The notes under the pieces were generated by a model that saw only the letters and a list, made by a program, of their open reading frames with translations, had not been told where the DNA came from and searched no databases. From positions 63,280,738-63,344,737 of the forward strand of contig NC_068355.1 in the NCBI RefSeq assembly GCF_020536995.1: a DNA stretch of 64,000 bases, written 5' to 3'. Positions 1 to 64,000 of the stretch are shown piece by piece. Positions within the stretch are counted from its first letter, which is position 1; each line of letters begins with the position of its first letter. The stretch comes from Dreissena polymorpha. Lineage: Eukaryota. Both the position numbers and the translations under genes were made by a program.

Positions 1-1450
1 CGGTGGGTTCCTAGGAGCTAGCCTGTTGAGAAGCTCATGGAAGTGCTCAATCCACCTCTTCTTCTGCCCTTCGTCATCTGTAAGTGCTCCTCTATATTTG
101 TCTCTTACTGGCCTCTTTGGCTTTGCAAACTTTCCTGCTTATATCTTGGTGATTGAGTTCAGATCCTTTGTTCTATTGGTAGGCTGCCTTTTTCGCCTCT
201 GTTGCAAGCGTCCGTAGGAAGTTCTGCTTGTCTACTCTAATACTTCGCTTGACTCTACTATTTGCTTCGGTGTACTCTTTTTGTACTTTCACTTTCGGGG
301 CTCGTGTGCAGCTGTTGTTGACATTTGCCTTCTTTCGCGTCCTTTTTAAACATTTTCTAAGGCGTCTCATCTGATATCCGCTCTTTGTGGGTGTAAGACT
401 TGGAGCCCAGTACTTTTTGGCATGTTGAAGTTACTGCTACTTTCACTGTCTGCCACGTCCGACTCTTCTTCGAGCAGATCCTACAGGACATGGAACTTGT
501 TTGAGATAGTGACCTTACTTTCTTGTACTTAGATTCTTATACATTCTCTGTACTTATTATTTAAACTTGTATGTTCATCAATTGAGAGTTCTGCAGCTTA
601 TACTGAACTTTTACAGACCATTTTCTGACAAGCTGCATTTTACTCCTTTATGTATGTTGAATTGGCAATGTGTATTAATGTTACTACAAGATTGGTGGTT
701 TCGCCAAATAATATTGTATATAATGAGAGGTGTCTTTCATTGAAGCATTGTTGTAACGTTGGTGTTGGCTTGGATCCCTGTTCAACTCTTCTTCAGCTTC
801 AGTTTCAATCGAGTAACACGGAGATAATGGTCCGAAGCCACGTCTGCTTCTCGCTTGACACGTACATCCTGAAGATAACGACGAAACTCCCTTACGATGC
901 ACAGGTGGTCGACTGGTCTGATGACACCCAAGTTGCCTTGTGTATCCATCTGTAATGGAAAACACTTCCTGCGATGACCAGGCTACTCATGGCGCACAGG
1001 TTTCGAATCTCTCCCCGTTGTCGTTCTTCTCGCCTAACCATTGCTTACCCACGATCTTCTCATATCCTCGGTTGCATTGCCGACTCACCCATTATAATAA
1101 TGTTATTTCTCTTTGGTCTCTGTCTTATATGTTAGTTGACAATCTATTGTAAAAGTTATCCTTCTTGTTCTCTTCACTGTCTTTCGTCGGGGCGAAGCAC
1201 TTGATTATGTCCACGTTGATGTCCTTCTTTGTAAGGAAAGAGACCGCCATGATCCATGGTCCGTGCGAATTCCACCCGATGAGCGCTCTTTGTGCTAATT
1301 TGGAAAGCAAATGGCTACTCCCTAGGTGTGTGCTGCATCCTCCTGCTCATGTCCCGAGAACAACAGTTACTCACCGGAAATCAGTCGCTTCTGCCAAGAG
1401 CCAGTCTTGATTCACTGATCACTAGTATGGTGTGGTTGAACTTCCTCATC
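1..1450 (-). mobile_element. Non-LTR retrotransposon (LINE) fragment covering the endonuclease domain and the EN-RT linker. The RT continues beyond the window start.
   Basis: Minus-strand translations carry apurinic-endonuclease-like LINE motifs. 1310-1125 reads ...IIKCFAPTKDSEENKKDNFYNRL. Around 960-780 the frame reads RGADVASDHYLRVTRLKLKLKK, the SDHxLV C-terminal EN motif. 370-173 reads ...IRVDKQNFLRTLATEAKKAA, a typical post-EN linker. The frames are broken. Confidence 0.7.
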
Positions 1451-1683
1451 CCTGTGGCATATTGTGGGTTTCAATTAGGCTTCAACAGGGTAGGATAGCT
1501 AGCCCTACGCCAAACCCTCCTCCTTTTTCAGCTCGGGCTTGGGACCGTCCTTGGTGGAGTCACCATAACTGATACTATCAGAATATATGAGTAGACCTCG
1601 TAGTCGTCATTTCTTGCTGCAAAGCAATATAACTCGACCAACAAGTAATTCACACGAACGAAAGATATGCTGAACACAAATAA

Positions 1684-2150
1684 AACTTAAAGGGGCCTTT
1701 TCGAAGATTTTCGCATGCATTTAAGTTTGTCATTAAATGCTTTATATTGAAAATGTAAACATTGGATGTAAAATGCTCCAGTAAAAAACAAACAATACAG
1801 TTAAAAAAAGTAACCCTCAACTGGGTTCGAACCACTGACCCCTGGAGTCCTGGAATAAAAGTCTAACGGTAAGACCTATCGGCCATCCGCGCCCTAACAA
1901 TGAGAGTTGTATTGTAAACTTTATATTCGCAATCATCGTAGTTTCACAGAATATGACGACAGCAACAAAACTCTCAAAATTATTAAGTCGTTTCGCGTTG
2001 CAACGCTATATAATTTTCAGATTTTTTAAATCGTCAAAAGATGCATTACTATATAATGGATATTTTAGAGCATGGTAAATGTACAGTATTACTGTCTCCT
2101 CACAAATATCATAACTAAAACGAAAATTTGCGAATCTGATTTTTTTTGTC
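1684..2150 (-). repeat. Left arm of a long inverted repeat. It contains a tRNA-like segment at about 1815-1895.
   Basis: The reverse complement of 1684-2150 aligns along roughly 470 bp with 3290-3775 at an estimated 80-85% identity. The shared string ccaggactccaggggtcagtgRttcgaacccagttg is present in both arms. Confidence 0.7.
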
Positions 2151-3289
2151 AATTGACCATAACGGGCTTGAAAAGGCACATTAAAGGGGCCTTTTCACGT
2201 TTTGGTAATTTGACAAAATTTAAGCAAGTAATATCTTAAAAAAATATATACGGCGTAGATAGTTCAATGAATGTGATCAAGGATTGCAAATGTCTTTTTC
2301 TGTGCAGTTCTTAGCTGCATCACATGCAGTACGGGATTTTACGCGGAGTTTTCGCGGCTTGTTTTACATTATTACATATTGCTGGTCATAAACCTATAGA
2401 TTCAAAACAGAAAACTAAAAGAAAAATGGAAGTGAAATTAAAACATATGAGTCAACCGGCCACACGCGAAGTATCCGTATTTATAGGCGCGTTCTACGAA
2501 AAAGCCTGTTTTTGTGGTTTGTCGGGCATTGCTTTTTGATTCGATTATTAACAGTATCGAATATCATCGCGCTCATGCTTAATACATCAGTCAATATGGT
2601 GGAGTAAATATTGTTAAATTAATCAAAAATAATATTTTTCATTGTATTGTTGAAAACACATTAAGAATCTCTTATTGACATACCATAATTATATTGCTGA
2701 ATATCTTCATTTAACATTTTTCTGGTCTAAAGAAAATTCCAGGTCACCTAGTTCACGGATAGCGTCTTTATTATATAACAAGTATTTTTCTGGCCGCAAA
2801 CTCCGGTGATGACCTGTATATAAACTCTGACATTCACACACTGGCCGCGAAGGGAATACCCGATACCTCGCGGGTTGAAATGCAATGCATTAAAGTGAGG
2901 CGCTCGCTTCCACTGCTCTTTATCCTTTTACATGTGAACATGTTGACAGGAATATGGAAGTAAGTACTAAATATGAGAACGTAGCCTTTAAGTATAAACG
3001 CTTTTGCCCTGGCAATCCTCCGAAAATAAAAGGTGCACGCACAAACTGTATTGATGTCGAGAATTGAGTGTAAAACTGTTCTATCTATTAAGCCTTTTCA
3101 GAAAAGATAAAACTGTTTCATGCAGTAAAACAGTGTTACAAAGACGCGGATATGTTTCCAATGTTCTGGTGGTATACTCCAATCAGCCAATGGAATAAAT
3201 AAAGTGTATTCATTCGTACCTAGCCGCGGGAAATTTTATTTGAATTTTATTGGTCACTTACAAAGGTCAGGTAAGGTGAAAATCTGGCT

Positions 3290-3775
3290 TAATACAGCTA
3301 CGCCGAAAAAGTTGTTTCAGATTCGCAAATTTTCGTTTAGTAATGATCTGTGAGGAAACAGTAATACTGAACATTTACCAAGCTCTAAAATAGCCAATAG
3401 ATGCATCTGTTGATGATTTAAAAACCTTAAAATTATAAAGCGTTGCAAGGCGAAACGATTAAATAATTTGGAGAGTTCTGTTGTTGTCGTTATAGTTTGT
3501 GAAATTACGCGGATAGCTTATATAAAGTATAAAAAAACTTTCTACATTGCGTGAGCGCGTATGGCTGAGAGGTCTAAATGGATTGTACTTTTACTCCAGG
3601 ACTCCAGGGGTCAGTGATTCGAACCCAGTTGTGAGTTACTTTTTTTTCTTTTTTAAATTTTGTCCTCGATTTTCCACTGGAGCTTTTTATTTCCAATTTT
3701 AACAATTATCAATATAAAGAATTTAATTATAATATTCAAAACATGCAAAAATCTGTGAAAAGGCCCCTTTAGATG
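3290..3775 (+). repeat. Right arm of the long inverted repeat. Its tRNA-like segment lies at about 3555-3640.
   Basis: Direct alignment to the reverse complement of 1684-2150. The GCCGAGTGGT-like D-arm and GGTTCGAACC T-loop-like motifs resemble a tRNA-Ser/Leu-derived SINE head. Confidence 0.7.
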
Positions 3776-5999
3776 TATCCCAATTGCACTTATATATCCC
3801 TATTATATTTTGGTGAATTGTTGCCGTTCCAAACCGATTTGCGACACAGGAGACAATTCTGATGTAGCTGGCAATATTAAATATTGAAAACCCGTAATAA
3901 CTCTACACGTAAGTTTCGGACACTCTAAGGTTTCGGACACCCTCTTTTTCGCAAAAATAATTATTTTTGTGACTCTTAATTTTCGGACATACTGGTTTTC
4001 GTCCATAATTGTGTCTCTAAATTTTCGGACAATATATTTTGCAGCGCTATTCAAAATACTTTGACCCTGTTTTCGCCTAACGTGTGAAACTTCGAGCATG
4101 GATTTTTACAACCAAATTAAGGTCATAAAACCTGGCAGATGCATGCCTGAGGGCAATCGACCATTACATTAGAGCAATTGGGTAACTATCCATGTATACC
4201 GGTAGAAAACAATGGATTCCCACAAAAGCATTTGGAACAGTGTCGTCCTAAGCAGAATATTTATGTTTTTACTTTTTTTTTTTTTTTCATATCAGGAAAG
4301 AGTAAGCAAAACTGTGATATTTGTTTATTTCAAAGCAGAAAAAGAAGAGTAAATCACAATACAATTATTGTACATTGATTTATTTGTTTTATAGCAATAT
4401 AATTATAATTTGCGGGCACCTTTATTTTTGTCTCATAATTTTCGGACACCTGTAATTTTTGAATATTTTTCGTATTTAAAAGTTCGACTTTTTAAAGTAA
4501 TAACCTATGACGAAATGTATAAAATATCCGACTATTACGAGTAAGAATTGCGATGAAAATGCAAAATGCTTCCCACATTGTCTTTATATGTCTATATCTA
4601 TATTGAAAAACTGTCGTTAATTATTGAATGGCATTATTTATGTATTTTGTACATGTATAATGTTTAGCAACCTCGCTTACTCACAAATAAAGTACTTGTC
4701 ATACTAACGTATATATCTTGAGTATCTTTTCTGGGTTCAAATAAATATCTATCAATTAACACTTATAGGTCGATCTTTGATTAATTTATGAAAAAAGCCA
4801 AACTGTCTTTGACTCATTTAAATACTTAAAAGCTATGTTAAACTGATATAAAGAAATATCAAAGCCAAAGATTTCGACTTGCATACATAAACTTTTGCAC
4901 GTTAACATACATACTTTGTAATGCACATCAACCGTGCTCTTATTTCAAGGTGACTCAAAGGTGAGATGGGCGAAGTGTACTCATGTGCTTTATTCTCATG
5001 TATATATGATTTTGCATAAATCACTATAAAAACTATACTAAACAAATTACTTACTAACAATAATGTGTTAATAAGGTCCAAGTTCAAATTTTACGAGATA
5101 TTTATTTGTAATGAAACTTACGGTTTGTCTTTGACGGTGTTATAATTGTGTCTACGCATGCTAAACAAAATGATCGTGCTTGAATATGATTATCGGTAAA
5201 TACTTCAATGTATATAATGGGTTGTAGGTTAACACTGGTATAACAGATATATATAGAGATGATAGAATAACACAAGCATGTGCAAATGCACAGTCCCACA
5301 TTATCCATAAGGCTGAGTAGGCAACTCATCGAATTTAAGGGGTCACATGAGACCTTGGCAATTTTTTTTACTAAAATTTACTTACTTGACAAAGCCAATC
5401 AGTTTATATCAATGGTATGGTGCGATTAAAGATTGAATATTGTGTTACCAGGTGGCAATAATGCTGTTGATTTTTTAAGATGTCCATTAGGGGCTCAGAC
5501 TGGAGTAGATTTCAACACACTGCTCTATCACACAGGGCTTGATCCACGGTGCTAAACCCTGCACTGTAAATGTTATGCATTGCGTCTATCAATCAATTAT
5601 ATAAACAAAGCACGTTCTTTTTGCAATATTGTGGGGTATTGTGTGTGGGACAAAATCCAATTTAGGGTATACAAAACCCATATACGCGGGAGCAGACGGA
5701 TAGATCTTATAATATCAACAAACCGGGCTCTTTCAGAGCAAATGTCGGTCTGTCAAGAAACATTTATTTATAGATCTTTGATTAAAGTATGTATTACAAT
5801 TCATCATACCGGTATTAACCGATATTATAGTTCGATTAATATAGCATAAAAACACAGGAGAGAAGCCCATAGTCTTATTATTTTTTATATATGCTATAAT
5901 AGATACAGTTTCTATTAATTATAGCATATCTATCTATCTCTATCTTTCAATACTGCCGGACTCCCCTCGCGGGCAGGTGCGCGTGTCAGTGCAAGATAA

Positions 6000-8900
6000 A
6001 AGGGGTTTAAAAGCATTGAAAAGGAGACTTCAAAGCATGAAAGTGAGGTGAAGATAAACGTGTGATAGTGTTAAACAAGAAGAAACATATTTATAGGTAA
6101 AAGTTGTTAAAAGCACTGTTTTGTGCATTCAGGGACGACTGGGGAGTAGAGTGGTGCTAAGGCAACGCTTAAACCCCTCTAGGTCTGTCTGCTGTATAAT
6201 TGAGGCAGGTAGGCTGTTCCAAAGAACTACGGTGTAAGGAAAGAATGAGAATTTGAAGTAGTTGGCTGATGTATGTATTTGTCTGAATGAGAGTGGGTGC
6301 ATATGACGAGTCATCCTCATAGGCCTCTCAGGATATGATGGCGGCGGAATGGCTACCAAGTCAAACACAACCTTGCAAAACATAGTCAATCGGGAGAGGT
6401 CACGGCGGTACTTTAAAGTCTGCCAGCCAAGTTAAGATTGCATACCGGTGATACTGCTGTAAATGAGTAGTTGTTTTTCACCCCTCGGACTGCTCTTCGC
6501 TGTACTTTTTCTATTTTGTCAGTATTATATTTGATATGTGGGCGCCAGACAGAAGGAAGCATATTCTACCTGAGGTCTAACTAAGGTCTTATAGGCTACT
6601 TCTCTGATGTTTTCATTTTTAGTCTGTATATTCCTGCGGATGAGACAAAGAGATTTATTAGCATCTGTTGTAATATTGGTAATATGTTCGTTCAAAGAAA
6701 TATCATCTGAAATAGAAACACCTAAATATTTAGCACTGTCTACGACTTCGCGAATTTGTCCATGTAGCCTATAATTGAAGATGAATTTATGTTTTTTCTT
6801 AGATATAATAAGGACGACACATTTACTAGGGTTGAACTCAATGCCCCACAGGTTTTCCCAATGTACTAACTTGTCTAATCAATTTTGAAGAAAGGCGCAG
6901 TCTTGCAAGTTGTTAATAGCCAAGTATACAGCAGTGTCATCTGCAAACAAGCGGACTTGAGAAGAGATAGAATTAGGGACTTTAGTACTAAGCCTTGTGG
7001 CACGCCCGATGTTACAGGGACTCCTGATGAGCATTCTCCCTCCAGTACAACTGTTTGCGATCTACCAATGAAAAAAAAACTTGATCCAGGAAACTGTCGA
7101 TTTGTTAACTCCATGTTGCTGTAATTTAAAAAGTAATTTAAGGTGGCTGACTTTATCGAAAGCTTTGCTGAAGTCTAGAAGAATAAGATCTGTTTGCTGA
7201 CCATTTACAAGATTGCGAGCCAGCTTGTCGAAAAGTTTAATAAAGTGAGTTTCGCAGGATCGTCGTTCCCTGAAACCATGTTGAAGATCATACAAAATGT
7301 TATGTTTGTTAAAATGTGCTGTGAGGTTGGAAGCTACAATATGTTCTAAAACTTTACAAAGAATATATGTTAATGAGATAGGTTTATAGTTGGCTGGATC
7401 TTGTTTATTTCCTTTTTTTGAACAGTGGTACGACATTTGCAGTGGTCCAAATCTTTGGTAAAATACCTGTGTCACGAGATTTTTTGAAAGAGAAGAGATA
7501 GTACAGGTGAGATTTGATGACGAAGATTTTGAAGGACTAGTTGCCTGATGTTGTCTGGACCCGCAGCTTTGTGGGGTTTGAGGTTGGAAAGGAGCTGCAG
7601 AACGCCGAGATAGTAATTTCTGGCATGATAGGGTGTCTGCTACTTGAAGAAGAATGAACATTAGAATTTTCGGGGGCTGAAAAGCAAGATTGAGATAGAG
7701 TTAGAGGGGACATGGGGCTTAAAACTGACTGAAATTCATGATATTGGCTTTGTCTTTATTTGAAGATTTTGTTGTACCTGAAATTTTATCGTATAATGTC
7801 GAAATACCGCATGCATCTTGTTTGGCGCTCTTGATTAGACTGAAAAGTTTTTGGAGTTTAATTTTGAACTGGATTCAACTGTTTCTCAATTTTGGTCTTG
7901 TATGCCTAAAATATATATCCAATGTAATTATTATATGAAAATGTGATGGTCTTGTTGATCTGGTGTTTTAGATTTAAATTTTTAGATTAATTTTTGTTGT
8001 TTCATTCTTTCTTCATTTTGATGTAGAGTTTATCCCTTTTCCTCAATAAGCGTTTGATGGGCTGTGTTATCCATGGTAGGGAGACTTTTGGACCTATTCT
8101 TTTTATGTGAACGTTATCTGAAATTCCTGTGAATATAGCATTACATAATTTCTCCCAGATGAATTCCACTGATGCTGTTGAATAATATGACAAAATATCA
8201 TTAGACACACCCTCCATGCACTCTTTGAATCCATCTCAGTATATTTTCTTATATTTATGTTTTTGATGCATTTGTGTCGATTTAACACTGGCTGTGAAGG
8301 AAACAAGTTCGTGGTTTGAGATACCTGGAAAACAAGAAATATCATTTATTAGTGTGTGATTAGTAGTGAGAAAAAACCTCTTGTACTAACAGTAACCATT
8401 TGGGTCAGCCCAAATTCTGAAAGTAAGTAAATGAAATCATCATAAAGATTAATAAAATTACAATTGGGTTTAATAGATGGAACATGATCTGTACTCCATT
8501 AGAATTTTGGGTAGTTGAAGTCACCTAGGATCCAGAGATTTCTTTTTAATTTACTTGCAAGATCTAAAGATTTTTCTAAATTCCAATGCGCTGTTGGTAT
8601 CTGCTGCTTAAAGTCTGTAATAAGCTGCAATGTATAAAGGTTAACATGTTTCAAAAAGCTATTTCACCCAAATGATCTCGCAATCTGTTTTGAGTTGTTT
8701 TTGCTCAGATGCGATGATTGAATTTTTGACGAGGATAAATACTCCGCCTCCTTTACTTGATGTGTCTTGCCTGAAAGAGGAATAACCTAAACCTTGTGGA
8801 AAAAATTCACTATCTTTATGATCGTTATGTAGCCAGGACTCTGTTCCTACGACAATATCTGGTCGGTGGTGATCAAGTAATGCTATAAATCAAGGCTTTT

Positions 8901-9200
8901 TGTTCACTATGAATTGACAATTTACTAGGATAAGCTTTAATTTAGGATACTGTTTATCATATGACGCTTGGCGTTATGTTTAAGCTGGCGTACTTTGTCG
9001 TCTTGAGTCGGGTGAGTCAGTGCGAAGGTCACTCAAAGTGGAAAAGCTATTTTGCAATTTCAGGGAATCCATGGACAAAGATGAGTTGGTAGAAAAATTT
9101 ACCGCATCACAAATCGAGCACGCGTCACAGGCAACTAGATGATCATTTGAAGTTTGACTGATGTCCAGTGGCAGCTGATGTGAAACCAATTTATACAGGA
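6000..9200 (-). mobile_element. Degraded LINE copy with EN and RT domains, frameshifted.
   Basis: Minus-strand ORFs follow the LINE order from high to low coordinate. About 8880-8400 reads LLDHHRPDIVVGTESWL...FRQD.SSKGGGVFILV, an EN domain. 8217-8002 reads ...LPWITQPIKRLLRKRDKLY. 7661-7062 reads YKPISLTYILCKVLEHIV...QHGFRERRSCETHFI...LLDFSKAFDKVSH, RT motifs 1-3. 7114-6875 reads GVPQGLVL. 6389-6129 reads ...LWNSLP... at the C-terminus. Several frame breaks are present. Confidence 0.85.
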
Positions 9201-10338
9201 GTCACATTCAATGGCTGGTTCATTATCTTCTTTTTGACATCGGGAGACATGGACATAAGTAAAATACATAAATAAAATAATGACATGTTACGTGATGGTT
9301 TGACAGGTGGGGTAGGACCGCAGCGGCGCATGCTTTCCAAAAGACAAGTGCAGGCGACTGTTCTGGCTGGACGTAAGCTATTGCCTGTTCACTCAAAAAA
9401 GGAATACTGTGTCAGCCTCAGCCTGTGGAAACAACCTCAGACAGAAGACTGTAATAAATACTGTTAACAAAATACCTGAAAACATTATGTGCAGGGAAAT
9501 TGTTGTTGTTGTTGAAATGTACACAAACAAAATGATACAAAGTATATAAAAATAATACTATGGGCTTCCCTCTTGTGTAAGAAACCACGCCTTTACGAAA
9601 TAATAATTAATTTGGACGTTTAAACCGACTGTTTGTCAGGCAACGAACCCCAAATGCAATCGTCGTGTCCAAGTGGTGATGGAGGTTTCCTCACAATGCA
9701 GTTTCGTCACACTGATTTTATGAAGGAGGGCAGTGGAGTTTTCGTCACACTGCTATATTGTATTGAAAAAAATGATATTGTGCATGCGTTAAAATGATCA
9801 ATCTACTTGCGTTATTAATCTTGTTCACATCGCGAAATTGTATTACCGAATATACTGGAAATATGAACTTTTTCGAAGTAATGTAATATACCAGTCGTGA
9901 GAATTTAACCAATATAAACTATTAACTGTAAAATAATACGGTCTTTTACAACTTTTCTTTTTTCGTCAATCGCGGTTGACAGTCCCTTTAACACTTGCAT
10001 AACACTTTGAATATTATCCTTTATTCTACCATAATATCAACTTTCTCTTGTCGCGTAATATATGAATTAAACACATACTCGTGGAGCAAATAAAAACACG
10101 TCTACACCCTATCGACAACCAATTTACAATCATAAGATATTTCAATTATTGATGACTTGATATTGCAAACATATTAATTAGTGCGTTGCAAACAATCAAT
10201 TAGCGGCACACGCCTTTAATTGCCAATTAAACGAGTTGGCTTAAATTGGCAGCGTGGATTATACAAACTGTGTGCATTTATACATATAGAGTAAATAGCG
10301 TCTGTTAAACAAGAGTATATAACAGGGGAGTTGTTTAA

Positions 10339-10833
10339 TTGCAACAACAAATCCAATCATGGCTTCAGAATATCCATGCGTACACTATGAATGGAACGTT
10401 AATGACGATGATCGCGCAATATCGTGTGATCAATGCGCAAAAATCGCAACATCTGTCTTGTGACACAGGAATCATTCTAAGACAGTATCGCAAAATGATG
10501 AAGGGTGCTGTAGTCGAATGGAAATGTCGCATATGCAGCCGACCAGCAGAAGTCCTACCGGAGGTACCAATGGAAACCGCCGACATAGCAGAGGAGTCGG
10601 AACTCACAGCAGAAGTCCTACCGGAGGTACCGATGGAAACCGCCGACATATCAGAGGAGTCGAAACTCACGATACCTGAGATATCGGAGAGTCAAGATAG
10701 CTCATACATGTCAGAACTCTCGAGACACAATAAGAGACCAAGTAGAAGATCGGTCATTTTATATAACTGGCCGGAACATCGAAGCACCGATCGTGCCACT
10801 GGACCAATCAATACCGGAGCGTCCTCTAGGTGA
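10339..10833 (+). CDS. Uncharacterised ORF or exon with an internal 63-bp perfect-ish tandem duplication encoding AEVLPEVPMETADI(A/S)EES(E/K)LT twice. It may be the 5' exon of the MULE-like gene downstream.
   Basis: 164-aa ORF. The direct repeat lies at 10545-10607 versus 10608-10670. No recognisable domain. Confidence 0.25.
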   Translation: MQQQIQSWLQNIHAYTMNGTLMTMIAQYRVINAQKSQHLSCDTGIILRQYRKMMKGAVVEWKCRICSRPAEVLPEVPMETADIAEESELTAEVLPEVPMETADISEESKLTIPEISESQDSSYMSELSRHNKRPSRRSVILYNWPEHRSTDRATGPINTGASSR

Positions 10834-11116
10834 AGTAATAAGTGGGGGAAGTAAGATAGGCGGCAACAAGCTGATAAGCAGTGTTGGATAAACATCCACT
10901 GCTAGGGCACGTACATTATAAATAATAATGATGTTAATATTATGTATATATAATAATTATTTAAGATAATAATAATTCAAAATAATAATAATTTAAAATA
11001 ATAATAATCATTCAAAATAATAATAATTCAAAATAATAATAATAATTCGTAATAATAAAAAATAAATAATAATAATAATAATTTCTCGTATTATTTCAGC
11101 GTATTTTGCGAAGCAG

Positions 11117-11700
11117 GTGAAGGCTCTTGCAGAGGTTATGTACGGGTCTAAAAAGAATGTGTTCCAACCGGCAGCAAGCATAGTGGAAGACGACGTCAAC
11201 CTACCGCAACCGGCGAACCTCATCAGGGCTGCTAACCTCTACAGACAAAACATGCAACCAAAAGACCCAACCGATTTGAACTTTGATGTTATACTAATAA
11301 TAATTTATGAAGATGATAACGACCGCCATTGATATTCAATAATTGATAATTATATATAATATATTGTAAGATATATTGCAGCTCGATATCGACTTCATCG
11401 GCGTAGACTTCTTGGTGGATGACGTGCGTGTGGAACTCGCGCAACTTAAAGAAGCCCGTAGATGGATCACTGACGGAACTTTTAAGGTGGTAAAAAGTCC
11501 CTTCTACCAGCTCTTCACAATCCACACCTTCGTAAAAAAGCGAGGAAACTAAACAAGTACCCCTGGTGTATGTGTTCTGATGTCGAGGAGATCAAAGGAG
11601 GATTACATCCACGTGCTCACACGCATCAACCAACGTATTGAAAACCCGCAGGTGGGTTGGTTCATGTTGGACTTTGAAGCAGGTAAATTAACAAAACAGT
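11117..11700 (+). pseudogene. Mutator-like (MULE) DDE transposase fragment. It carries an in-frame stop and is probably split by short introns.
   Basis: Single + frame across 11380-11690 reads LDIDFIGVDFLVDDVRVELAQLKEARRWITDGTFKVVKSPFYQLFTIHTFVKKRGN*TSTPGVCVLMSRRSKEDYIHVLTRINQRIENPQVGWFMLDFEAG. This fits the MULE domain pattern D-G/A-T-F/Y-K ... pl.tl.gv ... vPla.al.s.E..esy.w.l ... i.tD.d.g. A gtaaat donor follows. The upstream ORF 11117-11332 is on the same strand. Confidence 0.5.
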
Positions 11701-14587
11701 TGTAAGATTGCATTGGTTGGTATTTTAATAGATCTACATGTATAATCAAATCAATTCAATTCAAAACTTCAATTTATCTAAATGTATTTAATTCATGAAC
11801 AGAAAATTAAAAAAACAACATGTTTTAACATGGAAGAAAGGTGTCAATCAAAGGTGCTAAAGTTCTCCGGTATTATTCACATCTATATATTACCATGGTG
11901 ACGAACCCTCTACCCGTTTTCAACAGTAAATTCATTGCGACGAAATTGCAGTGTGACGAAACCTGTATAAGTTCGTCATTTCTATTTTAAAATATCTGGT
12001 TCCCGACTTTCGTCAAATTGGTAATTGCTATAAATAAATATTGATTAGAAAGTAAGGAAGTGAACAAGACCAACCGCCGGTTAAGTGGTAAGAAATTTCG
12101 TTATATGTAACGAAAACATTTCTTTTAAATTAAATAAATATCACCTAATGATACACAAATATTTATTGCAACATTATATATATATATTGTTATTTTGTAA
12201 ATGTTGAGTATTTCGCAATTTAATTACATCGAAGGCGGGGGTACACCACGGGGAATCATGACAATCGTTCGTGCGTTATAAATATTAAAGAAATGTGTTC
12301 TATATTATTATTTCAACACACATATTTTGTTATGCCTAAAATATGATTGTGTGCTCTATTTTAACATGATTTTTTTATTATAAATAGATTCAATCATTTG
12401 CATAAACAGAGACGTAGATCTATGTCTCCGGCAAAAATAAATATTACTGTATTAATTGATTTCAACTTCAAGCCTGTACGTGTACATGAGTTTGAGGTAT
12501 TTATTTATGAGTCCATTTCATAATAATACAATCGCAATTCACAATAGGGATTGCATGTATACAGCCCCCCCCCCCCCGTATTTCGCAATATATAGAAACT
12601 GAACTCTTAAACTGAAAACGTAGGCACATTTTATATCACATTGAGACAGACTGTGTAAAGATTGTGAAATCCTTCACACCGAATTGATCAACTGGCAATG
12701 TTGAGGTGTATATATTGTTATAAAAATAGATATGAATCAAAGAATTACTTGCTATATATAATTTAAGCCTGTAGACTTTACCTGTACATAGCTAGCTGCA
12801 TTAGTTCATGCTAGAGAATATCAATTAAAGGATAATTAAGTATATATGTTATATTTTGCATGTTAACTATCAATTTAGTGATATTTCAATAATGATTACT
12901 GTGTTCATGAAAGTACTGAATTATAATATTCATTAAATCTCTTTGCAGTATTAATGTAAGTATATCTTATTTGTTGTTATTTGTACTTCAATAAGTTAAT
13001 TTTATAAAATGTTTACTAAATTAAAGTATAAAACATGGTTCACGCTGGGTAAGCGGATACTTTGATAACAGATGGCACTTCGATACCAGATAACAACAAA
13101 AGCCACGCGCGAGAGTTGAGTTATTCAGTTTTTTTGCATTTATGTTCTGTTCATTTGGTTTTCAGAGATGTAACATTGTTTGGTCTATTAATGGTAAAGT
13201 ACTTCATATTGCGGAGCAAGAAGTTCGTGAAAAAACAGTGGATTATAAAAAAAGAGATAATATTTCATCGATAATCATCATAAATTCGATGATCAGTACG
13301 TATTTAAACAAAATAAAAATACTCGAACATAAATCAAAAACGTGCCAACTAATTGAAATAAAAGATCAATATGTCCATTAATGTATCAACATGTTAAATT
13401 TTAGTTAACTGACGTATTTGAGGAAATTCAAATGTTTTCAGAGTCGGATGCCAAATTTTCATGGACACTTCTTTTACCGATCATCTGAAAAACAATGGCA
13501 CTTCGATTCCAGATAACTCGACACTTTTTACCAGATATTACACACTCTATTTAGTGAATCAGAAATGCAGAATTCACTGTTGAATACTGTAATAGTAAGC
13601 AGGCAATAAATATAAATGTATGTACTGATGTAAATTAAAAACAAATGACCAAAAAATGTTCATATCCCTTTGGAATATGATAATAAAAGGGAAAGGGAAG
13701 TATAAAGGGAAGTGCTTCCTATAAGTAGAGCTCAATGTAAAGGGAGTTTTCCAATCTCTCTTAAATTTTGTGGCTAAGCATTAGTATCGTCTTCATGATG
13801 CGATTTTAATGAGCACCAATTACCAAGGATTTTATGAGGTGTATTTGCCGCTTTAAGACCCCTTGCTCCCCTTATCTAGAGTCCTGCTATAAGTTCGATT
13901 GAACACAGTCGTGTTGATCCACATGGTCTGTTGTATTTTCAATTATCTTAATCTCAATTTACCACTTAAAAACAAGTTGATTACTTAGACAATGATTTTC
14001 GGTTGTCACTTGAAATATATTACTTCTGAAATAAGCATTTGAATCTTATTTAAAATTAGCACTTACAATATTAATTATATGAATTAATAGTAATAAGACT
14101 TTTGAAAACGAACAAAGCCATTGGTTCTATTTTACATGTGTATGTAATTATGTTATGCATAGATTCCCAATGTGTCGGGCTTGACAATGCAAATTGATTC
14201 GTACTTTAAAATGTTTGGTAAGAATAGCCACAATATACATAAATGCATTTCAGGTAGAAGATAAAACTCTGTTATCAGAGTGCCCAATTTGTTGAAAGTC
14301 TCTGTTATCCGAAGGGCCCTATTTCGTGAATCAAAGTATCCGCAACTTCATGAATACCACCTATAAAAACATGCTCTGTCTTGGTTTATATTTCATTGAA
14401 TACTATCAAAATTTTAGTATTTGAAGCACAGTAATTACTTTACATGCTGGAATATAAAACATTTTTTTGCAATATTTCTAAGTAGTTTTATTTTGTTGAA
14501 ATGTTTACTGTTCATCCAGTTTATGCTGTTTTCCGACCGAATTTTCTATTTTTTGGGGAAAAAATCTACCATTCTTCCGGGATTTTT

Positions 14588-15255
14588 TACCAGGTTTTCC
14601 GAAGCAAAAAACTGGTTATTAGATTGGCGAATGCGGGCGGGCTGGCTGGCTGGCTGGCGGGCTGGCGGAACAAGCTTGTCCGGGCCATAACTATGTCGTT
14701 CATTGTCAGATTTTAAAATCATTTGGCACATTTGTTCACCATCATTGGACGGTGTGTCGCGCGAAATAATTACGTCTATATCTCCAAGGTCAAGGTCACA
14801 CTTTGAGTTCAAAGGTCAAAAATGGCCATAAATGAGCTTGTCCGAGCCATTACTATGTCGTTCATTGTCAGATTTTAAAATCATTTGGCACATTTGTTCA
14901 CCATCATTGGACGGTGTGTCGCGCGAAATAATTACGTCGATATCTCCAAGGTCAAGGTCACACTTTGAGTTCAAAGGTAAAAAATAGCCATAAATGAGCT
15001 TGTCTGGGCTATAACCATGTCATTCATTATGATATTTTAAAATCATTTGGCACATTTTTTCACCATCATGGGACGGTGTGTCGCACAAAAGAATCACGTC
15101 AATATCTCCAATGTCAAGGTCGCCACGACTAAAAATAGATTTATTTTAAAACAAACTTACAAAGGGTGTTAATTTTGTTTGTTCATTTAAAAAGTTCAGT
15201 TTGAGTTGTCTCCCTTTATCAGATTTTTTTTCACAATGAAAACCTGGTTTTGTGA
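14588..15255 (+). mobile_element. MITE-like element with 9-10-bp TIRs (CCAGGTTTTC / GAAAACCTGG) and three internal ~165-bp tandem repeats.
   Basis: Head taccaggttttccgaagcaaaaaactggttattagattggcgaatg; internal unit starts near 14667, 14830 and 14995; tail tgaaaacctggttttgtgacaattttgtcccttgtt. A second copy with two internal units lies at 39570-40080. Confidence 0.65.
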
Positions 15256-17289
15256 CAATTTTGTCCCTTGTTTATCTGCATACCCAGTGTGGTTAGTTAA
15301 ATAAATTATGTTTTCAACATATTAAAAAAGTACAAGTCATTTGAACATTGTGTTTGTTTATTTAGGTTAAATATTTTATTCATCAATGACATCAATTTTT
15401 ATTATTTAATGTTTTTGAACAAATACAGTTAGAAAATTATCTTTATATTAACTTCAGTTAAACATAATGAATGCACTTAATTTAATTCATAACTGTTCTT
15501 TATTGTTTTCTATCAGAACCACTTTAATGTATTCATGTTAGCCATTTATAAGAACTTTGAAATAACTTTAAAGGTGTTACTTCATGAATGTTTAGACAGA
15601 GCTTAAAAATACAAAAATCCCTGAATGCAGTCTCAAGAGTATGATCAAAGGAAGTACATAAAGCACTACTTTTTAGCAAAATAAACATACACATAATATC
15701 AGATTCAAATGTTAATGACTCTGATGTTTCTGTGACTGAATAATTGAAATTTAGGTTTGTTCATTTTATTGCAAAATGCATTTACTAATGAATGAATGAA
15801 TAATAAATAATTATCTGAAACATGAGATAATAAAGCGCTTATTAACAGTTGCACTAGCGTTCCCATTCAACCTAATCCTTAAGGTCAACTTCTTTGTGAG
15901 GGAGTGCTCTCAGGATCTTTCCGAATTCAAATCAAACTTGTCAGTCATGATTACAATTTGAACTATTTACATTGATGTTTACCTTATTGTCAGCTCACAA
16001 CAACATTGTCAGTCTTAATGTGATCAGGTAAGAATGCCCTCATTGCAGTCCCCATTAAAACGAGAGCGCCGATGGCGTTAAAAGCATAGGTGCAAGATAC
16101 AGGGAAGAATGGCGTCACGTGGTATAATGTAGTTCGATATCGCCATCCGCGAATTTCTCAAATCAATAATTTCAAACAATTACCGACTATTTAAATAGAT
16201 AATCTTTCCATTTACATCAGTGTATGAAACGCTTATGAAAAATAATTACCCAAGCCTTTCAAATTTAAGCACGGACAGATCTGTATCGATTCTTTTCTCT
16301 ATTCTTTTCACATATGAAAATAGACGCTACCCTATTCGTCTGCGTCAAGAATTTGTCGTAAAACTTGTGGTAAGCGTTAGATGCAGACGTGCACAACAGA
16401 TTGAGTTCTGAATACAGATTTCTGAATGCAGATTTTTATAGAAACTCCTCACAGCAGTTACTTCCCTTACTTCGCCCGGTCAGTAACTTCTAGTATAAGG
16501 GAGGCCACTGCGTAGGAGATTGAGATTTATAGTGCAGATAGAATTGTTTTACGAACGAAATTTGTTTTAGGTTATAAGAAGATTTTTTGACATAAAACGG
16601 TCTTAGAAAAATTCACTAAAAACGGTGTCAGCAATATTCTTGGAAGAAAACGTTAGAAAAACGTTTCAAAAAAAAAATTGTAAGAATGACCATATACTAA
16701 ATTAAATAGATATTTCGTCTGATTTTTGATCAGGTAAGGCTTCATAAAGGGCAACCGATGGATGTGGATTTTCGAAATGTGGTATATACCATAAGCATAG
16801 GTGCGTAAACGCACCTATGCTAAAAACTGATAAGCTGTTTGAGAACCCTTTGTTTAGGATGCTTTTGGAATTGCCAGGATTCAAAATAAAATCAGAAAAA
16901 GTTGATTTTTATCTGTAAAACAAAGCAGTAAAAAGTAACACATTGTTCATGTTTGAGGCTAAAAAATGTATCTCCTTGATGAAATAATATTGGGAATCAA
17001 ATGGCATAAATAATAACATTGTTATGTTTTTTTATCAATGCAGGTTTATGTAAGGTTGCTTAGCAACTTGCTTAATATATTTTGAAACGCTTTGTTGGAA
17101 ATGTTTGTTCTGGATATCAGACCAAGTAATATTTGCTGCGTGTACACTAAACATAATCAAGTAAATAGATGTGGTAGTAGTTTACACCCATGTCAATATT
17201 GATTGAGTTAACTATTATTGAACCATTAGACCTCAAAGTTGTTATTGGTGTAAGCTGGTTAAAATTTAGTGTAAACTTAATGGAACACT

Positions 17290-17390
17290 GCACATAACAA
17301 GAGTTTACAATCGGGGTATAAATTCTTCTGATTTTACAAGCTATAAATTTTACTGATCGTACAAGCTATAAATTCAACTGATTTTACAAG
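17290..17390. repeat. Short tandem repeat, about 30 bp in 3 copies (tacaagctataaatt..ctgatt).
   Basis: Direct reading. Confidence 0.5.
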
Positions 17391-18134
17391 CTAGCACATT
17401 AACATCTGTGTTATACTTGTACTATTGCATGTGTATGCATGTTCTACAATTTTCATGCGACTGGATTCAATATGACATATGAAGTTGAAAGCACACAAAA
17501 ATAATAAAATTAACAGTATTTTGATAACCAAAAATAATGCACAATTCCATAATATCCCTAACACCAAAAGCAACTTATTAATTATTATTAACTTTCACAA
17601 ATTTATACATTTTGTGCTGCTATTTCTTTAAATTCCTATCTACATTCAATAGTTGCAATAATCCAACTCCTGGCTATTAATCCTCCATGTCACACTCACA
17701 GGGATATGTACCTACATGTATTAAAGTTCAAAGCATTCAAGAAGAACTAGTACATTCCACAGAATCTCATGTATTATGGTATATTATACAATTTTTTAAC
17801 TGTATTTTTGGCGCTTTTGCATAAGCAAATGTAGAAACAAGTTCCATCAGTTCAATGTCTCTAGAAATTTCATTCATTCAAACCTTAATGTCATCTCTTA
17901 TACAATCAAAGTTACGGTAAACTTAGTTATTAAACAATAACTATCATCAATAGCCCTCCGAATCCAATTTGTTGTGAGTCAGCTGTCCAACTAGTCAATC
18001 GGTCATTTTAACACTTGCTAACATTATACTTAATTTACCTACAAAGTGTGCAGAGGGATACAAAATGATTTTGTATAATGTAACAAGTGTGAAAACAGCT
18101 TGACTCCACAAAATTGATTCAATCCATTTATTAC

Positions 18135-18415
18135 TTAAGGGCGGCAATTATTTATATTTGTAAGGTAGCTCTTAGTGCGGCACTGCCGCCCCAACAAGTA
18201 GCTCATAGTGCGGCACTGCCACCCCAACAAGTAGCTCATAGTGCCGCTTTGCCACCCCAACAAGTAGCTCATAGTGCCGCACTGTTGCCCCAACAAGTAG
18301 CTCATAGTGCCGCACTGTTGCCCCAACAAGTAGCTCATAGTGCCGCACTGTTGCCCCAACAAGTAGCTCATAGTGCCTCACTGCCGCCCCAACAAGTAGC
18401 TCATAGTGCCGCACT
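18135..18415. repeat. 33-bp satellite, about 8.5 units. This is the proximal piece of the megaarray, separated from the rest by a transposon insertion.
   Basis: Unit GTAGCTCATAGTGCCGCACTGCCGCCCCAACAA repeated head-to-tail. Confidence 0.9.
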
Positions 18416-19640
18416 GCCCAGGGCTCGAATTAAGCACTCGCAAACAGGCCATTTGCGAGTACATTTTAAAAAACACGTCTAAAATGCGAGTGCAACATTT
18501 AGATACTCGCCATTTTTTGCGAGTTGGGGAAAAAACAAACAAGGTGCTTAAAGATCTTGGATTAAATACAAGATTTGTTCGCCGATCGAAAGTCTTCCGA
18601 CCAAGTACGAAAATAATTAAACCCCGTCTAGTTTCGATCTAAAAATAGATCTGAAAATTGGAATTACCCTAATTTGCATAATGTATTTCAGCGGTTACTT
18701 CCGTTCTAGCAGAAATAATTTTACGAAATATTTTTTAAAATATATTTACGCTCTGCACTGTATCTTTCTGCCGATATAGTTAGTAAAGAACATTGAAAAT
18801 TATATTATTGCAATTGAAAGTATGTTATTCCCTTCTTAAGTGAAAATTGGCGATAGTTATTCAGTATGAAGTTTTTTTTAAAACGAAGCTCATTTCGTTA
18901 ATTCCTCATTCTTATAAATAGACGGAACACGTTTAGCAGACGATTTAAAAACTCAAAAATGTCGTCTACTAAAAAAATAACTAGCTTTTTTGTGGCGAAT
19001 TCCTCCGTCTCCTCTGTGGAAGACAAAAAAGCCGAGGCCGAACCAGATAAAAAGAAATGCCAAAACAGTTAAGAAATGGGAAGACGAGCTAAAAATAACT
19101 TTGAACACGGAGAGAGACCAAGACGGCAATGTGTGTAAGATGTTCTGCGATTCATCTGATTGGTCTCTACCCCCTCAGCAATGCTGAGTGTGAAAGATGC
19201 TTTTCTGTTATGAAAAGGATAAAAAGTGATTGGCGATGTTCACTAAGCACTGAAAGGATGGACCAATTAATGCGAATCTCTATCAGAGATAATGAGGGGT
19301 TCCAGCCACGCAGAGCTGTGAATAGGTGGTGGATCAGTGGCAACAGTAGCAAAAGGCCAGATGTCGCCCCATATGGACCGAGGCATTAACTTTGGATGAT
19401 ATAACTGATATAAAAAAAAATACTCTTTACACTCAATTGTGTTACAATGTTGCTTTGAAGTTTTTAGTTAAAATAAACATAGGTCCATCCTTTCAGTGCT
19501 TAGTGAACATCGCCAATCACTTTTTATCAACCAAAGGATGCATTATTATGAAAACTTGTATTGCGAGTTGGAAATAAAAAATGCGAGTTGAAATATTAAC
19601 AACTAGCAATTTTTTGCGAGTTGAAAAAAAAAAGTAATTC
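18416..19640 (+). mobile_element. Non-autonomous hAT-like DNA transposon inserted in the satellite. It has ~15-bp TIRs CAGGGCTYGAATTA and subterminal GCGAGT motifs.
   Basis: Left end CAGGGCTCGAATTAAGCACTCGCAAAC. The reverse complement of the right end is CAGGGCTTGAATTAC...CAACTCGCAAAA. Multiple (A/T)TGCGAGT(T/A) subterminal repeats occur at both ends. The internal ORF has a hATC-like motif. Satellite is on both flanks. Confidence 0.6.
19129..19389 (+). pseudogene. hAT-family transposase C-terminal dimerisation (hATC) remnant.
   Basis: Translation reads ...LYPLSNAECERCFSVMKRIKSDWRCSLSTERMDQLMRISI. This matches the hATC consensus P.SSA..ER.FS.lk.IkT..R..l....l..L..i. The protein is N-terminally truncated and there is no DDE core. 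Confidence 0.6.
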
Positions 19641-22600
19641 AAGCCCTGAAGTAGCTCATAGTGCCTCACTGCCACCCCAACAAGTAGCTCATAGTGCCGC
19701 ACTGTTGCCCCAACAAGTAGCTCATAGTGCCTCACTGCCACCCCAACAAGTAGCTCATAGTGCCTCACTGCCGCCCCAACAAGTAGCTCATAGTGCCGCA
19801 CTGCCGCCCCAACAAGTAGCTCATAGTGCCTCACTGCCACCCCAACAAGTAGCTCATAGTGCCTCACTGCCGCCCCAACAAGTAGCTCATAGTGCCGCAC
19901 TGTTGCCCGAACAAGTAGCTCATAGTGCCGCACTGCCACCCCAACAAGTAGCTCATTGTGCCTCACTGCCGCCCCAACAAGTAGCTCATAGTGCCTCACT
20001 GCCGCCCCAACAAGTAGCTCATAGTGCCGCACTGCCACCCCAACAAGTAGCTCATAGTGCCGCACTGCCGCCCCAACAAGTAGCTCATAGTGCTGCACTG
20101 CCACCCCAACAAGTAGCTCATAGTGCTGCACTGCCGCCCCAACAAGTAGCTCATAGTGCCTCACTGCCGCCCCAACAAGTAGCTCATAGTGCCTCACTGC
20201 CACCCCAACAAGTAGCTCATAGTGCCTCACTGCCGCCCCAACAAGTAGCTCATAGTGCCTTACTGCCACCCCAACAAGTAGCTCATAGTGCCTCACTGCC
20301 GCCCCAACAAGTAGCTCATAGTGCCGCACTGTTCCCCCAACAAGTAGCTCATAGTGCCTCACTGCTGCCCCAACAAGTAGCTCATTGTGCCTCACTGCCA
20401 CCCGAACAAGTAGCTCATAGTGCCGCACTGCCACCCCAACAAGTAGCTCATAGTGCCGCACTGTTGCCCCAACAAGTAGCTCATAGTGCCTCACTGCCAC
20501 CCCAACAAGTAGCTCATAGTGCCTCACTGTTGCCCCAACAAGTAGCTCATAGTGCCGCACTGCCGCCCCAACAAGTAGCTCATAGTGCCTCACTGCCACC
20601 CCAACAAGTAGCTCATAGTGCCTCACTGCCACCCCAACAAGTAGCTCATAGTGCCGCACTGTTGCCCCCAACAAGTAGCTCATAGTGCCTCACTGCCACC
20701 CCAACAAGTAGCTCATAGTGCCGCACTGCCGCCCCAACAAGTAGCTCATAGTGCCTCACTGCCGCCCCAACAAGTAGCTCATAGTGCCGCACTGCCACCC
20801 CAACAAGTAGCTCATAGTGCCACACTGCAACCCCAACAAGTAGCTCATAGTGCCGCACTGCCGCCCCAACAAGTAGCTCATAGTGCCTCACTGCCGCCCC
20901 AACAAGTAGCTCATAGTGCCTCACTGCCACCCCAACAAGTAGCTCATAGTGCCGCACTGCCGCCCCAACAAGTAGCTCATAGTGCCTCACTGCCGCCCCA
21001 ACAAGTAGCTCATAGTGCCGCACTGCCGCCCCAACAAGTAGCTCATAGTGCCTCACTGCCGCCCCAACAAGTAGCTCATAGTGCCTCACTGCCACCCCAA
21101 CAAGTAGCTCATAGTGCCTCACTGCCACCCCAACAAGTAGCTCATAGTGCCGCACTGTTGCCCCAACCAGTAGCTCATAGTGCCGCACTGCCACCCCAAC
21201 AAGTAGCTCATAGTGCCTCACTGCCGCCCCAACAAGTAGCTCATAGTGCGGCACTGCCGCCCCAACAAGTAGCTCATAGTGCCTCACTGCCACCCAAACA
21301 AGTAGCTCATAGTGCCGCACTGCCGCCCCAACAAGTAGCTCATAGTGCCGCACTGTTGCCCCAACAAGTAGCTCATAGTGCCGCATTGCCGCCCCAACAA
21401 GTAGCTCATAGTGCCTTACTGCCACCCCAACAAGTAGCTCATAGTGCCGCACTGCCGCCCCAACAAGTAGCTCATAGTGCCGCACTGTTGCCCCAACAAG
21501 TAGCTCATAGTGCGGCACTGCCGCCCCAACAAGTAGCTCATAGTGCCTCACTGCCACCCCAACAAGTAGCTCATAGTGCCGCACTGCCGCCCCAACAAGT
21601 AGCTCATAGTGCCGCACTGTTGCCCCAACAAGTAGCTCATAGTGCCTCACTGCCGCCCCAACAAGTAGCTCATAGTGCCTCACTGTTGCCCCAACAAGTA
21701 GCTCATAGTGCCTCACTGCCACCCCAACAAGTAGCTCATAGTGCCTCACTGCCGCCCCAACAAGTAGCTCATAGTGCCGCACTGCCACCCCAACAAGAAG
21801 CTCATAGTGCCGCACTGTTGCCCCAACAAGAAGCTCATAGTCCCGCACTGCCGCCCCACCAAGTAGCTCATAGTGCCTCACTGCCACCCCAACAAGTAGC
21901 TCATAGTGCCTCACTGCCACCCCAACAAGTAGCTCATAGTGCCTCACTGCCACCCCAACAAGTAGCTCATAGTGCCTCACTGCCACCCCAACAAGTAGCT
22001 CATAGTGCCGCACTGCCACCCCAACAAGTAGCTCATAGTGCCGCACTGTTGCCCCAACAAGAAGCTCATAGTCCCGCACTGCCGCCCCAACAAGTAGCTC
22101 ATAGTGCCTCACTGCCACCCCAACAAGTAGCTCATAGTGCCTCACTGCCACACCAACAAGTAGCTCATAGTGCCTCACTGCCACCCCAACAAGTAGCTCA
22201 TAGTGCCTCACTGTTGCCCCAACAAGTAGCTCATAGTGCCTCACTGCCACCCCAACAAGTAGCTCATAGTGCCTCACTGCCACCCCAACAAGTAGCTCAT
22301 AGTGCCTCACTGCCACCCCAACAAGTAGCTCATAGTGCCTCACTGCCACCCCAACAAGTAGCTCATAGTGCCTCACTGCCACCCCAACAAGTAGCTCATA
22401 GTGCCTCACTGCCACCCCAACAAGTAGCTCATAGTGCCTCACTGCCGCCCCAACAAGTAGCTCATAGTGCCTCACTGCCGCCCCAACAAGTAGCTCATAG
22501 TGCCTCACTGCCACCCCAACAAGTAGCTCATAGTGCCGCACTGCCACCCCAACAAATAGCTCATAGTGCCTCACTGCCACCCCAACAAGTAGCTCATAGT

Positions 22601-25600
22601 GCCTCACTGCCACCCCAACAAGAAGCTCATAGTGCCTCACTGCCACCCCAACAAGTAGCTCATAGTGCCTCACTGCCACCCCAACAAGTAGCTCATAGTG
22701 CTGCACTGCCACCCCAACAAGTAGCTCATAGTGCCTCACTGCCACCCCAACAAGTAGCTCATAGTGCCTCACTGCCGCCCCAACAAGTAGCTCATAGTGC
22801 CTCACTGCCGCCCCAACAAGTAGCTCATAGTGCCGCACTTCCACCCCAACAAGTAGCTCATAGTGCCTCACTGCCACCCCAACAAGTAGCTCATAGTGCC
22901 ACACTGCCACCCCAACAAGTAGCTCATAGTGCCTCACTGCCGCCCCTACAAGTAGCTCATAGTGCCTCACTGCCACCCCAACAAGTAGCTCATAGTGCCT
23001 CACTGCCGCCCCCAACAAGTAGCTCATAGTGCCTCACTGCCACCCCAACAAGTAGCTCATAGTGCCTCACTGCCGCCCCAACAAGTAGCTCATAGTGCCG
23101 CACTGTTGCCCGAACAAGTAGCTCATAGTGCCGCACTGCCACCCCAACAAGTAGCTCATTGTGCCTCACTGCCACCCCAACAAGTAGCTCATAGTGCCTC
23201 ACTGCCACCCCAACAAGTAGCTCATAGTGCCGCACTGCCACCCCAACAAGTAGCTCATAGTGCCGCACTGCCACCCCAACAAGTAGCTCATAGTGCCTCA
23301 CTGCTGCCCCAACAAGTAGCTCATAGTGCCGCACTGTCGCCCCAACAAGTAGCTCATAGTGCCGCACTGCCGCCCCAACAAGTAGCTCATAGTGCCTCAC
23401 TGCCGCCCCAACAAGTAGCTCATAGTGCCGCACTGCCGCCCCAACAAGTAGCTCATAGTGCCTCACTGCCGCCCCAACAAGTAGCCCATAGTGCCTCACT
23501 GTCGCCCAAACAAGTAGCTCATAGTGCCTCACTGCCGCCCCAACAAGTAGCTCATAGTGCCTCACTGCCGCCCCAACAAGTAGCTCATAGTGCCTCACTG
23601 CCGCCCCAACAAGTAGCTCATAGTGCCTCACTGCCGCCCAAACAAGTAGCTCATAGTGCTGCACTGCTGCCCCAACAAGTAGCTCATAGTGCCGCACTGC
23701 TGCCCCAACAAGTAGCTCATAGTGCCGCACTGTTGCCCCAACAAGTAGCTCATAGTGCCTCACTGCCACCCCAACAAGTAGCTCATAGTGCCGCACTGCC
23801 ACCCCAACAAGTAGCTCATAGTGCCTCACTGCCACCCCAACAAGTAGCTCATAGTGCCGCACTGTTGCCCCCAACAAGTAGCTCATAGTGCTGCACTGCC
23901 ACCCCAACAAGTAGCTCATAGTGCTGCACTGCCGCCCCAACAAGTAGCTCATAGTGCCTCACTGCCGCCCCAACAAGTAGCTCATAGTGCCTCACTGCCA
24001 CCCCAACAAGTAGCTCATAGTGCCTCACTGCCGCCCCAACAAGTAGCTCATAGTGCCTTACTGCCACCCCAACAAGTAGCTCATAGTGCCTCACTGCCGC
24101 CCCAACAAGTAGCTCATAGTGCCGCACTGTTCCCCCAACAAGTAGCTCATAGTGCCTCACTGCTGCCCCAACAAGTAGCTCATTGTGCCTCACTGCCACC
24201 CGAACAAGTAGCTCATAGTGCCGCACTGCCACCCCAACAAGTAGCTCATAGTGCCGCACTGCCACCCCAACAAGTAGCTCATAGTGCCTCACTGCTGCCC
24301 CAACAAGTAGCTCATAGTGCCGCACTGTCGCCCCAACAAGTAGCTCATAGTGCCGCACTGCCGCCCCAACAAGTAGCTCATAGTGCCTCACTGCCGCCCC
24401 AACAAGTAGCTCATAGTGCCGCACTGCCGCCCCAACAAGTAGCTCATAGTGCCTCACTGCCGCCCCAACAAGTAGCCCATAGTGCCTCACTGTCGCCCAA
24501 ACAAGTAGCTCATAGTGCCTCACTGCCGCCCCAACAAGTAGCTCATAGTGCCTCACTGCCGCCCCAACAAGTAGCTCATAGTGCCTCACTGCCGCCCCAA
24601 CAAGTAGCTCATAGTGCCTCACTGCCGCCCAAACAAGTAGCTCATAGTGCTGCACTGCTGCCCCAACAAGTAGCTCATAGTGCCGCACTGCTGCCCCAAC
24701 AAGTAGCTCATAGTGCCGCACTGTTGCCCCAACAAGTAGCTCATAGTGCCTCACTGCCACCCCAACAAGTAGCTCATAGTGCTGCACTGCCACCCCAACA
24801 AGTAGCTCATAGTGCCTCACTGCCGCCTCAACAAGTAGCTCATAGTGCCGCACTGCCGCCCCAACAAGTAGCTCATAGTGCCGCACTGCCACCCCAACAA
24901 GTAGCTCATAGTGCCTCACTGCCACCCCAACAAGTAGCTCATAGTGCCGCACTGCCGCCCCAACAAGTAGCTCATAGTGCCGCACTGTTGCCCCAACAAG
25001 TAGCTCATAGTGCTGCACTGCCACCCCAACAAGTAGCTCATAGTGCCTCACTGCCACCCCAACAAGTAGCTCATAGTGCCTCACTGCCACCCCAACAAGT
25101 AGCTCATAGTGCCGCACTGCCGTCCCAACAAGTAGCTCATAGTGCCTCACTGCCACCCCAACAAGTAGCTCATAGTGCCGCACTGCCGCCCCAACAAGTA
25201 GCTCATAGTGCCTCACTGCCGCCCCAACAAGTAGCTCATAGTGCCGCACTGCCGCCCCAACAAGTAGCTCATAGTGCCTCACTGCCATCCGAACAAGTAG
25301 CTCATAGTGCCTCACTGCCGCCCCAACAAGTAGCTCATAGTGCCTCACTGCCGCCCCAACAAGTAGCTCATAGTGCCTCACTGCCGCCCCAACAAGTAGC
25401 TCATAGTGCCTCACTGCCGCCCCAACAAGTAGCTCATAGTGCCTCACTGCCGCCCCAACAAGTAGCTCATAGTGCCTCACTGCCGCCCCAACAAGTAGCT
25501 CATAGTGCCTCACTGCCGCCCAACAAGTAGCTCATAGTGCCTCACTGCCGCCCAAACAAGTAGCTCATAGTGCCTGCACTGCTGCCCCAACAAGTAGCTC

Positions 25601-28600
25601 ATAGTGCCGCACTGCTGCCCCAACAAGTAGCTCATAGTGCCGCACTGTTGCCCCCAACAAGTAGCTCATAGTGCCTCACTGCCGCCCCCAACAAGTAGCT
25701 CATAGTGCCGCACTGCCGCCCCAACAAGTAGCTCATAGTGCCGCACTGCCCACCCCCAACAAGTAGCTCATAGTGCCGCACTTGCCACCCCAACAAGTAG
25801 CTCATAGTGCCTCACTGCCACCCCCAACAAGTAGCTCATAGTGCCGCACTTGCCGCCCCAACAAGTAGCTCATAGTGCCTCACTGCCACCCCAACAAGTA
25901 GCTCATAGTGCCGCACTGCCGCCCCAACAAGTAGCTCATAGTGCCTCACTGCCGCCCCAACAAGTAGCTCATAGTGCCGCACTGCCGCCCCAACAAGTAG
26001 CTCATAGTGCCTCACTGCCACCCGAACAAGTAGCTCATAGTGCCTCACTGCCGCCCCAACAAGTAGCTCATAGTGCCTCACTGCCGCCCCAACAAGTAGC
26101 TCATAGTGCCTCACTGCCGCCCCAACAAGTAGCTCATAGTGCCTCACTGCCGCCCCAACAAGTAGCTCATAGTGCCTCACTGCCGCCCCAACAAGTAGCT
26201 CATAGTGCCTCACTGCCGCCCCAACAAGTAGCTCATAGTGCCTCACTGCCGCCCGAACAAGTAGCTCATAGTGCCTCACTGCTGCCCCAACAAGTAGCTC
26301 ATAGTGCCTCACTGCCGCCCGAACAAGTAGCTCATAGTGCCTCACTGCGGCCCCAACAAGTAGCTCATAGTGCCTCACTGCCGCCCCAACAAGTAGCTCA
26401 TAGTGCCTCACTGCCGCCCGAACAAGTAGCTCATAGTGCCTCACTGCTGCCCCAACAAGTAGCTCATAGTGCCTCACTGCCGCCCCAACAAGTAGCTCAT
26501 AGTGCCTCACTGCGGCCCGAGCAAGTAGCTCATAGTGCCTCACTGCTGCCCCAACAAGTAGCTCATAGTGCCTCACTGCCGCCCAAACAAGTAGCTCATA
26601 GTGCCTCACTGCCGCCCCAACAAGTAGCTCATAGTGCCTCACTGCCGCCCCGAACAAGTAGCTCATAGTGCCTCACTGCTGCCCCAACAAGTAGCTCATA
26701 GTGCCTCACTGCCGCCCCAACAAGTAGCTCATAGTGCCGCACTGCCGCCCCAACAAGTAGCTCATAGTGCCTCACTGCCACCCGAACAAGTAGCTCATAG
26801 TGCCTCACTGCCGCCCCAACAAGTAGCTCATAGTGCCTCACTGCCGCCCCAACAAGTAGCTCATAGTGCCTCACTGCCGCCCCAACAAGTAGCTCATAGT
26901 GCCTCACTGCCGCCCCAACAAGTAGCTCATAGTGCCTCACTGTTGCCCCAACAAGTAGCTCATAGTGCCGCACTGCTGCCCCAACAAGTAGCTCTTAGTG
27001 CCGCACTGCCACCCCAACAAGTAGCTCATAGTGCCGCACTGTTGCCCCCAACAAGTAGCTCATAGTGCCTCACTGCCGCCCCAACAAGTAGCTCATAGTG
27101 CCTCACTGCCGCCCCAACAAGTAGCTCATAGTGCCTCACTGCTGCCCCAACAAGAAGCTCATAGTGCCTCACTGCCACCCAACAAGTAGCTCATAGTGCT
27201 GCACTGCTGTCCCAACAAGTAGCTCATAGTGCTGCACTGCTGCCCCAACAAGTAGCTCATAGTGCCGCACTGCCGCCCCAACAAGTAGCTCATAGTGCCG
27301 CACTGTTGCCCCCAACAAGTAGCTCATAGTGCCTCACTGCCGCCCCAACAAGTAGCTCATAGTGCCTCACTGCCACCCGAACAAGTAGCTCATAATGCCT
27401 CACTGCCGCCCCAACAAGTAGCTCATAGTGCCTCACTGCCACCCCAACAAGTAGCTCATAGTGCCTCACTGCCGCCCCAACAAGTAGCTCATAGTGCCTC
27501 ACTGCCGCCCCAACAAGTAGCTCATAGTGCCTCACTGCCACCCCAACAAGTAGCTCATAGTGCTGCACTGTTGCCCCCAACAAGTAGCTCATAGTGCCTC
27601 ACTGCCACCCCAACAAGTAGCTCATAGTGCCTCACTGCCGCCCCCAACAAGTAGCTCATAGTGCCTCACTGCCGCCCCAACAAGTAGCTCATAGTGCCTC
27701 ACTGCCACCCAAACAAGTAGCTCATAGTGCTGCACTGTTGCCCCCAACAAGTAGCTCATAGTGCCGCACTGCCACCCCAACAAGTAGCTCATAGTGCCTC
27801 ACTGCCACCCGAACAAGTAGCTCATAGTGCCTCACTGCCACCCCAACAAGTAGCTCATAGTGCCTCACTGCCGCCCCAACAAGTAGCTCATAGTGCCTCA
27901 CTGCCACCCCAACAAGTAGCTCATAGTGCCTCACTGCCACCCCAACAAGTAGCTCATAGTGCCTCACTGCCGCCCAAACAAGTAGCTCATAGTGCCACAC
28001 TGCCACCCCAACAAGTAGCTCATAGTGCCTCACTGCCGCCCCAACAAGTAGCTCATAGTGCCTCACTGCCGCCCCAACAAGTAGCTCATAGTGCCTCACT
28101 GCCGCCCCAACAAGTAGCTCATAGTGCCTCCTGCCCCCAACAAGTAGCTCATAGTGCCTCTCTGCCACCCCAACAAGTAGCTCATAGTGCCGCACTGCCG
28201 CCCCAACAAGTAGCTCATAGTGCCTCAATGCCACCCGAACAAGTAGCTCATAGTGCCTCACTGCCGCCCTAACAAGTAGCTCATAGTGCCTCACTGCCGC
28301 CCGAACAAGTAGCTCATAGTGCCTCACTGCTGCCCCAACAAGTAGCTCATAGTGCCTCACTGCCGCCCGAACAAGTAGCTCATAGTGCCTCACTGCGGCC
28401 CCAACAAGTAGCTCATAGTGCCTCACTGCCGCCCCAACAAGTAGCTCATAGTGCCTCACTGCCGCCCGAACAAGAAGCTCATAGTGCCTCACTGCTGCCC
28501 CAACAAGTAGCTCATAGTGCCTCACTGCCGCCCCAATAAGTAGCTCATAGTGCCTCACTGCGGCCCGAACAAGTAGCTCATAGTGCCGCACTGTTGCCCC

Positions 28601-29335
28601 AACAAGTAGCTCATAGTGCCTCACTGCCACCCCCAACAAGTAGCTCATAGTGCCGCACTGCCGCCCCAACAAGTAGCTCATAGTGCCTCACTGCCACCCC
28701 AACAAGTAGCTCATAGTGCCGCACTGCCGCCCCAACAAGTAGCTCATAGTACCTCACTGCCACCCCAACAAGTAGCTCATAGTGCCTCACTGCCACCCCA
28801 ACAAGTAGCTCATAGTGCCTCACTGCCACCCCAACAAGTAGCTCATAGTGCCTCACTGCCACCCCAACAAGTAGCTCATAGTGCCTCACTGCCGCCCCAA
28901 CAAGTAGCTAATAGTGCCTCACTGCCGCCCCAACAAGTAGCTCATAGTGCCTCACTGCCACCCAAACAAGTAGCTCATAGTGCTGCACTGTTGCCCCCAA
29001 CAAGTAGCTCATAGTGCCGCACTGCCACCCCAACAAGTAGCTCATAGTGCCTCACTGCCACCCCAACAAGTAGCTCATAGTGCCTCACTGCCACCCCAAC
29101 AAGTAGCTCATAGTGCCTCACTGCCACCCCAACAAGTAGCTCATAGTGCCTCACTGCCACCCCAACAAGTAGCTCATAGTGCCTCACTGCCGCCCCAACA
29201 AGTAGCTCATAGTGCCTCACTGCCGCCCCAACAAGTAGCTCATAGTGCCTCACTGCCACCCGAACAAGTAGCTCATAGTGCCGCACTGCCGCCCCAACAA
29301 GTAGCCCATAGTGCCGCACTGTTGCCCCAACAATT
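19640..29335. repeat. 33-bp satellite megaarray, about 294 units over ~9.7 kb, with S/A and P/L-type variant units, sporadic 34-bp (+C) units, and internal higher-order segmental duplications.
   Basis: Perfect 33-nt periodicity with consensus GTAGCTCATAGTGCCTCACTGCC(A/G)CCCCAACAA. Duplicated blocks include ~23040-23870 versus ~24190-24780, 20220-20470 versus 24050-24300, and 26250-26560 versus 28290-28600. A more degenerate zone lies at 25500-25860. Confidence 0.95.
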
Positions 29336-30025
29336 TGCTGCCCTAGGCCTCTGCCTGGCTTGCTAAGTGGTTAGACTGGGCCTGTCTTTAATATACATGT
29401 TACATAGAGTTTAGGTTACTGTCATTACTTATTCATAGATTTGAACTGTAGAAGGTTGACCATTACCGTTCGATGTGATTAAGGTAAAACATGTTTTTTT
29501 TAATCTGTAGTTAAGCAAGAGGAATGGTGACTGTGCTTCAAAAGCCACAACATGAATTGCATGTCCATGGTGTGGGTGAAGTTCATGTTCTTACACCTGT
29601 CCTACTTTTACTGTGCTTATTGAAAAATAAAAGTAATTTACATTACTCTGTACAATATTTCCTTGTTCTTGCTATGAGAAAACCCACAGAATGAGGACAA
29701 TTTATTTTGCTATCCCTGTGTTTGTGAATGCCATGGATACAACACTACACTACACATGTTAATGGGACCTATTCATGTTTTGATAAATTGACAAAAATTG
29801 TTTTTGAAATTATGTTTTTGCAAGGAAATAGTAGCACTGAACATTAACTATGCTGTAAACTATCCATTATATGCATCTTTTGACAATTTAAAAATATGAA
29901 AATTTTAAAGCGTTACAAATGTGAAACGATTGAATTAGCCGTTTTGTTGTTATCGTTTTATTTGTAACATTATGAGGATTGTGCATATAAAGTATAGAAT
30001 ACCTCTGTGATTATATCAGAACAGC

Positions 30026-30530
30026 TTGCCGAGTGGTTTAAGCCCTATAAGACTTTTACTCCAAGTGTCTGTGGTTCGAGCCCAGGTGTGGATGACTTTT
30101 TATGCCCCCAGATCGAAAGATCGGGGGTATATTGTTTTTGGCCTGTCTGTCATTGTATGTGTGTGTGTGTCCCTAAACGTTAACCTTGGTTATAACTTTT
30201 GCAATATTCAAGATAGCAACTTGATATTTGGCATGACTGTGTATCTCATGGAGCTGCACATTTTGAGTGGTGAAAGGTCAAGGTCATCCTTCAAGGTCAA
30301 AGGTCAAAAAAACTAATTTAAAAACTTTAACCAAAACTTAAACCTTCTTCATTACTTTTGCAATATTGACGATAGCAACTTGATATTTGGCATGCATGTG
30401 TATCTCATGGAGCTGCAAATTTTGAGTGGTGAAAGGTCAAGGTCATCCTTCAAGGTCAAAGGTCAAATTTATGGCTTCAAAGCGGCGCAATAGGGGGCAT
30501 TGTGTTTCTGACAAACACATAACTTGTTTT
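30026..30530 (+). mobile_element. Composite SINE/MITE/Helentron-like element: tRNA-like head, hairpin, (TG)n, two ~160-bp satellite-like repeats and a conserved tail.
   Basis: 30030-30100 reads GCCGAGTGGTTTAAGCCC...GTGGTTCGAGCCCAGG, tRNA-like. Then TTTATGCCCCCagatcgaaagatcGGGGGTATAT. The core repeats ttgaagatagcaacttgatatttggcatg...ggtcaaggtcatccttcaaggtcaaaggtcaaa lie at 30196-30300 and 30356-30470. The tail is caaagcggcgcaatagggggcattgtgtttctgacaaacacataacttgtt. Confidence 0.6.
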
Positions 30531-30843
30531 TCTTTCTTTACCTTTATTTTTGTTTTATTCTGGCACTCTTTAATTTCATTGTTCACATTTATCAATTTAA
30601 AACATTTAATGGCAAATTTTGAAACAGGCCTGTGAAAAAGTCCCTTAAAATGTTTAATTGGTCTTGCCCAAAATCATAGATTTATATTGACAGGCCTGTT
30701 TCATTATATGCTTTAAAGCAATAATATGAGAATCATTTGATGGCCAAACTTCCGATTTTCTACATGCTTTAAAGCTGAGACTTAGTAATTGACAAGTCCA
30801 AGGAGTACAGATTTTAAATCTTTATTTCCAGTAAATCATTACC

Positions 30844-30983
30844 ATGGCAACTACAGGCAAGAAAGAATCTGAGTCGCTGATTCGTATCCCCCCATATTAT
30901 TACATCCATGTCCTTGACCAGAACAAGAATGTCACGAGACTGGAGATTGGGCCCAACACCTTTATCAGACAGGACCATGAGAG
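30844..30983 (+). CDS. MVP: Major vault protein, exon 1: [46 protein letters not shown], ending in phase 2.
   Basis: The N-terminus is highly similar to vertebrate MVP ([35 protein letters not shown]). The donor is GAG|GTGAGT. Confidence 0.93.
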
Positions 30984-31164
30984 GTGAGTTTGTGCAGAAA
31001 TAGTCATAGTTACTTCAACATTGATATGCCTCCCAGTAGGGTGGCATATAGCAGTCGCACTGTCTCTCTTCTTCAACACTTTCAGATATTGACTTGATAT
31101 TTGTTGCATGAGTCTACCTACATGACCTACAGATGAACTGTGAGTTTGTTTCTCATCTGTTGAT

Positions 31165-32035
31165 TTTTTATGTCCCCCACTATAGTAGTGGAAGACATAT
31201 TGTTTTTGCCCTGTCTGTTGGTCTGTTTGTTGGTTGGTCTGTTGGTTGGTTGGTTGGTTTGCGCCAACTTTAACATTTGCAATAACTTTTGCAATATTGA
31301 AGATAGCAACTTGATATTAAGCATGCAAATGTATCTCATGGAGCTGCACATTTTGAGTGGTGAAAGGTCAAGGTCAAGGTCATCCTTCAAGGTCAGAGGT
31401 CAAATATATGGGTCAAAATGGCTCATTTAATGTACACTTTTGCAGTATTTCAATATTCAAGATAGCAACTTGATATTTATCATGCATGTGTATCTCATGG
31501 AGCTGCACATTTTTAGTGGTGAAAGGTCAAGGTCATCCTTCAAGGTCAGATGTAAAATATATGTGGCCAAAATCGCTCATTCTATCAGACCTTTTGCAAT
31601 ATTGAAGATAGCAACTTGATATTTGGCATGCATGTGTATCTCATGGAGCTGCACATTTTGAGTGGTGAAAGGTCAAGGTCATCCTTCAAGGTCAGAGGTC
31701 AAATATATGTGGCCCAAATCGCTTATTTTATGAATACTTTTGCAATATTGAAGATAGCATCTTGATATTTGGCATGCATGTGTATCTCATGGAGCTGCAC
31801 ATTTTGAGTGGTGAAAGGTCAAGGTCATCCTTCAATGTCAAATATATGGGTCAAAATTGCTCATGTAATGTCACTTCTGCAATATTGAAGCTAGCAATTT
31901 TATATTTGAAATGCATGTGTATCTCATGAAGCTGCACATTTTGAGTGGTGAAGGGTCAAGGTCAAGGTCATCCTTCAAGGTCAAACGTCATATAGGGGAC
32001 ATTGTGTTTCACAAACGCATCTTGTTGGCTAAGTT
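31165..32035 (+). mobile_element. Hairpin-(GTCT)n-satellite element with five ~150-bp internal repeats, inside MVP intron 1.
   Basis: Head ttttatgtcccccactatagtagtggaagacatattgtttttgccctgtctgttggtctgtttg. Core repeats ttgaagatagcaacttgatat...ggtcagaggtcaaatatatg are at ~31290, 31440, 31590, 31745 and 31870. Tail ggggacattgtgtttcacaaacgcatcttgtt. Confidence 0.6.
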
Positions 32036-32284
32036 ATAGGCATTGGACATTTATTAAATTTTCTCTATATTAACAGTTTTCAGGATTTTTTTTCCAAAAG
32101 GCCTTTAGATATTTAGCTGATTTTTGATGTGTAAGTCTACGTAGTGGACTTTTATTAAATGTTCTTTTCATGAACAGATTTCAGGAGTTGTTTTTAGATA
32201 TTTAGCTGATTTTTGGTATGTAAGTCTACCTATATGGTAGAGTGTTAGTGTGTAGTGCGAGTTTTGTTCCAATCCATTCATTTT

Positions 32285-35200
32285 TAGCTCATGTTTTTTT
32301 TTTTTTTAAATGAGCTATTGTCATCATCTTGGCGTCGGCGTTGGTGTTGGCGTCCGGTTAAGTTTTGCGTTAAGGTCCACTTTTCTCATAAAGTATCAAT
32401 GCTATTGCATTCAAACTTGGTACACTTACTTACTATCATGAGGGGACTAGGCAGGCAAAGTTAGATAACTCTGGCTTGCATTTTGACAGAATTATGTGCC
32501 CTTTTTATACTTAGACAATTGAAAATTTTGGTTAAGTTTTGTGTTTAGGTCCATTTTATTCCTTAAGTATCAAAGCTATTGCTTTCATACTTGCAACACT
32601 TACTTACTATCATTAGGGGACTGTGCAGGCAAATTTATGTAACTATGACTAGCATTTTGACAGAATTATGTGCCCTTTTTATACTTAGAAAATTGAAAAT
32701 TTTGTTAAGTTTTGTGTTTAGGTCCACTTTTTTTCTATAGTATCAAAGCTATTGCTTTCATACTTGCAACACTTACTAACTATCGTAAGGGGACTGTGCA
32801 GGCAAAGGTCATTCTTCAAGGTAAAAAAAAATATATAATTTTCAAAGCAGCGTTCTCACAAAGCTGCACATTTTGAGTGGTGGAAGTTCAATATCAAGGT
32901 CATCCTTCAAGGTCAAGGTCATCCTTCAAGGTTAAAGGTAAAAAAATAAAAATTCTAAAGCGACGTTCTCATGAAGCTGCACATTTTGAGTGGTGGAAGT
33001 TCAAGGTCAAGGTCATCCTTCAAGGTCAAGGTCATCCTTCAAGGTCAAAGGTCCAATTTTTTTTATTTCAAAGCGGCGTTCTCATAAAGCTGCACATTTT
33101 GAGTGGTGGGAGTTGATGGTCAAGGTCATCCTTCAAGGTAAAAGGTAAAATAAACAATTTTTTTTTTTTCAAAGCGGCGCAATAGGGGGCATTGTGTTTC
33201 TGACGAACACATCTCTTGTTTTTTTTAAAACATTGTTAAAAAAAATAAATATTTATTTTTATTATTTTATTTTTGAAATAGTGTCCAACCATCCCACCCA
33301 AGAATCCCCCCCCCCCAATTTTTTTTTATGCCCCCTTTCGAAGAAGAAGGGGTATATTGCTTTGCTCATGTAGGTCGGTCTGTCGGTCGGTCGGTCCGTC
33401 CACCAGGTGGTTTCCGGATGATAACTCGAGAATGCTTGGGCCTAGGATCATGAAACTTCATAGGTACATTGATCATGACTCGCAGATGACCTCTATTGAT
33501 TTTGAGGTCACTAGGTCAAGGTCATGGTGACCCGTAATAGTAAAATGGTTTTTGGATGATAACTCAAGAATGCATACATGGCCAACAGGGAGAACTCTGA
33601 ACAATATAACTGAAGCAACTGGTCTGTAATCCTAAATCTATAATTATCAGTCCAATGAAACATAATCCTTTGAGTAAAATAAAGTGGATCAGTAAAAATA
33701 TTATCAGAATATGAGATTTTTTGTATATTTTGTATATTAAATATTGTGTTAATGTTAAATTTTGTTGATTAATATAAATATAAGCAGGACAGGGGAGGTA
33801 ATACACTATTATATCTTTCTTATATACAGGGGAAACAAATGCAATAAGTTTAAATTTCATGTTTAATGAATAGAGGATATTTATCATGTCAGTGTGAGAT
33901 CATTTGTTATTTTTTAGGATCACATTTTATTATTACTTTGACAAAACAACACTTACCTGAATACCACAATGGATTCCATCCAACAATACCCCACGCCCCT
34001 ACCAGAATCCCTTCCCTCCCCCCAACCTCAACTCCCCCCCCCCAATTTTTTTTGTAAACATCATCAAATAAATTACCACAACCCCACATTTTACCCCCCT
34101 CTCACCACCTTCCCCCCTACCCACCCCCCCACACCCCCTTCCCCCCACCCCCCCCAATTTTTTTTAAACATCTAATAAATAAACCCCCCCCCCCACATTA
34201 TACCCCCCTCTCACTCCCCCCGACCCCCCCTACCCCCCAATTTTTTTTAAACATTTAATAAATTACCACTCCCCACATTATTCCCCTCTCACTCCCCCCC
34301 TACCCCCCTACCCCCCACCCCCCCCCCATTTTTTTTTAAAACATTTTCTAAATAACCCCACCCTACATTATTACCCCCTCTCACCCCCCACCCCCTACCC
34401 CCCCTAATTTTTTTTTTAAGCATCTTATAAATTACTACACCCCACATTATACCCCCCTCTCACCCCCCCACCCCCCACCCCCCCCCAATTTTTTTTTTAA
34501 ACATCGGATAAATTACCCCACCCTACATTATTACCCCCTCTCACCCCCCTACCCCCCCCCCAACCCACCCCCCCCAATTTTTTTTTTAAACATCTTATAA
34601 ATTACCCCACCCCACATTACACCCCCCTCTCACCCCAACCCCCCTTACCCCCCCAACCCCACCCCCCCCAAAAAAATTCTTTTTTAACATCTAATAAATT
34701 ACCACACCCCACATTATACCCCCCTCTCACCCCCCTACTCCTACCCCTACCCCCCCCCCCCCAGCCCCCCCAGCCCCTTCCCCCATTTTTTTTTAACAAT
34801 CTAATAAACTACCACACCCAACATTATACCCCCCTCTCACTCCCCCCCTACCCACCTACCCCCCCCCCCACGGCCCCCCCCCCCCCCATTTTTTTTTTTT
34901 AAACAACTTTTAAATTACCACACCCCACATTATACCCCCCTCTCACTCCCCCCTTGATCATGACTGGCAGATGACCCCTATTGATTTTCAGGTCACTAGG
35001 TCAAAGGTCAAGGTCACAGTGACTCGAAATAGAACAATGGTTTCCGGATGATAACTTACAAAAGGTCAAGGTCACAGTGACAAAAAACGTATTCACACAA
35101 CGGCTGCCACTGCAACTGACAGCCCATATGGGGGTTTGCATGTTTTACAAACAGCCCTTGTTTTATTTTTTTCTGCATTTTTGGAAGATACTGTAATAAA

Positions 35201-35300
35201 TGACCACACCCCCACACTATACACCCCTCTCCACCCCTTCCTCCTTTGTGATTGAAATTGAGAAAGGTCCCTACACCTTTAAAAAGAAAAATAGATGAGC
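32285..35300 (+). mobile_element. Composite repeat block in MVP intron 1. It is paralogous to 48935-51290 and ends in inverted AGCTCAT...ATGAGC(T/G) motifs.
   Basis: Head tttttagctcatg(t)naaatgagctattgtcatcatcttggcgtcggcgttggtgttggcg. Three ~175-bp repeats at 32340-32820. Three ~115-bp ctgcacattttgagtggtggaagttcaaggtcaaggtcatccttcaagg repeats at 32850-33170. The tail element is followed by a nested ggtttccggatgataactc element at 33330-33590 and a C-rich array. The end is ...aaaaatagatgagcggtctg, as at 51270. Confidence 0.5.
33900..34960. repeat. C-rich tandem array, about 9 copies of ~120 bp (aaacatcttataaattaccacaccccacattatacccccctctcaccccc...cccccaattttttttt).
   Basis: Direct reading. Strong strand asymmetry, with poly-C on + and poly-G on -. 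Shorter copies of the same motif lie at 49890-50080, 51100-51230, 55290-55470 and 57940-58010. Confidence 0.7.
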
Positions 35301-36440
35301 GGTCTGAAAAAAATTCTTGTCCCCCCAACTACTGTGCCCTCAAGACGTTTCCTTTTATCTGAATATATAGTGCAATATTGTGACAAAAAAAAACTTTGGG
35401 GAGCATCACCCGTCTCCGACGGTTTCTTGTTTATCTAGTGAGAGCGTTAGCAAGATGTTGTGTAGATAAACAATTGATTGTGTATACACCTTGTTATGAA
35501 AATTCCTTGCTATGGCCCAACACCTTCATTTTACAAGACAATAAAAAGTAAGCTGTGAACCAGGGAAAACATGCGACATGCCAAGGTTGGTGTCCTTTTA
35601 CAGCAAGGGCCCTTACTTACAACATGTAGTTTACCTTTAACACTGATCTTACTCTAGGAGTATGTATTCCATGGACATGAAGTATTTTCATCAAAATATC
35701 AACAATTTTTCCTTAAATAATAAGGACAAATCATCGCAAATGTGTAAAAAAAAACCTGCATACGGTCAATCAATCATTTTTTGTGTACATGTACATATTG
35801 AGTCTGAAACAGTTGTATCCATTTCTTACAAAGACAAGTTTGAAGTTGATGCAGCAGTCTCACCTTTAACTCACTGTTCTAGAGCAGATAGTGTGAAACC
35901 CTTTATTTTTTTCCAGCATGAAATCACAGTTAAAAAACACTATTTCCTAAGGATATGAATTCAGCATTTCCTGATTAAAAAAAAGAAAAGAACTTGTGAC
36001 AGTCATTTTCAGATTTGTTTGAAATACTTGTCTGAGATCAAAGAAGTGGCAATAAATCACGGTAGGGAGAAATGATAACTTGGGAACCACTTTTAGGAGG
36101 TGGGCCATGTTTATCACAAGTCAATATAATGGCCTTTTGTTATCAGGTTATAGTTACTGGCCCTACTTATTGTTTGCTAATTAACTAGTTGATCATATTG
36201 ATTAGTAGTACAATGTATTAGTAGATATGAGGCAGTCCTACGTGTAACTTTATTCTCTATATCAAAGATACTGGACCTGTTCCGAAAAGGGTGTAAAGCA
36301 ATCAATGTTGTTTTATTGCAAGCATGAAAATTTCCGTTTAGATCCGATAACTTGCAGAGAAAATACGAGAAATACTCTTTATGAATATCTCTATCCCTCT
36401 GTGTTGGGTTGTTCAATTATTTTTTTTCCCACGGTTGAAG

Positions 36441-36636
36441 GGTTGTTGTGGGCCCAGATAAGATGATCACGGTTCCGCCGAGGAACTACTGCGTGATTGA
36501 GAACCCCATAATACGTGACAAGGACAACAAGGTCGTACTTGATGGCAACGGCCAAGTACGTCTGCTGCACGCTGACCAGGAGATACGCCTTGCCCAGGAC
36601 CCATTTCCCCTCTACCCCGGGGAGGTACTCAAACAG
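36441..36636 (+). CDS. MVP: MVP exon 2: (R)[65 protein letters not shown].
   Basis: Acceptor ttgaag|G. Conserved MVP repeat-1 residues VPPRHYC...[27 protein letters not shown]. Donor CAG|GTAACT. Confidence 0.93.
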
Positions 36637-37750
36637 GTAACTCCATGGCAACTGTTTTTCTACTGATAAGTAGCACCCTTCTCCCTGCAAAATCCAATGC
36701 AATCGTAATTAAATTGTTTTTTAAATAGTTGTTCTGTAAATGTTACAGAAATACATGATTTACTATTACAGGTACTCCTAGACTCAGGGCTATAGATAAC
36801 AAGCGTACGTGCGTTATTACGCAATTAAAATAACCAAAAACGTAATTAAATTCAAAATAAAGCGTACAAATACAAATTTAATAACGTAATTCCCGTAAAA
36901 AAAACTTGCGTCATGAAACGCAATTCTTAAGAATACCGGGCGTATTTTTTAGACTGGTTATTTTCCGTATAAAAATGTACCGCATAGTTTTTATGCCGTC
37001 CAATGAAGAAAAGCGGTTATCAATCTTTGAGGTAGTATTGTAATTATTCGTAGACCGTCCGCTTTCTCATTTCATTTTCAAGGTATTCATCTCAAAATGA
37101 CCCGGAAACGGGGTACATCGCTTTGAACAGCCATAACTTTCTAGAACTCGGTCTTGTTCAACGCAAAAATGAATGAACTTTGAAAGGGAATTCAGTAATT
37201 GTTGTTATGTAAAGGTACCTTTTTAAATTCCTTTTGTATAAATAATATAGTAACCTTAGAAGATTTTTTATTTTTTTATATATGTAATTCCCTACATTAC
37301 CCAATTGAGTTAAAAAACCGGGAGTGAAAAACCCAATTAAGCTCAAAATTAGGGGGTGAAAATTTTTGCTAAAACTCTATTGAATTTTCAAAAACCCTAT
37401 TGTTGTCAAAAACAGGGGGTAAATCACCCGATTACCCCAAAAGTTATCTATAGCCCTGCCTAGACTGTTTTAAATTCATAAGTATTTTTAAAAAATAATT
37501 CAATAAGACCCATCCTTATTGACAGGGTGAAATATGGTGTCGTACTTTTTACGACATTGTAGAATAAATTTAAATGAAGTTTGCAATAAAAAATTTAATG
37601 ATCAAAATTAGTTAACAAACTAGAACTTTTTATATAATTTATTATAAATTTAATTAAGCTAAACATTTTTTTTTAAATATTTATGAAACAGCCTACTTTC
37701 ATGTCCTAATGTGTAAAAAAGGCATAAAATGGCAAATTATTCTATTTCAG

Positions 37751-37874
37751 GCTGTCACACCCCTAAAAGTGGTTGCCCCCAACACAGCCTTGAGACTTCG
37801 CTCTATTCTTGACTTTGAAGATGAGACGGGCGAGAAGAGAACAGCTGGGGATGAATGGCTTTTTGAGGGACCAG
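37751..37874 (+). CDS. MVP: MVP exon 3: [41 protein letters not shown].
   Basis: Acceptor tatttcag|GCT. Conserved ...[10 protein letters not shown]. Donor CAG|GTAGGG. Confidence 0.9.
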
Positions 37875-38581
37875 GTAGGGGCAACACACACTTTCATCAA
37901 GGCACTTTCAGGGTAAAATATGCATTAACTGAAACGGCGAACAAGCCTGAATCAGTTTGCAACTTATAGACAACAAATGACATTGTCGCAAGTCTGAATG
38001 CAATACTGATTTAAAAATGCTTTTTTAGATGTCAGGCTTTTCATAATCATGAAGACGGGCTTTATTAAGATTTATTTTGGACAGAATAAGTTTTATGATT
38101 CCGTGTTTCTGCACATTACAAATGATTGGACACATCATTCTCAAACAATAAAAATGCTGATTAATACAATTTGAAATTAATTGTAACCAATAACCAATAA
38201 CTAAGAAAAACGTTTTGTGAATAATCTTTATTCTTACTGTTTACATAAAAAAGTCAATATTACTACAACTAACAAGATTTTTACTGCACAAGAACCACAA
38301 CTAATGATTCCATGATTGTGAGTTAATTGACCTTTCTTAACATTCTTTTACATATTTGTCTAGGGCTTCACTCCTACTTACATATTAAAATATTTTCCTC
38401 TAAAAATACTAACAAATTCTTAAAACCAAACAAGTATTTTTTGTTTTTAATAGTTGTTTTCATGTTAATTTTTTTAAGTTGACAATTTTTTTTCATTTTT
38501 ATTAAATGTTTTTAAGTTCAATATTTAATGATTCAGTCCTTGAAGTAATAAAACATGTAACACAATTTCTTTCCAAACAGC

Positions 38582-38934
38582 AACGTACATTCCTAGAAAG
38601 GAGGTTGTCGTTGAGGAAACTGTTCGCGCAACTGTAATCAAGCCAAACCAGGCAATCAGACTGCGTGCCCGAAAGGAGTGCATAGACCGGGAGGGCAGCA
38701 ACCGAGTGACGGGTGAAGAATGGCTGGTAAAAAGGACTGGAGCCTACCTTCCTGGGGCTTACGAGGAAGTGGTGGATGTTGTGAATGCATATGTGCTTAC
38801 AGAAAAGAAGGGGCTCCATATGCGTTCGTTGCGCACGTTCAAGGACGATTTCGGAGTCGTCCGTAAGAACGGGGAGGAATGGCTGATCACTATGGACATG
38901 ACAGAGACACACATTCCCAATGTGTATGAGGAGG
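38582..38934 (+). CDS. MVP: MVP exon 4: [58 protein letters not shown]...[21 protein letters not shown].
   Basis: Acceptor caaacag|CA. The reading frame is continuous with exon 3. Conserved [16 protein letters not shown] and TGEEWLV. Donor GAG|GTATGT. Confidence 0.9.
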
Positions 38935-38968
38935 TATGTGAGCTGTACTTTGGCATAAATAACTTGAC

Positions 38969-39560
38969 ATGCATATCAATGGTAACTTTTTTAGGCTGAT
39001 TCAAAATATGTATAAGAACATAAAATCATGTATCTGCTGTAACGGTTCATACTCTGAGTTCTTTTTATCAGAAATTGGGGTCAGACAAGGTGAAAATCTA
39101 TTGCCAGTGCTCTTTTCGTTATTCTTGAATGACCTACATTCATACCTGCACTCTAATGAATCCAATAAAATTGAACTTGGTGGTCCCAATTCTGCAGTAT
39201 CATGGCTTAGGCTTCTGATCCTTCTACGCAGACGACACGGTCATTGTATCCAATACAGCTGAAGATCTACAAAAAAGTCTAGATACTTTTAATAATTATT
39301 GCAAAAACTGGCACCTTAATGTAAATTTTACCAAAACAAAAATAGTTGTGTTTTTGGTGCAAGACAAACAAGGAATTTCCAATTTAAATGTGTCAACAAT
39401 GGCATAGAAATAACAAATACATATCATTATCTAGGAGTAGCTTTCTCTAGTAATGGCTCTTTCTTGAACGCATGTAAACATGTTAAAGAAAAAGCAGCAA
39501 AAGCCTTGCAACTTTGAAACTTGTTTTGGCCAAATATGGCATGATTCCCTTCGGGCGCTT
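38969..39560 (+). mobile_element. LINE reverse-transcriptase fragment in MVP intron 4, in the same orientation as the gene.
   Basis: The + frame reads ...FFLSEIGVRQGENLLPVLFSLFLNDL... then ILLYADDTVIVSNTAEDLQKSLDTFNNYCKNWHLNVNFTKTKIVVF. These are RT motifs GVRQG-LSPxLF, YADD and KTK. Confidence 0.75.
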
Positions 39561-39569
39561 AAACATAAA

Positions 39570-40080
39570 ACCCTATATTAAACCAGGTTTTCCGAAGGAA
39601 AACACTGGTTATTAGATTGGCGAATGTCGGCTGGCGGGCGGGCGGAACAAGCTTGTCCGGGCCATAACTTTGTCGTTCATTGTAAGATTTAAAAATCATT
39701 TAGCACATTTGTCAACCATCATTGGACTGTGTGTCACGCAAAAGAATTAGGCCAATATCTCCAAGGTCAAGGTCATACTTTTGAGTTCAAAGGTCAAAAA
39801 CGGCCATAAATGAGCTTAGCAGGGCCATAACTATGTCATTCATTGTGAGGTTTTAAAATCCTTTAGCACATTTGTTCACCATCATTGGACGGTGTGTCGC
39901 ACTAAAGAATTATCTCAATATCTCCAAGGTCAAGGTCGCCACATTTAAAAATAGATTTATTTTGAAACAAAGGGGGTTAATTATAAACAGTTCAGTTTGA
40001 GTTGTCTCCCTTTATCAGACTTTTTTTTTAAATTGAAAACCTGGTTTTGTGACAATTTTGTCCCTTGTTTTGTATAAGAT
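39570..40080 (+). mobile_element. Second copy of the CCAGGTTTTC-TIR MITE, with two internal ~165-bp units, immediately 5' of MVP exon 5.
   Basis: Head aaaccaggttttccgaaggaaaacactggttattagattggcgaatgtcggctggcgggcgggcgg and tail gaaaacctggttttgtgacaattttgtcccttgtt. The copy is collinear with 14588-15255. Confidence 0.65.
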
Positions 40081-40152
40081 ACTTGATAGATCCAGTGTTC
40101 TATACCTATACTCCTGTAACAATGTTTTTATCATTTTGTCCTGTTACTTCAG

Positions 40153-40263
40153 GTGGTTGGGGTATCCAATATCACCTCACTTAGCAACCGTCAGTATTGC
40201 GTGATTCTGGACCCTGTTGATGAAAAGGGCCGCCCACAAATGGGACGCAAGAAGCTGGTCAAG
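40153..40263 (+). CDS. MVP: MVP exon 5: [37 protein letters not shown].
   Basis: Acceptor tacttcag|GTG, donor AAG|GTGAAT. Conserved NYCVILDPV. Confidence 0.9.
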
Positions 40264-40467
40264 GTGAATATGGTCCTTTCATAGGTTGTTATAGATGATT
40301 TTGATGATTATGATGATGATGCTAATGATAATAACAAAGATGTATGTGTTTATAATTATTATAATGATTATAATAATGATTACAAAATTGATAATAAAGA
40401 CAAGCATGACTTTTATGACAACAATTATGATATCATGAAGTACACAGATGATGGTATATGGTTTCAG

Positions 40468-40587
40468 GGAGAGCTGTCATTTTTCCTGATGCCAGGTGAG
40501 CAATTGGAGCGAGGCATACAGAACGTCTACATCCTGGGGGAAGACGAGGGACTCATCCTGCGGGCAAACGAGACATTCACTGATGGG
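40468..40587 (+). CDS. MVP: MVP exon 6: [40 protein letters not shown].
   Basis: Acceptor tttcag|GGA. Conserved [23 protein letters not shown]. Donor GGG|GTAGGG. Confidence 0.9.
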
Positions 40588-42450
40588 GTAGGGCACATTG
40601 ATATGTACAGTGGTGTTAGTTAATCAGACATTCATAGATGGGGTAGGGCATATTGAGTTGTACAGTGGTAACAGTTAATGAGACGTTCATAGATTGGGAA
40701 GGCCACATTGAGATGTACAGTGGCACCAGTTAATGAGACATTCATAGACAGGGTAGGGCACATTGAGATTTACAGTGGTACTGGTTAATTAGACATTCAT
40801 AGATTGGGTAGGGCACATTCAGATGTACAGTGGTATTTTTATGCCTCCGAAGGAGGGCATATAGTGATCGCATTGTCCTTCTGTCTTTCCAGCATACTTA
40901 TGCGTTTAGGTTTCGAAAAATGCACATAACTTCTATATCGCTTCAGATGTAACCTTAATATTTGGTATGCATGTGTATATGGACCAGGCCTTTCCATATG
41001 CACACACATTTTGACCCCTTTGACTTTTACCTTGAACTTAGGGTCCGCGTTAAGGTTTCAAAATCTGCGTTTAGGTTTCGAAAAAAGAGTTTTTATGGGG
41101 CATATGTCTTCCGATGGAGACAGCTCTTGTTGTGAATAAGACATGCACAAACGAGGTAAGGTATACTGAGATGTTCAGTCGAACTGCTTAATGAGACATT
41201 CATAGATTGGGTAGGGCACACTGAGATGAACAGTGCTGTTGGTTAATGAGACATTCATAGACATTTATAGAAGGATTAGGGCGTGAAAAGATACTCAGAT
41301 GTACAGTGGAGTTTTTTAATGAGACATTCATTGACACATAGGGAACATTTATATATATAGTGGTATAAGTTATTGAGACATTCACTGACGGGTAGGGTAT
41401 GTTGAGATTAACAGTGGTGTTGGTTAATAAGACATACACAGGCATCGTAGAGTGCATAAAGATGTACAGTGGAATTAGTTGTTGAGACATTCATAGACAG
41501 GGTAGAGCGTGAAGATATAAGGAGATTTACAGTGGTGTTTAATGAGTTGTTTATAGACTGGGTAAGGGTACATTGAGATGTACTGTGGTATTAATTATTG
41601 AGACAATTATAGACAGGGTAGGGCACACTGCGATGTAAAGTGGTGTTAGGCAATGAGACATTAATATACAGGGTCGGGCATATTGAGATGTTCAGTGCTT
41701 TTAGTTAATGAGACATTCAAAGATGGGGTCAGGCACATTGAGATGTACAGAGGTATTTGGTATTAAGACAATCATTGACAAGGTAGGGCACACTGAGATG
41801 TACAGTGATGCATGTATAAGCTATTGAGACAATCATAGACAGGGTAGGGCGTGAAGATATACTGAGATGTACAGTGGTATTAGTTGTGAGACATTCATAG
41901 ATGGGGTAGGGCACATTGAGATGTACTGTGGTATTAATTATTGAGGCAATTATAGACAGAGTAGGGCAAACAGATGAACAGTGGTGTTAGTTAATGAGAA
42001 ATGCACAGACAGGGTAGGGTGCATTTAGATGTACAGTGGAATTAGTTATATAGACAGTCATAGACGGGATAGGGCGTGACGATATACTGAAATGAACAGT
42101 GGTTTTAGTTAATGAGACATTCATAGATGGGGTAGGGCATATTAAAATATACAGTGGTTTTAGTTAATTATACATTAATTGGTATTAGTAAATGAGACTT
42201 TCATAGACAGGGTTGGGCACACTGATCAGTGATGTTGGTTAATTAAACATTAATAGATGGGGTAGGGGGCATTGGATGTACAATGGTACTGGTTAATGAG
42301 AAATTTATATATGGGTTAAAAAACATTGAGATGTAGAGTGGTATTAGTTATGAGACATTCATAGACAGGGTAGGGTATGAAGAGATACTGAGATATACAG
42401 TGATGTTGGCATATGAGACATTCATAGAGGGGGAAGGGCACATTAAGTAG
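40588..42450 (+). repeat. Intronic minisatellite in MVP intron 6: a ~59-bp unit in about 26 copies that starts at the exon 6 donor.
   Basis: Unit aatgagacattcatagatggggtagggcacattgagatgtacagtggtattagtta. The first unit overlaps the exon end (acgagacattcactgatggg|gtagggcacattgatatgtacagtgg). The array is interrupted by an element insertion at 40843-41135. Confidence 0.85.
40843..41135 (+). mobile_element. Hairpin-headed element inserted into the intron 6 minisatellite.
   Basis: Head tttttatgcctccgaaggagggcatatagtgatcgcattgtccttctgtc, tail tttttatggggcatatgtcttccgatggagacagctcttgtt. The minisatellite resumes on both sides. Confidence 0.55.
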
Positions 42451-42508
42451 TGGTAGTTAACATTTGATAATGCATTATATGTATATATTTGTGTGTGTCC
42501 CTTTTCAG

Positions 42509-42658
42509 GATGTGACACGTCGCCCTGGTGATCGCTGGATGATTCGTGGCCCCAAGGAGTATGTGCCGCCAGTTGAGGTGGAGGTCGTGATGAAGAGACA
42601 GGCGATCCCATTGGATGAGAATGAGGGCGTGTACGTGAGGGACATCAAGACTGGAAGG
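42509..42658 (+). CDS. MVP: MVP exon 7: [50 protein letters not shown].
   Basis: Acceptor cttttcag|GAT. Conserved GDHWLIRGPLEYVP...[21 protein letters not shown]. Donor AGG|GTAAGA. Confidence 0.92.
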
Positions 42659-42789
42659 GTAAGAAAACTGGACATGGAGATACATTGTCCTTTTCCTGTT
42701 CATTTTACTTTTATGTTTTGTAAACCAGTTAATTATTAAATAATTTACTGTAAATGCATATCTGCAATACTTTCAACGAGTTATAGCAT

Positions 42790-43720
42790 CCTTTGGGATT
42801 CTCTCAAGAATCAGTGCGAAACCATTCTTTATGAATAGTCCTAATGGTTTTTCAAAGGTCTAAATGTTATATCAATAGACTCCATGATTTTTTATTTATC
42901 TTTATAGTTTATCAGTAGTCCCAATTGTTTATCAATATTCCCAATTGCAATTGTTTATCAATAGTGCAAATGTTTAATCAACAGTCCCCATGGTTGATCA
43001 TTAATACCAATTGTTTAAAAACAGTTTAACTTGTTTATCAACAGTTCAACATTGCAATTGTTTATCAATAGTCCAAATGGTTTTAATCAATAGTCCCAAT
43101 GGTTTATTGATTGTCCCAACTGTTGATTTATTGTTCAAATAACAATTGTTTATCAAAAGTCCCCATTTAATATCAATAGTGCTAATGGTTTATCATTAAT
43201 CAATAGTGCCAATGTTATCTTAATAATCTCCATGGTTAATCATTTATCAAAAGTCCCAATGGGTAATCAATAGTCCCGTTGGTTTATATATAGTCACAAT
43301 GGTTTATCTATAGTTCCTTTGATTATGAACAGTTCCAAGGTTTTTCTTTTATCAATAGTCCAATTGTTAGTCAGCAGTCACCGTAGTGTAGTAAAAGTAA
43401 TATTGGTTTTTCAAAATTGGATTGGTTCAATAAATAGTCCAAATGGTTAATCAATTGTCAAAATGATTAACTAATAGCCCCGATTGTGTATTAATAGTCC
43501 CAATGGTTTATCTCTAGTCTCAATGTCTTATCAATAGTCCCCACATTTTATTGAATTTCCCATAGTTTATCTATAGTCCCATTGAATATCAATAGTCATT
43601 ATGGTTTATCCATGTCCCCATCATTAATCATTTGTGTCAATTGTGTATCAAAAGTGTTGATAGCAATTGTTTACCAATAGGCCACAAGGTTTTATCAAAA
43701 GTTCCCATGGTTAATAAAAA
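42790..43720. repeat. Intronic minisatellite in MVP intron 7: a ~20-40-bp unit (tttatcaatagtcccaatgg) in many degenerate copies.
   Basis: Direct reading of the recurring caatagtcc(c/a)aatggtt(t/a)atc motif. Confidence 0.75.
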
Positions 43721-43758
43721 AAAGGTTTAATCACTAGTCTCTATATCTGTGACACTAG

Positions 43759-44000
43759 GTTCGTGCAGTGACTGGTGAGACATACATGATCAATCAAGAT
43801 GAAGAACTCTGGGCTAAGGAGCTGCCCCCTGCAGTGGAGGCCCTTCTAGCTGCGGCAAAGGATCCTATAGCTGATCGTGGTGACCGACGCACAGGGCCCG
43901 CAGAAGGTTCCAAGCCCCGTGACAAGACCCGAGTGATATCCTTCCGGGTGCCTCACAATGCTGCTGTGCAGATCTATGACTACAAGGAGAAGAAAGCAAG
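43759..44000 (+). CDS. MVP: MVP exon 8: [24 protein letters not shown]...[23 protein letters not shown](R).
   Basis: Acceptor cactag|GTT. Conserved VRAV.G.TYML.QDE.LWEKELP and [18 protein letters not shown]. Donor AAG|GTGTGT. Confidence 0.92.
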
Positions 44001-44181
44001 GTGTGTTCAATGAATTCCTGAATTAAATATTAGATAAAATGAAATAATGTAATAGAATTTAACAATAATAAACTTGTCCCTTTTGTTAAGTTTCATATCT
44101 GGGCATACAAATTAATGCAGCATAATACTAAATTAAACAGACATTTATAATACTTATAATTCTTTCGGTTCCCCTCTGTAG

Positions 44182-44379
44182 AGTGGTGTTTGGCCCAGAG
44201 CTGGTGATGCTGGGACCCGATGAGCAGTTCACTCAGCTGAGCATCTCTGGAGGCAAGCCAAAGAAGCCAAATGAGATTAAGTCCCTGTGTCTGATGCTGG
44301 GGCCTGACTTCATGACGGACATTATCACGGTTGAGACCTCTGACCACGCCCGCCTCTCTCTGCAGCTCTCGTACAACTG
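44182..44379 (+). CDS. MVP: MVP exon 9: (R)[65 protein letters not shown](W).
   Basis: Acceptor ctctgtag|A. Conserved [19 protein letters not shown] and LLLGPDFFTDVITIET.DHARL.LQL.YNW. The donor TG|GTTGGT is weak, and is placed by phase and the conserved W. Confidence 0.85.
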
Positions 44380-44496
44380 GTTGGTGAAGAGCCAATTTGA
44401 AAAATCACATTAATGTGTATTATTTATTGACTTTCAGTTCTATAAAATTGTGTATCACTTTATATTTCTATGCTCTCCAGCAAGATTCTATGACCA

Positions 44497-44960
44497 TCAT
44501 TTTTATGCCCCCTTTCGAAGAAAAGGGGGTATATAGTTTTCGCACTGTCAGTCTGTCACACTTTTTGTGTCCGCTCTCTAATTCAAATAGTTTTTATCAG
44601 ATCTTTACCAAACTAGGTAAAGTTCGAATATGGGTCATGCCAGGTAAAAAACTAAGTCACGGGGTCGAAAAAAACAAATCCAAGGGAACTTATAAGCTTT
44701 AAATGGACAATTATCTGACCTGCCGAATTATATATTTTTGTTAAATAAATCAAAGCGGCGCAGTAGGTGGCATTGTGTTTCTGACAAACACATCGTGGTA
44801 AAAGGTCAAGGTCATCCTTCAGGGTCTAAGGTCAAAAAAACAAATCCAAGAGAAGTAATAAGCTTTAAATGGAAATAATTATTCACTATAGAACATAGCA
44901 ACTTGATATTTGGCATGCATGTGTATCTCATGGAGCTGCACATTTTGAGTGGTGAATCTA
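44497..44960 (+). mobile_element. Hairpin-headed element (TTTATGCCCCCtttcgaagaaaaGGGGGTATAT) plus a partial satellite-like core, in MVP intron 9.
   Basis: Head at 44497. Tail caaagcggcgcagtaggtggcattgtgtttctgacaaacacatcgtgg at ~44750-44800. Core fragment at 44800-44960. A further tail-only fragment, cccccccccccccccgcgg...caaagcggcgcagtaagggggcattgtgtttctgacaaacatatctcttgtt, lies at 45300-45490. Confidence 0.55.
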
Positions 44961-45747
44961 CAGTCACGGTAGTGGCTTTTAATTATTTGCTACTAAAAAT
45001 AGAGATTTGTTAGAGACAATTATTTTCAAGGGAAGTAATTTATATAATTATAAATCTCAGATTATATATTTCCTTACCAAGAATTCAAGTTCTTTTTACA
45101 GTTACTGTACAAATTTTTTAGTTTGATTATTTACAACTCAAATGATTGATTTGTCAAATTTTTTTTTTTTAAATGATATGATTATCATTTCTTTCCTGTA
45201 CTAATTTGTGAATGGAAGGGTTCATTACATTACATACCTGTGCACTCTGTCTATGATCTCTTTGAGAAACCACAGGCCTTGGTTGTCAGTGACGTCTGAC
45301 TTGGTCATTTTTGACTGTCTACAGACCCCCCCCCCCCCCCCCCCGCGGTTGGATTTGACAAAATCCAACGGTAGTAATAATAAGCTTTAAAGGGAGATGA
45401 ATTCTATACCTGCCAATGATAAATAGAAATTTTATTCAAAGCGGCGCAGTAAGGGGGCATTGTGTTTCTGACAAACATATCTCTTGTTAAGAATATATTG
45501 GGGAAAAAAACTTAAAATGTGAAACTTGTGTATGTAAAGTTATCAAAAAAGTTCAATGTTTGTTTAGTTTCAATACCTCAAAAGTGTTTTAATGCCATTT
45601 GCCTACTAAAACTTCTCTCTACCATTTACTTTCTTTAAGGTCTTAATTCTGCAGTTTAAACAAAATTTTTTTATATCTTAAAAAAAAAAAATTCTCTGAT
45701 TGTTGTGAATCATGTGAACTGATCAACACCCATTTTGTCTGTTTTAG

Positions 45748-46104
45748 GCACTTTGAAATTCAGGACAAAGGCAAATTAGATGAAGCTGCCATGATATTCA
45801 GTGTCCCAGATTTTGTTGGGGACGCCTGTAAAGCCATTGCCTCCAGGGTAAGAGGGGCAGTGGCACAGGTGCCCTTCGATGACTTCCACAAAAACTCCGC
45901 CCGTGTAATTCGTTCATCTGTGTTCGGACTTGACGAAAAGGGCAAAGTGCGAGACCACTTCATGTTTAAGCAGAACAACCTGATAATCACAAGCATCGAC
46001 ATTCAGTCCGTGGAGCCAGTGGACCAGAGGACTCGTGACTCTCTGCAGAAATCCGTTCAGCTTGCAATCGAGATCACAACCAACTCCCAGGAGGCCACAG
46101 CAAG
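45748..46104 (+). CDS. MVP: MVP exon 10: (W)[67 protein letters not shown]...[21 protein letters not shown](R).
   Basis: Acceptor gttttag|G. Nearly identical to the vertebrate MVP shoulder domain ([39 protein letters not shown]...[19 protein letters not shown]). The internal gtaaga at 45848 is read through in frame. Donor AAG|GTGAGA. Confidence 0.93.
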
Positions 46105-46589
46105 GTGAGAAATTAACCAGTAGACAAATATTGATTGCTGGTCAGAGTTTGCTAGTATGAGCGTTGAACAATTTGATCTTCAGGTCAAATCTTATAAAAA
46201 CCTTTCTACAACTTTAGAGGCCAATTTATGACTCAATATTGATATCACTTGGTCAGAATGCTTATCTTAACAATATCTAGGCCAATATCTAGGCCAATTT
46301 TTACCAAAAGCAAGATAAACAGGTCCTATTTGATAACTCTTATGGTGACACTTGGTCAGAATGTAAATCTTGAAAATACCTAGGCATATTTCAAATCTGA
46401 TCATGTGCGTCTAGAATCGAGGTCACAAGGTCCAAGCCTTAAAACAGTTTCATCTCTCAAAGGGCAACATTTATTACTCTAGCTTGATTACACTTAGTCA
46501 GAATGTTTTACTTGACTATATCAAGGCAAATAAATAATCTGGATCACGTGCATAGACAATTGAGGTAACTATGTAAAAGCTTAAACACA

Positions 46590-46890
46590 TTTTTATGCCC
46601 TCAGATCGAATGATCAGGGGTATATTGTTTTTGGCCTGTCTGTCTGTCATTGTCTGTCTGTCATTGTCTGTCTGTCATTGTCTGTGTCACAAACTTTAAC
46701 CTTTGTCATAACTTTTGCAATTTTTAAGATAGCAACTTGATATTTGGCATGCATGTGTATCTCATGGAGCTGCACATTTTGAGTGGTGAAAGGTCAAGGT
46801 CATCCTTCAAGGTTAAAGGTCAAATATATGGCTTCAAAGCAGCACAGTAGGGGGCATTTTTTTCACAAACACAGCTCTTGTTTCTATCTA
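46590..46890 (+). mobile_element. Single-unit copy of the hairpin-(GTCT)n-satellite element in MVP intron 10.
   Basis: ttttatgccctcagatcgaatgatcaggggtatattgtttttggcctgtctgtctgtcattgtctg... one core repeat ... caaagcagcacagtagggggcatttttttcacaaacacagctcttgtttc. Confidence 0.65.
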
Positions 46891-47469
46891 ATTGCAACAT
46901 TTATCACTATTGATTGAAAATGTTTGTCATAATGTTTATCTTGAAAATATCTAGGCAAAGTTTGAGTCTGAGTAAGGTGCAATTGAAAAACAAGATCAGT
47001 AGACAAAGTCTTAAAAAATCACTCTTTGCTACTTAAGAGGCCACTTGTATGGCAAAGTCTCGAGGAAACTTGGTCATAGTGTTTATTTTTTTCTATATAT
47101 GGGTGATGTTTGATTTTGTATCAAGTTGGATAAAAAAACTACCAGGTCATGTCTCCAACACTCGGAGTGCTTGAACTGCGTGCTACCGGGCTATCTCGTT
47201 AACAATTACATAATCTCTTGTTTACCTCAGAAATACAAATGCACAATAAACTCAGATCCTGATTGACCTAAATAAAAAGAATCTACTTGTCAGCTGATTT
47301 TGAAAAATTATTTGTGTTGCATTAAAAATCCAGGTGCACATGATACATCGTAAATTATTGTACAACTTCCATGACAAAAATCAGGGTTGCAAAACTATTT
47401 CAGTACTAATACTGATTTAATATTTAACAAATCTGCATTGCTCTATCTTTCTCCACAATGGTCTTTCAG

Positions 47470-47689
47470 ACATGAGGCTGAGAGGCTCGAGCAGGAAGCC
47501 AAGGGTCGTCTAGAACGCCAGAAGATCAGTGACGAAGCAGAGGCAGAGAAAGCCCGTCGAGACCTGCTGGAATTGCAGGCCCTCAGCTCAGCTGTTGAGT
47601 CAACAGGTCAGGCGAAGGCAGAGGCCCAGTCCCGCGCTGAGGCCGCCAGGATTGAAGGAGAGGCTGCTGTGGAGCAGGCCAAACTCAAG
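47470..47689 (+). CDS. MVP: MVP exon 11: [73 protein letters not shown].
   Basis: Acceptor tctttcag|A. Conserved MVP cap-helix region [19 protein letters not shown]...[38 protein letters not shown]. Donor AAG|GTACAA. Confidence 0.93.
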
Positions 47690-48409
47690 GTACAATGCTA
47701 ATTGCTTGTGATTGGGTATCAGGTAAAAGGCTGAAGAAGATAATGCACAATTTGACTCAGTGTAATATTATTTTGAGGTAAACAAATGATATTTTGTTTA
47801 TAGGGGTCATTTTGTGAGTTAATGGTATTGAGTTTTTTGATAGAATGGTTTCTATGAACATATCACAATGATCTTTTCCCCATACTCATTTTTAACATTT
47901 TTAAATTGGCAAAAGTGTAAGAACTTGTTATCAAGTGCAGTCTTTTATCCTATTACCAGATGAAAATCGATTATATAAAACGATCGTATAAACATGAGAT
48001 TTATACTATCGCTATTTTTATATCAGATTTGGGGTTTTCCAAAAATTGTAGAATATGTTTTTGTCAACTACGGAAAGATAAAATCATAAAAAAATGCGAT
48101 ATTTTATAATTATTAATGGGAAAGGGGAGGAAATAATAGGATAAATAGAATATTATGAGAGTTTGGGTTAAAGATCAAGTTTATCATGCTCGACTCGAAC
48201 CATGGTAGTGCTCGGCAAGCCTCACGCTAACATGGTTCTAAGCCTTGCATGATAATCTTGATATTTATCCAAAACTCACATAATATTCTCTCTTTATATA
48301 GTGACTAAAATAATGTCTTTTATTATTTAGCAAAAACAGTCCAATAGAAATAGATGTTACAAAGCTACTATATTAACCTATTGTAACCATTAACACTTAC
48401 ATATTTCAG

Positions 48410-48790
48410 TCCCAAGCCATGAAGATTGAGGCAGAATCTGAGCTCTCGCAACTGACAAATGCCAGAGAAGCCGAACTGAAATTCCTGAAGGAACAAAATG
48501 AGCTGGAGCTTTCGAAATCTCGCGAGACAGCAGATATCGAAACCAAGAAATTCAAGCAGATGGTGGACGCCATCGGAGCAAGCACCCTGCAAGCTATCGC
48601 CACCTCTGGGCCAGATATGCAGGTCAGGATGCTTCAGGCTCTCGGCATGAAGTCCACTGTGATCACGGACGGCAAGACACCCATCAATCTGTTCAATACT
48701 GCCCAGGGGCTCATTGGGGGCATGGGTGGGGCAGTTGTGCCATCCAAGAGGTCACGTCGTGAGGTTGTAGAGGAAGAGGGCGACGATTAA
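48410..48790 (+). CDS. MVP: MVP exon 12, terminal: [14 protein letters not shown]...[59 protein letters not shown]...EEEGDD*.
   Basis: Acceptor atatttcag|TCC. Conserved C-terminus [58 protein letters not shown]. Stop TAA at 48788-48790. Confidence 0.93.
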
Positions 48791-48934
48791 ATGGATGTAC
48801 TGGGGCTTGCATATACTTTGAAATTTTTGTTAAATGTTTTGACTGCCCCTTCAAAATTGATGTGGACTTTGTGTTTCACATTGATTACGAACAATGCCTT
48901 GGTTTTATTTATATAAACATGAAACATTTTTAGC

Positions 48935-51290
48935 TCATCTATTTTTTGAAAAAAAAAGAGCTATTGTCATCACCTTGGCGTCGGTGTCGGTGTTAAGTTT
49001 TGCGTTTAGGTATACTTTTCTCATAAAGTATCAATGCTATTGCATTTAAACTTGGTACACTTACTTACTATCATGAGGGGACTGGCCAGGCAAAGTTAGA
49101 TAACTCTGGCTTGCATTTTGACAGAATTATGTGCCCTTTTTATACTTAGAAAATTGAAAATTTTGGTTAAGTTTTGTGTTTAGTTCCATTTTATTCCTTA
49201 AGTATCAAAGCTATTGCTTTCATACTTGCAACACTTACTTACTATCATAAGGGGACTGTGCAGGCAAAGTTATGTAACTCTGACTGGCATTTTGACAGAA
49301 TTATGTGCCCTTTTTATACTTAGAAAATTGAAATTTGGTTAAGTTTTGTGTTTAGGTCCACTTTTTTCCTCAAGTATCAAAGCTATTGCTTTCATACTTG
49401 CAACACTTACTAACTATCGTAAGGGGACTGTGCAGGCAAAGTTATGTAACTCTGACTGGTATTTTTACATAATTATGGGCCCTTTATACTTGAAAATTTG
49501 GTTAATCTTTGTGTTTTGGTCCACTTTACCCCTAAAGTATCATAGATATTGCTTTCATACTTGGAACACTCGCAAACTAACATAAGGGGACAGTAAAGGA
49601 CAAGTTGCATAACTCTGGTTGTCATTTTAACGGAATTATGGCCCTTTTTTGACTTAGTAATTTTGAATATATGGTTACATTTTGTGTTACGATACACTTT
49701 ACTTCTAAAGTATCAAGGCTGTTGCTTTTAAATACTACAAATACTTTCATACTATTATGAGGGTACTGTACCTGGCAAGTTGAATTTTACCTTGACCTTT
49801 GAATGACCTTGACTCTCAAGGTCAAATTATTAAAGTTTGCTAAAATTGCCATAACTTCTTTATTTATGATTAGATTCGATTGATACTTTGACAAAACAAC
49901 TCTTACCTGACATACCACAATAGACTCCACCCAAACCATCCCCCACACGCCCCCCCCCCCAAACTCCCGCCCCCCTCGAATCCCCCCTCAACCCCCCTCC
50001 ATTATTATTTTTTTAAATTAAAGATCATCTAATTAATGACCACCACACCCTCACACTATACCCCCCACCCCAAAAAAATAATGTTAATGCCCCCGGTAGG
50101 GTGGCATATAGCAGTTGAACTGTCCGTCAGTATGTCAGTCAGTCTGTCCTTCCGTCCGAAAAAAGCTTTAACATTGGCCATAACTTTTTCACTTTTGAAG
50201 ATAGCAACTTGATATTTGGCATGCATGTGTATCTCATGGAGCTGCGCATTTTGAGTGGTGAAAGGTTAAGGTCATCCTTCAAGGTCAAATGTCAAATTTA
50301 TGGTGTCTGTCCAACTGAAAACTAACATTGGCCTTAACTTTTTCAATATTGAAGATAGCAACTTGATATTTGACATGCATGTGTATCTCATGAAGCTGCA
50401 CATTTTGAGTGCTGGAAGGTCAAGGTCATCCTTCAAGGTAAAAAAATTAATAAATAAAAGTGGCATTCGTTCTCATGAAGCTGCACTTTTTGAGTGGTGG
50501 CAGTTCAAGGTCAAGGTCATCCTTCAAGGTCAAAGGTAAAAAAAATAATGATTCAAAACAGCGTTCTCATGAAGCTGCACATTTTGAGTGGTGGAAGTTC
50601 AAGGTCAAGGTCATCCTTCAAGGTCAAGGTCATCCTTCAAGGTCAAAGGTCAAACAAAATATAAAAAATTCAAAGTGGTGTTATCATGAAGCTGCACATT
50701 TTGAGTGGTGGAAGGTCAAGGTCATCCTTCAAGGTCAAAGGTATTTTTATTTATTTTTAATTCAAAGCGGCGTTCTCATGAAGCTGCACATTTTGAGTGG
50801 TGGAAGTTCAAGGTCAAGGTCATTCTTCAAGGTCAAGGTCATCCTTCAAGGTCGAAGGTAAAATTTTTTTAAAATTTAAAGCGGCGTTATCATGAAGCTG
50901 CACATTTTGAGTGGTGGAAGTTCAAGGTCAAGGTCATCCATCAAGGTCAAGGTCATCCTCCATGGTTAAAGGTAAAAAAAAATAAAATCAAAGCAGAGCA
51001 ATAGGGGGCATTGTGTTTCTGACAAACACATCTCTTGTTTTTTTCAAACATGGTTAAAAACAAAATATTTATTTTTATTATTTTATTTTTGAAATACTGT
51101 CCAACCATCCCACCCAAGAACCCCCCCCCCCCAATAAATATTTTTGTTTGCATTTTTGGAAGATAATGTAATAAATGACCACACCCACACACTATACACC
51201 CCTCTCCACTCCACCCCTCCCTCCTTTGTGATTGAAATTGAGATAGGTCCCTACACCTTTAAAAAGAAAAATAGATGAGCGGTCTGCACC
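48935..51290 (+). mobile_element. Composite repeat block 3' of MVP, paralogous to 32285-35300. Its inverted termini are AGCTCATCTATTTTT / AAAAATAGATGAGC.
   Basis: Head tttagctcatctattttttgaaaaaaaaagagctattgtcatcaccttggcgtcggtgtcggtg. The ~175-bp repeats are at 48990-49800. The ctgcacattttgagtggtggaagttcaaggtcaagg repeats are at 50180-50990. The tail ends aaaaatagatgagcggtctg at 51270-51290. Confidence 0.5.
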
Positions 51291-53049
51291 CGCAAGGCGT
51301 AGCTCTTGTTAAAGTTAGCGACCACAGATATAAATCATTTTATAAATATATTCACCATGAAATTATCAAAAATATTTATTGCAAGAGTACATATCTTACA
51401 TATATTTCTGTATTTCCACTAAATAAAATATAGGTTTTGTAATAGATGTTTGTTTTATAATAAATTGGATGTTAAAAAAGTAAGAAAGCATAATTCAATT
51501 TAATCTAAATCAAAACTAAACTAAAACAGAAAAACAACAATAACCATCACTATATTATATCATATCAAGTAATTTTGTTGTAATTCAAATTCCATAAAGA
51601 TTTGTTTAGTTGGGTTTAAAAATATTAAATATTATATTTATAATATTTTTGCATTTTGTTTGCTTTATAGATGATTCTCAGCCGTTCATGACTTGTACAT
51701 CAAACTTTAAATACAATTAGTTTATTTCTATTAATGTTTATATGCTTTTTTATTATATAGTGGTATTTAAATTCTGTTAATGTTTTAATAACATTATTAA
51801 TCTGTTGATGTTTGTTTGCTCTTTCTTACTTACATTAACTATAGCTTTGCATCTGGTTGTATAATTTTGTTGACTCTTTATTTAATTTTCTATAAGGGCT
51901 CTGTGATATGCATTGACGAGTACTTGAACTTTTTGTGCGTTTGTTTATCATAACATATATTTATGTACCTTGTTTACATTAAAATTCTTTAATCAACATG
52001 TTTGCTTGTTAATTTTTTAAAACATATACATGTATATGTGATTTTTTAGTATTTCCGTAAGCAAATACAAGTCAAATTAAAAGAGGCTATGACTACAAAA
52101 TTTGTGTATGAGAACTCGTTAAATAAAAGGTATGTTATGTAAGTGAATTAGGTATTACATTAATGGTTTAATTTACACTTACATACACATGTAGTTTCTT
52201 AGATGTGAATGTTTTAAATAAATCCTTCAGGCATTTATAGTCTATTAAAGAGGGAGTAGACAAACTCCGTGCTATAATGGTTGATTCATGTTGGCGACAT
52301 GTGCAACTATATATTATATATGCAAATAATATTCATTACTGTTCGCGTATTGAATCTTTTAATCTGATTACAAAATATTTTGTTATAATATTTGTTCGTA
52401 TTTCATTGTAACAAATTGATGTGCAGTTGACATTTGCAGAATTGTTGATTATTAAGCAATTTATTTTGAAACACGCTTGTGTCGCACATGCAATAGATGT
52501 ACAACTCACACATAACATCTGATAAAACGAACGTCTGCTGTTCTTTAAAACTTATCAAAATATTATGTCATAATTTTAATTGCACGTTAATTGTTCTTGT
52601 GGTGTCATCTCGAACATTATTTCCTGTTTTACATACACAGAATACAAACAGATCAATGTATAAGCTTAGTTTGGCACTCCACTAGTTTGTAATTTATGTT
52701 TGTCCTTTCAAACAGGTGTTATTTAAATCAAGCAATATACATTTCTCGGTATTCCGGCTATCTCCTGATATCGGTTTAAGTGTACGTGTATCATGACGAG
52801 ATTCGTCCGACCGATGTATGTGTCCCTTGCAAATACATTGAGTGTTGCCGATATACGTACAGTGATACCGATGTCCGTCGATGTCTAGTGAGACTAAAAA
52901 TTGATCCGGACGCCTCTGGATGCAACAAAATGACCCGTTTGGTGTCCGTGCGATCATCTGCCAGGCGCCAGCCCGATTAGCGAAAAAATACGCCGTCCGC
53001 TGATCAGACGGTGATCGATCTCTATTTGTTACTGAGGTATAGCCCAGAT

Positions 53050-53700
53050 TTAGAACTAATTAATTAGCCAATAGCATTTCAGAAAAATTTCCAGCAAGTA
53101 GACCTTATTGTATATATTCTTATATTTAATTTGCCGATTTTATATAAATCTTTACAAAACATCTGTAGTACCAACATCACTCCAAGATGAATGAATTTAG
53201 CGTTTCCAATGTACACTTTCATCGTTAGGAATTCATACTATTCTGCCTTTTCCAGCTTCTCACCGTTCATGGTGATTTTTGCACGGGTGTTGTTTGTGCT
53301 GTAAACCATGATCTTCGACTTCTCTTAGCTGACCTCCACGTTATATGTTTCTGCTCATTCATGTAGTCTGTTTGTATACTCCATGGAGTTGCCACCCATG
53401 AGGTCATCAGCGAATCTCAAAATGGGTTTGCCACTGGTAAAAATAGAGATGTTGTTGTATTCAAGAGCCTATTGCATTATCGTCTCAATGAAAAGATTAA
53501 ATAAGATTGAGGATAGCAGACATCAATGACGGACGCAAACTCGTGTCCCGGAGAAGTCACCCTTCTGTACACTGAGAAGTACTGCAATACTGGCGTTTCC
53601 GTATATGTCTTGGCAAGCAATCGGACGATACTTTATATATATATAATTATAAAAAAAACTGCAATTTGACGATATGGGATACAAATAACAATGCAATTTC
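53050..53700 (-). mobile_element. LINE RT fragment.
   Basis: The minus-strand translation reads ...LLSSILFNLFIETIMQ.ALEYNNISIFTSGKPILRFADDLMGGNSMEYTNRL...KSKIMVYSTNNTRAKITMNGEKLEKAE.YEFL. These are the LSPxLFNL, FADD and KTK-like RT motifs. Confidence 0.65.
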
Positions 53701-54210
53701 AGTATGTATAGGTTGGGCCCTTTATTTAGTTACCAATTAAATTATATCGCAATATTAATTATCACTTGTACTCTAGTGTTATAAGCTTTTTACACACAGT
53801 CGATAATCATACTAGAAACGTGTATTGTCTATATTATTGTATATATATACATACATTAAATGAGACACAAAAAGTATAAATAAATCCAAATTATTATGAG
53901 GGTTTTATTTATTTGCAGTTATAATTCGACCTGCTCAAGCCTTTAAGTCAATTCTGGGATGGCAACGACCAAGTTTACTTTACTGTGCAGCGACGGTCTC
54001 TTGTTTGCTGTATACAGCTGCTCCACCTTGGAGCAAGTACAAGAACAAGTACTTTTTTGCAACAGTAATTCTATTGTACCTTGTCAGGTTTGTAGAGGTA
54101 AAATAGAATTTACATCGTTTGAAACTAAAGGAGACGAAAAGTAGCCTGAAATTAAGTAAAGGTTGAAGTAAACAAAGATTTAACTGATTCATATCATATG
54201 ATATGTCCCT

Positions 54211-54447
54211 TTAACATCGATACTGACAGTTTCTTATAAAAATATAAGATACAGAATACAAGGTTCTACATTCGAAATCTGAGTAAAAATAGTATGCTTT
54301 GATGAATTTGATGAATTGATCGTTGATCGATATGATTCCTTCAAGATAAGAATGAATATTTTCAATAATGTCATTAACGCACATCAGGAACAGGATGCTT
54401 GAGCAAGGGTCGCCTTGTTTAACACCAGAGTATGAATTGATGTACAT
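54211..54447 (-). mobile_element. RT-like fragment, reading SYSGVKQGDPCSSILFLMCVNDII.
   Basis: The GV(K/R)QGDPLSPILF-type RT motif 4 appears in the minus-strand ORF. The copy is short and degraded. Confidence 0.4.
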
Positions 54448-55484
54448 GTATTCGGATATTTAATTGTTTAGCCTGACGGCTGATTCCATTGTTTCATATT
54501 TAAACTTTGTTCATTTATTTCATTATCTATATTATCAGATGAATCGTTTTCGATTAAGTCATTAAAATTATTTAACATCTCGTTAATGTGTGCTTGATTT
54601 GCATTTTTAGCTCGACTATTATATATGAAATATAAAAAGTGGAGCTATCCTACTCACCCTGGCGTCGCCGTCTGTGTCTGCGTTAGCGTTAGCGTGCAAA
54701 TGTTAAAGTTTTCGTACTACCCTAAATATTTTCTTTGTCCCTTGACATATTGCTTTCTTATTTTGAATGCTTGTTTACCAACATGACCCCAACCTATAAA
54801 CAAGAGCAGACAACTCTATCAAGCATTTTGTCATAATTATGGCTTCTTTTCCACTTAGAATATGCAGCCAATGTTAAAGTTTTCGTACTACCCCATTTAT
54901 TTTCATTGTCCCTTGACATATTGCTTTCATATTTTGCATACTTGTTTACCAACATCACCCCAACCTATAAACAAGAGCAGACAGCTCTATCAATCATTTT
55001 GTCATAATTATTGCCCCTTTTATACTTAGAATATGCATATTATTGATAAATCTATGTTAAAGTTTGCGTAATACCCCAAATATTTCCTATATCCTTTGAC
55101 ATATTGCTTTTATATTTTGCATACTTGTTTACCAACATGACCCCAACCTATAAACAAGAGCAGACCAGTGTATCAAGCATTTTTACATAATTATGGTCCC
55201 TTTTACACTTAGATAATTGAAAATTTTGCTTAAACTGCCATAACTTCTTTATTTATGATCACATTTTATTATTACTTTGACTAACAAAACTTACCTGAAT
55301 ACCACAATGGATTCCACCCAAAAAATACCCCACGCCCCTACCCAGAATCCCTCCCCCCCCAACCCCCCCCCCCGAAATTATTTTTTTTAAACATCATCTA
55401 ATAAATTACCCCACCCCACATTATACCCACCCCCCCTCTCACCCCCCCCCTACCCCCATACCCCCCCCCCCCAATTTTGTTAGC

Positions 55485-56745
55485 TCACATGATTGCTCAG
55501 GTGAGCTTTTGTGACCAGTCTTTGTCCGTCGTATGTCCGTCCGTCCGTTAACATTTGCTCGTAAACACAACAGAGGCCACATTTCTTCTCCCATCTTAAT
55601 GAAACTTGGTCAGAAGTTTTGTCCCAATGAAATCTCTGCCGAGTTCGAAACTGGGTTGTTCATGGTCAAAAACTAGGTCACTAGGTAAAAAAAAAGAGAA
55701 AAACCTTGTAAACACTGTAGAAGTCACATTTCAAGCCCAATCTTCATGTAACTTTGTCAAAATGTTTGTCTTAATGATATCTTGGTTGAGTTCAAAAGTG
55801 GTTTCGATCCGTTGAAAAACATGGCTGCCAGTGGGCGGGGCAGTTTTCCTTATTTGGCTATAGAGAAACCTTGTAAACACTCTAGAAGTCACAATTTGTG
55901 CCCAATCATGATGAAAGTTGGTCAAAACATTGGTTCAATTGATGTCTCGGACAAGTTCGAAAATGGTCGAGATCGGTGAAAAAACATGGCCGCCAGTGGG
56001 CGGAGCATTTTTCTCTATATGTATATAGTGGCAGTTTTCCCAATTTGGCTAAAGAGAAACCTTGTAAACACTGTAGAAGTCACATTTCATGCCCAATCTT
56101 CATGTTACTTTGTCAAAATGTTTGTCTTAATGATATCTTGGTTGAGTTCAAAAGTGGTTCCGATCCGTTGAAAAACATGGCTGCCAGTGGGCGGGGCAGT
56201 TTTCCTTATTTGGCTTTAGAGAAACCTTGTAAACACTCTAGAAGTCACAATTTGTGCCCAATCATGATGAAAGTTGGTCAAAACATTGGTTCAACTGATG
56301 TCTGGGACAAGTTCGAAAATGGTCGAGATCAGTGAAAAAACATGGCCGCCAGTGGGCGGAGCATTTTTTTCTATATGTATATAGTGGCAGTTTTCCCAAT
56401 TTGGCTATAGAGAAACCTTGTAAACACTCTAGAAATCACAATTTTTGCCCAATCATCATGAAAGTTGGTCAAAAAATTGGTTTAATTGATATATCGGACA
56501 AGTCTGAAAATGGTCGGGATCAGTGAAAAAAACATTGCCGCCAGTGGGCTGGGCATTTTTCTCTATATGTATATAGTAAAAGCATGTGAACACAGTAGAA
56601 GTCACATTTTTGGCCCAATTTTCATGAAATTTGCTCAGAACATTTGTTTGCTTGATACAAGAGTTGAGTTAAAAAATGGTTCTGGTCAGTTGAATAACAT
56701 GGCTGCTGGGAGGTGGGCAGTTTTCTCATTATGCTCCCCCCCCCC
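55485..56745 (+). mobile_element. Hairpin (TTAGCTCACatgattgctcagGTGAGCT) + (GTCC)n + ~178-bp satellite-like array of about 7 units, with a 356-bp higher-order period.
   Basis: Head at 55485-55560. Units with aaccttgtaaacactgtagaagtcaca...catggc(t/c)gccagtgggcgg lie at 55600-56720. The tail is ccccccccccccttcgtagaaggggggtatat. Confidence 0.7.
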
Positions 56746-57800
56746 CCTTCGTAGAAGGGGGGTATATTGTTTTGCTCATGTCGGTCTGTCCGTCCACCAG
56801 ATGGTTTCCGGATGATAACTCAAGAGCGCTTATGCCAAGGATCATGAAACTTCATAGGTACATTGATCATGACTCGCAGATGACCCCGATTGATTTTCAG
56901 GTCACTAGGTCAAAGGTCAAGGTCGCGATGACCAGAAATAGTAAAATGGTTTCTGGATGATAACTCAAGAACGCTTATGCCTAGGATCATGAAACTTCAT
57001 AGATACATTGATCATGACTCGCAGATGACCCCTATTGATTTTCAGGTCACTAGGTCAAAGGTCAAGGTCACGGTGACCCAAAAGCAGTAAAATGGTTTCC
57101 AGATGATAACTCAAGAACGCTTAGGCCTAGGATCATAAAACTTCTTAGGTAGATTGATCATGACTCGCAGATGATCCCTATTGATTTTCAGGTCACTAGT
57201 TCGAAGGTCAAGGTCACGGTGATCCGAAACAGTAAAATGGTTTCCAGATGATAACTCAAGAACGATTATGCCTAGGATCATGAAACTTCATAGGTACATT
57301 GATCATGACTCGAAGATGACCCCTATCGAGTTTCAGGTCACTAAGTAAAAGGTCAAGATCACGGTGACCTGAAATAGTAAAATGGTTTCTAGATGATTAC
57401 TCAAGAATGCTTGTGCCTAGGATCAAGAAACTTCATAGGTACAATGATCATGACTCGCAGATGACCCCTATAGATTTTCAGGTCACTAGGTCAAAGGTCA
57501 AGGTCACGATGACATGAAATAGTAAAATGGTTTCTGGATGATAACTCAAGAACGCTTTTGCCTAGGTTTATGAAACTTCATAGGTATATTGATCATGACT
57601 CTCAGATGACCCCTATTGATTGTCAGGTCACTAGGTCAAAGGTCAAGGTCACAGTGCCAAAAAACGAATTCACACAATGGCTGTCAAGGTCACGGTGACT
57701 CAACTTAGAAAAAGGTTTGCAGATGATATCTCAAGAATGCATACGCCTAGGATCATGAAACTTTATAGGTTCATTGATCATGACTCGCAGATGAAATAAT
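56745..57800 (+). mobile_element. Hairpin-headed element with six ~168-bp units (ggtttccggatgataactcaagaacgcttatgcctaggatcatgaaacttcataggtacattgatcatgactcgcagatgacccctattgattttcaggtcactaggtcaaaggtcaaggtcacggtgac).
   Basis: Head ccccttcgtagaaggggggtatattgttttgctcatgtcggtctgtccgtccaccag, followed by 6 tandem units. A related 1.5-unit copy lies at 33330-33590 and a partial one at 34955-35060. Confidence 0.75.
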
Positions 57801-57939
57801 GATGAAACTTGACCAGGATGTTTTTCTGGACAATATCTTGGTCAAGTTTGACATTTGGTAAAGATTAAAATGAACCGACTCCTCTCAGGTGAGCGAATTA
57901 GGGCCATCTTGGCCGTCTTGGTGTAAGCATCATCTAATA

Positions 57940-58697
57940 AATTACCAGACCCCACATTTACCCCCCTCTCACCCCCTACCCCCCCCCAAAAAAAAAACCA
58001 TATTTTTTTTTCCTTTTTATGTCCCCCACTGACATATTGTTTTTGCCCTGTCTGTTGGTCTGTCTGTTGGTCTGTTTGCGCCAACTTTAACATTTTGCAA
58101 TAACTTTTGCTATGTTGAAGATAGAAACTTCATATTTGGCATGCATGTGTATCTTATGAAGCTGCACATTTTGAGTGTTGAAAGGTCAAGGTCAAGGTCA
58201 TCCTTCAAGGTCAGAGGTCAAATATATGTGACCAAAATCGCTCATTTTATGAATACTTTTGCAATATTGAAGATAGCAACTTGATATTTGGCATGCATGT
58301 GTATCTTATGGAGCTGCACATTTTGAGTGGTGAAAGGTCAAGGTCAAGGTCATCCTTCAAGGTCAGAGGTCAATTATATGTGGCCCAAATCACTTATTTT
58401 ATGAATACTTTTGCAATATTGAAGATAGCAACTTGATATTTGGCATGCATGTGTATCTTATGGAGCTGCACATTTTGAGTGTTGAAAGGTCAAGGTCATC
58501 CTTCAAGGTCAGAGGTCAAATATATGTGGCCCAAACCGCTTATTTTATGAATACTTTTGCAATATTGAAGATAGCAACTTGATATTTGGCATGCATGTGT
58601 ATCTCATGGAGCTGCACATTTTGAGGGTGAAAGGTCAAGGTCATCCTTCACAAGGTCAAGGTCATCCTTCACAAGGTCAAGGTCATATATAGGGGGA

Positions 58698-58728
<31 letters not shown>

Positions 58729-58740
58729 TTTTTAAAGATC
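57940..58740 (+). mobile_element. Element with a C-rich leader, a hairpin/(GTCT)n region and four ~150-bp core repeats. It belongs to the same family as 31165-32035.
   Basis: ttttatgtcccccactgacatattgtttttgccctgtctgttggtctgtctgttggtctgtttgcgccaactttaacatt, then the core repeats, then the tail gggggacattgtgtttcacaaacacatcttgtt. Confidence 0.65.
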
Positions 58741-58999
58741 GTCTAATAAATTATTGAATATGAACAATTTCCCCATGCTGGCTTACGTTATAATGTCAAG
58801 CACTCGAATAGTCGAGAGCGCTGTCCTCTGACAGTTCTTGTTATTATAAGGTTTATAGCATTTTAAAGTGTTTTCCAAAACGTTTTTGGTGGCGTCTATT
58901 CAATGTTTAATAATCGCGTGCTTTCATTCATGTTATGTCAATATTTTGCTTTTCTTCGAATAGCGTTATACTTTGTTATATAATGTACTAATCCTTCCT

Positions 59000-60085
59000 T
59001 TTGTTAAGTATATTAGAGTCAAGATGTCAGGCAGCAAGGTCGACGCATCGACTCCAAAACGAGCGACGGAGTGATGTCTCGCCAAGACCGGAAGTCAGGA
59101 GGCCGGCGATTGGATCGGACTCTTCCGTCGACGGGGAGCTGTCCTATTTAGATCTGGACACTGGTCGGGTGTTGTCCGAAAACAAAACCGGGAACATGAT
59201 GCTATCCTCAACTGCATATGGCATGATGATGAGTAAACTTCTATCGTTTGAAAAGGGGTTTGAAAAACTTTAGAAACTTGACAAACTTGACAGCAAAGAA
59301 ATATGTGGTAAAACTATGTCCGTGAAAATGCAGGACTTCGAACAACGTCTAAATATCAATGAAAAAACAACCAGAGAATTGAAAGATTCTGTTTCATTCA
59401 TGAGTGATCAATTCGATAAAGTAGCAGTAAGTTGTGCACAGAACTTGAGTAATATCGCCAAAATGTGACTCTGAGCTAAACAATTTAAACAGGAGAACGA
59501 CGAATTGTGCAGTGCTCTTTCAAGCTTAATGCCTTGAATAAATCTTTGAAAGAAAATCCTTTGGGCTTGAAATGTAGAAGTATGCGAGATAACTTGAAAT
59601 TCACAAATATACCAGAAAATTTCCAGATGGGTGATGGTGGCCGGAGATACGAAGATACAGAAACAGAACTGACTAAGTTTATAACGCAGAAACTTCAGAT
59701 AACCGGCATACAGTTCGAACGCGTACATCGGATCACGCCCGCTAGAAGTAACACGTCAAGACAGGAGCCGCGCCCGATTGTTGCGAAATTTACACTCTTT
59801 AAGGAGCGAGAACGCGTCCGACGCTCTGGCTACAAACTGGCGGGTACGAACTTTGGAATTAATGAACAGTTACCGGAGGAAATAGAGCAGAACCGCAGGA
59901 AGCTCTATCCACTATTACGCCAGCTACGACGTGAAAACGAACGTGCAGTTCTTGTTAAGGACAGGCTCCTCGTTAACGGCAAAAAAATCCGACCTGAGGA
60001 CCTTCCGCATTCTCAGCCACAAGATGCGCCTCCCCGTCCCTGGAGGCAGAATGCGGCCCCCTGCCCCTGGAGGAACAGTTAGTCC
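59000..60085 (+). mobile_element. LINE ORF1 (L1/Tx1-type Transposase_22-like RRM/CTD), including its coiled-coil N-terminal part.
   Basis: ORF 59507-60082 reads ...RSMRDNLKFTNIPE...ERVHRI...RPIVAKFTLFKERERV...YKLAGTNFGINEQLPEEIEQNRRKLYPLLRQL...RAVLVKDRLLVNGKKI. This matches the ORF1p signature R.NNLRI.GIPE / ERAHRI / RHIIVKF.S / ARLLYPAKL.I.G. No ORF2 follows in place. Confidence 0.7.
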
Positions 60086-60289
60086 TTCAGCCAAGTACCC
60101 AAAATTGAGGTGGGGTGTACCAGCAAGCGGGACAAAACTACACCTAAATATCTTGGAAGATGCATGCCAGTAGCATATGAAAATGGTTGATAACAGTCTG
60201 GTACTGGCAGCTTTTGGTATTTTTTTCTCTTTTGAAGATGGGGCCTCAATCAGCTTAATTTTCATACATTGTCTGGGAGAAATTGAACC

Positions 60290-61160
60290 GAAGTAGGGTC
60301 AATATACACATTGACCCCCCAAAAATTGCTACAAAACGTATTTTATATGATCCTGGTAGGGTAGGTCCTTCAAAACATATTAAAAGTTTACCACCATCGG
60401 ACCTCCGGAAAGTTGTGTTTTTTTCAAGATGGTCGCCAAGATGGCCGCCAAGACCTAATAATGATCATAACTATGTAACTATCCAATCAAATTTGACGAA
60501 TTTGGTGTCTATACCTAGGTTTCATTGGGCAAAGATCACATAATGATCATCAGAAATTGTTTAAGTTTAATTTAGTACACACAAATTCAACATGGCGTCG
60601 ACAATGGCCGCCAAGATGGCCGCCAAAATATATTTATGATCATAACTATGTAACTATCAACATAATTAAATTTGATGAATTTGGTGTCTATACCCAGGTT
60701 TCAGGGTGCAAAGAACACATTAATATCATCAGACAGAGTGTAAGTTAATTATGTTACACAGAAATTTAACATGGCGTCCTAAATGGCCGCCAAGATGGCC
60801 TTTAAGATGGTCGCCAAAACCTATAAAATGATCATAACTATGTTACTATCCACTCAAATTTGACGATTTTAGTGTCTATACATAAATATCAGGGGGCAAA
60901 GAACACATTAAGATCATCAGACATTGTTTACGTTTATTATATTACGCACAAATCCAACACAGCGTCAAAAATGGCCGCAAAACATATTTATGATTATAAA
61001 ATATAACTATGTAACTATCCACTCAAATTTGATGAATTTGGTGTATATACACAGGTTTCAGAGAGCAAACAACACAATAATATCACATTTATATCATCTG
61101 AAAAATTGTAAGCTGATTATGTTATACAGAAATCCAACACGGCGTCCAAAATGGCCTTCA
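60290..61160 (+). repeat. Left long inverted arm: a unique ~100-bp terminus followed by 4-5 tandem ~170-bp units containing ATGGCCGCCAAGATGGCCGCCAA.
   Basis: The reverse complement matches 63395-64000: the terminus 60300-60420 against 63840-63960, and the tandem units against 63395-63840. Confidence 0.75.
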
Positions 61161-63395
61161 ACACAAAACGAAGGACCACAAGTCCATAACTTGTTACTAA
61201 AACGTTATGGTTGATATGTAAAATGCCAAAGTTGAGGAGACAAGAAACACTTTAATCGAACTGAGGTCATCACTAAGGAGTTGAATACTCATAAAATCCA
61301 ATATACGACATTTGGAAGAGAGAATGAACCAGCACATGACTTCATGTTTTACCTACTTCTGTAGACTTGATTTTTTACCGTTGCTGAAAATCATTGAAGA
61401 TTAATAACAGCCTGAATAAGCACGAGTTCTTTCAAAAGGTTAATATTATACGCCTTGCGCTCCTTTGACTATTTATTTACATAAAAGCGTAAGTAGATGG
61501 TCTAATTGTCCCTTTCGAAGTTATGCAGGATCAAGATGAGCACATATGCATCCTCGCCCACCAACGTTGTGGTGCTACGACGGGATCGTTATATTGTATT
61601 TAACAATTTGAACGTCTGCATCCCCTGAAGACAGAACAACATAGCATCACATTTTAGTCAGAGGTGTGCTGATCAGAGCAATCATGCCGGCCTTGTTTCT
61701 GTCACGAGACAAAAAGTCTTCCTTTTTTACATGAGCATTCTGTTTCTTTGCTGAAACTCACAATATGATTTACGTTTTCGGTGCGTTTTGTCTTTGTTAT
61801 AATCACCGTCTTCGTAGCCATCGAACCCCATTGTCGCTTGTCCGTAATGCCTTTTACTGAATCTACATAAGAATCCGGCAATTGCGTTATATAAGTCGCC
61901 CTTCTCCATGGTTAACGATGCAGCAAAGTGTCACTATCATGCATCTGTTTCATGAATACAGTTCATCACATCCTCACATGATGTGTCTACAGCATACTCT
62001 CAAATTGCCTGAGCGATCTGAGGCTTATCTGCTGTACAAAGTATGTTCTTGGCTTCAAAGAAGGCAGCAGGATGGGAGCTCAGTTCATAAGACAATACGA
62101 CTGCAAGGGAAGGATCTCCATATTTTGACACCACCAGAAAACGCTGGAACAAAAGAGCAGGATCAAAAGCACTGTCAGAAGCGATATTAACAGCCAAGCT
62201 ATTCCAAAGAGATTTGGCTCTGTATTTTCTCGTGAATTTATAAGCTAAGACCGACTTTCCTATGATATCTCTTATGATCGTTTTTCCAAGCGCCTAAATT
62301 GCATGAACATCCACATGTGACCCAGCCACTATCCCATTGACCATGTTTCTGAGAGTAGGATCAGCTGTATATGTTGATCAGGTTGTAATCTGTGTCTGCA
62401 TTTTCTCTAGATCAGAAGGATGCACGCTTCAGTTGAGTCTTTGTGTTGTGGACTTGAAGTATAGATCAGGTCTGTGAAATCCTGCATCGGATGTTGCAGA
62501 TAGGGTCCAAGGGGTTTGCATTTCCTCAGTCATTCCACTGCCGCGAGTTAGACCACATGTGCTCTATAAAAACATCATCAATGTTTTCTCAATAACAAGA
62601 TCAATTCCTAGCCCAGCCCAGCACTGATGGCTCCTACAAACAACGTGAACACCAATACCGAACTTTCGATAAACGTCCGGATGCGTTTCCTCTATGTTGC
62701 TTATTTGCTGCAGATATATGTAGTAATACGCAGATTGCAGGTAATGTATACAGCAGCAGCAAAGATGGATAGCAAATTGGGCACTTCCTAATGCATCAAC
62801 CAACACCCAGTACGTACGATATGCTTTAATCAACACCATTGAATTGTTAATCATAAGCTAATAATTCAGCCATACTATGCTTGTCTTTGAGGTTTGGGCA
62901 ATTTCATGTTTCTACTTTTGTGTAGCCCTCTCGAGTTTGATCAAAATCGCATAACATATCATCTGCTAGCGTCGTTTTGCCCCAGAAAAGGGAAGAGTAC
63001 AAATCCTTGGCATGATCCAGCAGCATCTGAATGTCTGGATCTTCTTTGGTCATTTCGGCTGAAAACTGGCTGTGTATGCACTTTTCAACAAGAAGATGGT
63101 CCCGTGAAGCCCTCTGGACAGCTTTTCGTTTCACAATGTGCACATTTGCATTGCTCAATAGACAGCCTCAAGTATGTCTTGAGAGCGGTTTCTTCCATGA
63201 TGGATTCTTTGCCCCAACCCCGCAACTTCATACGTTTATGAAACATCCCTTTGTGGCGCATCAATGATGATTTCGGCAGCTTTCCAATGCTAGGGTTGGT
63301 CAAACGTTACAATGGTGTGAAGGTTGTGGCAAGGTCGCAAACTTAGACTTATGTTGACCGAATGCACACTTTGTCCCCATTGTACATATTAATCA
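61160..63395 (-). pseudogene. Internal region between the long inverted arms, holding fragmented minus-strand ORFs. This is a candidate decayed transposase of unknown superfamily.
   Basis: Collinear minus ORFs in shifting frames: 63303-63085 (..CKCAHCETKSCPEGF..), 63158-62904, 62854-62564, 62197-62000 (..LSYELSSHPAAFFEAKNILCTADKP..), 61909-61727. No motif I can assign confidently. Confidence 0.3.
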
Positions 63396-64000
63396 TAGGC
63401 AAAAATCTAACGCAACAAAACTATCTAATCTGAGTGGATAGTTACACAGTTATGATCATTAATAGGTTTTGGTGGATATCTTGGCGGACATTTTGGACGC
63501 CATTTTGGATTTGGGTGTACTATAATAAACTTATACAATGTATGATGATCTTAATGTGTTCTTTGCCCCTTGAAACCCATATATAGCCATCAAAATAATC
63601 AAATTTGAGTGGATATTTACATAGTTATGATCATTTATAGATTTTGGCGGCCAACATGGCGGCCATTTTCGACGCCATGTTGGATTTGTGAGTACTATTG
63701 TACACTTAAACAATGTCTGTTGAAACTAAGGAATAGACACCAAATTCATCAAATTTGATTGTATAGTTACATAGTTGTGATCATAAATAAGTATTGGCGG
63801 CCATCTTGGCGGCCATCTTGAAAAAAAACTTTCCGGAGGTCCGATTGTAGTAAACTTTTGATATGTTTTAAAGAAGCTTCTACCCTACCAGGTTCAGTTA
63901 AAATACCTTTTGTAGCAAAGTTTTTGGTGGTTGAAGTTTTTTCCCATATATTGACCCAACTATTTTGGAGGCTCGCTAGTTTTTAGGAACTTTTCTTGCA
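63395..64000 (-). repeat. Right long inverted arm. It runs to the window edge and may continue beyond it.
   Basis: Reverse complement of 60290-61160, with the motifs ttggcggccatcttggcggccat and ggtcc..cggaggtccgat. Confidence 0.75.

Follow-up and report, generated by a model that had tools for sequence, protein, structure and literature searches.

A stretch of 64,000 nucleotides of Dreissena polymorpha DNA (hereafter the window) carries, upstream of the MVP gene, 301 head-to-tail copies of a 33-bp unit. We find it to be an ordinary minisatellite, rich in GC, that had not been described before. It is in all likelihood non-coding, and it probably arose in situ in the Dreissena lineage and was reshuffled by slippage or unequal exchange. 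We describe here its anatomy, its internal duplications, an insertion that interrupts it, the lack of a coding signature and its absence from two related families. The array bears no sign of a function or of a centromeric role, and it is presumably without function.

Anatomy of the array and the transposon insertion

The sequence-only reading of this DNA had described about 300 copies of a 33-bp unit in an array of ~11 kb starting at 18135, and had proposed a tandem-repeat finder for exact period and copy number. TRF gave a period of 33 with 7.7 copies at 18165-18418 and 293.1 copies at 19649-29333 (93% matches), and our own parse yielded 301 units, all on the + strand, in good agreement with the proposed copy number. 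The array begins at 18165 and not at 18135, and it is split by a 1,230-bp insertion that had been missed. The array thus comprises the following parts:

18165..18418, + strand: left array segment, 7.7 units (TRF, sequence and unit parse)
18419..19648, no strand assigned: non-autonomous DNA transposon of 1,230 bp inside the array (sequence, TIRs and subterminal repeats)
19649..29335, + strand: main array, 293 units (TRF, unit parse and composition)

The unit consensus is GTAGCTCATAGTGCC(T/G)CACTGCC(G/A)CCCCAACAA, with T/G at position 16 and G/A at position 24, the same two variable positions that were noticed at first reading. This pattern occurs 299 times compared to 0 in shuffles, and the spacing between units is nearly constant: 33 bp in 278 cases, 34 bp in 17, 32 bp in two, and 35 and 30 bp in one each. 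With its two segments of 0.25 kb and 9.7 kb the array spans ~11 kb overall and has sharp edges. The main array has a GC content of 56%, as compared to 34-37% in the flanks, and its + strand is C-rich. The most diverged units are found in the left segment (mean edit distance 2.3 vs. 1.3-1.7 inside the array), the last of which is cut at unit position 23 by the insertion. The flanks directly beside the array are single-copy within the 64-kb window; no degenerate units were seen in them, and neither recognisable element ends nor an adjoining microsatellite were found by TRF and window comparison. No Rfam family matched the array and single-strand folding revealed nothing unusual.

The insertion is bounded, exactly at the ends of the interruption, by 14-nt TIRs (CAGGGCTCGAATTA / TAATTCAAGCCCTG, 93% complementary). 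Subterminal TGCGAGT repeats, a remnant ORF at 19105-19386 and an inverted repeat of 50 nt in the interior were also seen. The element is probably hAT-like. Short terminal inverted repeats are a feature of this group; the match to Dimer_Tnp_hAT was weak, its 16.3 bits (E=0.0088) falling short of the 21.4-bit cut-off. The 8-bp target-site duplication typical of hAT elements was not seen: the flanking 8-mers read GCACTGCC and AAGTAGCT, and the unit instead lacks 8 nt, GCCCCAAC, at the junction. We count the missing duplication against our preferred reading. The transposon had no PDB match and no second copy in the 64-kb window.

Distribution of the unit outside the locus

The remaining 53 kb of the window are free of the unit on both strands, single monomers included. 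In Mya arenaria and Mactra antiquata, the orthologous MVP upstream sequence contained neither an array nor a unit match, and the array is therefore lineage-specific. A scan of metagenome, viral and prokaryote collections gave 0 exact unit matches, a weak result as the control scan did not show Dreissena DNA there.

These observations bear on the possibility that a Dreissena satellite family is dispersed genome-wide in many arrays, over several chromosomes and perhaps through a mobile element, with this array as one of its loci. We regard this as conceivable but doubtful. Such a family would have a parallel in Crassostrea gigas, where the satellite DNAs (the CgiSat families) are scattered on the chromosome arms, some standalone and some Helitron-associated (PMC8268682). 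Their monomers start at 21 bp, their relatively short arrays count between a few and a few hundred of them, and unequal exchange is invoked for growth and shrinkage (PMC8268682). Like CgiSat arrays, the zebra mussel array lies in gene-containing sequence rather than in a large heterochromatic block, and the window is full of other dispersed elements bearing tandem repeats. However, most oyster families have monomers of 160-180 bp or longer and many are flanked by Helitron/Helentron boxes and a microsatellite (PMC8268682), whereas here no microsatellite adjoins the array, both flanks are unique in the window and no element ends can be recognised. The lack of a second unit copy in the other 53 kb, on both strands, and, weakly, the negative scan of the sequence collections also argue against a dispersed family. 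No Dreissena satellitome was found in the literature searched; the array would add one entry to it.

Unit variants and duplicated blocks

Variation among units clusters at positions 15/16, 22-24 (CCG/CCA/CTG/TTG) and 28 and is concentrated at CpG sites; the CpG o/e of the main array is 0.35. A recurrent 34-bp unit with an additional C, pointed out in the sequence-only reading, was also recovered, as 13 of the 17 units of 34 bp have C5 in place of C4. The +C form is tied to one unit haplotype, the TTG type (Fisher p=5e-5), and recurs within the same O-R-D unit context, so that at least some of the frameshifting units are inherited variants and not errors. Length variants are also crowded in one part of the main array:

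25495..25865, + strand: length-variant cluster, 8 of 12 units variant (+C, +G, +T, -C; unit parse)

This patch is either locally diverged or low-quality long-read consensus, and the locus is one where consensus quality deserves checking.

Several multi-unit blocks occur twice in the array as identical copies:

23217..23777, + strand: block 1, copy 1 (17 units, 561 bp), identical to 24208-24768
24208..24768, + strand: block 1, copy 2, identical to 23217-23777
20080..20442, + strand: block 2, copy 1 (11 units), identical to 23878-24240
23878..24240, + strand: block 2, copy 2, identical to 20080-20442
26228..26425, + strand: block 3, copy 1 (6 units), identical to 28276-28473
28276..28473, + strand: block 3, copy 2, identical to 26228-26425

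The block 1 pair extends, with mismatches, to 23010-23864 and 24001-24855. In 100 unit shuffles the longest identical run was 6 units, compared to the 17, 11 and 6 observed. Duplicated blocks had been proposed before at approximately these coordinates, together with remodelling by duplication and unequal crossover; the exact copies support both, the mechanism being the more conditional part. Of the proposed higher-order segmental duplication, the exact multi-unit blocks hold while a regular higher-order repeat is absent. The duplications are sporadic and isolated, with offsets of 30, 62 and 115 units; TRF reported period 33 only, and the unit-identity autocorrelation was slightly raised at short lags only, with no dominant lag. 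The array accordingly has no regular multi-monomer period of the kind that characterises higher-order-repeat satellites. Multi-unit blocks are duplicated also in primate alpha satellite, but there in a regular period and over hundreds of kilobases, in contrast to isolated duplications within 11 kb.

Part of the size and internal organisation of the array could be an artefact of mis-joined or duplicated consensus in the repeat. Mis-assembly can also yield exact kilobase-scale duplications, and unpolished long-read consensus typically shows +/-1 C homopolymer variants and indel-dense patches such as that at 25495-25865. We consider such an artefact unlikely, as the duplicated blocks hold distinctive rare unit variants in consistent order and are embedded in differing contexts, the +C variant goes with the TTG unit type more often than at random, and the array is anchored by the transposon insertion and by both unique flanks.

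Taken together, a minisatellite that originated locally accounts best for these features. The ~300 copies probably arose at their present site, a repeat-rich stretch of non-coding DNA upstream of MVP, within the Dreissena lineage. Since then the array has probably expanded, and replication slippage together with unequal (out-of-register) exchange or gene conversion would keep rearranging its units, which would leave runs of identical units, sporadic multi-unit duplications and more diverged edge units. Most unit variants probably stem from decay of the CpG sites of the unit to TpG/CpA, with germline methylation as the likely cause. A DNA transposon has also inserted itself into the array, close to the left end.

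GC-rich minisatellites, or VNTRs, have 10-100-bp units in kilobase-scale arrays, with the hypervariable minisatellites of vertebrates as the classical example. The zebra mussel array resembles these in its 33-bp head-to-tail units, its 10-kb scale, well inside the ~0.5-30 kb of minisatellites, its GC-rich and strand-asymmetric composition, and its variant units, which are interspersed, locally duplicated and follow a pattern of CpG decay. It also occupies a defined locus in euchromatic non-coding DNA near a gene, with unique flanks as judged within the window. It differs from typical minisatellites in that ~300 copies is at the large end. The analysis covered one assembly sequence; length polymorphism between individuals is the practical hallmark of a VNTR. 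No sequence relation of the unit to any described minisatellite was found in the literature searched. The array is of little consequence for biology at large and its interest is practical, for zebra mussel genomics: should it prove to be single-locus and to vary in length, invasion genetics could use it as a hypervariable marker.

Position of the array relative to MVP

The gene downstream was identified as MVP by Pfam (Vault, MVP_shoulder) and by the PDB structure of MVP (1.6e-46), as the sequence-only reading had it, and its exons continue to about 48.7 kb. The region between array and gene is as follows:

29336..30843, no strand assigned: spacer from the array to the MVP start codon, 1,508 bp
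30844..30983, + strand: first coding exon of MVP, 100% identical to D. polymorpha MVP KAH3882664 / XP_052213085

The ATG at 30844 is thus 1,508 bp past the array end, close to the ~1.5 kb first estimated. Within the spacer, 29336-~29800 is unique in the window, 29810-30101 recurs at 2114-1805 with 70% identity, and 30097-30530 belongs to a dispersed element with a 146-bp unit. The second of these is probably a SINE, and ARAGORN calls a tRNA-like sequence in the copy at 2114-1805. Direct reading revealed a splice-acceptor-like ctttatttccag at 30820-30831, 12 nt before the ATG, and because of this the MVP transcription start may lie elsewhere. The array had been said to abut the MVP promoter; the short distance to the ATG stands, but adjacency to the promoter is uncertain given the acceptor-like sequence and the repeat-bearing spacer.

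A more elaborate role can be envisaged, in which the array is a Dreissena-specific, length-hypervariable block of >100 GC-box-like CpG motifs that lies upstream of MVP or, should the ATG belong to exon 2, in a 5' intron. It would then act on MVP in cis, as a modulator or barrier that depends on methylation, and/or have seeded a young satellite family that is expanding through the zebra mussel genome. We find this quite improbable. It is also very improbable that the array tunes MVP transcription as a set of multimerised GC-box-like sites, as a methylation-sensitive CpG block or as a length-variable VNTR. CCGCCCC, the complement of the GC-box core, occurs 113 times in the array and once elsewhere in the window, and the array forms a GC-rich island amid AT-rich surroundings within 1.5 kb of the first coding exon. 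However, the motif count is merely the unit repeated, the CpG o/e of 0.35 argues for methylated, decaying sequence and not for a protected CpG island, no conservation was seen upstream of MVP in Mya or Mactra, and the transcription start may not adjoin the array.

For a role as a centromeric or pericentromeric satellite of heterochromatin, or as a chromatin boundary, the window gave no support, and we consider it highly unlikely. That the tandem array is long and homogeneous and contrasts with its flanks in GC content speaks for it only in a generic way. Classical satellites reside in gene-poor heterochromatin or at centromeres, whereas this is a single array of 11 kb among ordinary repeats and genes, with a conserved gene of single-copy type 1.5 kb away. 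Its sharp edges, unique flanks and lack of regular higher-order structure, as well as the array-free orthologous regions of two related families, point in the same direction.

Open reading frames of the array

The unit length (33 = 3 x 11) is divisible by three, and ORFs on both strands therefore follow automatically. There is one stop-free frame per strand (VAHSASLPPQQ on +, VGAAVRHYELL on -), and not two as previously stated; by chance, 96% of shuffled composition-matched 33-mers would show the same. The open runs reach 794 and 795 codons on the two strands, but 20 units shift the reading frame. Substitutions are distributed 169/62/132 over the three codon positions, without third-position bias, and 128 are synonymous compared to 206 non-synonymous. 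The + frame had no homologue in a 5.8-billion-sequence protein database that includes the NCBI D. polymorpha proteins, and an exhaustive search with the - frame retrieved only unrelated ORFs with an 11-residue period (20-54% identity). The array thus lacks a continuous frame, coding-type substitutions and homologues, which bears out the earlier view that the ORFs are spurious, and it is unlikely to be protein-coding. The argument from broken frames is weaker than it appears, as some frameshifts are +/-1 C in a homopolymer and the patch at 25495-25865 resembles noisy consensus.

Repeat-rich structural proteins, such as shematrin-like proteins, have been described in Dreissena (PMC9210306), and together with the long open runs they could suggest a protein with 11-residue tandem repeats, e.g. 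a secreted structural or byssal protein; this is barely credible, since at least some of the frame-breaking units are inherited (the +C haplotype link), there are more non-synonymous than synonymous changes, the two strands are open to the same degree, in line with chance, and no annotated or predicted protein resembles either frame.

The periodic ORFs retrieved with the - frame include predicted proteins with perfect 11-residue repeats, e.g. VVVEASTTLVG and RARALLAGVGL, which shows that gene predictors often translate 33-bp minisatellite arrays. These ORFs of other eukaryotes are unrelated in sequence to the zebra mussel array, their similarity being driven by periodicity, and in contrast to them it has apparently never been annotated as protein. 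With ORFs of 100-800 codons on both strands, the locus is nevertheless a trap for ORF-based gene callers.

The 33-bp array is interrupted and varies at few positions

The DNA upstream of the major vault protein gene (MVP) was analyzed with Tandem Repeats Finder, which showed a 33-bp period in two blocks (93% matches) on either side of an insertion:

18165-18418, array block of 7.7 copies
18419-19648, 1,230 bp, non-autonomous TIR DNA transposon splitting the array, with its TIRs exactly at the ends of the interruption
19649-29333, array block of 293.1 copies

A parse with the unit's invariant 5' half as anchor resolved 301 units, most of them spaced by 33 bp (n=278) and the others by 34 bp (n=17), 32 bp (n=2), 35 bp (n=1) or 30 bp (n=1). 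A 21-nt unit pattern matched 299 times in the window, always on the + strand, and never in shuffles, and no unit copy was found in the window outside 18165-29335 on either strand with up to 7 mismatches allowed. The main observation of the sequence-only reading, a 33-bp array, was thereby upheld subject to four corrections; the array begins at 18165 rather than at 18135, and the insertion breaks what had been described as continuous.

The array has a GC content of 56% and is C-rich on the + strand, and the surroundings have 34-37%. There are 69 distinct unit variants, and the five most common differ solely at positions 16 (T/G) and 22-24 (CCG, CCA or TTG) of the unit. Apart from position 28, which also varies, variation falls essentially on CpG dinucleotides in the richest form of the unit (GCCGCAC, CTGCCGCC) and on the TpG/CpA pairs derived from them, and the CpG observed/expected ratio of the array is 0.35. 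From this pattern we infer that germline methylation and deamination would be the main origin of the unit variants. The most diverged units are the leftmost ones and the very last one, as expected where homogenisation is weakest at the array ends. Both immediate flanks are single-copy within the window, and local alignment against shuffles gave no degenerate founder units in them that were significant after multiple testing (best p 0.02 and 0.028 in 10 tests).

Duplicated blocks and unequal exchange

With each unit replaced by its type, the array was compared with itself as a string, and three pairs of exact copies were found:

23217-23777 = 24208-24768, 17 units, 561 bp
20080-20442 = 23878-24240, 11 units
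26228-26425 = 28276-28473, 6 units

After shuffling of the unit order (n=100) the longest identical run was on average 4.3 units and at most 6, and the 17-unit pair reaches 855 bp once mismatches are allowed. Since rare unit variants occur in matching order in the paired blocks, these are copies and not the result of convergence. Unit identity was slightly raised at lags 1-5 (0.13-0.17 vs 0.10 expected), and the comparison gave no dominant longer period across the array. This pattern is the signature of local slippage and unequal exchange, together with a few larger out-of-register events. Remodelling by unequal exchange, as first proposed from the sequence, is supported by block duplications above shuffles and by the raised short-lag identity; the higher-order duplications proposed alongside it are real as exact copies of 17, 11 and 6 units, but they do not form a regular higher-order repeat.

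The array carries no coding signature

The longest open runs on the two strands of the array have 794 and 795 codons. As 96% of 33-mers shuffled from the same composition also have at least one open frame on each strand, these ORFs are uninformative; the unit itself is open in one frame per strand, not in two as had been stated. In the + frame (VAHSASLPPQQ), substitutions relative to the consensus were distributed over codon positions 1, 2 and 3 as 169, 62 and 132, and the codon changes comprised 128 synonymous and 206 non-synonymous ones.

Frame-shifting units number 20. An additional C in the C4 run is carried by 13 of the 17 34-bp units, both 32-bp units lack one C, and eight mixed indel units are grouped at 25495-25865. 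Part of the length-variant units could be long-read consensus errors. The +C form shows a strong association with the TTG unit type (Fisher p=5e-5) and appears twice within one context of unit variants (O-R-D in our letter code), at 27717 and 28970, so at least part of it is inherited variation.

The + frame resembled no protein in a collection of 5.8 billion sequences, which does contain NCBI D. polymorpha proteins. An exhaustive HMMER search of the - frame (VGAAVRHYELL) against 1.84 billion representatives matched only proteins of unrelated sequence that carry perfect 11-residue repeats of their own; identity was 20-54%, the best E was 5.6e-27 and no match fell below 1e-30. A protein-coding array is rejected, with no match for the + frame and unrelated periodic ORFs as the only matches of the - frame. 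The earlier non-coding interpretation is supported: the ORFs are expected by chance, 20 units shift the frame and neither frame has a homologue in the protein collections searched.

Two further readings of the unit were rejected. Derivation from a tRNA/SINE A-box (GTAGCTCA..AGTG) was dropped because Rfam gave neither a tRNA nor any other signal at E<=10 in or around the array and ARAGORN gave no tRNA in or near it. Structure-forming DNA was dismissed because single-strand folding did not exceed shuffles for either strand (z = 0.59 and 0.13).

A transposon-like insertion near the left edge

The insertion at 18419-19648 has 14-nt terminal inverted repeats, CAGGGCTCGAATTA and TAATTCAAGCCCTG, exactly at its ends, and contains TGCGAGT repeats in subterminal position, an inverted repeat of 50 nt in its interior and the remnant of an ORF with a weak match to the hAT dimerisation domain (E=0.0088, under the Pfam cut-off). 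An 8-bp target-site duplication is absent; what the junction shows instead is the loss of exactly 8 nt (GCCCCAAC) from the 33-bp unit. We classify the insertion as a non-autonomous TIR DNA transposon, probably hAT-like, and do not claim membership of the superfamily. It sits only ~8 units in from the left edge of the 301-unit array. Such a position is compatible either with an adjacent deletion or with an early insertion, when the array was still small, and later growth on one side.

MVP and the spacer

From the end of the array to the ATG of MVP there are 1,508 bp, and this spacer is partly built of repeats that are also found elsewhere in the window. The features of the region are:

29810-30101, spacer repeat, matches 2114-1805 with 70% identity over ~300 bp
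30097-30530, spacer repeat, belongs to a dispersed element whose internal repeats are 146 bp long
30844 (ATG) to ~48.7 kb, + strand, MVP exons, supported by Pfam, PDB and protein identity

At 1810-1908 (- strand) ARAGORN predicted a 99-nt tRNA-Arg(CCG)-like sequence, and the repeat at 1805-2114 (- strand) and 29810-30101 is more probably a SINE family of tRNA origin than a functional tRNA gene. The assembled MVP product contains the Pfam domains Vault, Vault_2/3/4 and MVP_shoulder, matches MVP chains in PDB at 1.6e-46 and is 100% identical to D. polymorpha MVP (KAH3882664 / XP_052213085) from a 211-Mb chromosome record.

A splice-acceptor-like ctttatttccag lies 12 nt ahead of the ATG (window 30820-30846), so MVP transcription may start at a more upstream point, which could even place the array within an intron. 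The ATG exon may accordingly be the second, preceded by an untranslated first exon and, upstream, by the real promoter, and the earlier statement that the array abuts the MVP promoter region is not established.

Three near-identical D. polymorpha MVP proteins (KAH3882664/XP_052213085; KAH3882682 = DPMN_006626; XP_052213104) are recorded from the same 211-Mb chromosome, which suggests a recent MVP gene duplication in zebra mussel, with one copy only in the window. A look-up of the three for alternative assemblies or paralogous loci gave no genomic-context record.

A lineage-specific minisatellite

MVP of Mya arenaria is 91% and that of Mactra antiquata 88% identical at the protein level, and in the 10 kb upstream of each locus we found no sizeable tandem array or unit match. 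The array is thus not a conserved MVP-upstream feature but arose in the lineage leading to Dreissena. A tblastx comparison of the window with the MVP flanks of Mya detected no synteny. A 22-mer that bridges two adjoining units had no exact match in metagenome, viral and prokaryote-genome collections, a result that says little on abundance; the null is weak, because the 20 metagenome contigs with copies related to the 146-bp dispersed family, our control, are only 64-86% identical and may be from other bivalves, leaving the presence of Dreissena DNA unproven. Literature searches returned no match to the unit and no relevant study of a Dreissena satellite, satellitome, repeatome or minisatellite, and the D. 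polymorpha genome paper is silent on nuclear tandem repeats and on MVP.

By its unit length, size, base composition, strand asymmetry, variant interspersion and euchromatic position the array is a large minisatellite, a new and undescribed member of a very familiar class. Three other classes were rejected: a higher-order-repeat satellite, as there is no regular higher-order period; a satellite in a gene-poor location, as the position is not gene-poor; and a protein-coding tandem repeat, as there is no coding signature. The idea of a centromeric or heterochromatic satellite, or of a boundary, finds no support here and is partly at odds with the local context. The array fits the description of the satellitome of another bivalve, Crassostrea gigas, where satellite DNAs form relatively short arrays scattered along chromosome arms. 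In that species monomers start at 21 bp, the longest standalone array counts 232 of them, association with Helitrons is frequent though not universal, and unequal crossing-over changes array length (PMC8268682).

Other repeats in the window

Further repeats are:

7062-7661, - strand, reverse-transcriptase fragment of a non-LTR retrotransposon (Pfam RVT_1, E=4.8e-13)
30097-30530, 31266-31993, 32805-33226, 44500-44956, 46590-46883, 50162-51042 and 58034-58726, dispersed element family with 113-152-bp internal tandem units and the motif AAGGTCAAGGTCATCCTTCAAGGTCA
14673-15121, 32356-32807, 48992-49728, 54699-55213, 55697-56648, 56801-57663 and 60425-61085, short tandem arrays of 145-356-bp units, 2-6 copies each

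The RVT_1 fragment is the sole confirmed feature upstream of the array (1-18 kb), and upstream ORF fragments that by eye resemble a LINE endonuclease or MULE transposase had no significant Pfam match except RVT_1. Minus-strand ORFs beside this fragment resemble the remaining element, below Pfam significance. The dispersed family, scattered through the MVP upstream region and introns, is a transposon/satellite hybrid of a type typical for bivalves and, given the related copies in 20 metagenome contigs, may be widespread.

The window is unusually rich in short tandem arrays, none near the copy number of the 33-bp array. The first MVP intron holds an extremely C-rich degenerate tandem repeat (34036-34953, GC skew -0.92) with units of ~80-170 bp made of C-runs and an AT-rich spacer. 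Two arrays of a 55-bp tandem repeat in MVP introns, at 40570-40835 (4.8 copies) and 41297-42166 (15.4 copies) with 68-84% matches, lie where the GC skew is strongly positive.

Follow-up and report, generated by a model that had tools for sequence, protein, structure and literature searches.

A very probable non-autonomous hAT5-type transposon interrupting a satellite array of Dreissena polymorpha

The element and its satellite surroundings

The window, by which we mean the whole 64-kb stretch of Dreissena polymorpha (zebra mussel) DNA analysed here, carries a 33-nt satellite (GTAGCTCATAGTGCCGCACTGCCGCCCCAACAA) in two blocks of very unequal length. Between the blocks lies the subject of this article, a segment of 1,230 bp (18419-19648) that interrupts the satellite (Table 1). 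An element inserted into satellite had been recognised in an initial annotation of this DNA, and with satellite on both sides that much stands; its limits of 18416-19640 do not: the left one lies 3 nt too far out, and the right one stops 8 nt short.

The last satellite base on one side and the first on the other directly adjoin the arms of a terminal inverted repeat (TIR), which are complementary at 13 of 14 positions. Taking the boundaries as fixed independently by the satellite, we calculate that a match of at least 13/14 would arise by chance with a probability of about 43/4^14 = 1.6e-7. Transposons of the hAT superfamily have short TIRs that begin YAG (CAG or TAG), and such repeats are found here at both satellite junctions. 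The termini are of the CAGGGCTYGAATT type: the left TIR continues as AGCACTCGCA, agreeing with the left-end signature of related elements, and the right one is followed on its inward side by a run of T, typical of right ends in this group. Inverted termini of about 15 bp beginning CAGGG had been reported before; the alignment bears them out at 14 nt, exactly at the junctions.

The window has 15 copies of the heptamer TGCGAGT, where 3.5 would be expected and shuffled sequence gave at most 9. Seven of these copies belong to the element, four within 106 nt of its left end and three within 87 nt of its right end, as had also been described (GCGAGT-type repeats near both ends). A palindromic module, ACTCGCCATTTTTTGCGAGT, occupies 18505-18524 in the left subterminal region, whose motifs are presumed to be transposase-binding sites. 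Searches of the 64 kb by blastn, by TIR pattern and by motif-module pattern returned no second copy of the element. The idea that the satellite might itself be the inside of some larger element was tried and rejected (the best local alignment for a flanking inverted repeat scored 19, against a shuffle mean of 18.5). Our literature searches found no paper for the 33-nt satellite sequence and nothing specific on Dreissena hAT or satellite work.

Table 1 Features of the element and of the satellite blocks on either side of it
Feature	Coordinates	Strand	Details
Left satellite block	18165..18418		7.7 units; final letters ...GCACTGCC, 23 nt into unit
Entire element, very probably non-autonomous hAT5-type	18419..19648	+	Judged from TIR, satellite junctions, coding remnants and termini
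Left TIR	18419..18432	+	CAGGGCTCGAATTA, 14 nt, starts CAGGG
Left subterminal region	18433..18540	+	TGCGAGT at 18436(-), 18454, 18485, 18518
Candidate core promoter	18913..18920	+	TATAAATA; starts 46 nt 5' of transposase ATG; a reading of the sequence alone
Transposase codons 1-34	18959..19060	+	MSSTKKITSFFVANSS...DKKKC; 100% identity to P0166 and P0152
20-nt deletion site	19060..19062	+	Codons 35-41 (RRTNPSP) cut to one base
Transposase codons 42-70	19062..19148	+	KTVKKWEDELKITLNTERDQDGNVCKMFC; 100% identity to P0166
Large internal deletion junction	19149..19151	+	Codon 70 abuts codon 629
Transposase codons 629-707 and native stop	19150..19389	+	79/79 identical to P0166 (tblastn 19150-19386)
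First arm, 50-nt inverted duplication	19218..19267	+	Coding, IKSDWRCSLSTERMD
Second arm, inverted duplication	19479..19528	-	49/50 identical; 3' non-coding part
Right subterminal region	19562..19634	+	TGCGAGT at 19562, 19582, 19615; degenerate module ACTAGCAATTTTTTGCGAGT
Right TIR	19635..19648	-	CAGGGCTTGAATTA on minus strand; forward-strand arm TAATTCAAGCCCTG
Right satellite block	19649..29333		293 units; first letters AAGTAGCT

Transposase remnants and their full-length sibling

What the element once encoded can be read from a D. polymorpha protein of 707 aa, P0166, which is annotated "zinc finger protein 862-like". Aligned to the window by tblastn, P0166 matches three segments of the element, with 142/142 residues identical. 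The element's left end precedes the transposase start and its right end follows the stop, and the 5' leader of the gene is kept. The second segment ends on the first Cys of a zf-C17orf113-type zinc finger; the third, which includes the glutamate of CERCFS, would make up the C-terminal end of the hAT dimerisation domain. Between these two, codons 71-628 (558 codons) have been deleted, comprising the remaining zinc finger, the DUF4371 region and the RNase H-like DDE core, and therefore this copy cannot make transposase. The smaller deletion, of 20 nt, shifts the frame and leads to a stop at 19070-19072. The initial annotation had called the element non-autonomous and its DDE core absent; comparison with P0166 confirms both, the entire catalytic core having gone with codons 71-628.

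That annotation also quoted the translation of an open reading frame (ORF) at 19129-19389, which we re-read from the sequence and found as given, and described it as a good match to the hATC dimerisation domain. The frame aligns with the natural C-terminus of the family, although its first seven codons are out of frame with the transposase. Against the Pfam profile Dimer_Tnp_hAT it reaches 16.6 bits (E 0.007, profile positions 45-79 of 84), under the cut-off of 21.4 when scored on its own. It is nonetheless probably an hATC fragment: it comprises C-terminal codons 629-707, and nine of the ten long relatives found with a profile of the ORF pass Dimer_Tnp_hAT (PF05699) at the aligned position. 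The other ORFs of the element gave nothing in the Pfam scan. P0166 has no PF05699 match at E <= 0.01; it does have a precomputed match to PF27073 (FAM200-ZBED5_RNase-like), as do other relatives. Several of the long relatives match zf-C17orf113 and DUF4371, though in our scan the DUF4371 matches all fall under the Pfam gathering score. As a side observation, the shared Pfam families (FAM200-ZBED5_RNase-like) form an indirect link to the Buster/Blackjack side of the animal hATs.

Searched by sequence against the PDB, the family profile found no match, so a fold search was needed. In transposases of the hAT type an all-alpha insertion domain splits the RNase H-like DDE core (the Hermes fold), and the AlphaFold model of P0166 (pLDDT 81.8) contains this feature, in the region missing from the window copy. 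When that model was compared with the PDB by Foldseek, the best 11 matches were all Hermes transposase (E 5e-11 to 7e-8, about 570-600 aligned columns). In the family alignment D215, D219, D282, R375, W376 and E643 are invariant and H315 nearly so. The hAT assignment made at the outset is upheld on these several grounds: remnants 100% identical to P0166, a P0166 model that matches only Hermes, and relatives that pass Dimer_Tnp_hAT.

Some searches were less informative. An N-terminal zinc-finger profile made from eight distant relatives placed the 5' remnant second among 2,546 frames at E 0.31, which is not significant; the identity of this remnant is settled by the near-identical Dreissena proteins. 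The first word-indexed homologue search with the ORF yielded a single Logan protein but not P0166, although the latter is 100% identical, and its near-empty result is for that reason weak evidence. Metagenome scans with a 24-mer from the left end and a 30-mer from the coding repeat found nothing.

P0166 is not a solitary entry. The same protein appears under XP_052223803.1, XP_052223804.1, XP_052224449.1 and XP_052233596.1, on two contigs, and two further loci (DPMN_012358 and DPMN_144846) are annotated with a 104-aa product in which the first exon is intact. Several D. polymorpha gene models that go by 'zinc finger protein 862-like' (P0180, and P0166 with its four accessions) look like hAT5-type transposase genes or fragments of them and not like host genes; likewise the 'hypothetical proteins' DPMN_012358 and DPMN_144846 look like transposase genes or fragments from a recently active hAT5-type family. 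That the full-length copies are identical and a deletion derivative matches them perfectly suggests that this family is active now or was very recently. Recent activity in an invasive species could yield insertion-polymorphism markers.

Target-site duplications, age and the odd flanks

In most hAT groups the target-site duplication (TSD) is 8 bp; in some it is 5-7 bp. We had a means of asking which applies here in six related elements from other assemblies, lying around relatives of the transposase, whose left and right termini are homologous to those of this element and specific to each end. Scanning these loci for TIRs under an 8-nt TSD constraint produced chance-like pairs only, whereas the unconstrained scan, from which the TIR pairs reported here come, gave the true termini and 5-nt TSDs. 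Five of the six carry an exact 5-bp duplication (CAAAA, CCTTC, GCATC, CAGAT, CATAG) and one carries 6 bp (AAACAT). The ends of the family, drawn from seven elements in different assemblies, can be given as left CAGGGYTCGAAWTTAGCACTCGCA..., right CAGGGYTCGAAYTTAACTTTTT..., with ACTCGC-N-GCGAGT modules and a 5-bp TSD, a compact definition of what a member looks like at its termini. The initial annotation had looked for 8 bp, as in Ac and hobo. Relatives with the same termini make 5-bp TSDs (6 bp in one case), and an 8-bp TSD was therefore never to be expected. The hAT5 group is defined by 5-bp TSDs (PMC12730594, PMC9004415), and both papers cite Kapitonov & Jurka (2007, Repbase Reports). With the hAT5 placement taken from the TSD length of the relatives, we consider it very probable that the element derives from an autonomous hAT transposon of the 5-bp-TSD 'hAT5' type in the zebra-mussel lineage and lost its autonomy through internal deletion.

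How might the element move, and where might its lesions come from? By analogy with hAT biology, it would depend on transposase supplied in trans. Sibling copies would provide the full-length enzyme, which would recognise the subterminal motifs, cleave at the CAGGG ends so that hairpins form on the flanking DNA, and reinsert the element with a 5-nt stagger. Both deletions, the large internal one and the one of 20 nt, could have come, like the 50-nt inverted duplication, from interrupted or template-switching gap repair after excision, in the manner by which Ac gives rise to Ds. The second arm of the duplication is absent from all six related elements compared; an apparent extension of the duplication beyond 50 nt in tblastn was discarded as spurious, since the extension contains stops.

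The copy itself has no TSD. Its flanks read gcactgcc on the left and aagtagct on the right, as originally reported, and share no repeat of 5, 6 or 8 nt. From a satellite anchor on the left to one on the right the distance is 1,255 nt (1,230 + 25), which means that exactly 8 nt of one unit (RCCCCAAC) have been lost; that part of a unit was missing had likewise been noticed. This step of -8 nt is the sole partial-unit break in about 300 monomers, all other length deviations being of 1-3 nt. The copy is young and not old: not one of its 142 retained residues differs from the full-length protein, and the two arms of the duplication agree at 49 of 50 positions. The odd flanks would reflect not array turnover but a junction lesion, whether a deletion in the flank or an exchange involving a second copy. 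The account we favour has a single lesion at one end: an abortive one-ended cleavage followed by end-joining, with 13 nt of flank trimmed, which would be made up of one 5-nt copy of the TSD and 8 nt of satellite.

Several other histories deserve a hearing. Our second choice, which we hold to be a real though lesser possibility, is that one derivative had inserted twice into one array, in different phases (targets CTGCC and AAGTA), and that the element is a recombinant of these two copies, homologous exchange having deleted the DNA between them. It yields unrelated flanks and intact ends without further assumptions about deletion end-points, it fits a family with several identical copies, and hAT elements, as is well established for Ac, tend to reinsert nearby; what it demands is two independent insertions of one derivative in one array plus an exchange, and the 64 kb holds no second copy. 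Alternatively, a double-strand break in the satellite may have been repaired by end-joining that captured an excised linear copy and cost 8 nt of target, with no strand transfer by transposase. Such an event would leave the element's ends precise and the target slightly shortened, without a TSD; inserted DNA is usually nibbled as well, yet both termini are complete when set beside the relatives, and we think this improbable. Still less probable is the explanation offered in the initial annotation, of an old insertion followed by array turnover, in which unequal exchange or conversion would have removed the TSD. The TSD is indeed absent and part of a unit lost, and satellite arrays do turn over (monomer variants here come in blocks along the array), but the identity figures speak for a young copy, an exchange of units cannot change the bases that directly abut the element, and nowhere else in the array is there a step of -8 nt.

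Two further explanations question the transposon or the sequence itself, and we find both very hard to credit. A mis-join of reads within a long satellite could in principle have made the odd junctions; such arrays are difficult to assemble, and read errors could account for the extra C in the 34-nt monomers. Both junctions, however, fall exactly at complete termini, which a mis-join would not be expected to achieve at both ends. The least credible of all is that there is no transposon, only a fragment of a host ZNF862-like pseudogene that has landed in satellite by chance. NCBI's name for P0166 lends it some colour, as ZNF862, C17orf113 and FAM200-ZBED5 are vertebrate genes derived from hAT transposases and domesticated there. 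Against it stand a TIR exactly at both junctions with arrays of subterminal motifs, relatives at six other loci with the same end-specific termini and TSDs, the identical 707-aa protein at several loci, and the DDE, CxxH and RW positions kept across the family.

Comparison with known systems

Our preferred reading, a defective hAT5-type element with a lesion at one junction, can be set beside several systems. It resembles the hAT5 group in being an animal hAT-type element with a hAT-fold transposase, short TIRs from CAG and 5-bp TSDs in five of six related elements; it departs from that group in that this copy has no TSD and one relative has 6 bp, membership being taken from the TSD length of the relatives alone. 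With Hermes of Musca domestica (PDB 2BW3, 4D1Q, 8SJD), P0166 shares the fold of its model (Foldseek E 5e-11, probability 1.00), and the transposase family keeps the positions expected for DDE, CxxH and RW, whereas sequence identity to P0166 is 13-14% and Hermes makes 8-bp TSDs. The vertebrate ZNF862, C17orf113 and FAM200-ZBED5 genes have zf-C17orf113, DUF4371, FAM200-ZBED5_RNase-like and hATC in common with the family described here, and NCBI names the relatives 'ZNF862-like', but those are single-copy host genes without termini, whereas this family lies between TIRs with TSDs and in multiple identical copies.

In maize, hairpin RNA from Mu killer, a partial copy of MuDR duplicated in inverted orientation, silences MuDR. 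The zebra mussel element is likewise a defective copy, in which part of the transposase coding sequence is repeated in inverted orientation and can pair as a stem; here the stem is 50 bp, and the resemblance is one of form only, read from sequence. It is a long shot that the copy is more than debris, its 50-bp near-perfect transcript stem feeding small-RNA silencing of intact autonomous copies as a Mu-killer-like repressor or, separately, its TSD-less junction with 8 nt lost recording a non-canonical integration or abortive excision by hAT5 transposase.

MITEs are small (under about 800 bp), without coding remnants, and present in high copy number; this element is 1,230 bp long and keeps 143 transposase codons. 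A parallel can be drawn with Ac and Ds of maize. As in Ds, both termini are kept in the correct orientation to the gene, with their subterminal arrays of short motifs, the transposase gene lacks the middle part that its full-length sibling has, transposase would be needed in trans, and the TIR starts CAGGG. Ac, for its part, belongs to a plant and fungal clade and makes 8-bp TSDs, where 5 bp are expected here, and the transposase here has an N-terminal zf-C17orf113-type finger with DUF4371 and FAM200-ZBED5_RNase-like regions. Going by its sequence, the element would be an ordinary crippled, Ds-like internal-deletion derivative.

Boundaries and coding remnants of the element

The two blocks of 33-nt satellite (GTAGCTCATAGTGCCGCACTGCCGCCCCAACAA) in the window are separated, from 18419 to 19648, by 1,230 nt of AT-rich DNA unrelated to the satellite. 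The initial annotation had recognized this interruption, but placed it at 18416-19640, beginning 3 nt too early and ending 8 nt too soon. It had also described inverted termini beginning CAGGG and subterminal GCGAGT-type repeats at both ends, and in this it was correct. The element's first 14 nt (CAGGGCTCGAATTA) are complementary to its last 14 (TAATTCAAGCCCTG) at 13 of 14 positions, the arms beginning and ending precisely where the satellite stops and restarts. Because the satellite sets these boundaries independently, the chance of such a match can be calculated at fixed positions; our arithmetic gives ~1.6e-7. The one mismatched position could be an original feature of the family, since relatives' terminal inverted repeats (TIRs) are imperfect too. 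The window holds 15 copies of TGCGAGT, where 3.5 would be expected and shuffles gave at most 9; the element's seven copies all lie within 106 nt of its left end or 87 nt of its right. At 18505-18524 lies a palindromic module, ACTCGC-N8-GCGAGT, the window's sole match to ACTCGC-N(3-12)-GCGAGT, a pattern absent from 100 shuffles.

The ORF at 19129-19389 (86 aa) reads as first quoted. It matches Pfam Dimer_Tnp_hAT, the hAT C-terminal dimerisation domain (hATC), over profile positions 45-79 of 84 (E 0.007), but at 16.6 bits the ORF alone falls below the gathering score of 21.4. The first homologue search with it returned one Logan protein, P0001, 62% identical, whose 1-kb contig shows a gap resembling an intron; an exhaustive search with a two-sequence profile returned 4,138 proteins at E <= 1e-3. 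In longer proteins the match is always C-terminal, and 9 of 10 long relatives pass the Dimer_Tnp_hAT threshold at the ORF-aligned position. Seven of the ten match zf-C17orf113 (five above gathering score) and three DUF4371, all below threshold.

Conceptual translation of the element's 5' part from 18959, with a frameshift bridged, matches P0152, a Dreissena polymorpha product of 104 aa that is annotated twice, at DPMN_012358 and DPMN_144846. An alignment-based search found P0166, 707 aa, named 'zinc finger protein 862-like [Dreissena polymorpha]'. Four RefSeq accessions, spread over two contigs, record this identical sequence, so that the window very probably derives from Dreissena polymorpha or a species very close to it; the family has several identical full-length copies. 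All 142 comparable residues of the element are identical to P0166. Of codons 35-41 a single base remains, the result of a 20-nt deletion that shifts the frame, and the ORF's first seven codons (MCVRCSA) are the 5' exon in the wrong frame. Codons 71-628 are missing, in line with the earlier remark that there is no DDE core; of the positions expected for DDE, CxxH and RW only the glutamate in CERCFS survives. By this map the element is an internal-deletion derivative and cannot make transposase.

P0152 (KAH3888326.1 / KAH3791362.1, both named 'hypothetical protein') carries P0166 aa 1-82, the first exon, then ~20 unrelated residues. The tail has the look of intronic read-through, which makes introns in the autonomous element probable; locus L001, encoding a relative, has an intron-like gap as well. 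A second 'zinc finger protein 862-like' model from Dreissena polymorpha, of a sister family (P0180, XP_052257937.1, 411 aa), joins the zinc finger of the N terminus to the transposase's C-terminal half; it seems to be one more transposon copy with an internal deletion that has been taken for a gene in annotation.

Features of the window and, for loci L002-L015 (relatives from other assemblies), of the relatives' contigs
Feature	Coordinates	Remark
Satellite, left block	18165-18418	7.7 units
Satellite, right block	19649-29333	293 units
P0166 aa 1-34	18959-19060	100% identity, tblastn
P0166 aa 42-70	19062-19148	100% identity, tblastn
P0166 aa 629-707	19150-19386	100% identity, tblastn
Native transposase stop	19387-19389	directly after codon 707
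Related element, L002	3971-6988	TSD CAAAA
Related element, L004	5955-10879	TSD CCTTC
Related element, L011	1461-4470	TSD GCATC
Related element, L013	4070-7841	TSD CAGAT
Related element, L015	438-7211	TSD CATAG
Related element, L006	4088-6807	TSD AAACAT
Paired short tandem arrays	31286-31964 and 58103-58643	
Paired short tandem arrays	32356-32807 and 48992-49728	
Paired short tandem arrays	32805-33139 and 50468-50987	
Further short tandem arrays	54699-57663; 60425-61085	

The full-length transposase and its relatives

P0166 contains zf-C17orf113 at residues 60-112 (33.3 bits, cut-off 29.5), with precomputed hits to DUF4371 and PF27073 (FAM200-ZBED5_RNase-like). By sequence, the family profile had no match in the PDB. 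With 18 family members as input, AlphaFold gave a model of mean pLDDT 81.8 and pTM 0.70. Searched against the PDB by Foldseek, it returned Hermes hAT transposase as each of its 11 best matches (E 5e-11 to 7e-8, probability 1.00, ~570-600 aligned columns); the next was P-element transposase at E 0.02. In the family alignment D215, D219, D282, R375, W376 and E643 are invariant and H315 nearly so, at sites that we take, from Hermes, to be those of the DDE triad, CxxH motif and RW motif. The original reading of a non-autonomous hAT is supported, and the retained C-terminal segment is a probable hATC remnant.

In relatives' contigs the surroundings of the gene were scanned for inverted 13-mers without requiring target-site duplications (TSDs), and each of six loci yielded one CAGGG... 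pair. Metagenome scans for the element's Dreissena DNA found no match. Aligned with the window element (seven left ends, seven right), the termini are homologous and end-specific: left CAGGGYTCGAAWTTAGCACTCGCA-AACTCGC-AAAT-GCGAGT, right CAGGGYTCGAAYTTAACTTTTT...ACTNGCAAA...TTTTGCNAGT. The element's ends cluster with their respective counterparts, both correctly oriented relative to the gene. Exact 5-nt TSDs in five of the six relatives (chance 1/1024 each) put this lineage among the hATs with 5-bp TSDs, so looking for 8 bp 'as in Ac and hobo' had been a search for the wrong length. Such families were named hAT5 by Kapitonov and Jurka 2007, hAT6 denoting 6 bp, and hAT5 lies within an animal lineage together with Blackjack (PMC12730594, PMC9004415).

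Two of these loci have features of their own. L011 (ENA ERZ27314264, k141_34747) carries its right terminus twice, at 4322 and 4470, 148 nt apart; both contain CAGGGCTCGAACTTAACTTTTTAG, but the TSD GCATC is matched to the outer copy alone. Directly downstream of the L013 element (ENA ERZ25073285 ctg8339), at 7856-12764, are Helitron-like genes (Helitron_like_N, Peptidase_C48, DUF6570), which suggests a nest of transposons in an unrelated genome.

Age, flanks and neighboring repeats

Within the element, 19218-19267 (coding IKSDWRCSLSTERMD) recurs in inverted orientation at 19479-19528, with 49 of 50 nt identical. That match and the unbroken identity to P0166, in sequence no longer encoding a working protein, imply by our own estimate a divergence of roughly <1% at non-synonymous sites; judged on sequence identity, the copy is young. 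The duplication, found in none of the six related elements, we read as template switching during repair. It could form a 50-bp stem as RNA or DNA, and the predicted RNA fold of 19205-19540 has an energy of -130 kcal/mol (z = -11.3); a Mu-killer-like silencing role is possible.

The flanks read gcactgcc on the left and aagtagct on the right and, as the initial annotation said for 8 bp, hold no TSD of 5, 6 or 8 nt (left ...CACTGCC, right AAGTAGC...). Satellite anchors across the element are 1,255 nt apart, or 1,230 + 25; the unit being 33 nt, the interrupted one lacks exactly 8 (RCCCCAAC), the partial loss already noted. Across ~300 monomers all other spacings are 30-35 nt, and this -8 step occurs only at the element.

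The earlier explanation, an old insertion followed by array turnover, we reject because turnover cannot remove bases adjoining the element's ends and because the copy is young. We favor a 13-nt deletion flush with one terminus, which would have taken one TSD copy plus the 8 nt and may have followed abortive one-ended cleavage and end-joining; flank deletions beginning at an element end occur for Ac and Tam3. Alternatively, two copies that had inserted in one array, at CTGCC and at AAGTA, might have undergone homologous exchange to leave this junction, or an excised copy might have been captured by end-joining at a satellite break.

The satellite itself, ~9.9 kb in all (18165-29333), has monomer variants grouped in blocks and varies in monomer length only between 30 and 35 nt, usually by an added C in the C-run. 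Since 33 nt make 11 codons, long reading frames without coding meaning run through it on either strand (of 388 and 354 aa, for example); it had no match in the literature searched. Short tandem arrays, with 2-6 copies of a 113-191-nt unit, are numerous in the window. Several are present twice with the same unit, and several have a common AAGGTCAAGGTCATCC motif; they look like the dispersed satellite-like central repeats of mobile elements described in bivalves. A C-rich low-complexity block at 34036-34953 has C runs with TTTTTTTT-AAACATC spacers (period ~80-170 nt), and GC skew is -0.92 over 34001-35000. Two more arrays lie at 40570-42166 and 42907-43597: one of a 55-nt unit with G-rich skew, ~20 copies in two blocks, and one of a degenerate 20-nt unit (TTTATCAATAGTCCCAATGG).

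Proposed mobility and place among the hATs

In the mechanism we propose, the 707-aa transposase would bind the TGCGAGT modules, cut at the CAGGG ends and reinsert with a 5-nt stagger; the element would depend on that protein in trans for any movement, and interrupted gap repair probably produced its internal deletions, as in the derivation of Ds from Ac. A fragment of a host ZNF862-like gene is ruled out by the termini, the relatives' TSDs and the multiple identical family copies. Several Dreissena 'ZNF862-like' or hypothetical gene models are re-read as transposase genes, with evidence of very recent family activity and, as a by-product, a compact definition of the family's ends. By relatives' TSD length and domain content, the element is tentatively assigned to the hAT5-type animal hATs. 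At 1.2 kb and with coding remnants it falls outside the strict definition of a MITE, and it relates to its full-length family as Ds does to Ac.

What the first reader, a model, noticed from the sequence alone, without database searches (positions are those of the whole stretch)
40468..42450. Minisatellite in MVP intron 6 was seeded from the exon 6 donor, putting ~26 decoy 5' splice sites right after the real one
The last ~20 nt of exon 6 (acgagacattcactgatggg) plus the first ~38 nt of intron 6 (gtagggcacattgatatgtacagtgg...) form the first unit of a ~59-bp tandem array spanning ~1.9 kb. Most units keep a GATGGG|GTAGGG or GACAGG|GTAGGG motif identical or near-identical to the authentic donor. 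Tandem amplification of an exon/intron boundary is uncommon. It creates a dense field of cryptic donors whose use would frameshift or extend exon 6. It could equally act as a U1-snRNP sponge or a splicing-regulatory element.
Basis: seen in the sequence. Interest (0 to 1): 0.7.

Follow-up and report, generated by a model that had tools for sequence, protein, structure and literature searches.

The report
Splice-site-copying minisatellite in MVP intron
A 55-bp piece of DNA spanning the end of one exon and the start of the next intron of the major vault protein gene has been copied head-to-tail 28 times, filling the intron with look-alike splice sites; this is a real but already known kind of repeat ("mirage" minisatellite) that probably does nothing to the protein.

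Summary
The last 18 nt of MVP coding exon 6 plus the first 37 nt of intron 6 form unit 1 (40570-40624) of a tandem array that runs to 42450. The period is 55-56 bp, not 59. There are 28 units. 21 downstream units keep GT in register and 16 keep GTA[AG]GG, not ~26. About 303 bp of the span is a foreign insertion.

The copying went from exon to repeat. Exon 6 ends E-x-F-x-D-G (several end GATGGG|GT) in 11 other genomic orthologues. The sister species has a plain 202-bp intron. The unit occurs nowhere else.

Every decoy lies downstream of an in-frame TAA (40621-40623), so decoy use would truncate the protein. Decoy GT columns are no better conserved than other columns, so nothing supports a U1-sponge or regulatory role.

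This is a known class: human F7 IVS7, IFI6, CBS, LMNB2 and PDGF, and amphioxus "mirages". In those the upstream donor is used. The genome is very repeat-prone (30% of the window is tandem repeat).

One surprise: a distant species (L001) independently amplified the same boundary (63 bp x 6.4) from the same codon.

Verdict: new member of a known kind, low-to-moderate interest.

The parts
40468..40587 (+). MVP coding exon 6 ([40 protein letters not shown]), phase 0 at both ends
   Evidence: Translation and tblastn against MVP. Orthologue hits carry the Vault Pfam domains.
40585..40593 (+). Authentic 5' splice site GGG|GTAGGG. It is weak: 5.7 bits on a generic PWM, while 8 of the gene's other 10 donors score 8.5-11.5 (the remaining two score 3.3 and 4.2)
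   Evidence: The intron position is shared with L001, L003-L007, L085, L087 and L091-L093.
40570..40624 (+). Unit 1 of the array: last 18 nt of exon 6 plus first 37 nt of intron 6
   Evidence: 49/55 identical to the consensus of intronic units; profile of u2-u28 hits 40570-40587.
40621..40623 (+). In-frame TAA reached by read-through of the authentic donor. It makes every downstream decoy a premature-stop isoform
   Evidence: [12 protein letters not shown]; stop present in every extension.
40625..40835 (+). Proximal block, units 2-5. These are the copies most like the exon boundary (units 1-5 differ pairwise by about 15%). Unit 5 is truncated by the insertion
40836..41137 (+). Foreign insertion of about 303 bp that interrupts the array. 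It shares an ATATTTGG[C/T]ATGCATGTGTAT...CACATTTTG segment with dispersed elements of 146-175-bp tandem units elsewhere in the window
   Evidence: (303-nt gap between units).
41138..42450 (+). Distal block, units 6-28. These are older and more diverged. It includes the 60-63-bp subtype (u8, u12, u18, u22, u27) and a block duplication (u12-14 pair best with u18-20)
41153..41161 (+). Strongest decoy donor, GAG|GTAAGG (10.5 bits, 7/9 match to the U1 consensus)
41780..41788 (+). Second-strongest decoy donor, AAG|GTAGGG (8.7 bits)
42451..42476 (+). Degenerate tail of the array (GTGGTAGTTAACATTTGATAATG resembles the unit end and the start of a next unit)
   Evidence: Read directly from the sequence against the consensus. 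This is an inference.
42477..42508 (+). Non-repeat 3' end of intron 6: pyrimidine-rich tract and AG acceptor
42509..42658 (+). MVP coding exon 7 ([10 protein letters not shown]...KTGR)

Best explanation
This is a 'mirage'-type minisatellite, meaning a tandem array whose first monomer spans an exon-intron boundary.

A 55-bp segment made of the last 18 nt of MVP exon 6 and the first 37 nt of intron 6 was tandemly duplicated in the lineage of this species. That happened after the split from its nearest sampled relative. The copies then amplified downstream by unequal exchange or replication slippage, sometimes in multi-unit blocks. The intron probably grew from a couple of hundred bp to 1.9 kb. 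The array then aged through point mutation, CpG decay, indels and one transposable-element insertion.

Only the first copy is part of the gene. The other 27 are intronic passengers, and 21 still carry a GT in register.

Inferred, not shown: the spliceosome uses the most upstream donor, as in human F7 IVS7 and the amphioxus mirages. Any use of a decoy would include the in-frame TAA at 40621-40623 and be lost to nonsense-mediated decay. The array is therefore a neutral or mildly costly by-product of a genome with a very high rate of minisatellite formation, not a regulatory device.
For: Shown:
- Array anatomy and register.
- The unit is private to this intron. There is no other copy in the 64 kb on either strand and no hit in the loci from other species scanned with the unit profile.
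- The exon end is ancestral and conserved in all orthologues.
- The sister species L004 (86% aa identity; NJ tree) has a 202-bp repeat-free intron.
- Four-fold degenerate sites between window and L004 are saturated (49/70 differ), while units differ by K of about 0.31. The array therefore post-dates that split.
- There is a CpG-decay signature, and exon-like character states survive in u10.
- Block duplication and a TE insertion are present.
- Decoy GT columns are conserved at 0.85/0.93 against a mean of 0.82. That matches many non-splice columns.
- 30.5% of the window is tandem repeat of period >=10, and 33% of L001, which is the only other species with a boundary array. Loci without one show 0-7.6%.
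- Rfam finds no RNA family in the region.

From the literature:
- F7 IVS7 pseudo-sites are functional but silent, and the most upstream site is always chosen unless a pseudo-site is a perfect consensus (PMC1557585).
- Amphioxus mirages do not disturb splicing (PMC3087553, PMC3902484).
Against: - No transcript data for this species were available, so exclusive use of the 40587 donor is assumed, not shown.
- The authentic donor is weak. Two decoys (41155 GAG|GTAAGG and 41782 AAG|GTAGGG) are clearly stronger.
- In IFI6 and CBS the two proximal pseudo-sites are used (PMC1557585), so some decoy splicing is plausible.
- The 5'ss scores come from a PWM recalled from vertebrate data, not from a model trained on this taxon.
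- The GT columns are slightly above average in conservation. Weak selection cannot be excluded with 27 units.
- The same boundary is independently amplified in a second species from the same codon. A purely neutral account has to call that coincidence.
Confidence: 0.8

Rival explanations
1. The array is a functional splicing element. The repeated pseudo-donors and G-runs would recruit U1 snRNP (or hnRNP H/F-like factors) downstream of a weak authentic donor. They would reinforce exon 6 definition, act as a U1 sponge, or tune MVP output through decoy splicing coupled to nonsense-mediated decay.
For: - The authentic donor is weak (5.7 bits), below 8 of the gene's other 10 donors (8.5-11.5 bits).
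- 21 of 27 copies keep GT, and the GGGTAGGG core is slightly better conserved than average (0.885 against 0.82).
- Every decoy leads to a premature stop, which is what an AS-NMD switch needs.
- A second species independently amplified the same boundary.
Against: - The core's conservation is matched by non-splice blocks: columns 2-8 average about 0.91 and columns 40-43 about 0.92.
- The sister species and nine other orthologues manage without any array. Several have the same GATGGG|GT exon end.
- Both array-bearing genomes are exceptionally repeat-rich, which gives a mutational explanation.
- In F7 no autonomous regulatory element was found in the repeat (PMC1557585).
Confidence: 0.1
2. The arrays in the window and in L001 are one ancient array inherited from a common ancestor. 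It would have been kept homogenised with the exon boundary by concerted evolution and lost in L004 and the other species.
For: - Both arrays begin at the homologous nucleotide, the Glu codon of E-T-F.
- The intronic parts of the two units show marginal similarity (z=1.96, p=0.04). Both contain ACATT(G)AGATG.
Against: - Synonymous sites between the species are saturated, yet L001 units are 91% alike and window units differ by K of about 0.31.
- Unit lengths differ (55 vs 63 bp), and the intronic sequence is essentially unrelated.
- The sister of the window species lacks any array.
- This account would need several independent losses.
Confidence: 0.05
3. Reverse direction. A pre-existing intronic satellite or a transposon-borne repeat sat next to exon 6, and the exon acquired its last six codons (ETFTDG) by shifting to a donor inside the first repeat unit.
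For: This loop of MVP varies in length between taxa. Human has a longer insert here.
Against: - E-x-F-x-D-G/D is encoded at the exon 6 end in all 11 other genomic orthologues and in cDNA contigs that have no repeat.
- The intron position is identical in all of them.
- The unit is found nowhere else in the window or in the other loci scanned.
Confidence: 0.02
4. Assembly artefact: the array or its copy number is a product of mis-assembly of a repetitive region.
For: Tandem arrays are error-prone in assemblies. An amphioxus mirage was reported as mis-assembled in a draft genome (PMC3087553).
Against: - Units are well diverged (mean pairwise identity 0.66 counting gaps) with unit-specific indels, subtypes and a unique insertion. 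The array is therefore easy to assemble unambiguously.
- The exon, donor and acceptor are intact and in frame.
Confidence: 0.03

Closest known systems
Human F7 (coagulation factor VII) intron 7 37-bp VNTR (Borensztajn et al. 2006, PLoS Genet 2:e138; PMC1557585)
   Same: - The first monomer spans the exon-intron boundary.
- The authentic, moderately weak donor is followed by a series of in-register pseudo-donors.
- All of them compete for a single 3' acceptor.
   Different: - F7: 37-bp unit, only 4 nt of exon, 5-9 near-identical copies, polymorphic in humans, and donor choice dissected experimentally.
- Here: 55-bp unit, 18 nt of exon, 28 old and diverged copies (some decoys stronger and some dead), one TE insertion, and no expression data.
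Human IFI6 (6-16) intron 2 minisatellite, plus the CBS IVS13, LMNB2 and PDGF intron 4 minisatellites (as summarised in PMC1557585)
   Same: - These are boundary-spanning minisatellites that reiterate the donor.
- IFI6 has 25 pseudo-sites, a number similar to this array.
   Different: [quoted passage not shown]
- Here any decoy use meets an in-frame stop, so alternative proteins are not expected.
Amphioxus 'mirages': Adh3, troponin C, globins BflGb6/BflGb9, PGBD5 (PMC3087553, PMC3902484)
   Same: - They are invertebrate minisatellite-like tandem duplications of exon/intron boundaries.
- Units are tens to about 160 bp.
- Copy number differs between haplotypes, as seen here between L001 and L002.
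- They are reported not to disturb splicing.
- They occur in a repeat-prone genome.
   Different: - The phylum differs. The window's nearest named MVP relative is the annelid Paralvinella palmiformis.
- This array is much longer and older than the described mirages (mostly 2-6 units, 81-100% identical).
- The same boundary is hit independently in a second species.

Membership tests
Boundary-spanning ('mirage' / F7-IVS7-type) minisatellite | Head-to-tail tandem array of a 10-200-bp unit | tested here: met
   TRF gives period 55. 28 units are resolved and aligned.
Boundary-spanning ('mirage' / F7-IVS7-type) minisatellite | The first monomer contains the authentic exon-intron junction (exon tail plus intron head) | tested here: met
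   Unit 1 is 40570-40624, i.e. 18 nt exon plus 37 nt intron. The profile of intronic units hits the exon tail in register. The junction is verified by frame and by orthologues.
Boundary-spanning ('mirage' / F7-IVS7-type) minisatellite | The splice-site consensus is reiterated in the downstream monomers | tested here: met
   21/27 downstream units keep GT in register. 16 keep GTA[AG]GG. 13 score at or above the authentic site.
Boundary-spanning ('mirage' / F7-IVS7-type) minisatellite | The exon part is the source: the boundary pre-dates the array | tested here: met
   The exon end is conserved in 11 array-less or differently arrayed orthologues. The sister species has a plain 202-bp intron. Unit divergence (K about 0.31) is far below the saturated synonymous divergence between species.
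Boundary-spanning ('mirage' / F7-IVS7-type) minisatellite | The authentic (most upstream) site is used and pseudo-sites are silent or minor | not testable with these tools
   No transcript of this species is in the protein or contig collections; the best hit is 76% identical. Needs RNA-seq.
Boundary-spanning ('mirage' / F7-IVS7-type) minisatellite | Copy-number instability or polymorphism | tested here: inconclusive
   Only one haplotype of the window is available. In the second species, two contigs of one assembly (L001, L002) differ in copy number and internal deletions.
Major vault protein (MVP) gene | Encodes a protein with Vault repeats and the MVP shoulder, collinear with known MVP | tested here: met
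   tblastn of human MVP (sequence recalled from memory) aligns collinearly across 12 coding exons. Database homologues carry PF01505, PF17794-6 and PF11978 and are named major vault protein.
Dispersed satellite or transposon-borne tandem repeat | The same unit is present at other genomic sites | tested here: not met
   No other copy on either strand of the 64-kb window and none in the loci from other species scanned with the unit profile. The rest of this genome could not be searched.
Structured or annotated non-coding RNA in the intron | Match to an Rfam family | tested here: not met
   cmscan of 40000-43800 on both strands at E<=1 gave 0 hits.

The most novel reading that the evidence does not exclude
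The MVP exon 6/intron 6 boundary may be a recurrent target rather than a random victim. Two lineages whose synonymous sites are saturated each amplified it independently, and both arrays start at the same homologous nucleotide (the Glu codon of E-T-F).

This could reflect one of two things:
- a sequence-specific duplication hotspot, or
- selection, in repeat-prone genomes, for extra U1-binding pseudo-donors downstream of a donor that has to follow a conserved ...D-G codon pair and is therefore intrinsically weak. The array would then be a compensatory splicing enhancer or an AS-NMD rheostat for vault abundance.
Probability: 0.1. Interest if true: 0.55.

Novelty: new member of a known kind. Interest (0 to 1): 0.3.

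Why it matters
This locus is a natural competition experiment for 5' splice-site choice. One weak authentic donor is followed by 21 GT-bearing copies in near-identical local context. Their strengths range from dead to clearly stronger than the authentic site, and their distances run from 55 nt to 1.8 kb. RNA-seq of this one locus would test, outside vertebrates, the 'most upstream site wins' rule derived from human F7.

It also documents three broader points:
- Mirage-type boundary duplications, so far described in amphioxus and humans, occur in a lophotrochozoan-like genome.
- They can persist long enough to diverge by about 30%.
- They can enlarge an intron roughly ten-fold.

It does not change what is known about MVP or about splicing mechanisms.

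Tried and rejected
1. Dispersed-repeat origin. Fuzzy and profile searches for the unit elsewhere in the window and in the fetched loci found nothing.

2. Exonisation of a pre-existing repeat. Rejected by the conserved exon end in orthologues.

3. Homology of the window and L001 arrays. Alignment of the intronic parts against shuffles was only marginal (z=1.96), and the divergence arithmetic argues against it.

4. Selection on decoy GTs. Per-column conservation shows nothing special.

5. Hidden structured RNA. Rfam was negative.

6. The L001 57-bp array in intron 5 as an acceptor-side mirage. It is an unrelated AT-rich repeat that ends 36 nt before the acceptor.

7. Intron 7's 20-bp repeat as a mirage derived from the exon 7/8 junction. 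A profile of 33 intronic units gave no hit at the junction.

8. Species identification.
- There was no exact protein match. The nearest named relative is Paralvinella palmiformis, in a cluster whose representative is 75% identical.
- The long ORFs in the window are only LINE RT fragments and satellite read-throughs.

9. The metagenome scan for more orthologous introns returned mostly intronless cDNA contigs. Only L085-L087 were genomic.

10. MaxEntScan could not be run offline. A generic PWM with frequencies recalled from memory was used instead.

Full report
**What is there**

The window carries a major vault protein (MVP) gene on the + strand, with 12 coding exons between about 30871 and 48727. 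A human MVP sequence recalled from memory aligns collinearly across them. Database homologues carry the Vault and MVP-shoulder Pfam domains.

The sixth coding exon is 40468-40587 (GELSFF...NETFTDG). It ends in phase 0 at GGG|GTAGGG. Exon 7 starts at 42509 ([10 protein letters not shown]...).

TRF finds a period-55 tandem repeat from 40570. A profile search resolves 28 units between 40570 and 42450.

Unit 1 (40570-40624) consists of the last 18 nt of exon 6 (GAGACATTCACTGATGGG) and the first 37 nt of intron 6. It matches the consensus of the 27 purely intronic units at 49 of 55 positions.

A profile built only from units 2-28 picks out 40570-40587 (model positions 1-18). That is the best hit among all MVP exons (E=0.013) and the best in the whole window once the array is masked. 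The hit is in exact register with the rest of unit 1.

- The modal unit is 55-56 bp, not ~59. A 60-63-bp subtype carries a GTGAAGATATACT-like insert (u8, u12, u18, u22, u27).
- About 303 bp (40836-41137) inside the span is a foreign insertion. It is related to dispersed tandem-unit elements elsewhere in the window.
- Of the 27 downstream units, 21 keep GT in register and 16 keep GTA[AG]GG. On a generic 5'ss PWM, 13 score at least as high as the authentic donor.
- The PWM frequencies were recalled from memory because MaxEnt was not available.
- With a degenerate tail reaching about 42476, the array fills almost the entire 1921-nt intron.

**Direction of copying**

- The exon end is ancestral. 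Orthologous MVP sequences encode E-x-F-x-D-G/D at exactly this point, for example ATESFKDG|NLERKPGDRW and ANETFRDD|DTERRPGDRW.
- Twelve distinct genomic orthologues had a resolvable intron 6: the window, L001/L002, L003, L004 (=L009/L010), L005, L006, L007, L085/86, L087, L091, L092 and L093. All have the intron at the same position. L003, L091 and L093 end the exon in GATGGG|GT, like the window.
- The sister species L004 is 86% identical in protein (NJ tree). Its intron 6 is a plain 202 bp with no tandem repeat.
- Four-fold degenerate sites between the window and L004 are saturated (49/70 differ). The repeat units differ by only K of about 0.31. The array therefore arose within the window's own lineage.
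- Inside the array, u10 keeps the exon-like CACTGA and the CpG form GACGGG. The two dominant subtypes, GATGGG and GACAGG, are the two deamination products of that form. The founder was thus probably ...ACT GAC GGG|GTAGGG, with a later synonymous GAC>GAT change in the exon. That last step is inference.
- The unit occurs nowhere else in the 64 kb or in the other loci scanned. It is a local duplication, not a mobile satellite.

**History of the array**

Units 1-5 differ pairwise by about 15%. The distal units are more diverged: mean pairwise identity is 0.66 counting gaps. Units 12-14 pair best with units 18-20, which indicates a multi-unit block duplication. Together with the TE insertion and the CpG decay, this describes an old, no longer homogenised minisatellite. 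It enlarged the intron about ten-fold relative to the sister species.

**Consequences for splicing (sequence level only)**

- The authentic donor is weak: 5.7 bits and 5/9 matches to the U1 consensus. Eight of the gene's other ten donors score 8.5-11.5 bits; the remaining two (exons 9 and 11) score 3.3 and 4.2.
- Two decoys are clearly stronger: 41155 GAG|GTAAGG at 10.5 bits and 41782 AAG|GTAGGG at 8.7 bits.
- Read-through of the authentic donor meets an in-frame TAA at 40621-40623 ([12 protein letters not shown]). Every decoy would therefore give a premature stop, not an extended or merely frameshifted protein.
- Decoy G and T columns are conserved in 0.85 and 0.93 of units, against an array mean of 0.82. 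Columns 2-8 and 40-43 do as well or better. There is no sign that the decoys are being either preserved or purged.
- Rfam finds no RNA family in the region.

**Comparison with what is known**

This is an established class.

- Borensztajn et al. [quoted passage not shown]
  - Its 5-9 pseudo-sites are functional but silent.
  - The most upstream site is always selected.
  - Pseudo-sites compete only when mutated to a perfect consensus.
- The same paper lists IFI6/6-16 (25 pseudo-sites, with the two proximal ones used), CBS IVS13, LMNB2 and PDGF intron 4.
- In amphioxus such structures are named "mirages" (Adh3, troponin C, globins, PGBD5).
  - They vary between haplotypes.
  - They do not disturb splicing (PMC3087553, PMC3902484).

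The MVP array meets every structural criterion of this class. Only the behavioural criteria (which donor is used, and copy-number polymorphism) could not be tested.

By analogy, the upstream donor at 40587 is most likely the one used. No decoy is a perfect consensus. This step is inferred, not shown.

**Why here**

30.5% of the window is tandem repeat of period >=10, including a 9.7-kb 33-bp satellite. With about 21 arrays per 64 kb and a 55-bp seed, a given splice junction has roughly a 2% chance of being straddled. A boundary array somewhere in a 12-exon gene is therefore not surprising in this genome. This is my own rough estimate.

**The one unexpected result**

L001 is an MVP orthologue on a 4.6-Mb contig from a distant species (78% aa identity, synonymous sites saturated). 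It has its own array at the same boundary.

- The array is 63 bp x 6.4 copies at 91% match.
- The unit is the last 24 nt of exon 6 plus 39 nt of intron, with TCA|GTGAGT reiterated.
- It starts at the homologous nucleotide, the Glu codon of E-T-F.
- A second contig of the same assembly (L002) has fewer, rearranged copies, which fits minisatellite instability.
- The intronic parts of the two units are at best marginally similar (z=1.96), so the events are independent.
- L001 is also 33% tandem repeat, while loci without a boundary array show 0-7.6%. That favours a mutational explanation.
- The shared breakpoint remains an unexplained coincidence. It was noticed post hoc, and I estimate its probability at about 1e-3 to 1e-2.

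**Verdict**

The seeding interpretation is supported. The functional speculation is unsupported, and the 'uncommon' claim is overstated.

This is a new, unusually long and old member of a known kind of repeat. It probably has no effect on the protein. Its value would be as a natural test of 5' splice-site choice if transcript data become available.

Noticed in passing
L001:9509-9905 (and L002:9608-9887): A distant species' MVP gene has independently amplified the same exon 6/intron 6 boundary. The array is 63 bp x 6.4 copies at 91% match, each copy with a TCA|GTGAGT donor. It starts at the homologous Glu codon of E-T-F. A second contig of the same assembly has a shorter, rearranged array.
   Followed up: yes
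window 42659-43758: An 1100-bp intron lies between ...KTGR and VRAVTGET... at an AGG^GT site. It is absent from all 11 other genomic orthologues sampled, including the sister species, so it is a candidate lineage-specific intron gain. It is almost entirely a degenerate 20-bp tandem repeat (TTTATCAATAGTCCCAATGG). A profile test found no derivation from the flanking exons, and there is no other copy in the window.
   Followed up: partly
window 19649-29333 (also 18165-18418): A 9.7-kb satellite of a 33-bp unit (about 293 copies, 93% match) lies just upstream of MVP. Because 33 = 11 codons, it reads as long open frames on both strands. These are almost certainly not genes.
   Followed up: no
window 40836-41137: An insertion of about 303 bp splits the minisatellite between units 5 and 6. 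It shares an ATATTTGG[C/T]ATGCATGTGTAT...CACATTTTG segment with dispersed elements built of 146-175-bp tandem units, so it is likely a transposable-element fragment.
   Followed up: partly
window 31286-31964, 32356-33139, 48992-49728, 50468-50987, 54699-55213, 56801-57663, 58103-58686: Several dispersed arrays have 145-210-bp units. Some clearly belong to the same families: 31286 and 58103 match, as do 32356 and 48992. They lie in MVP intron 1 and downstream of the gene. Overall 30.5% of the window is tandem repeat of period >=10.
   Followed up: no
window 37872-37880: The exon 3 donor is CAG|GTAGGG. This is the same GTAGGG intron start as the exon 6 donor and its copies, so GTAGGG is a normal functional donor type in this gene.
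   Followed up: no
window 7062-7661 (- strand) and 59507-60082 (+ strand): There are ORF fragments resembling retrotransposon proteins. One is a reverse-transcriptase-like stretch and the other a basic ORF1-like protein. Neither is part of the finding.
   Followed up: no
L001:8963-9371: A 57-bp x 7 AT-rich tandem array in intron 5 ends 36 nt before the exon 6 acceptor. It is unrelated to the 63-bp boundary array.
   Followed up: yes
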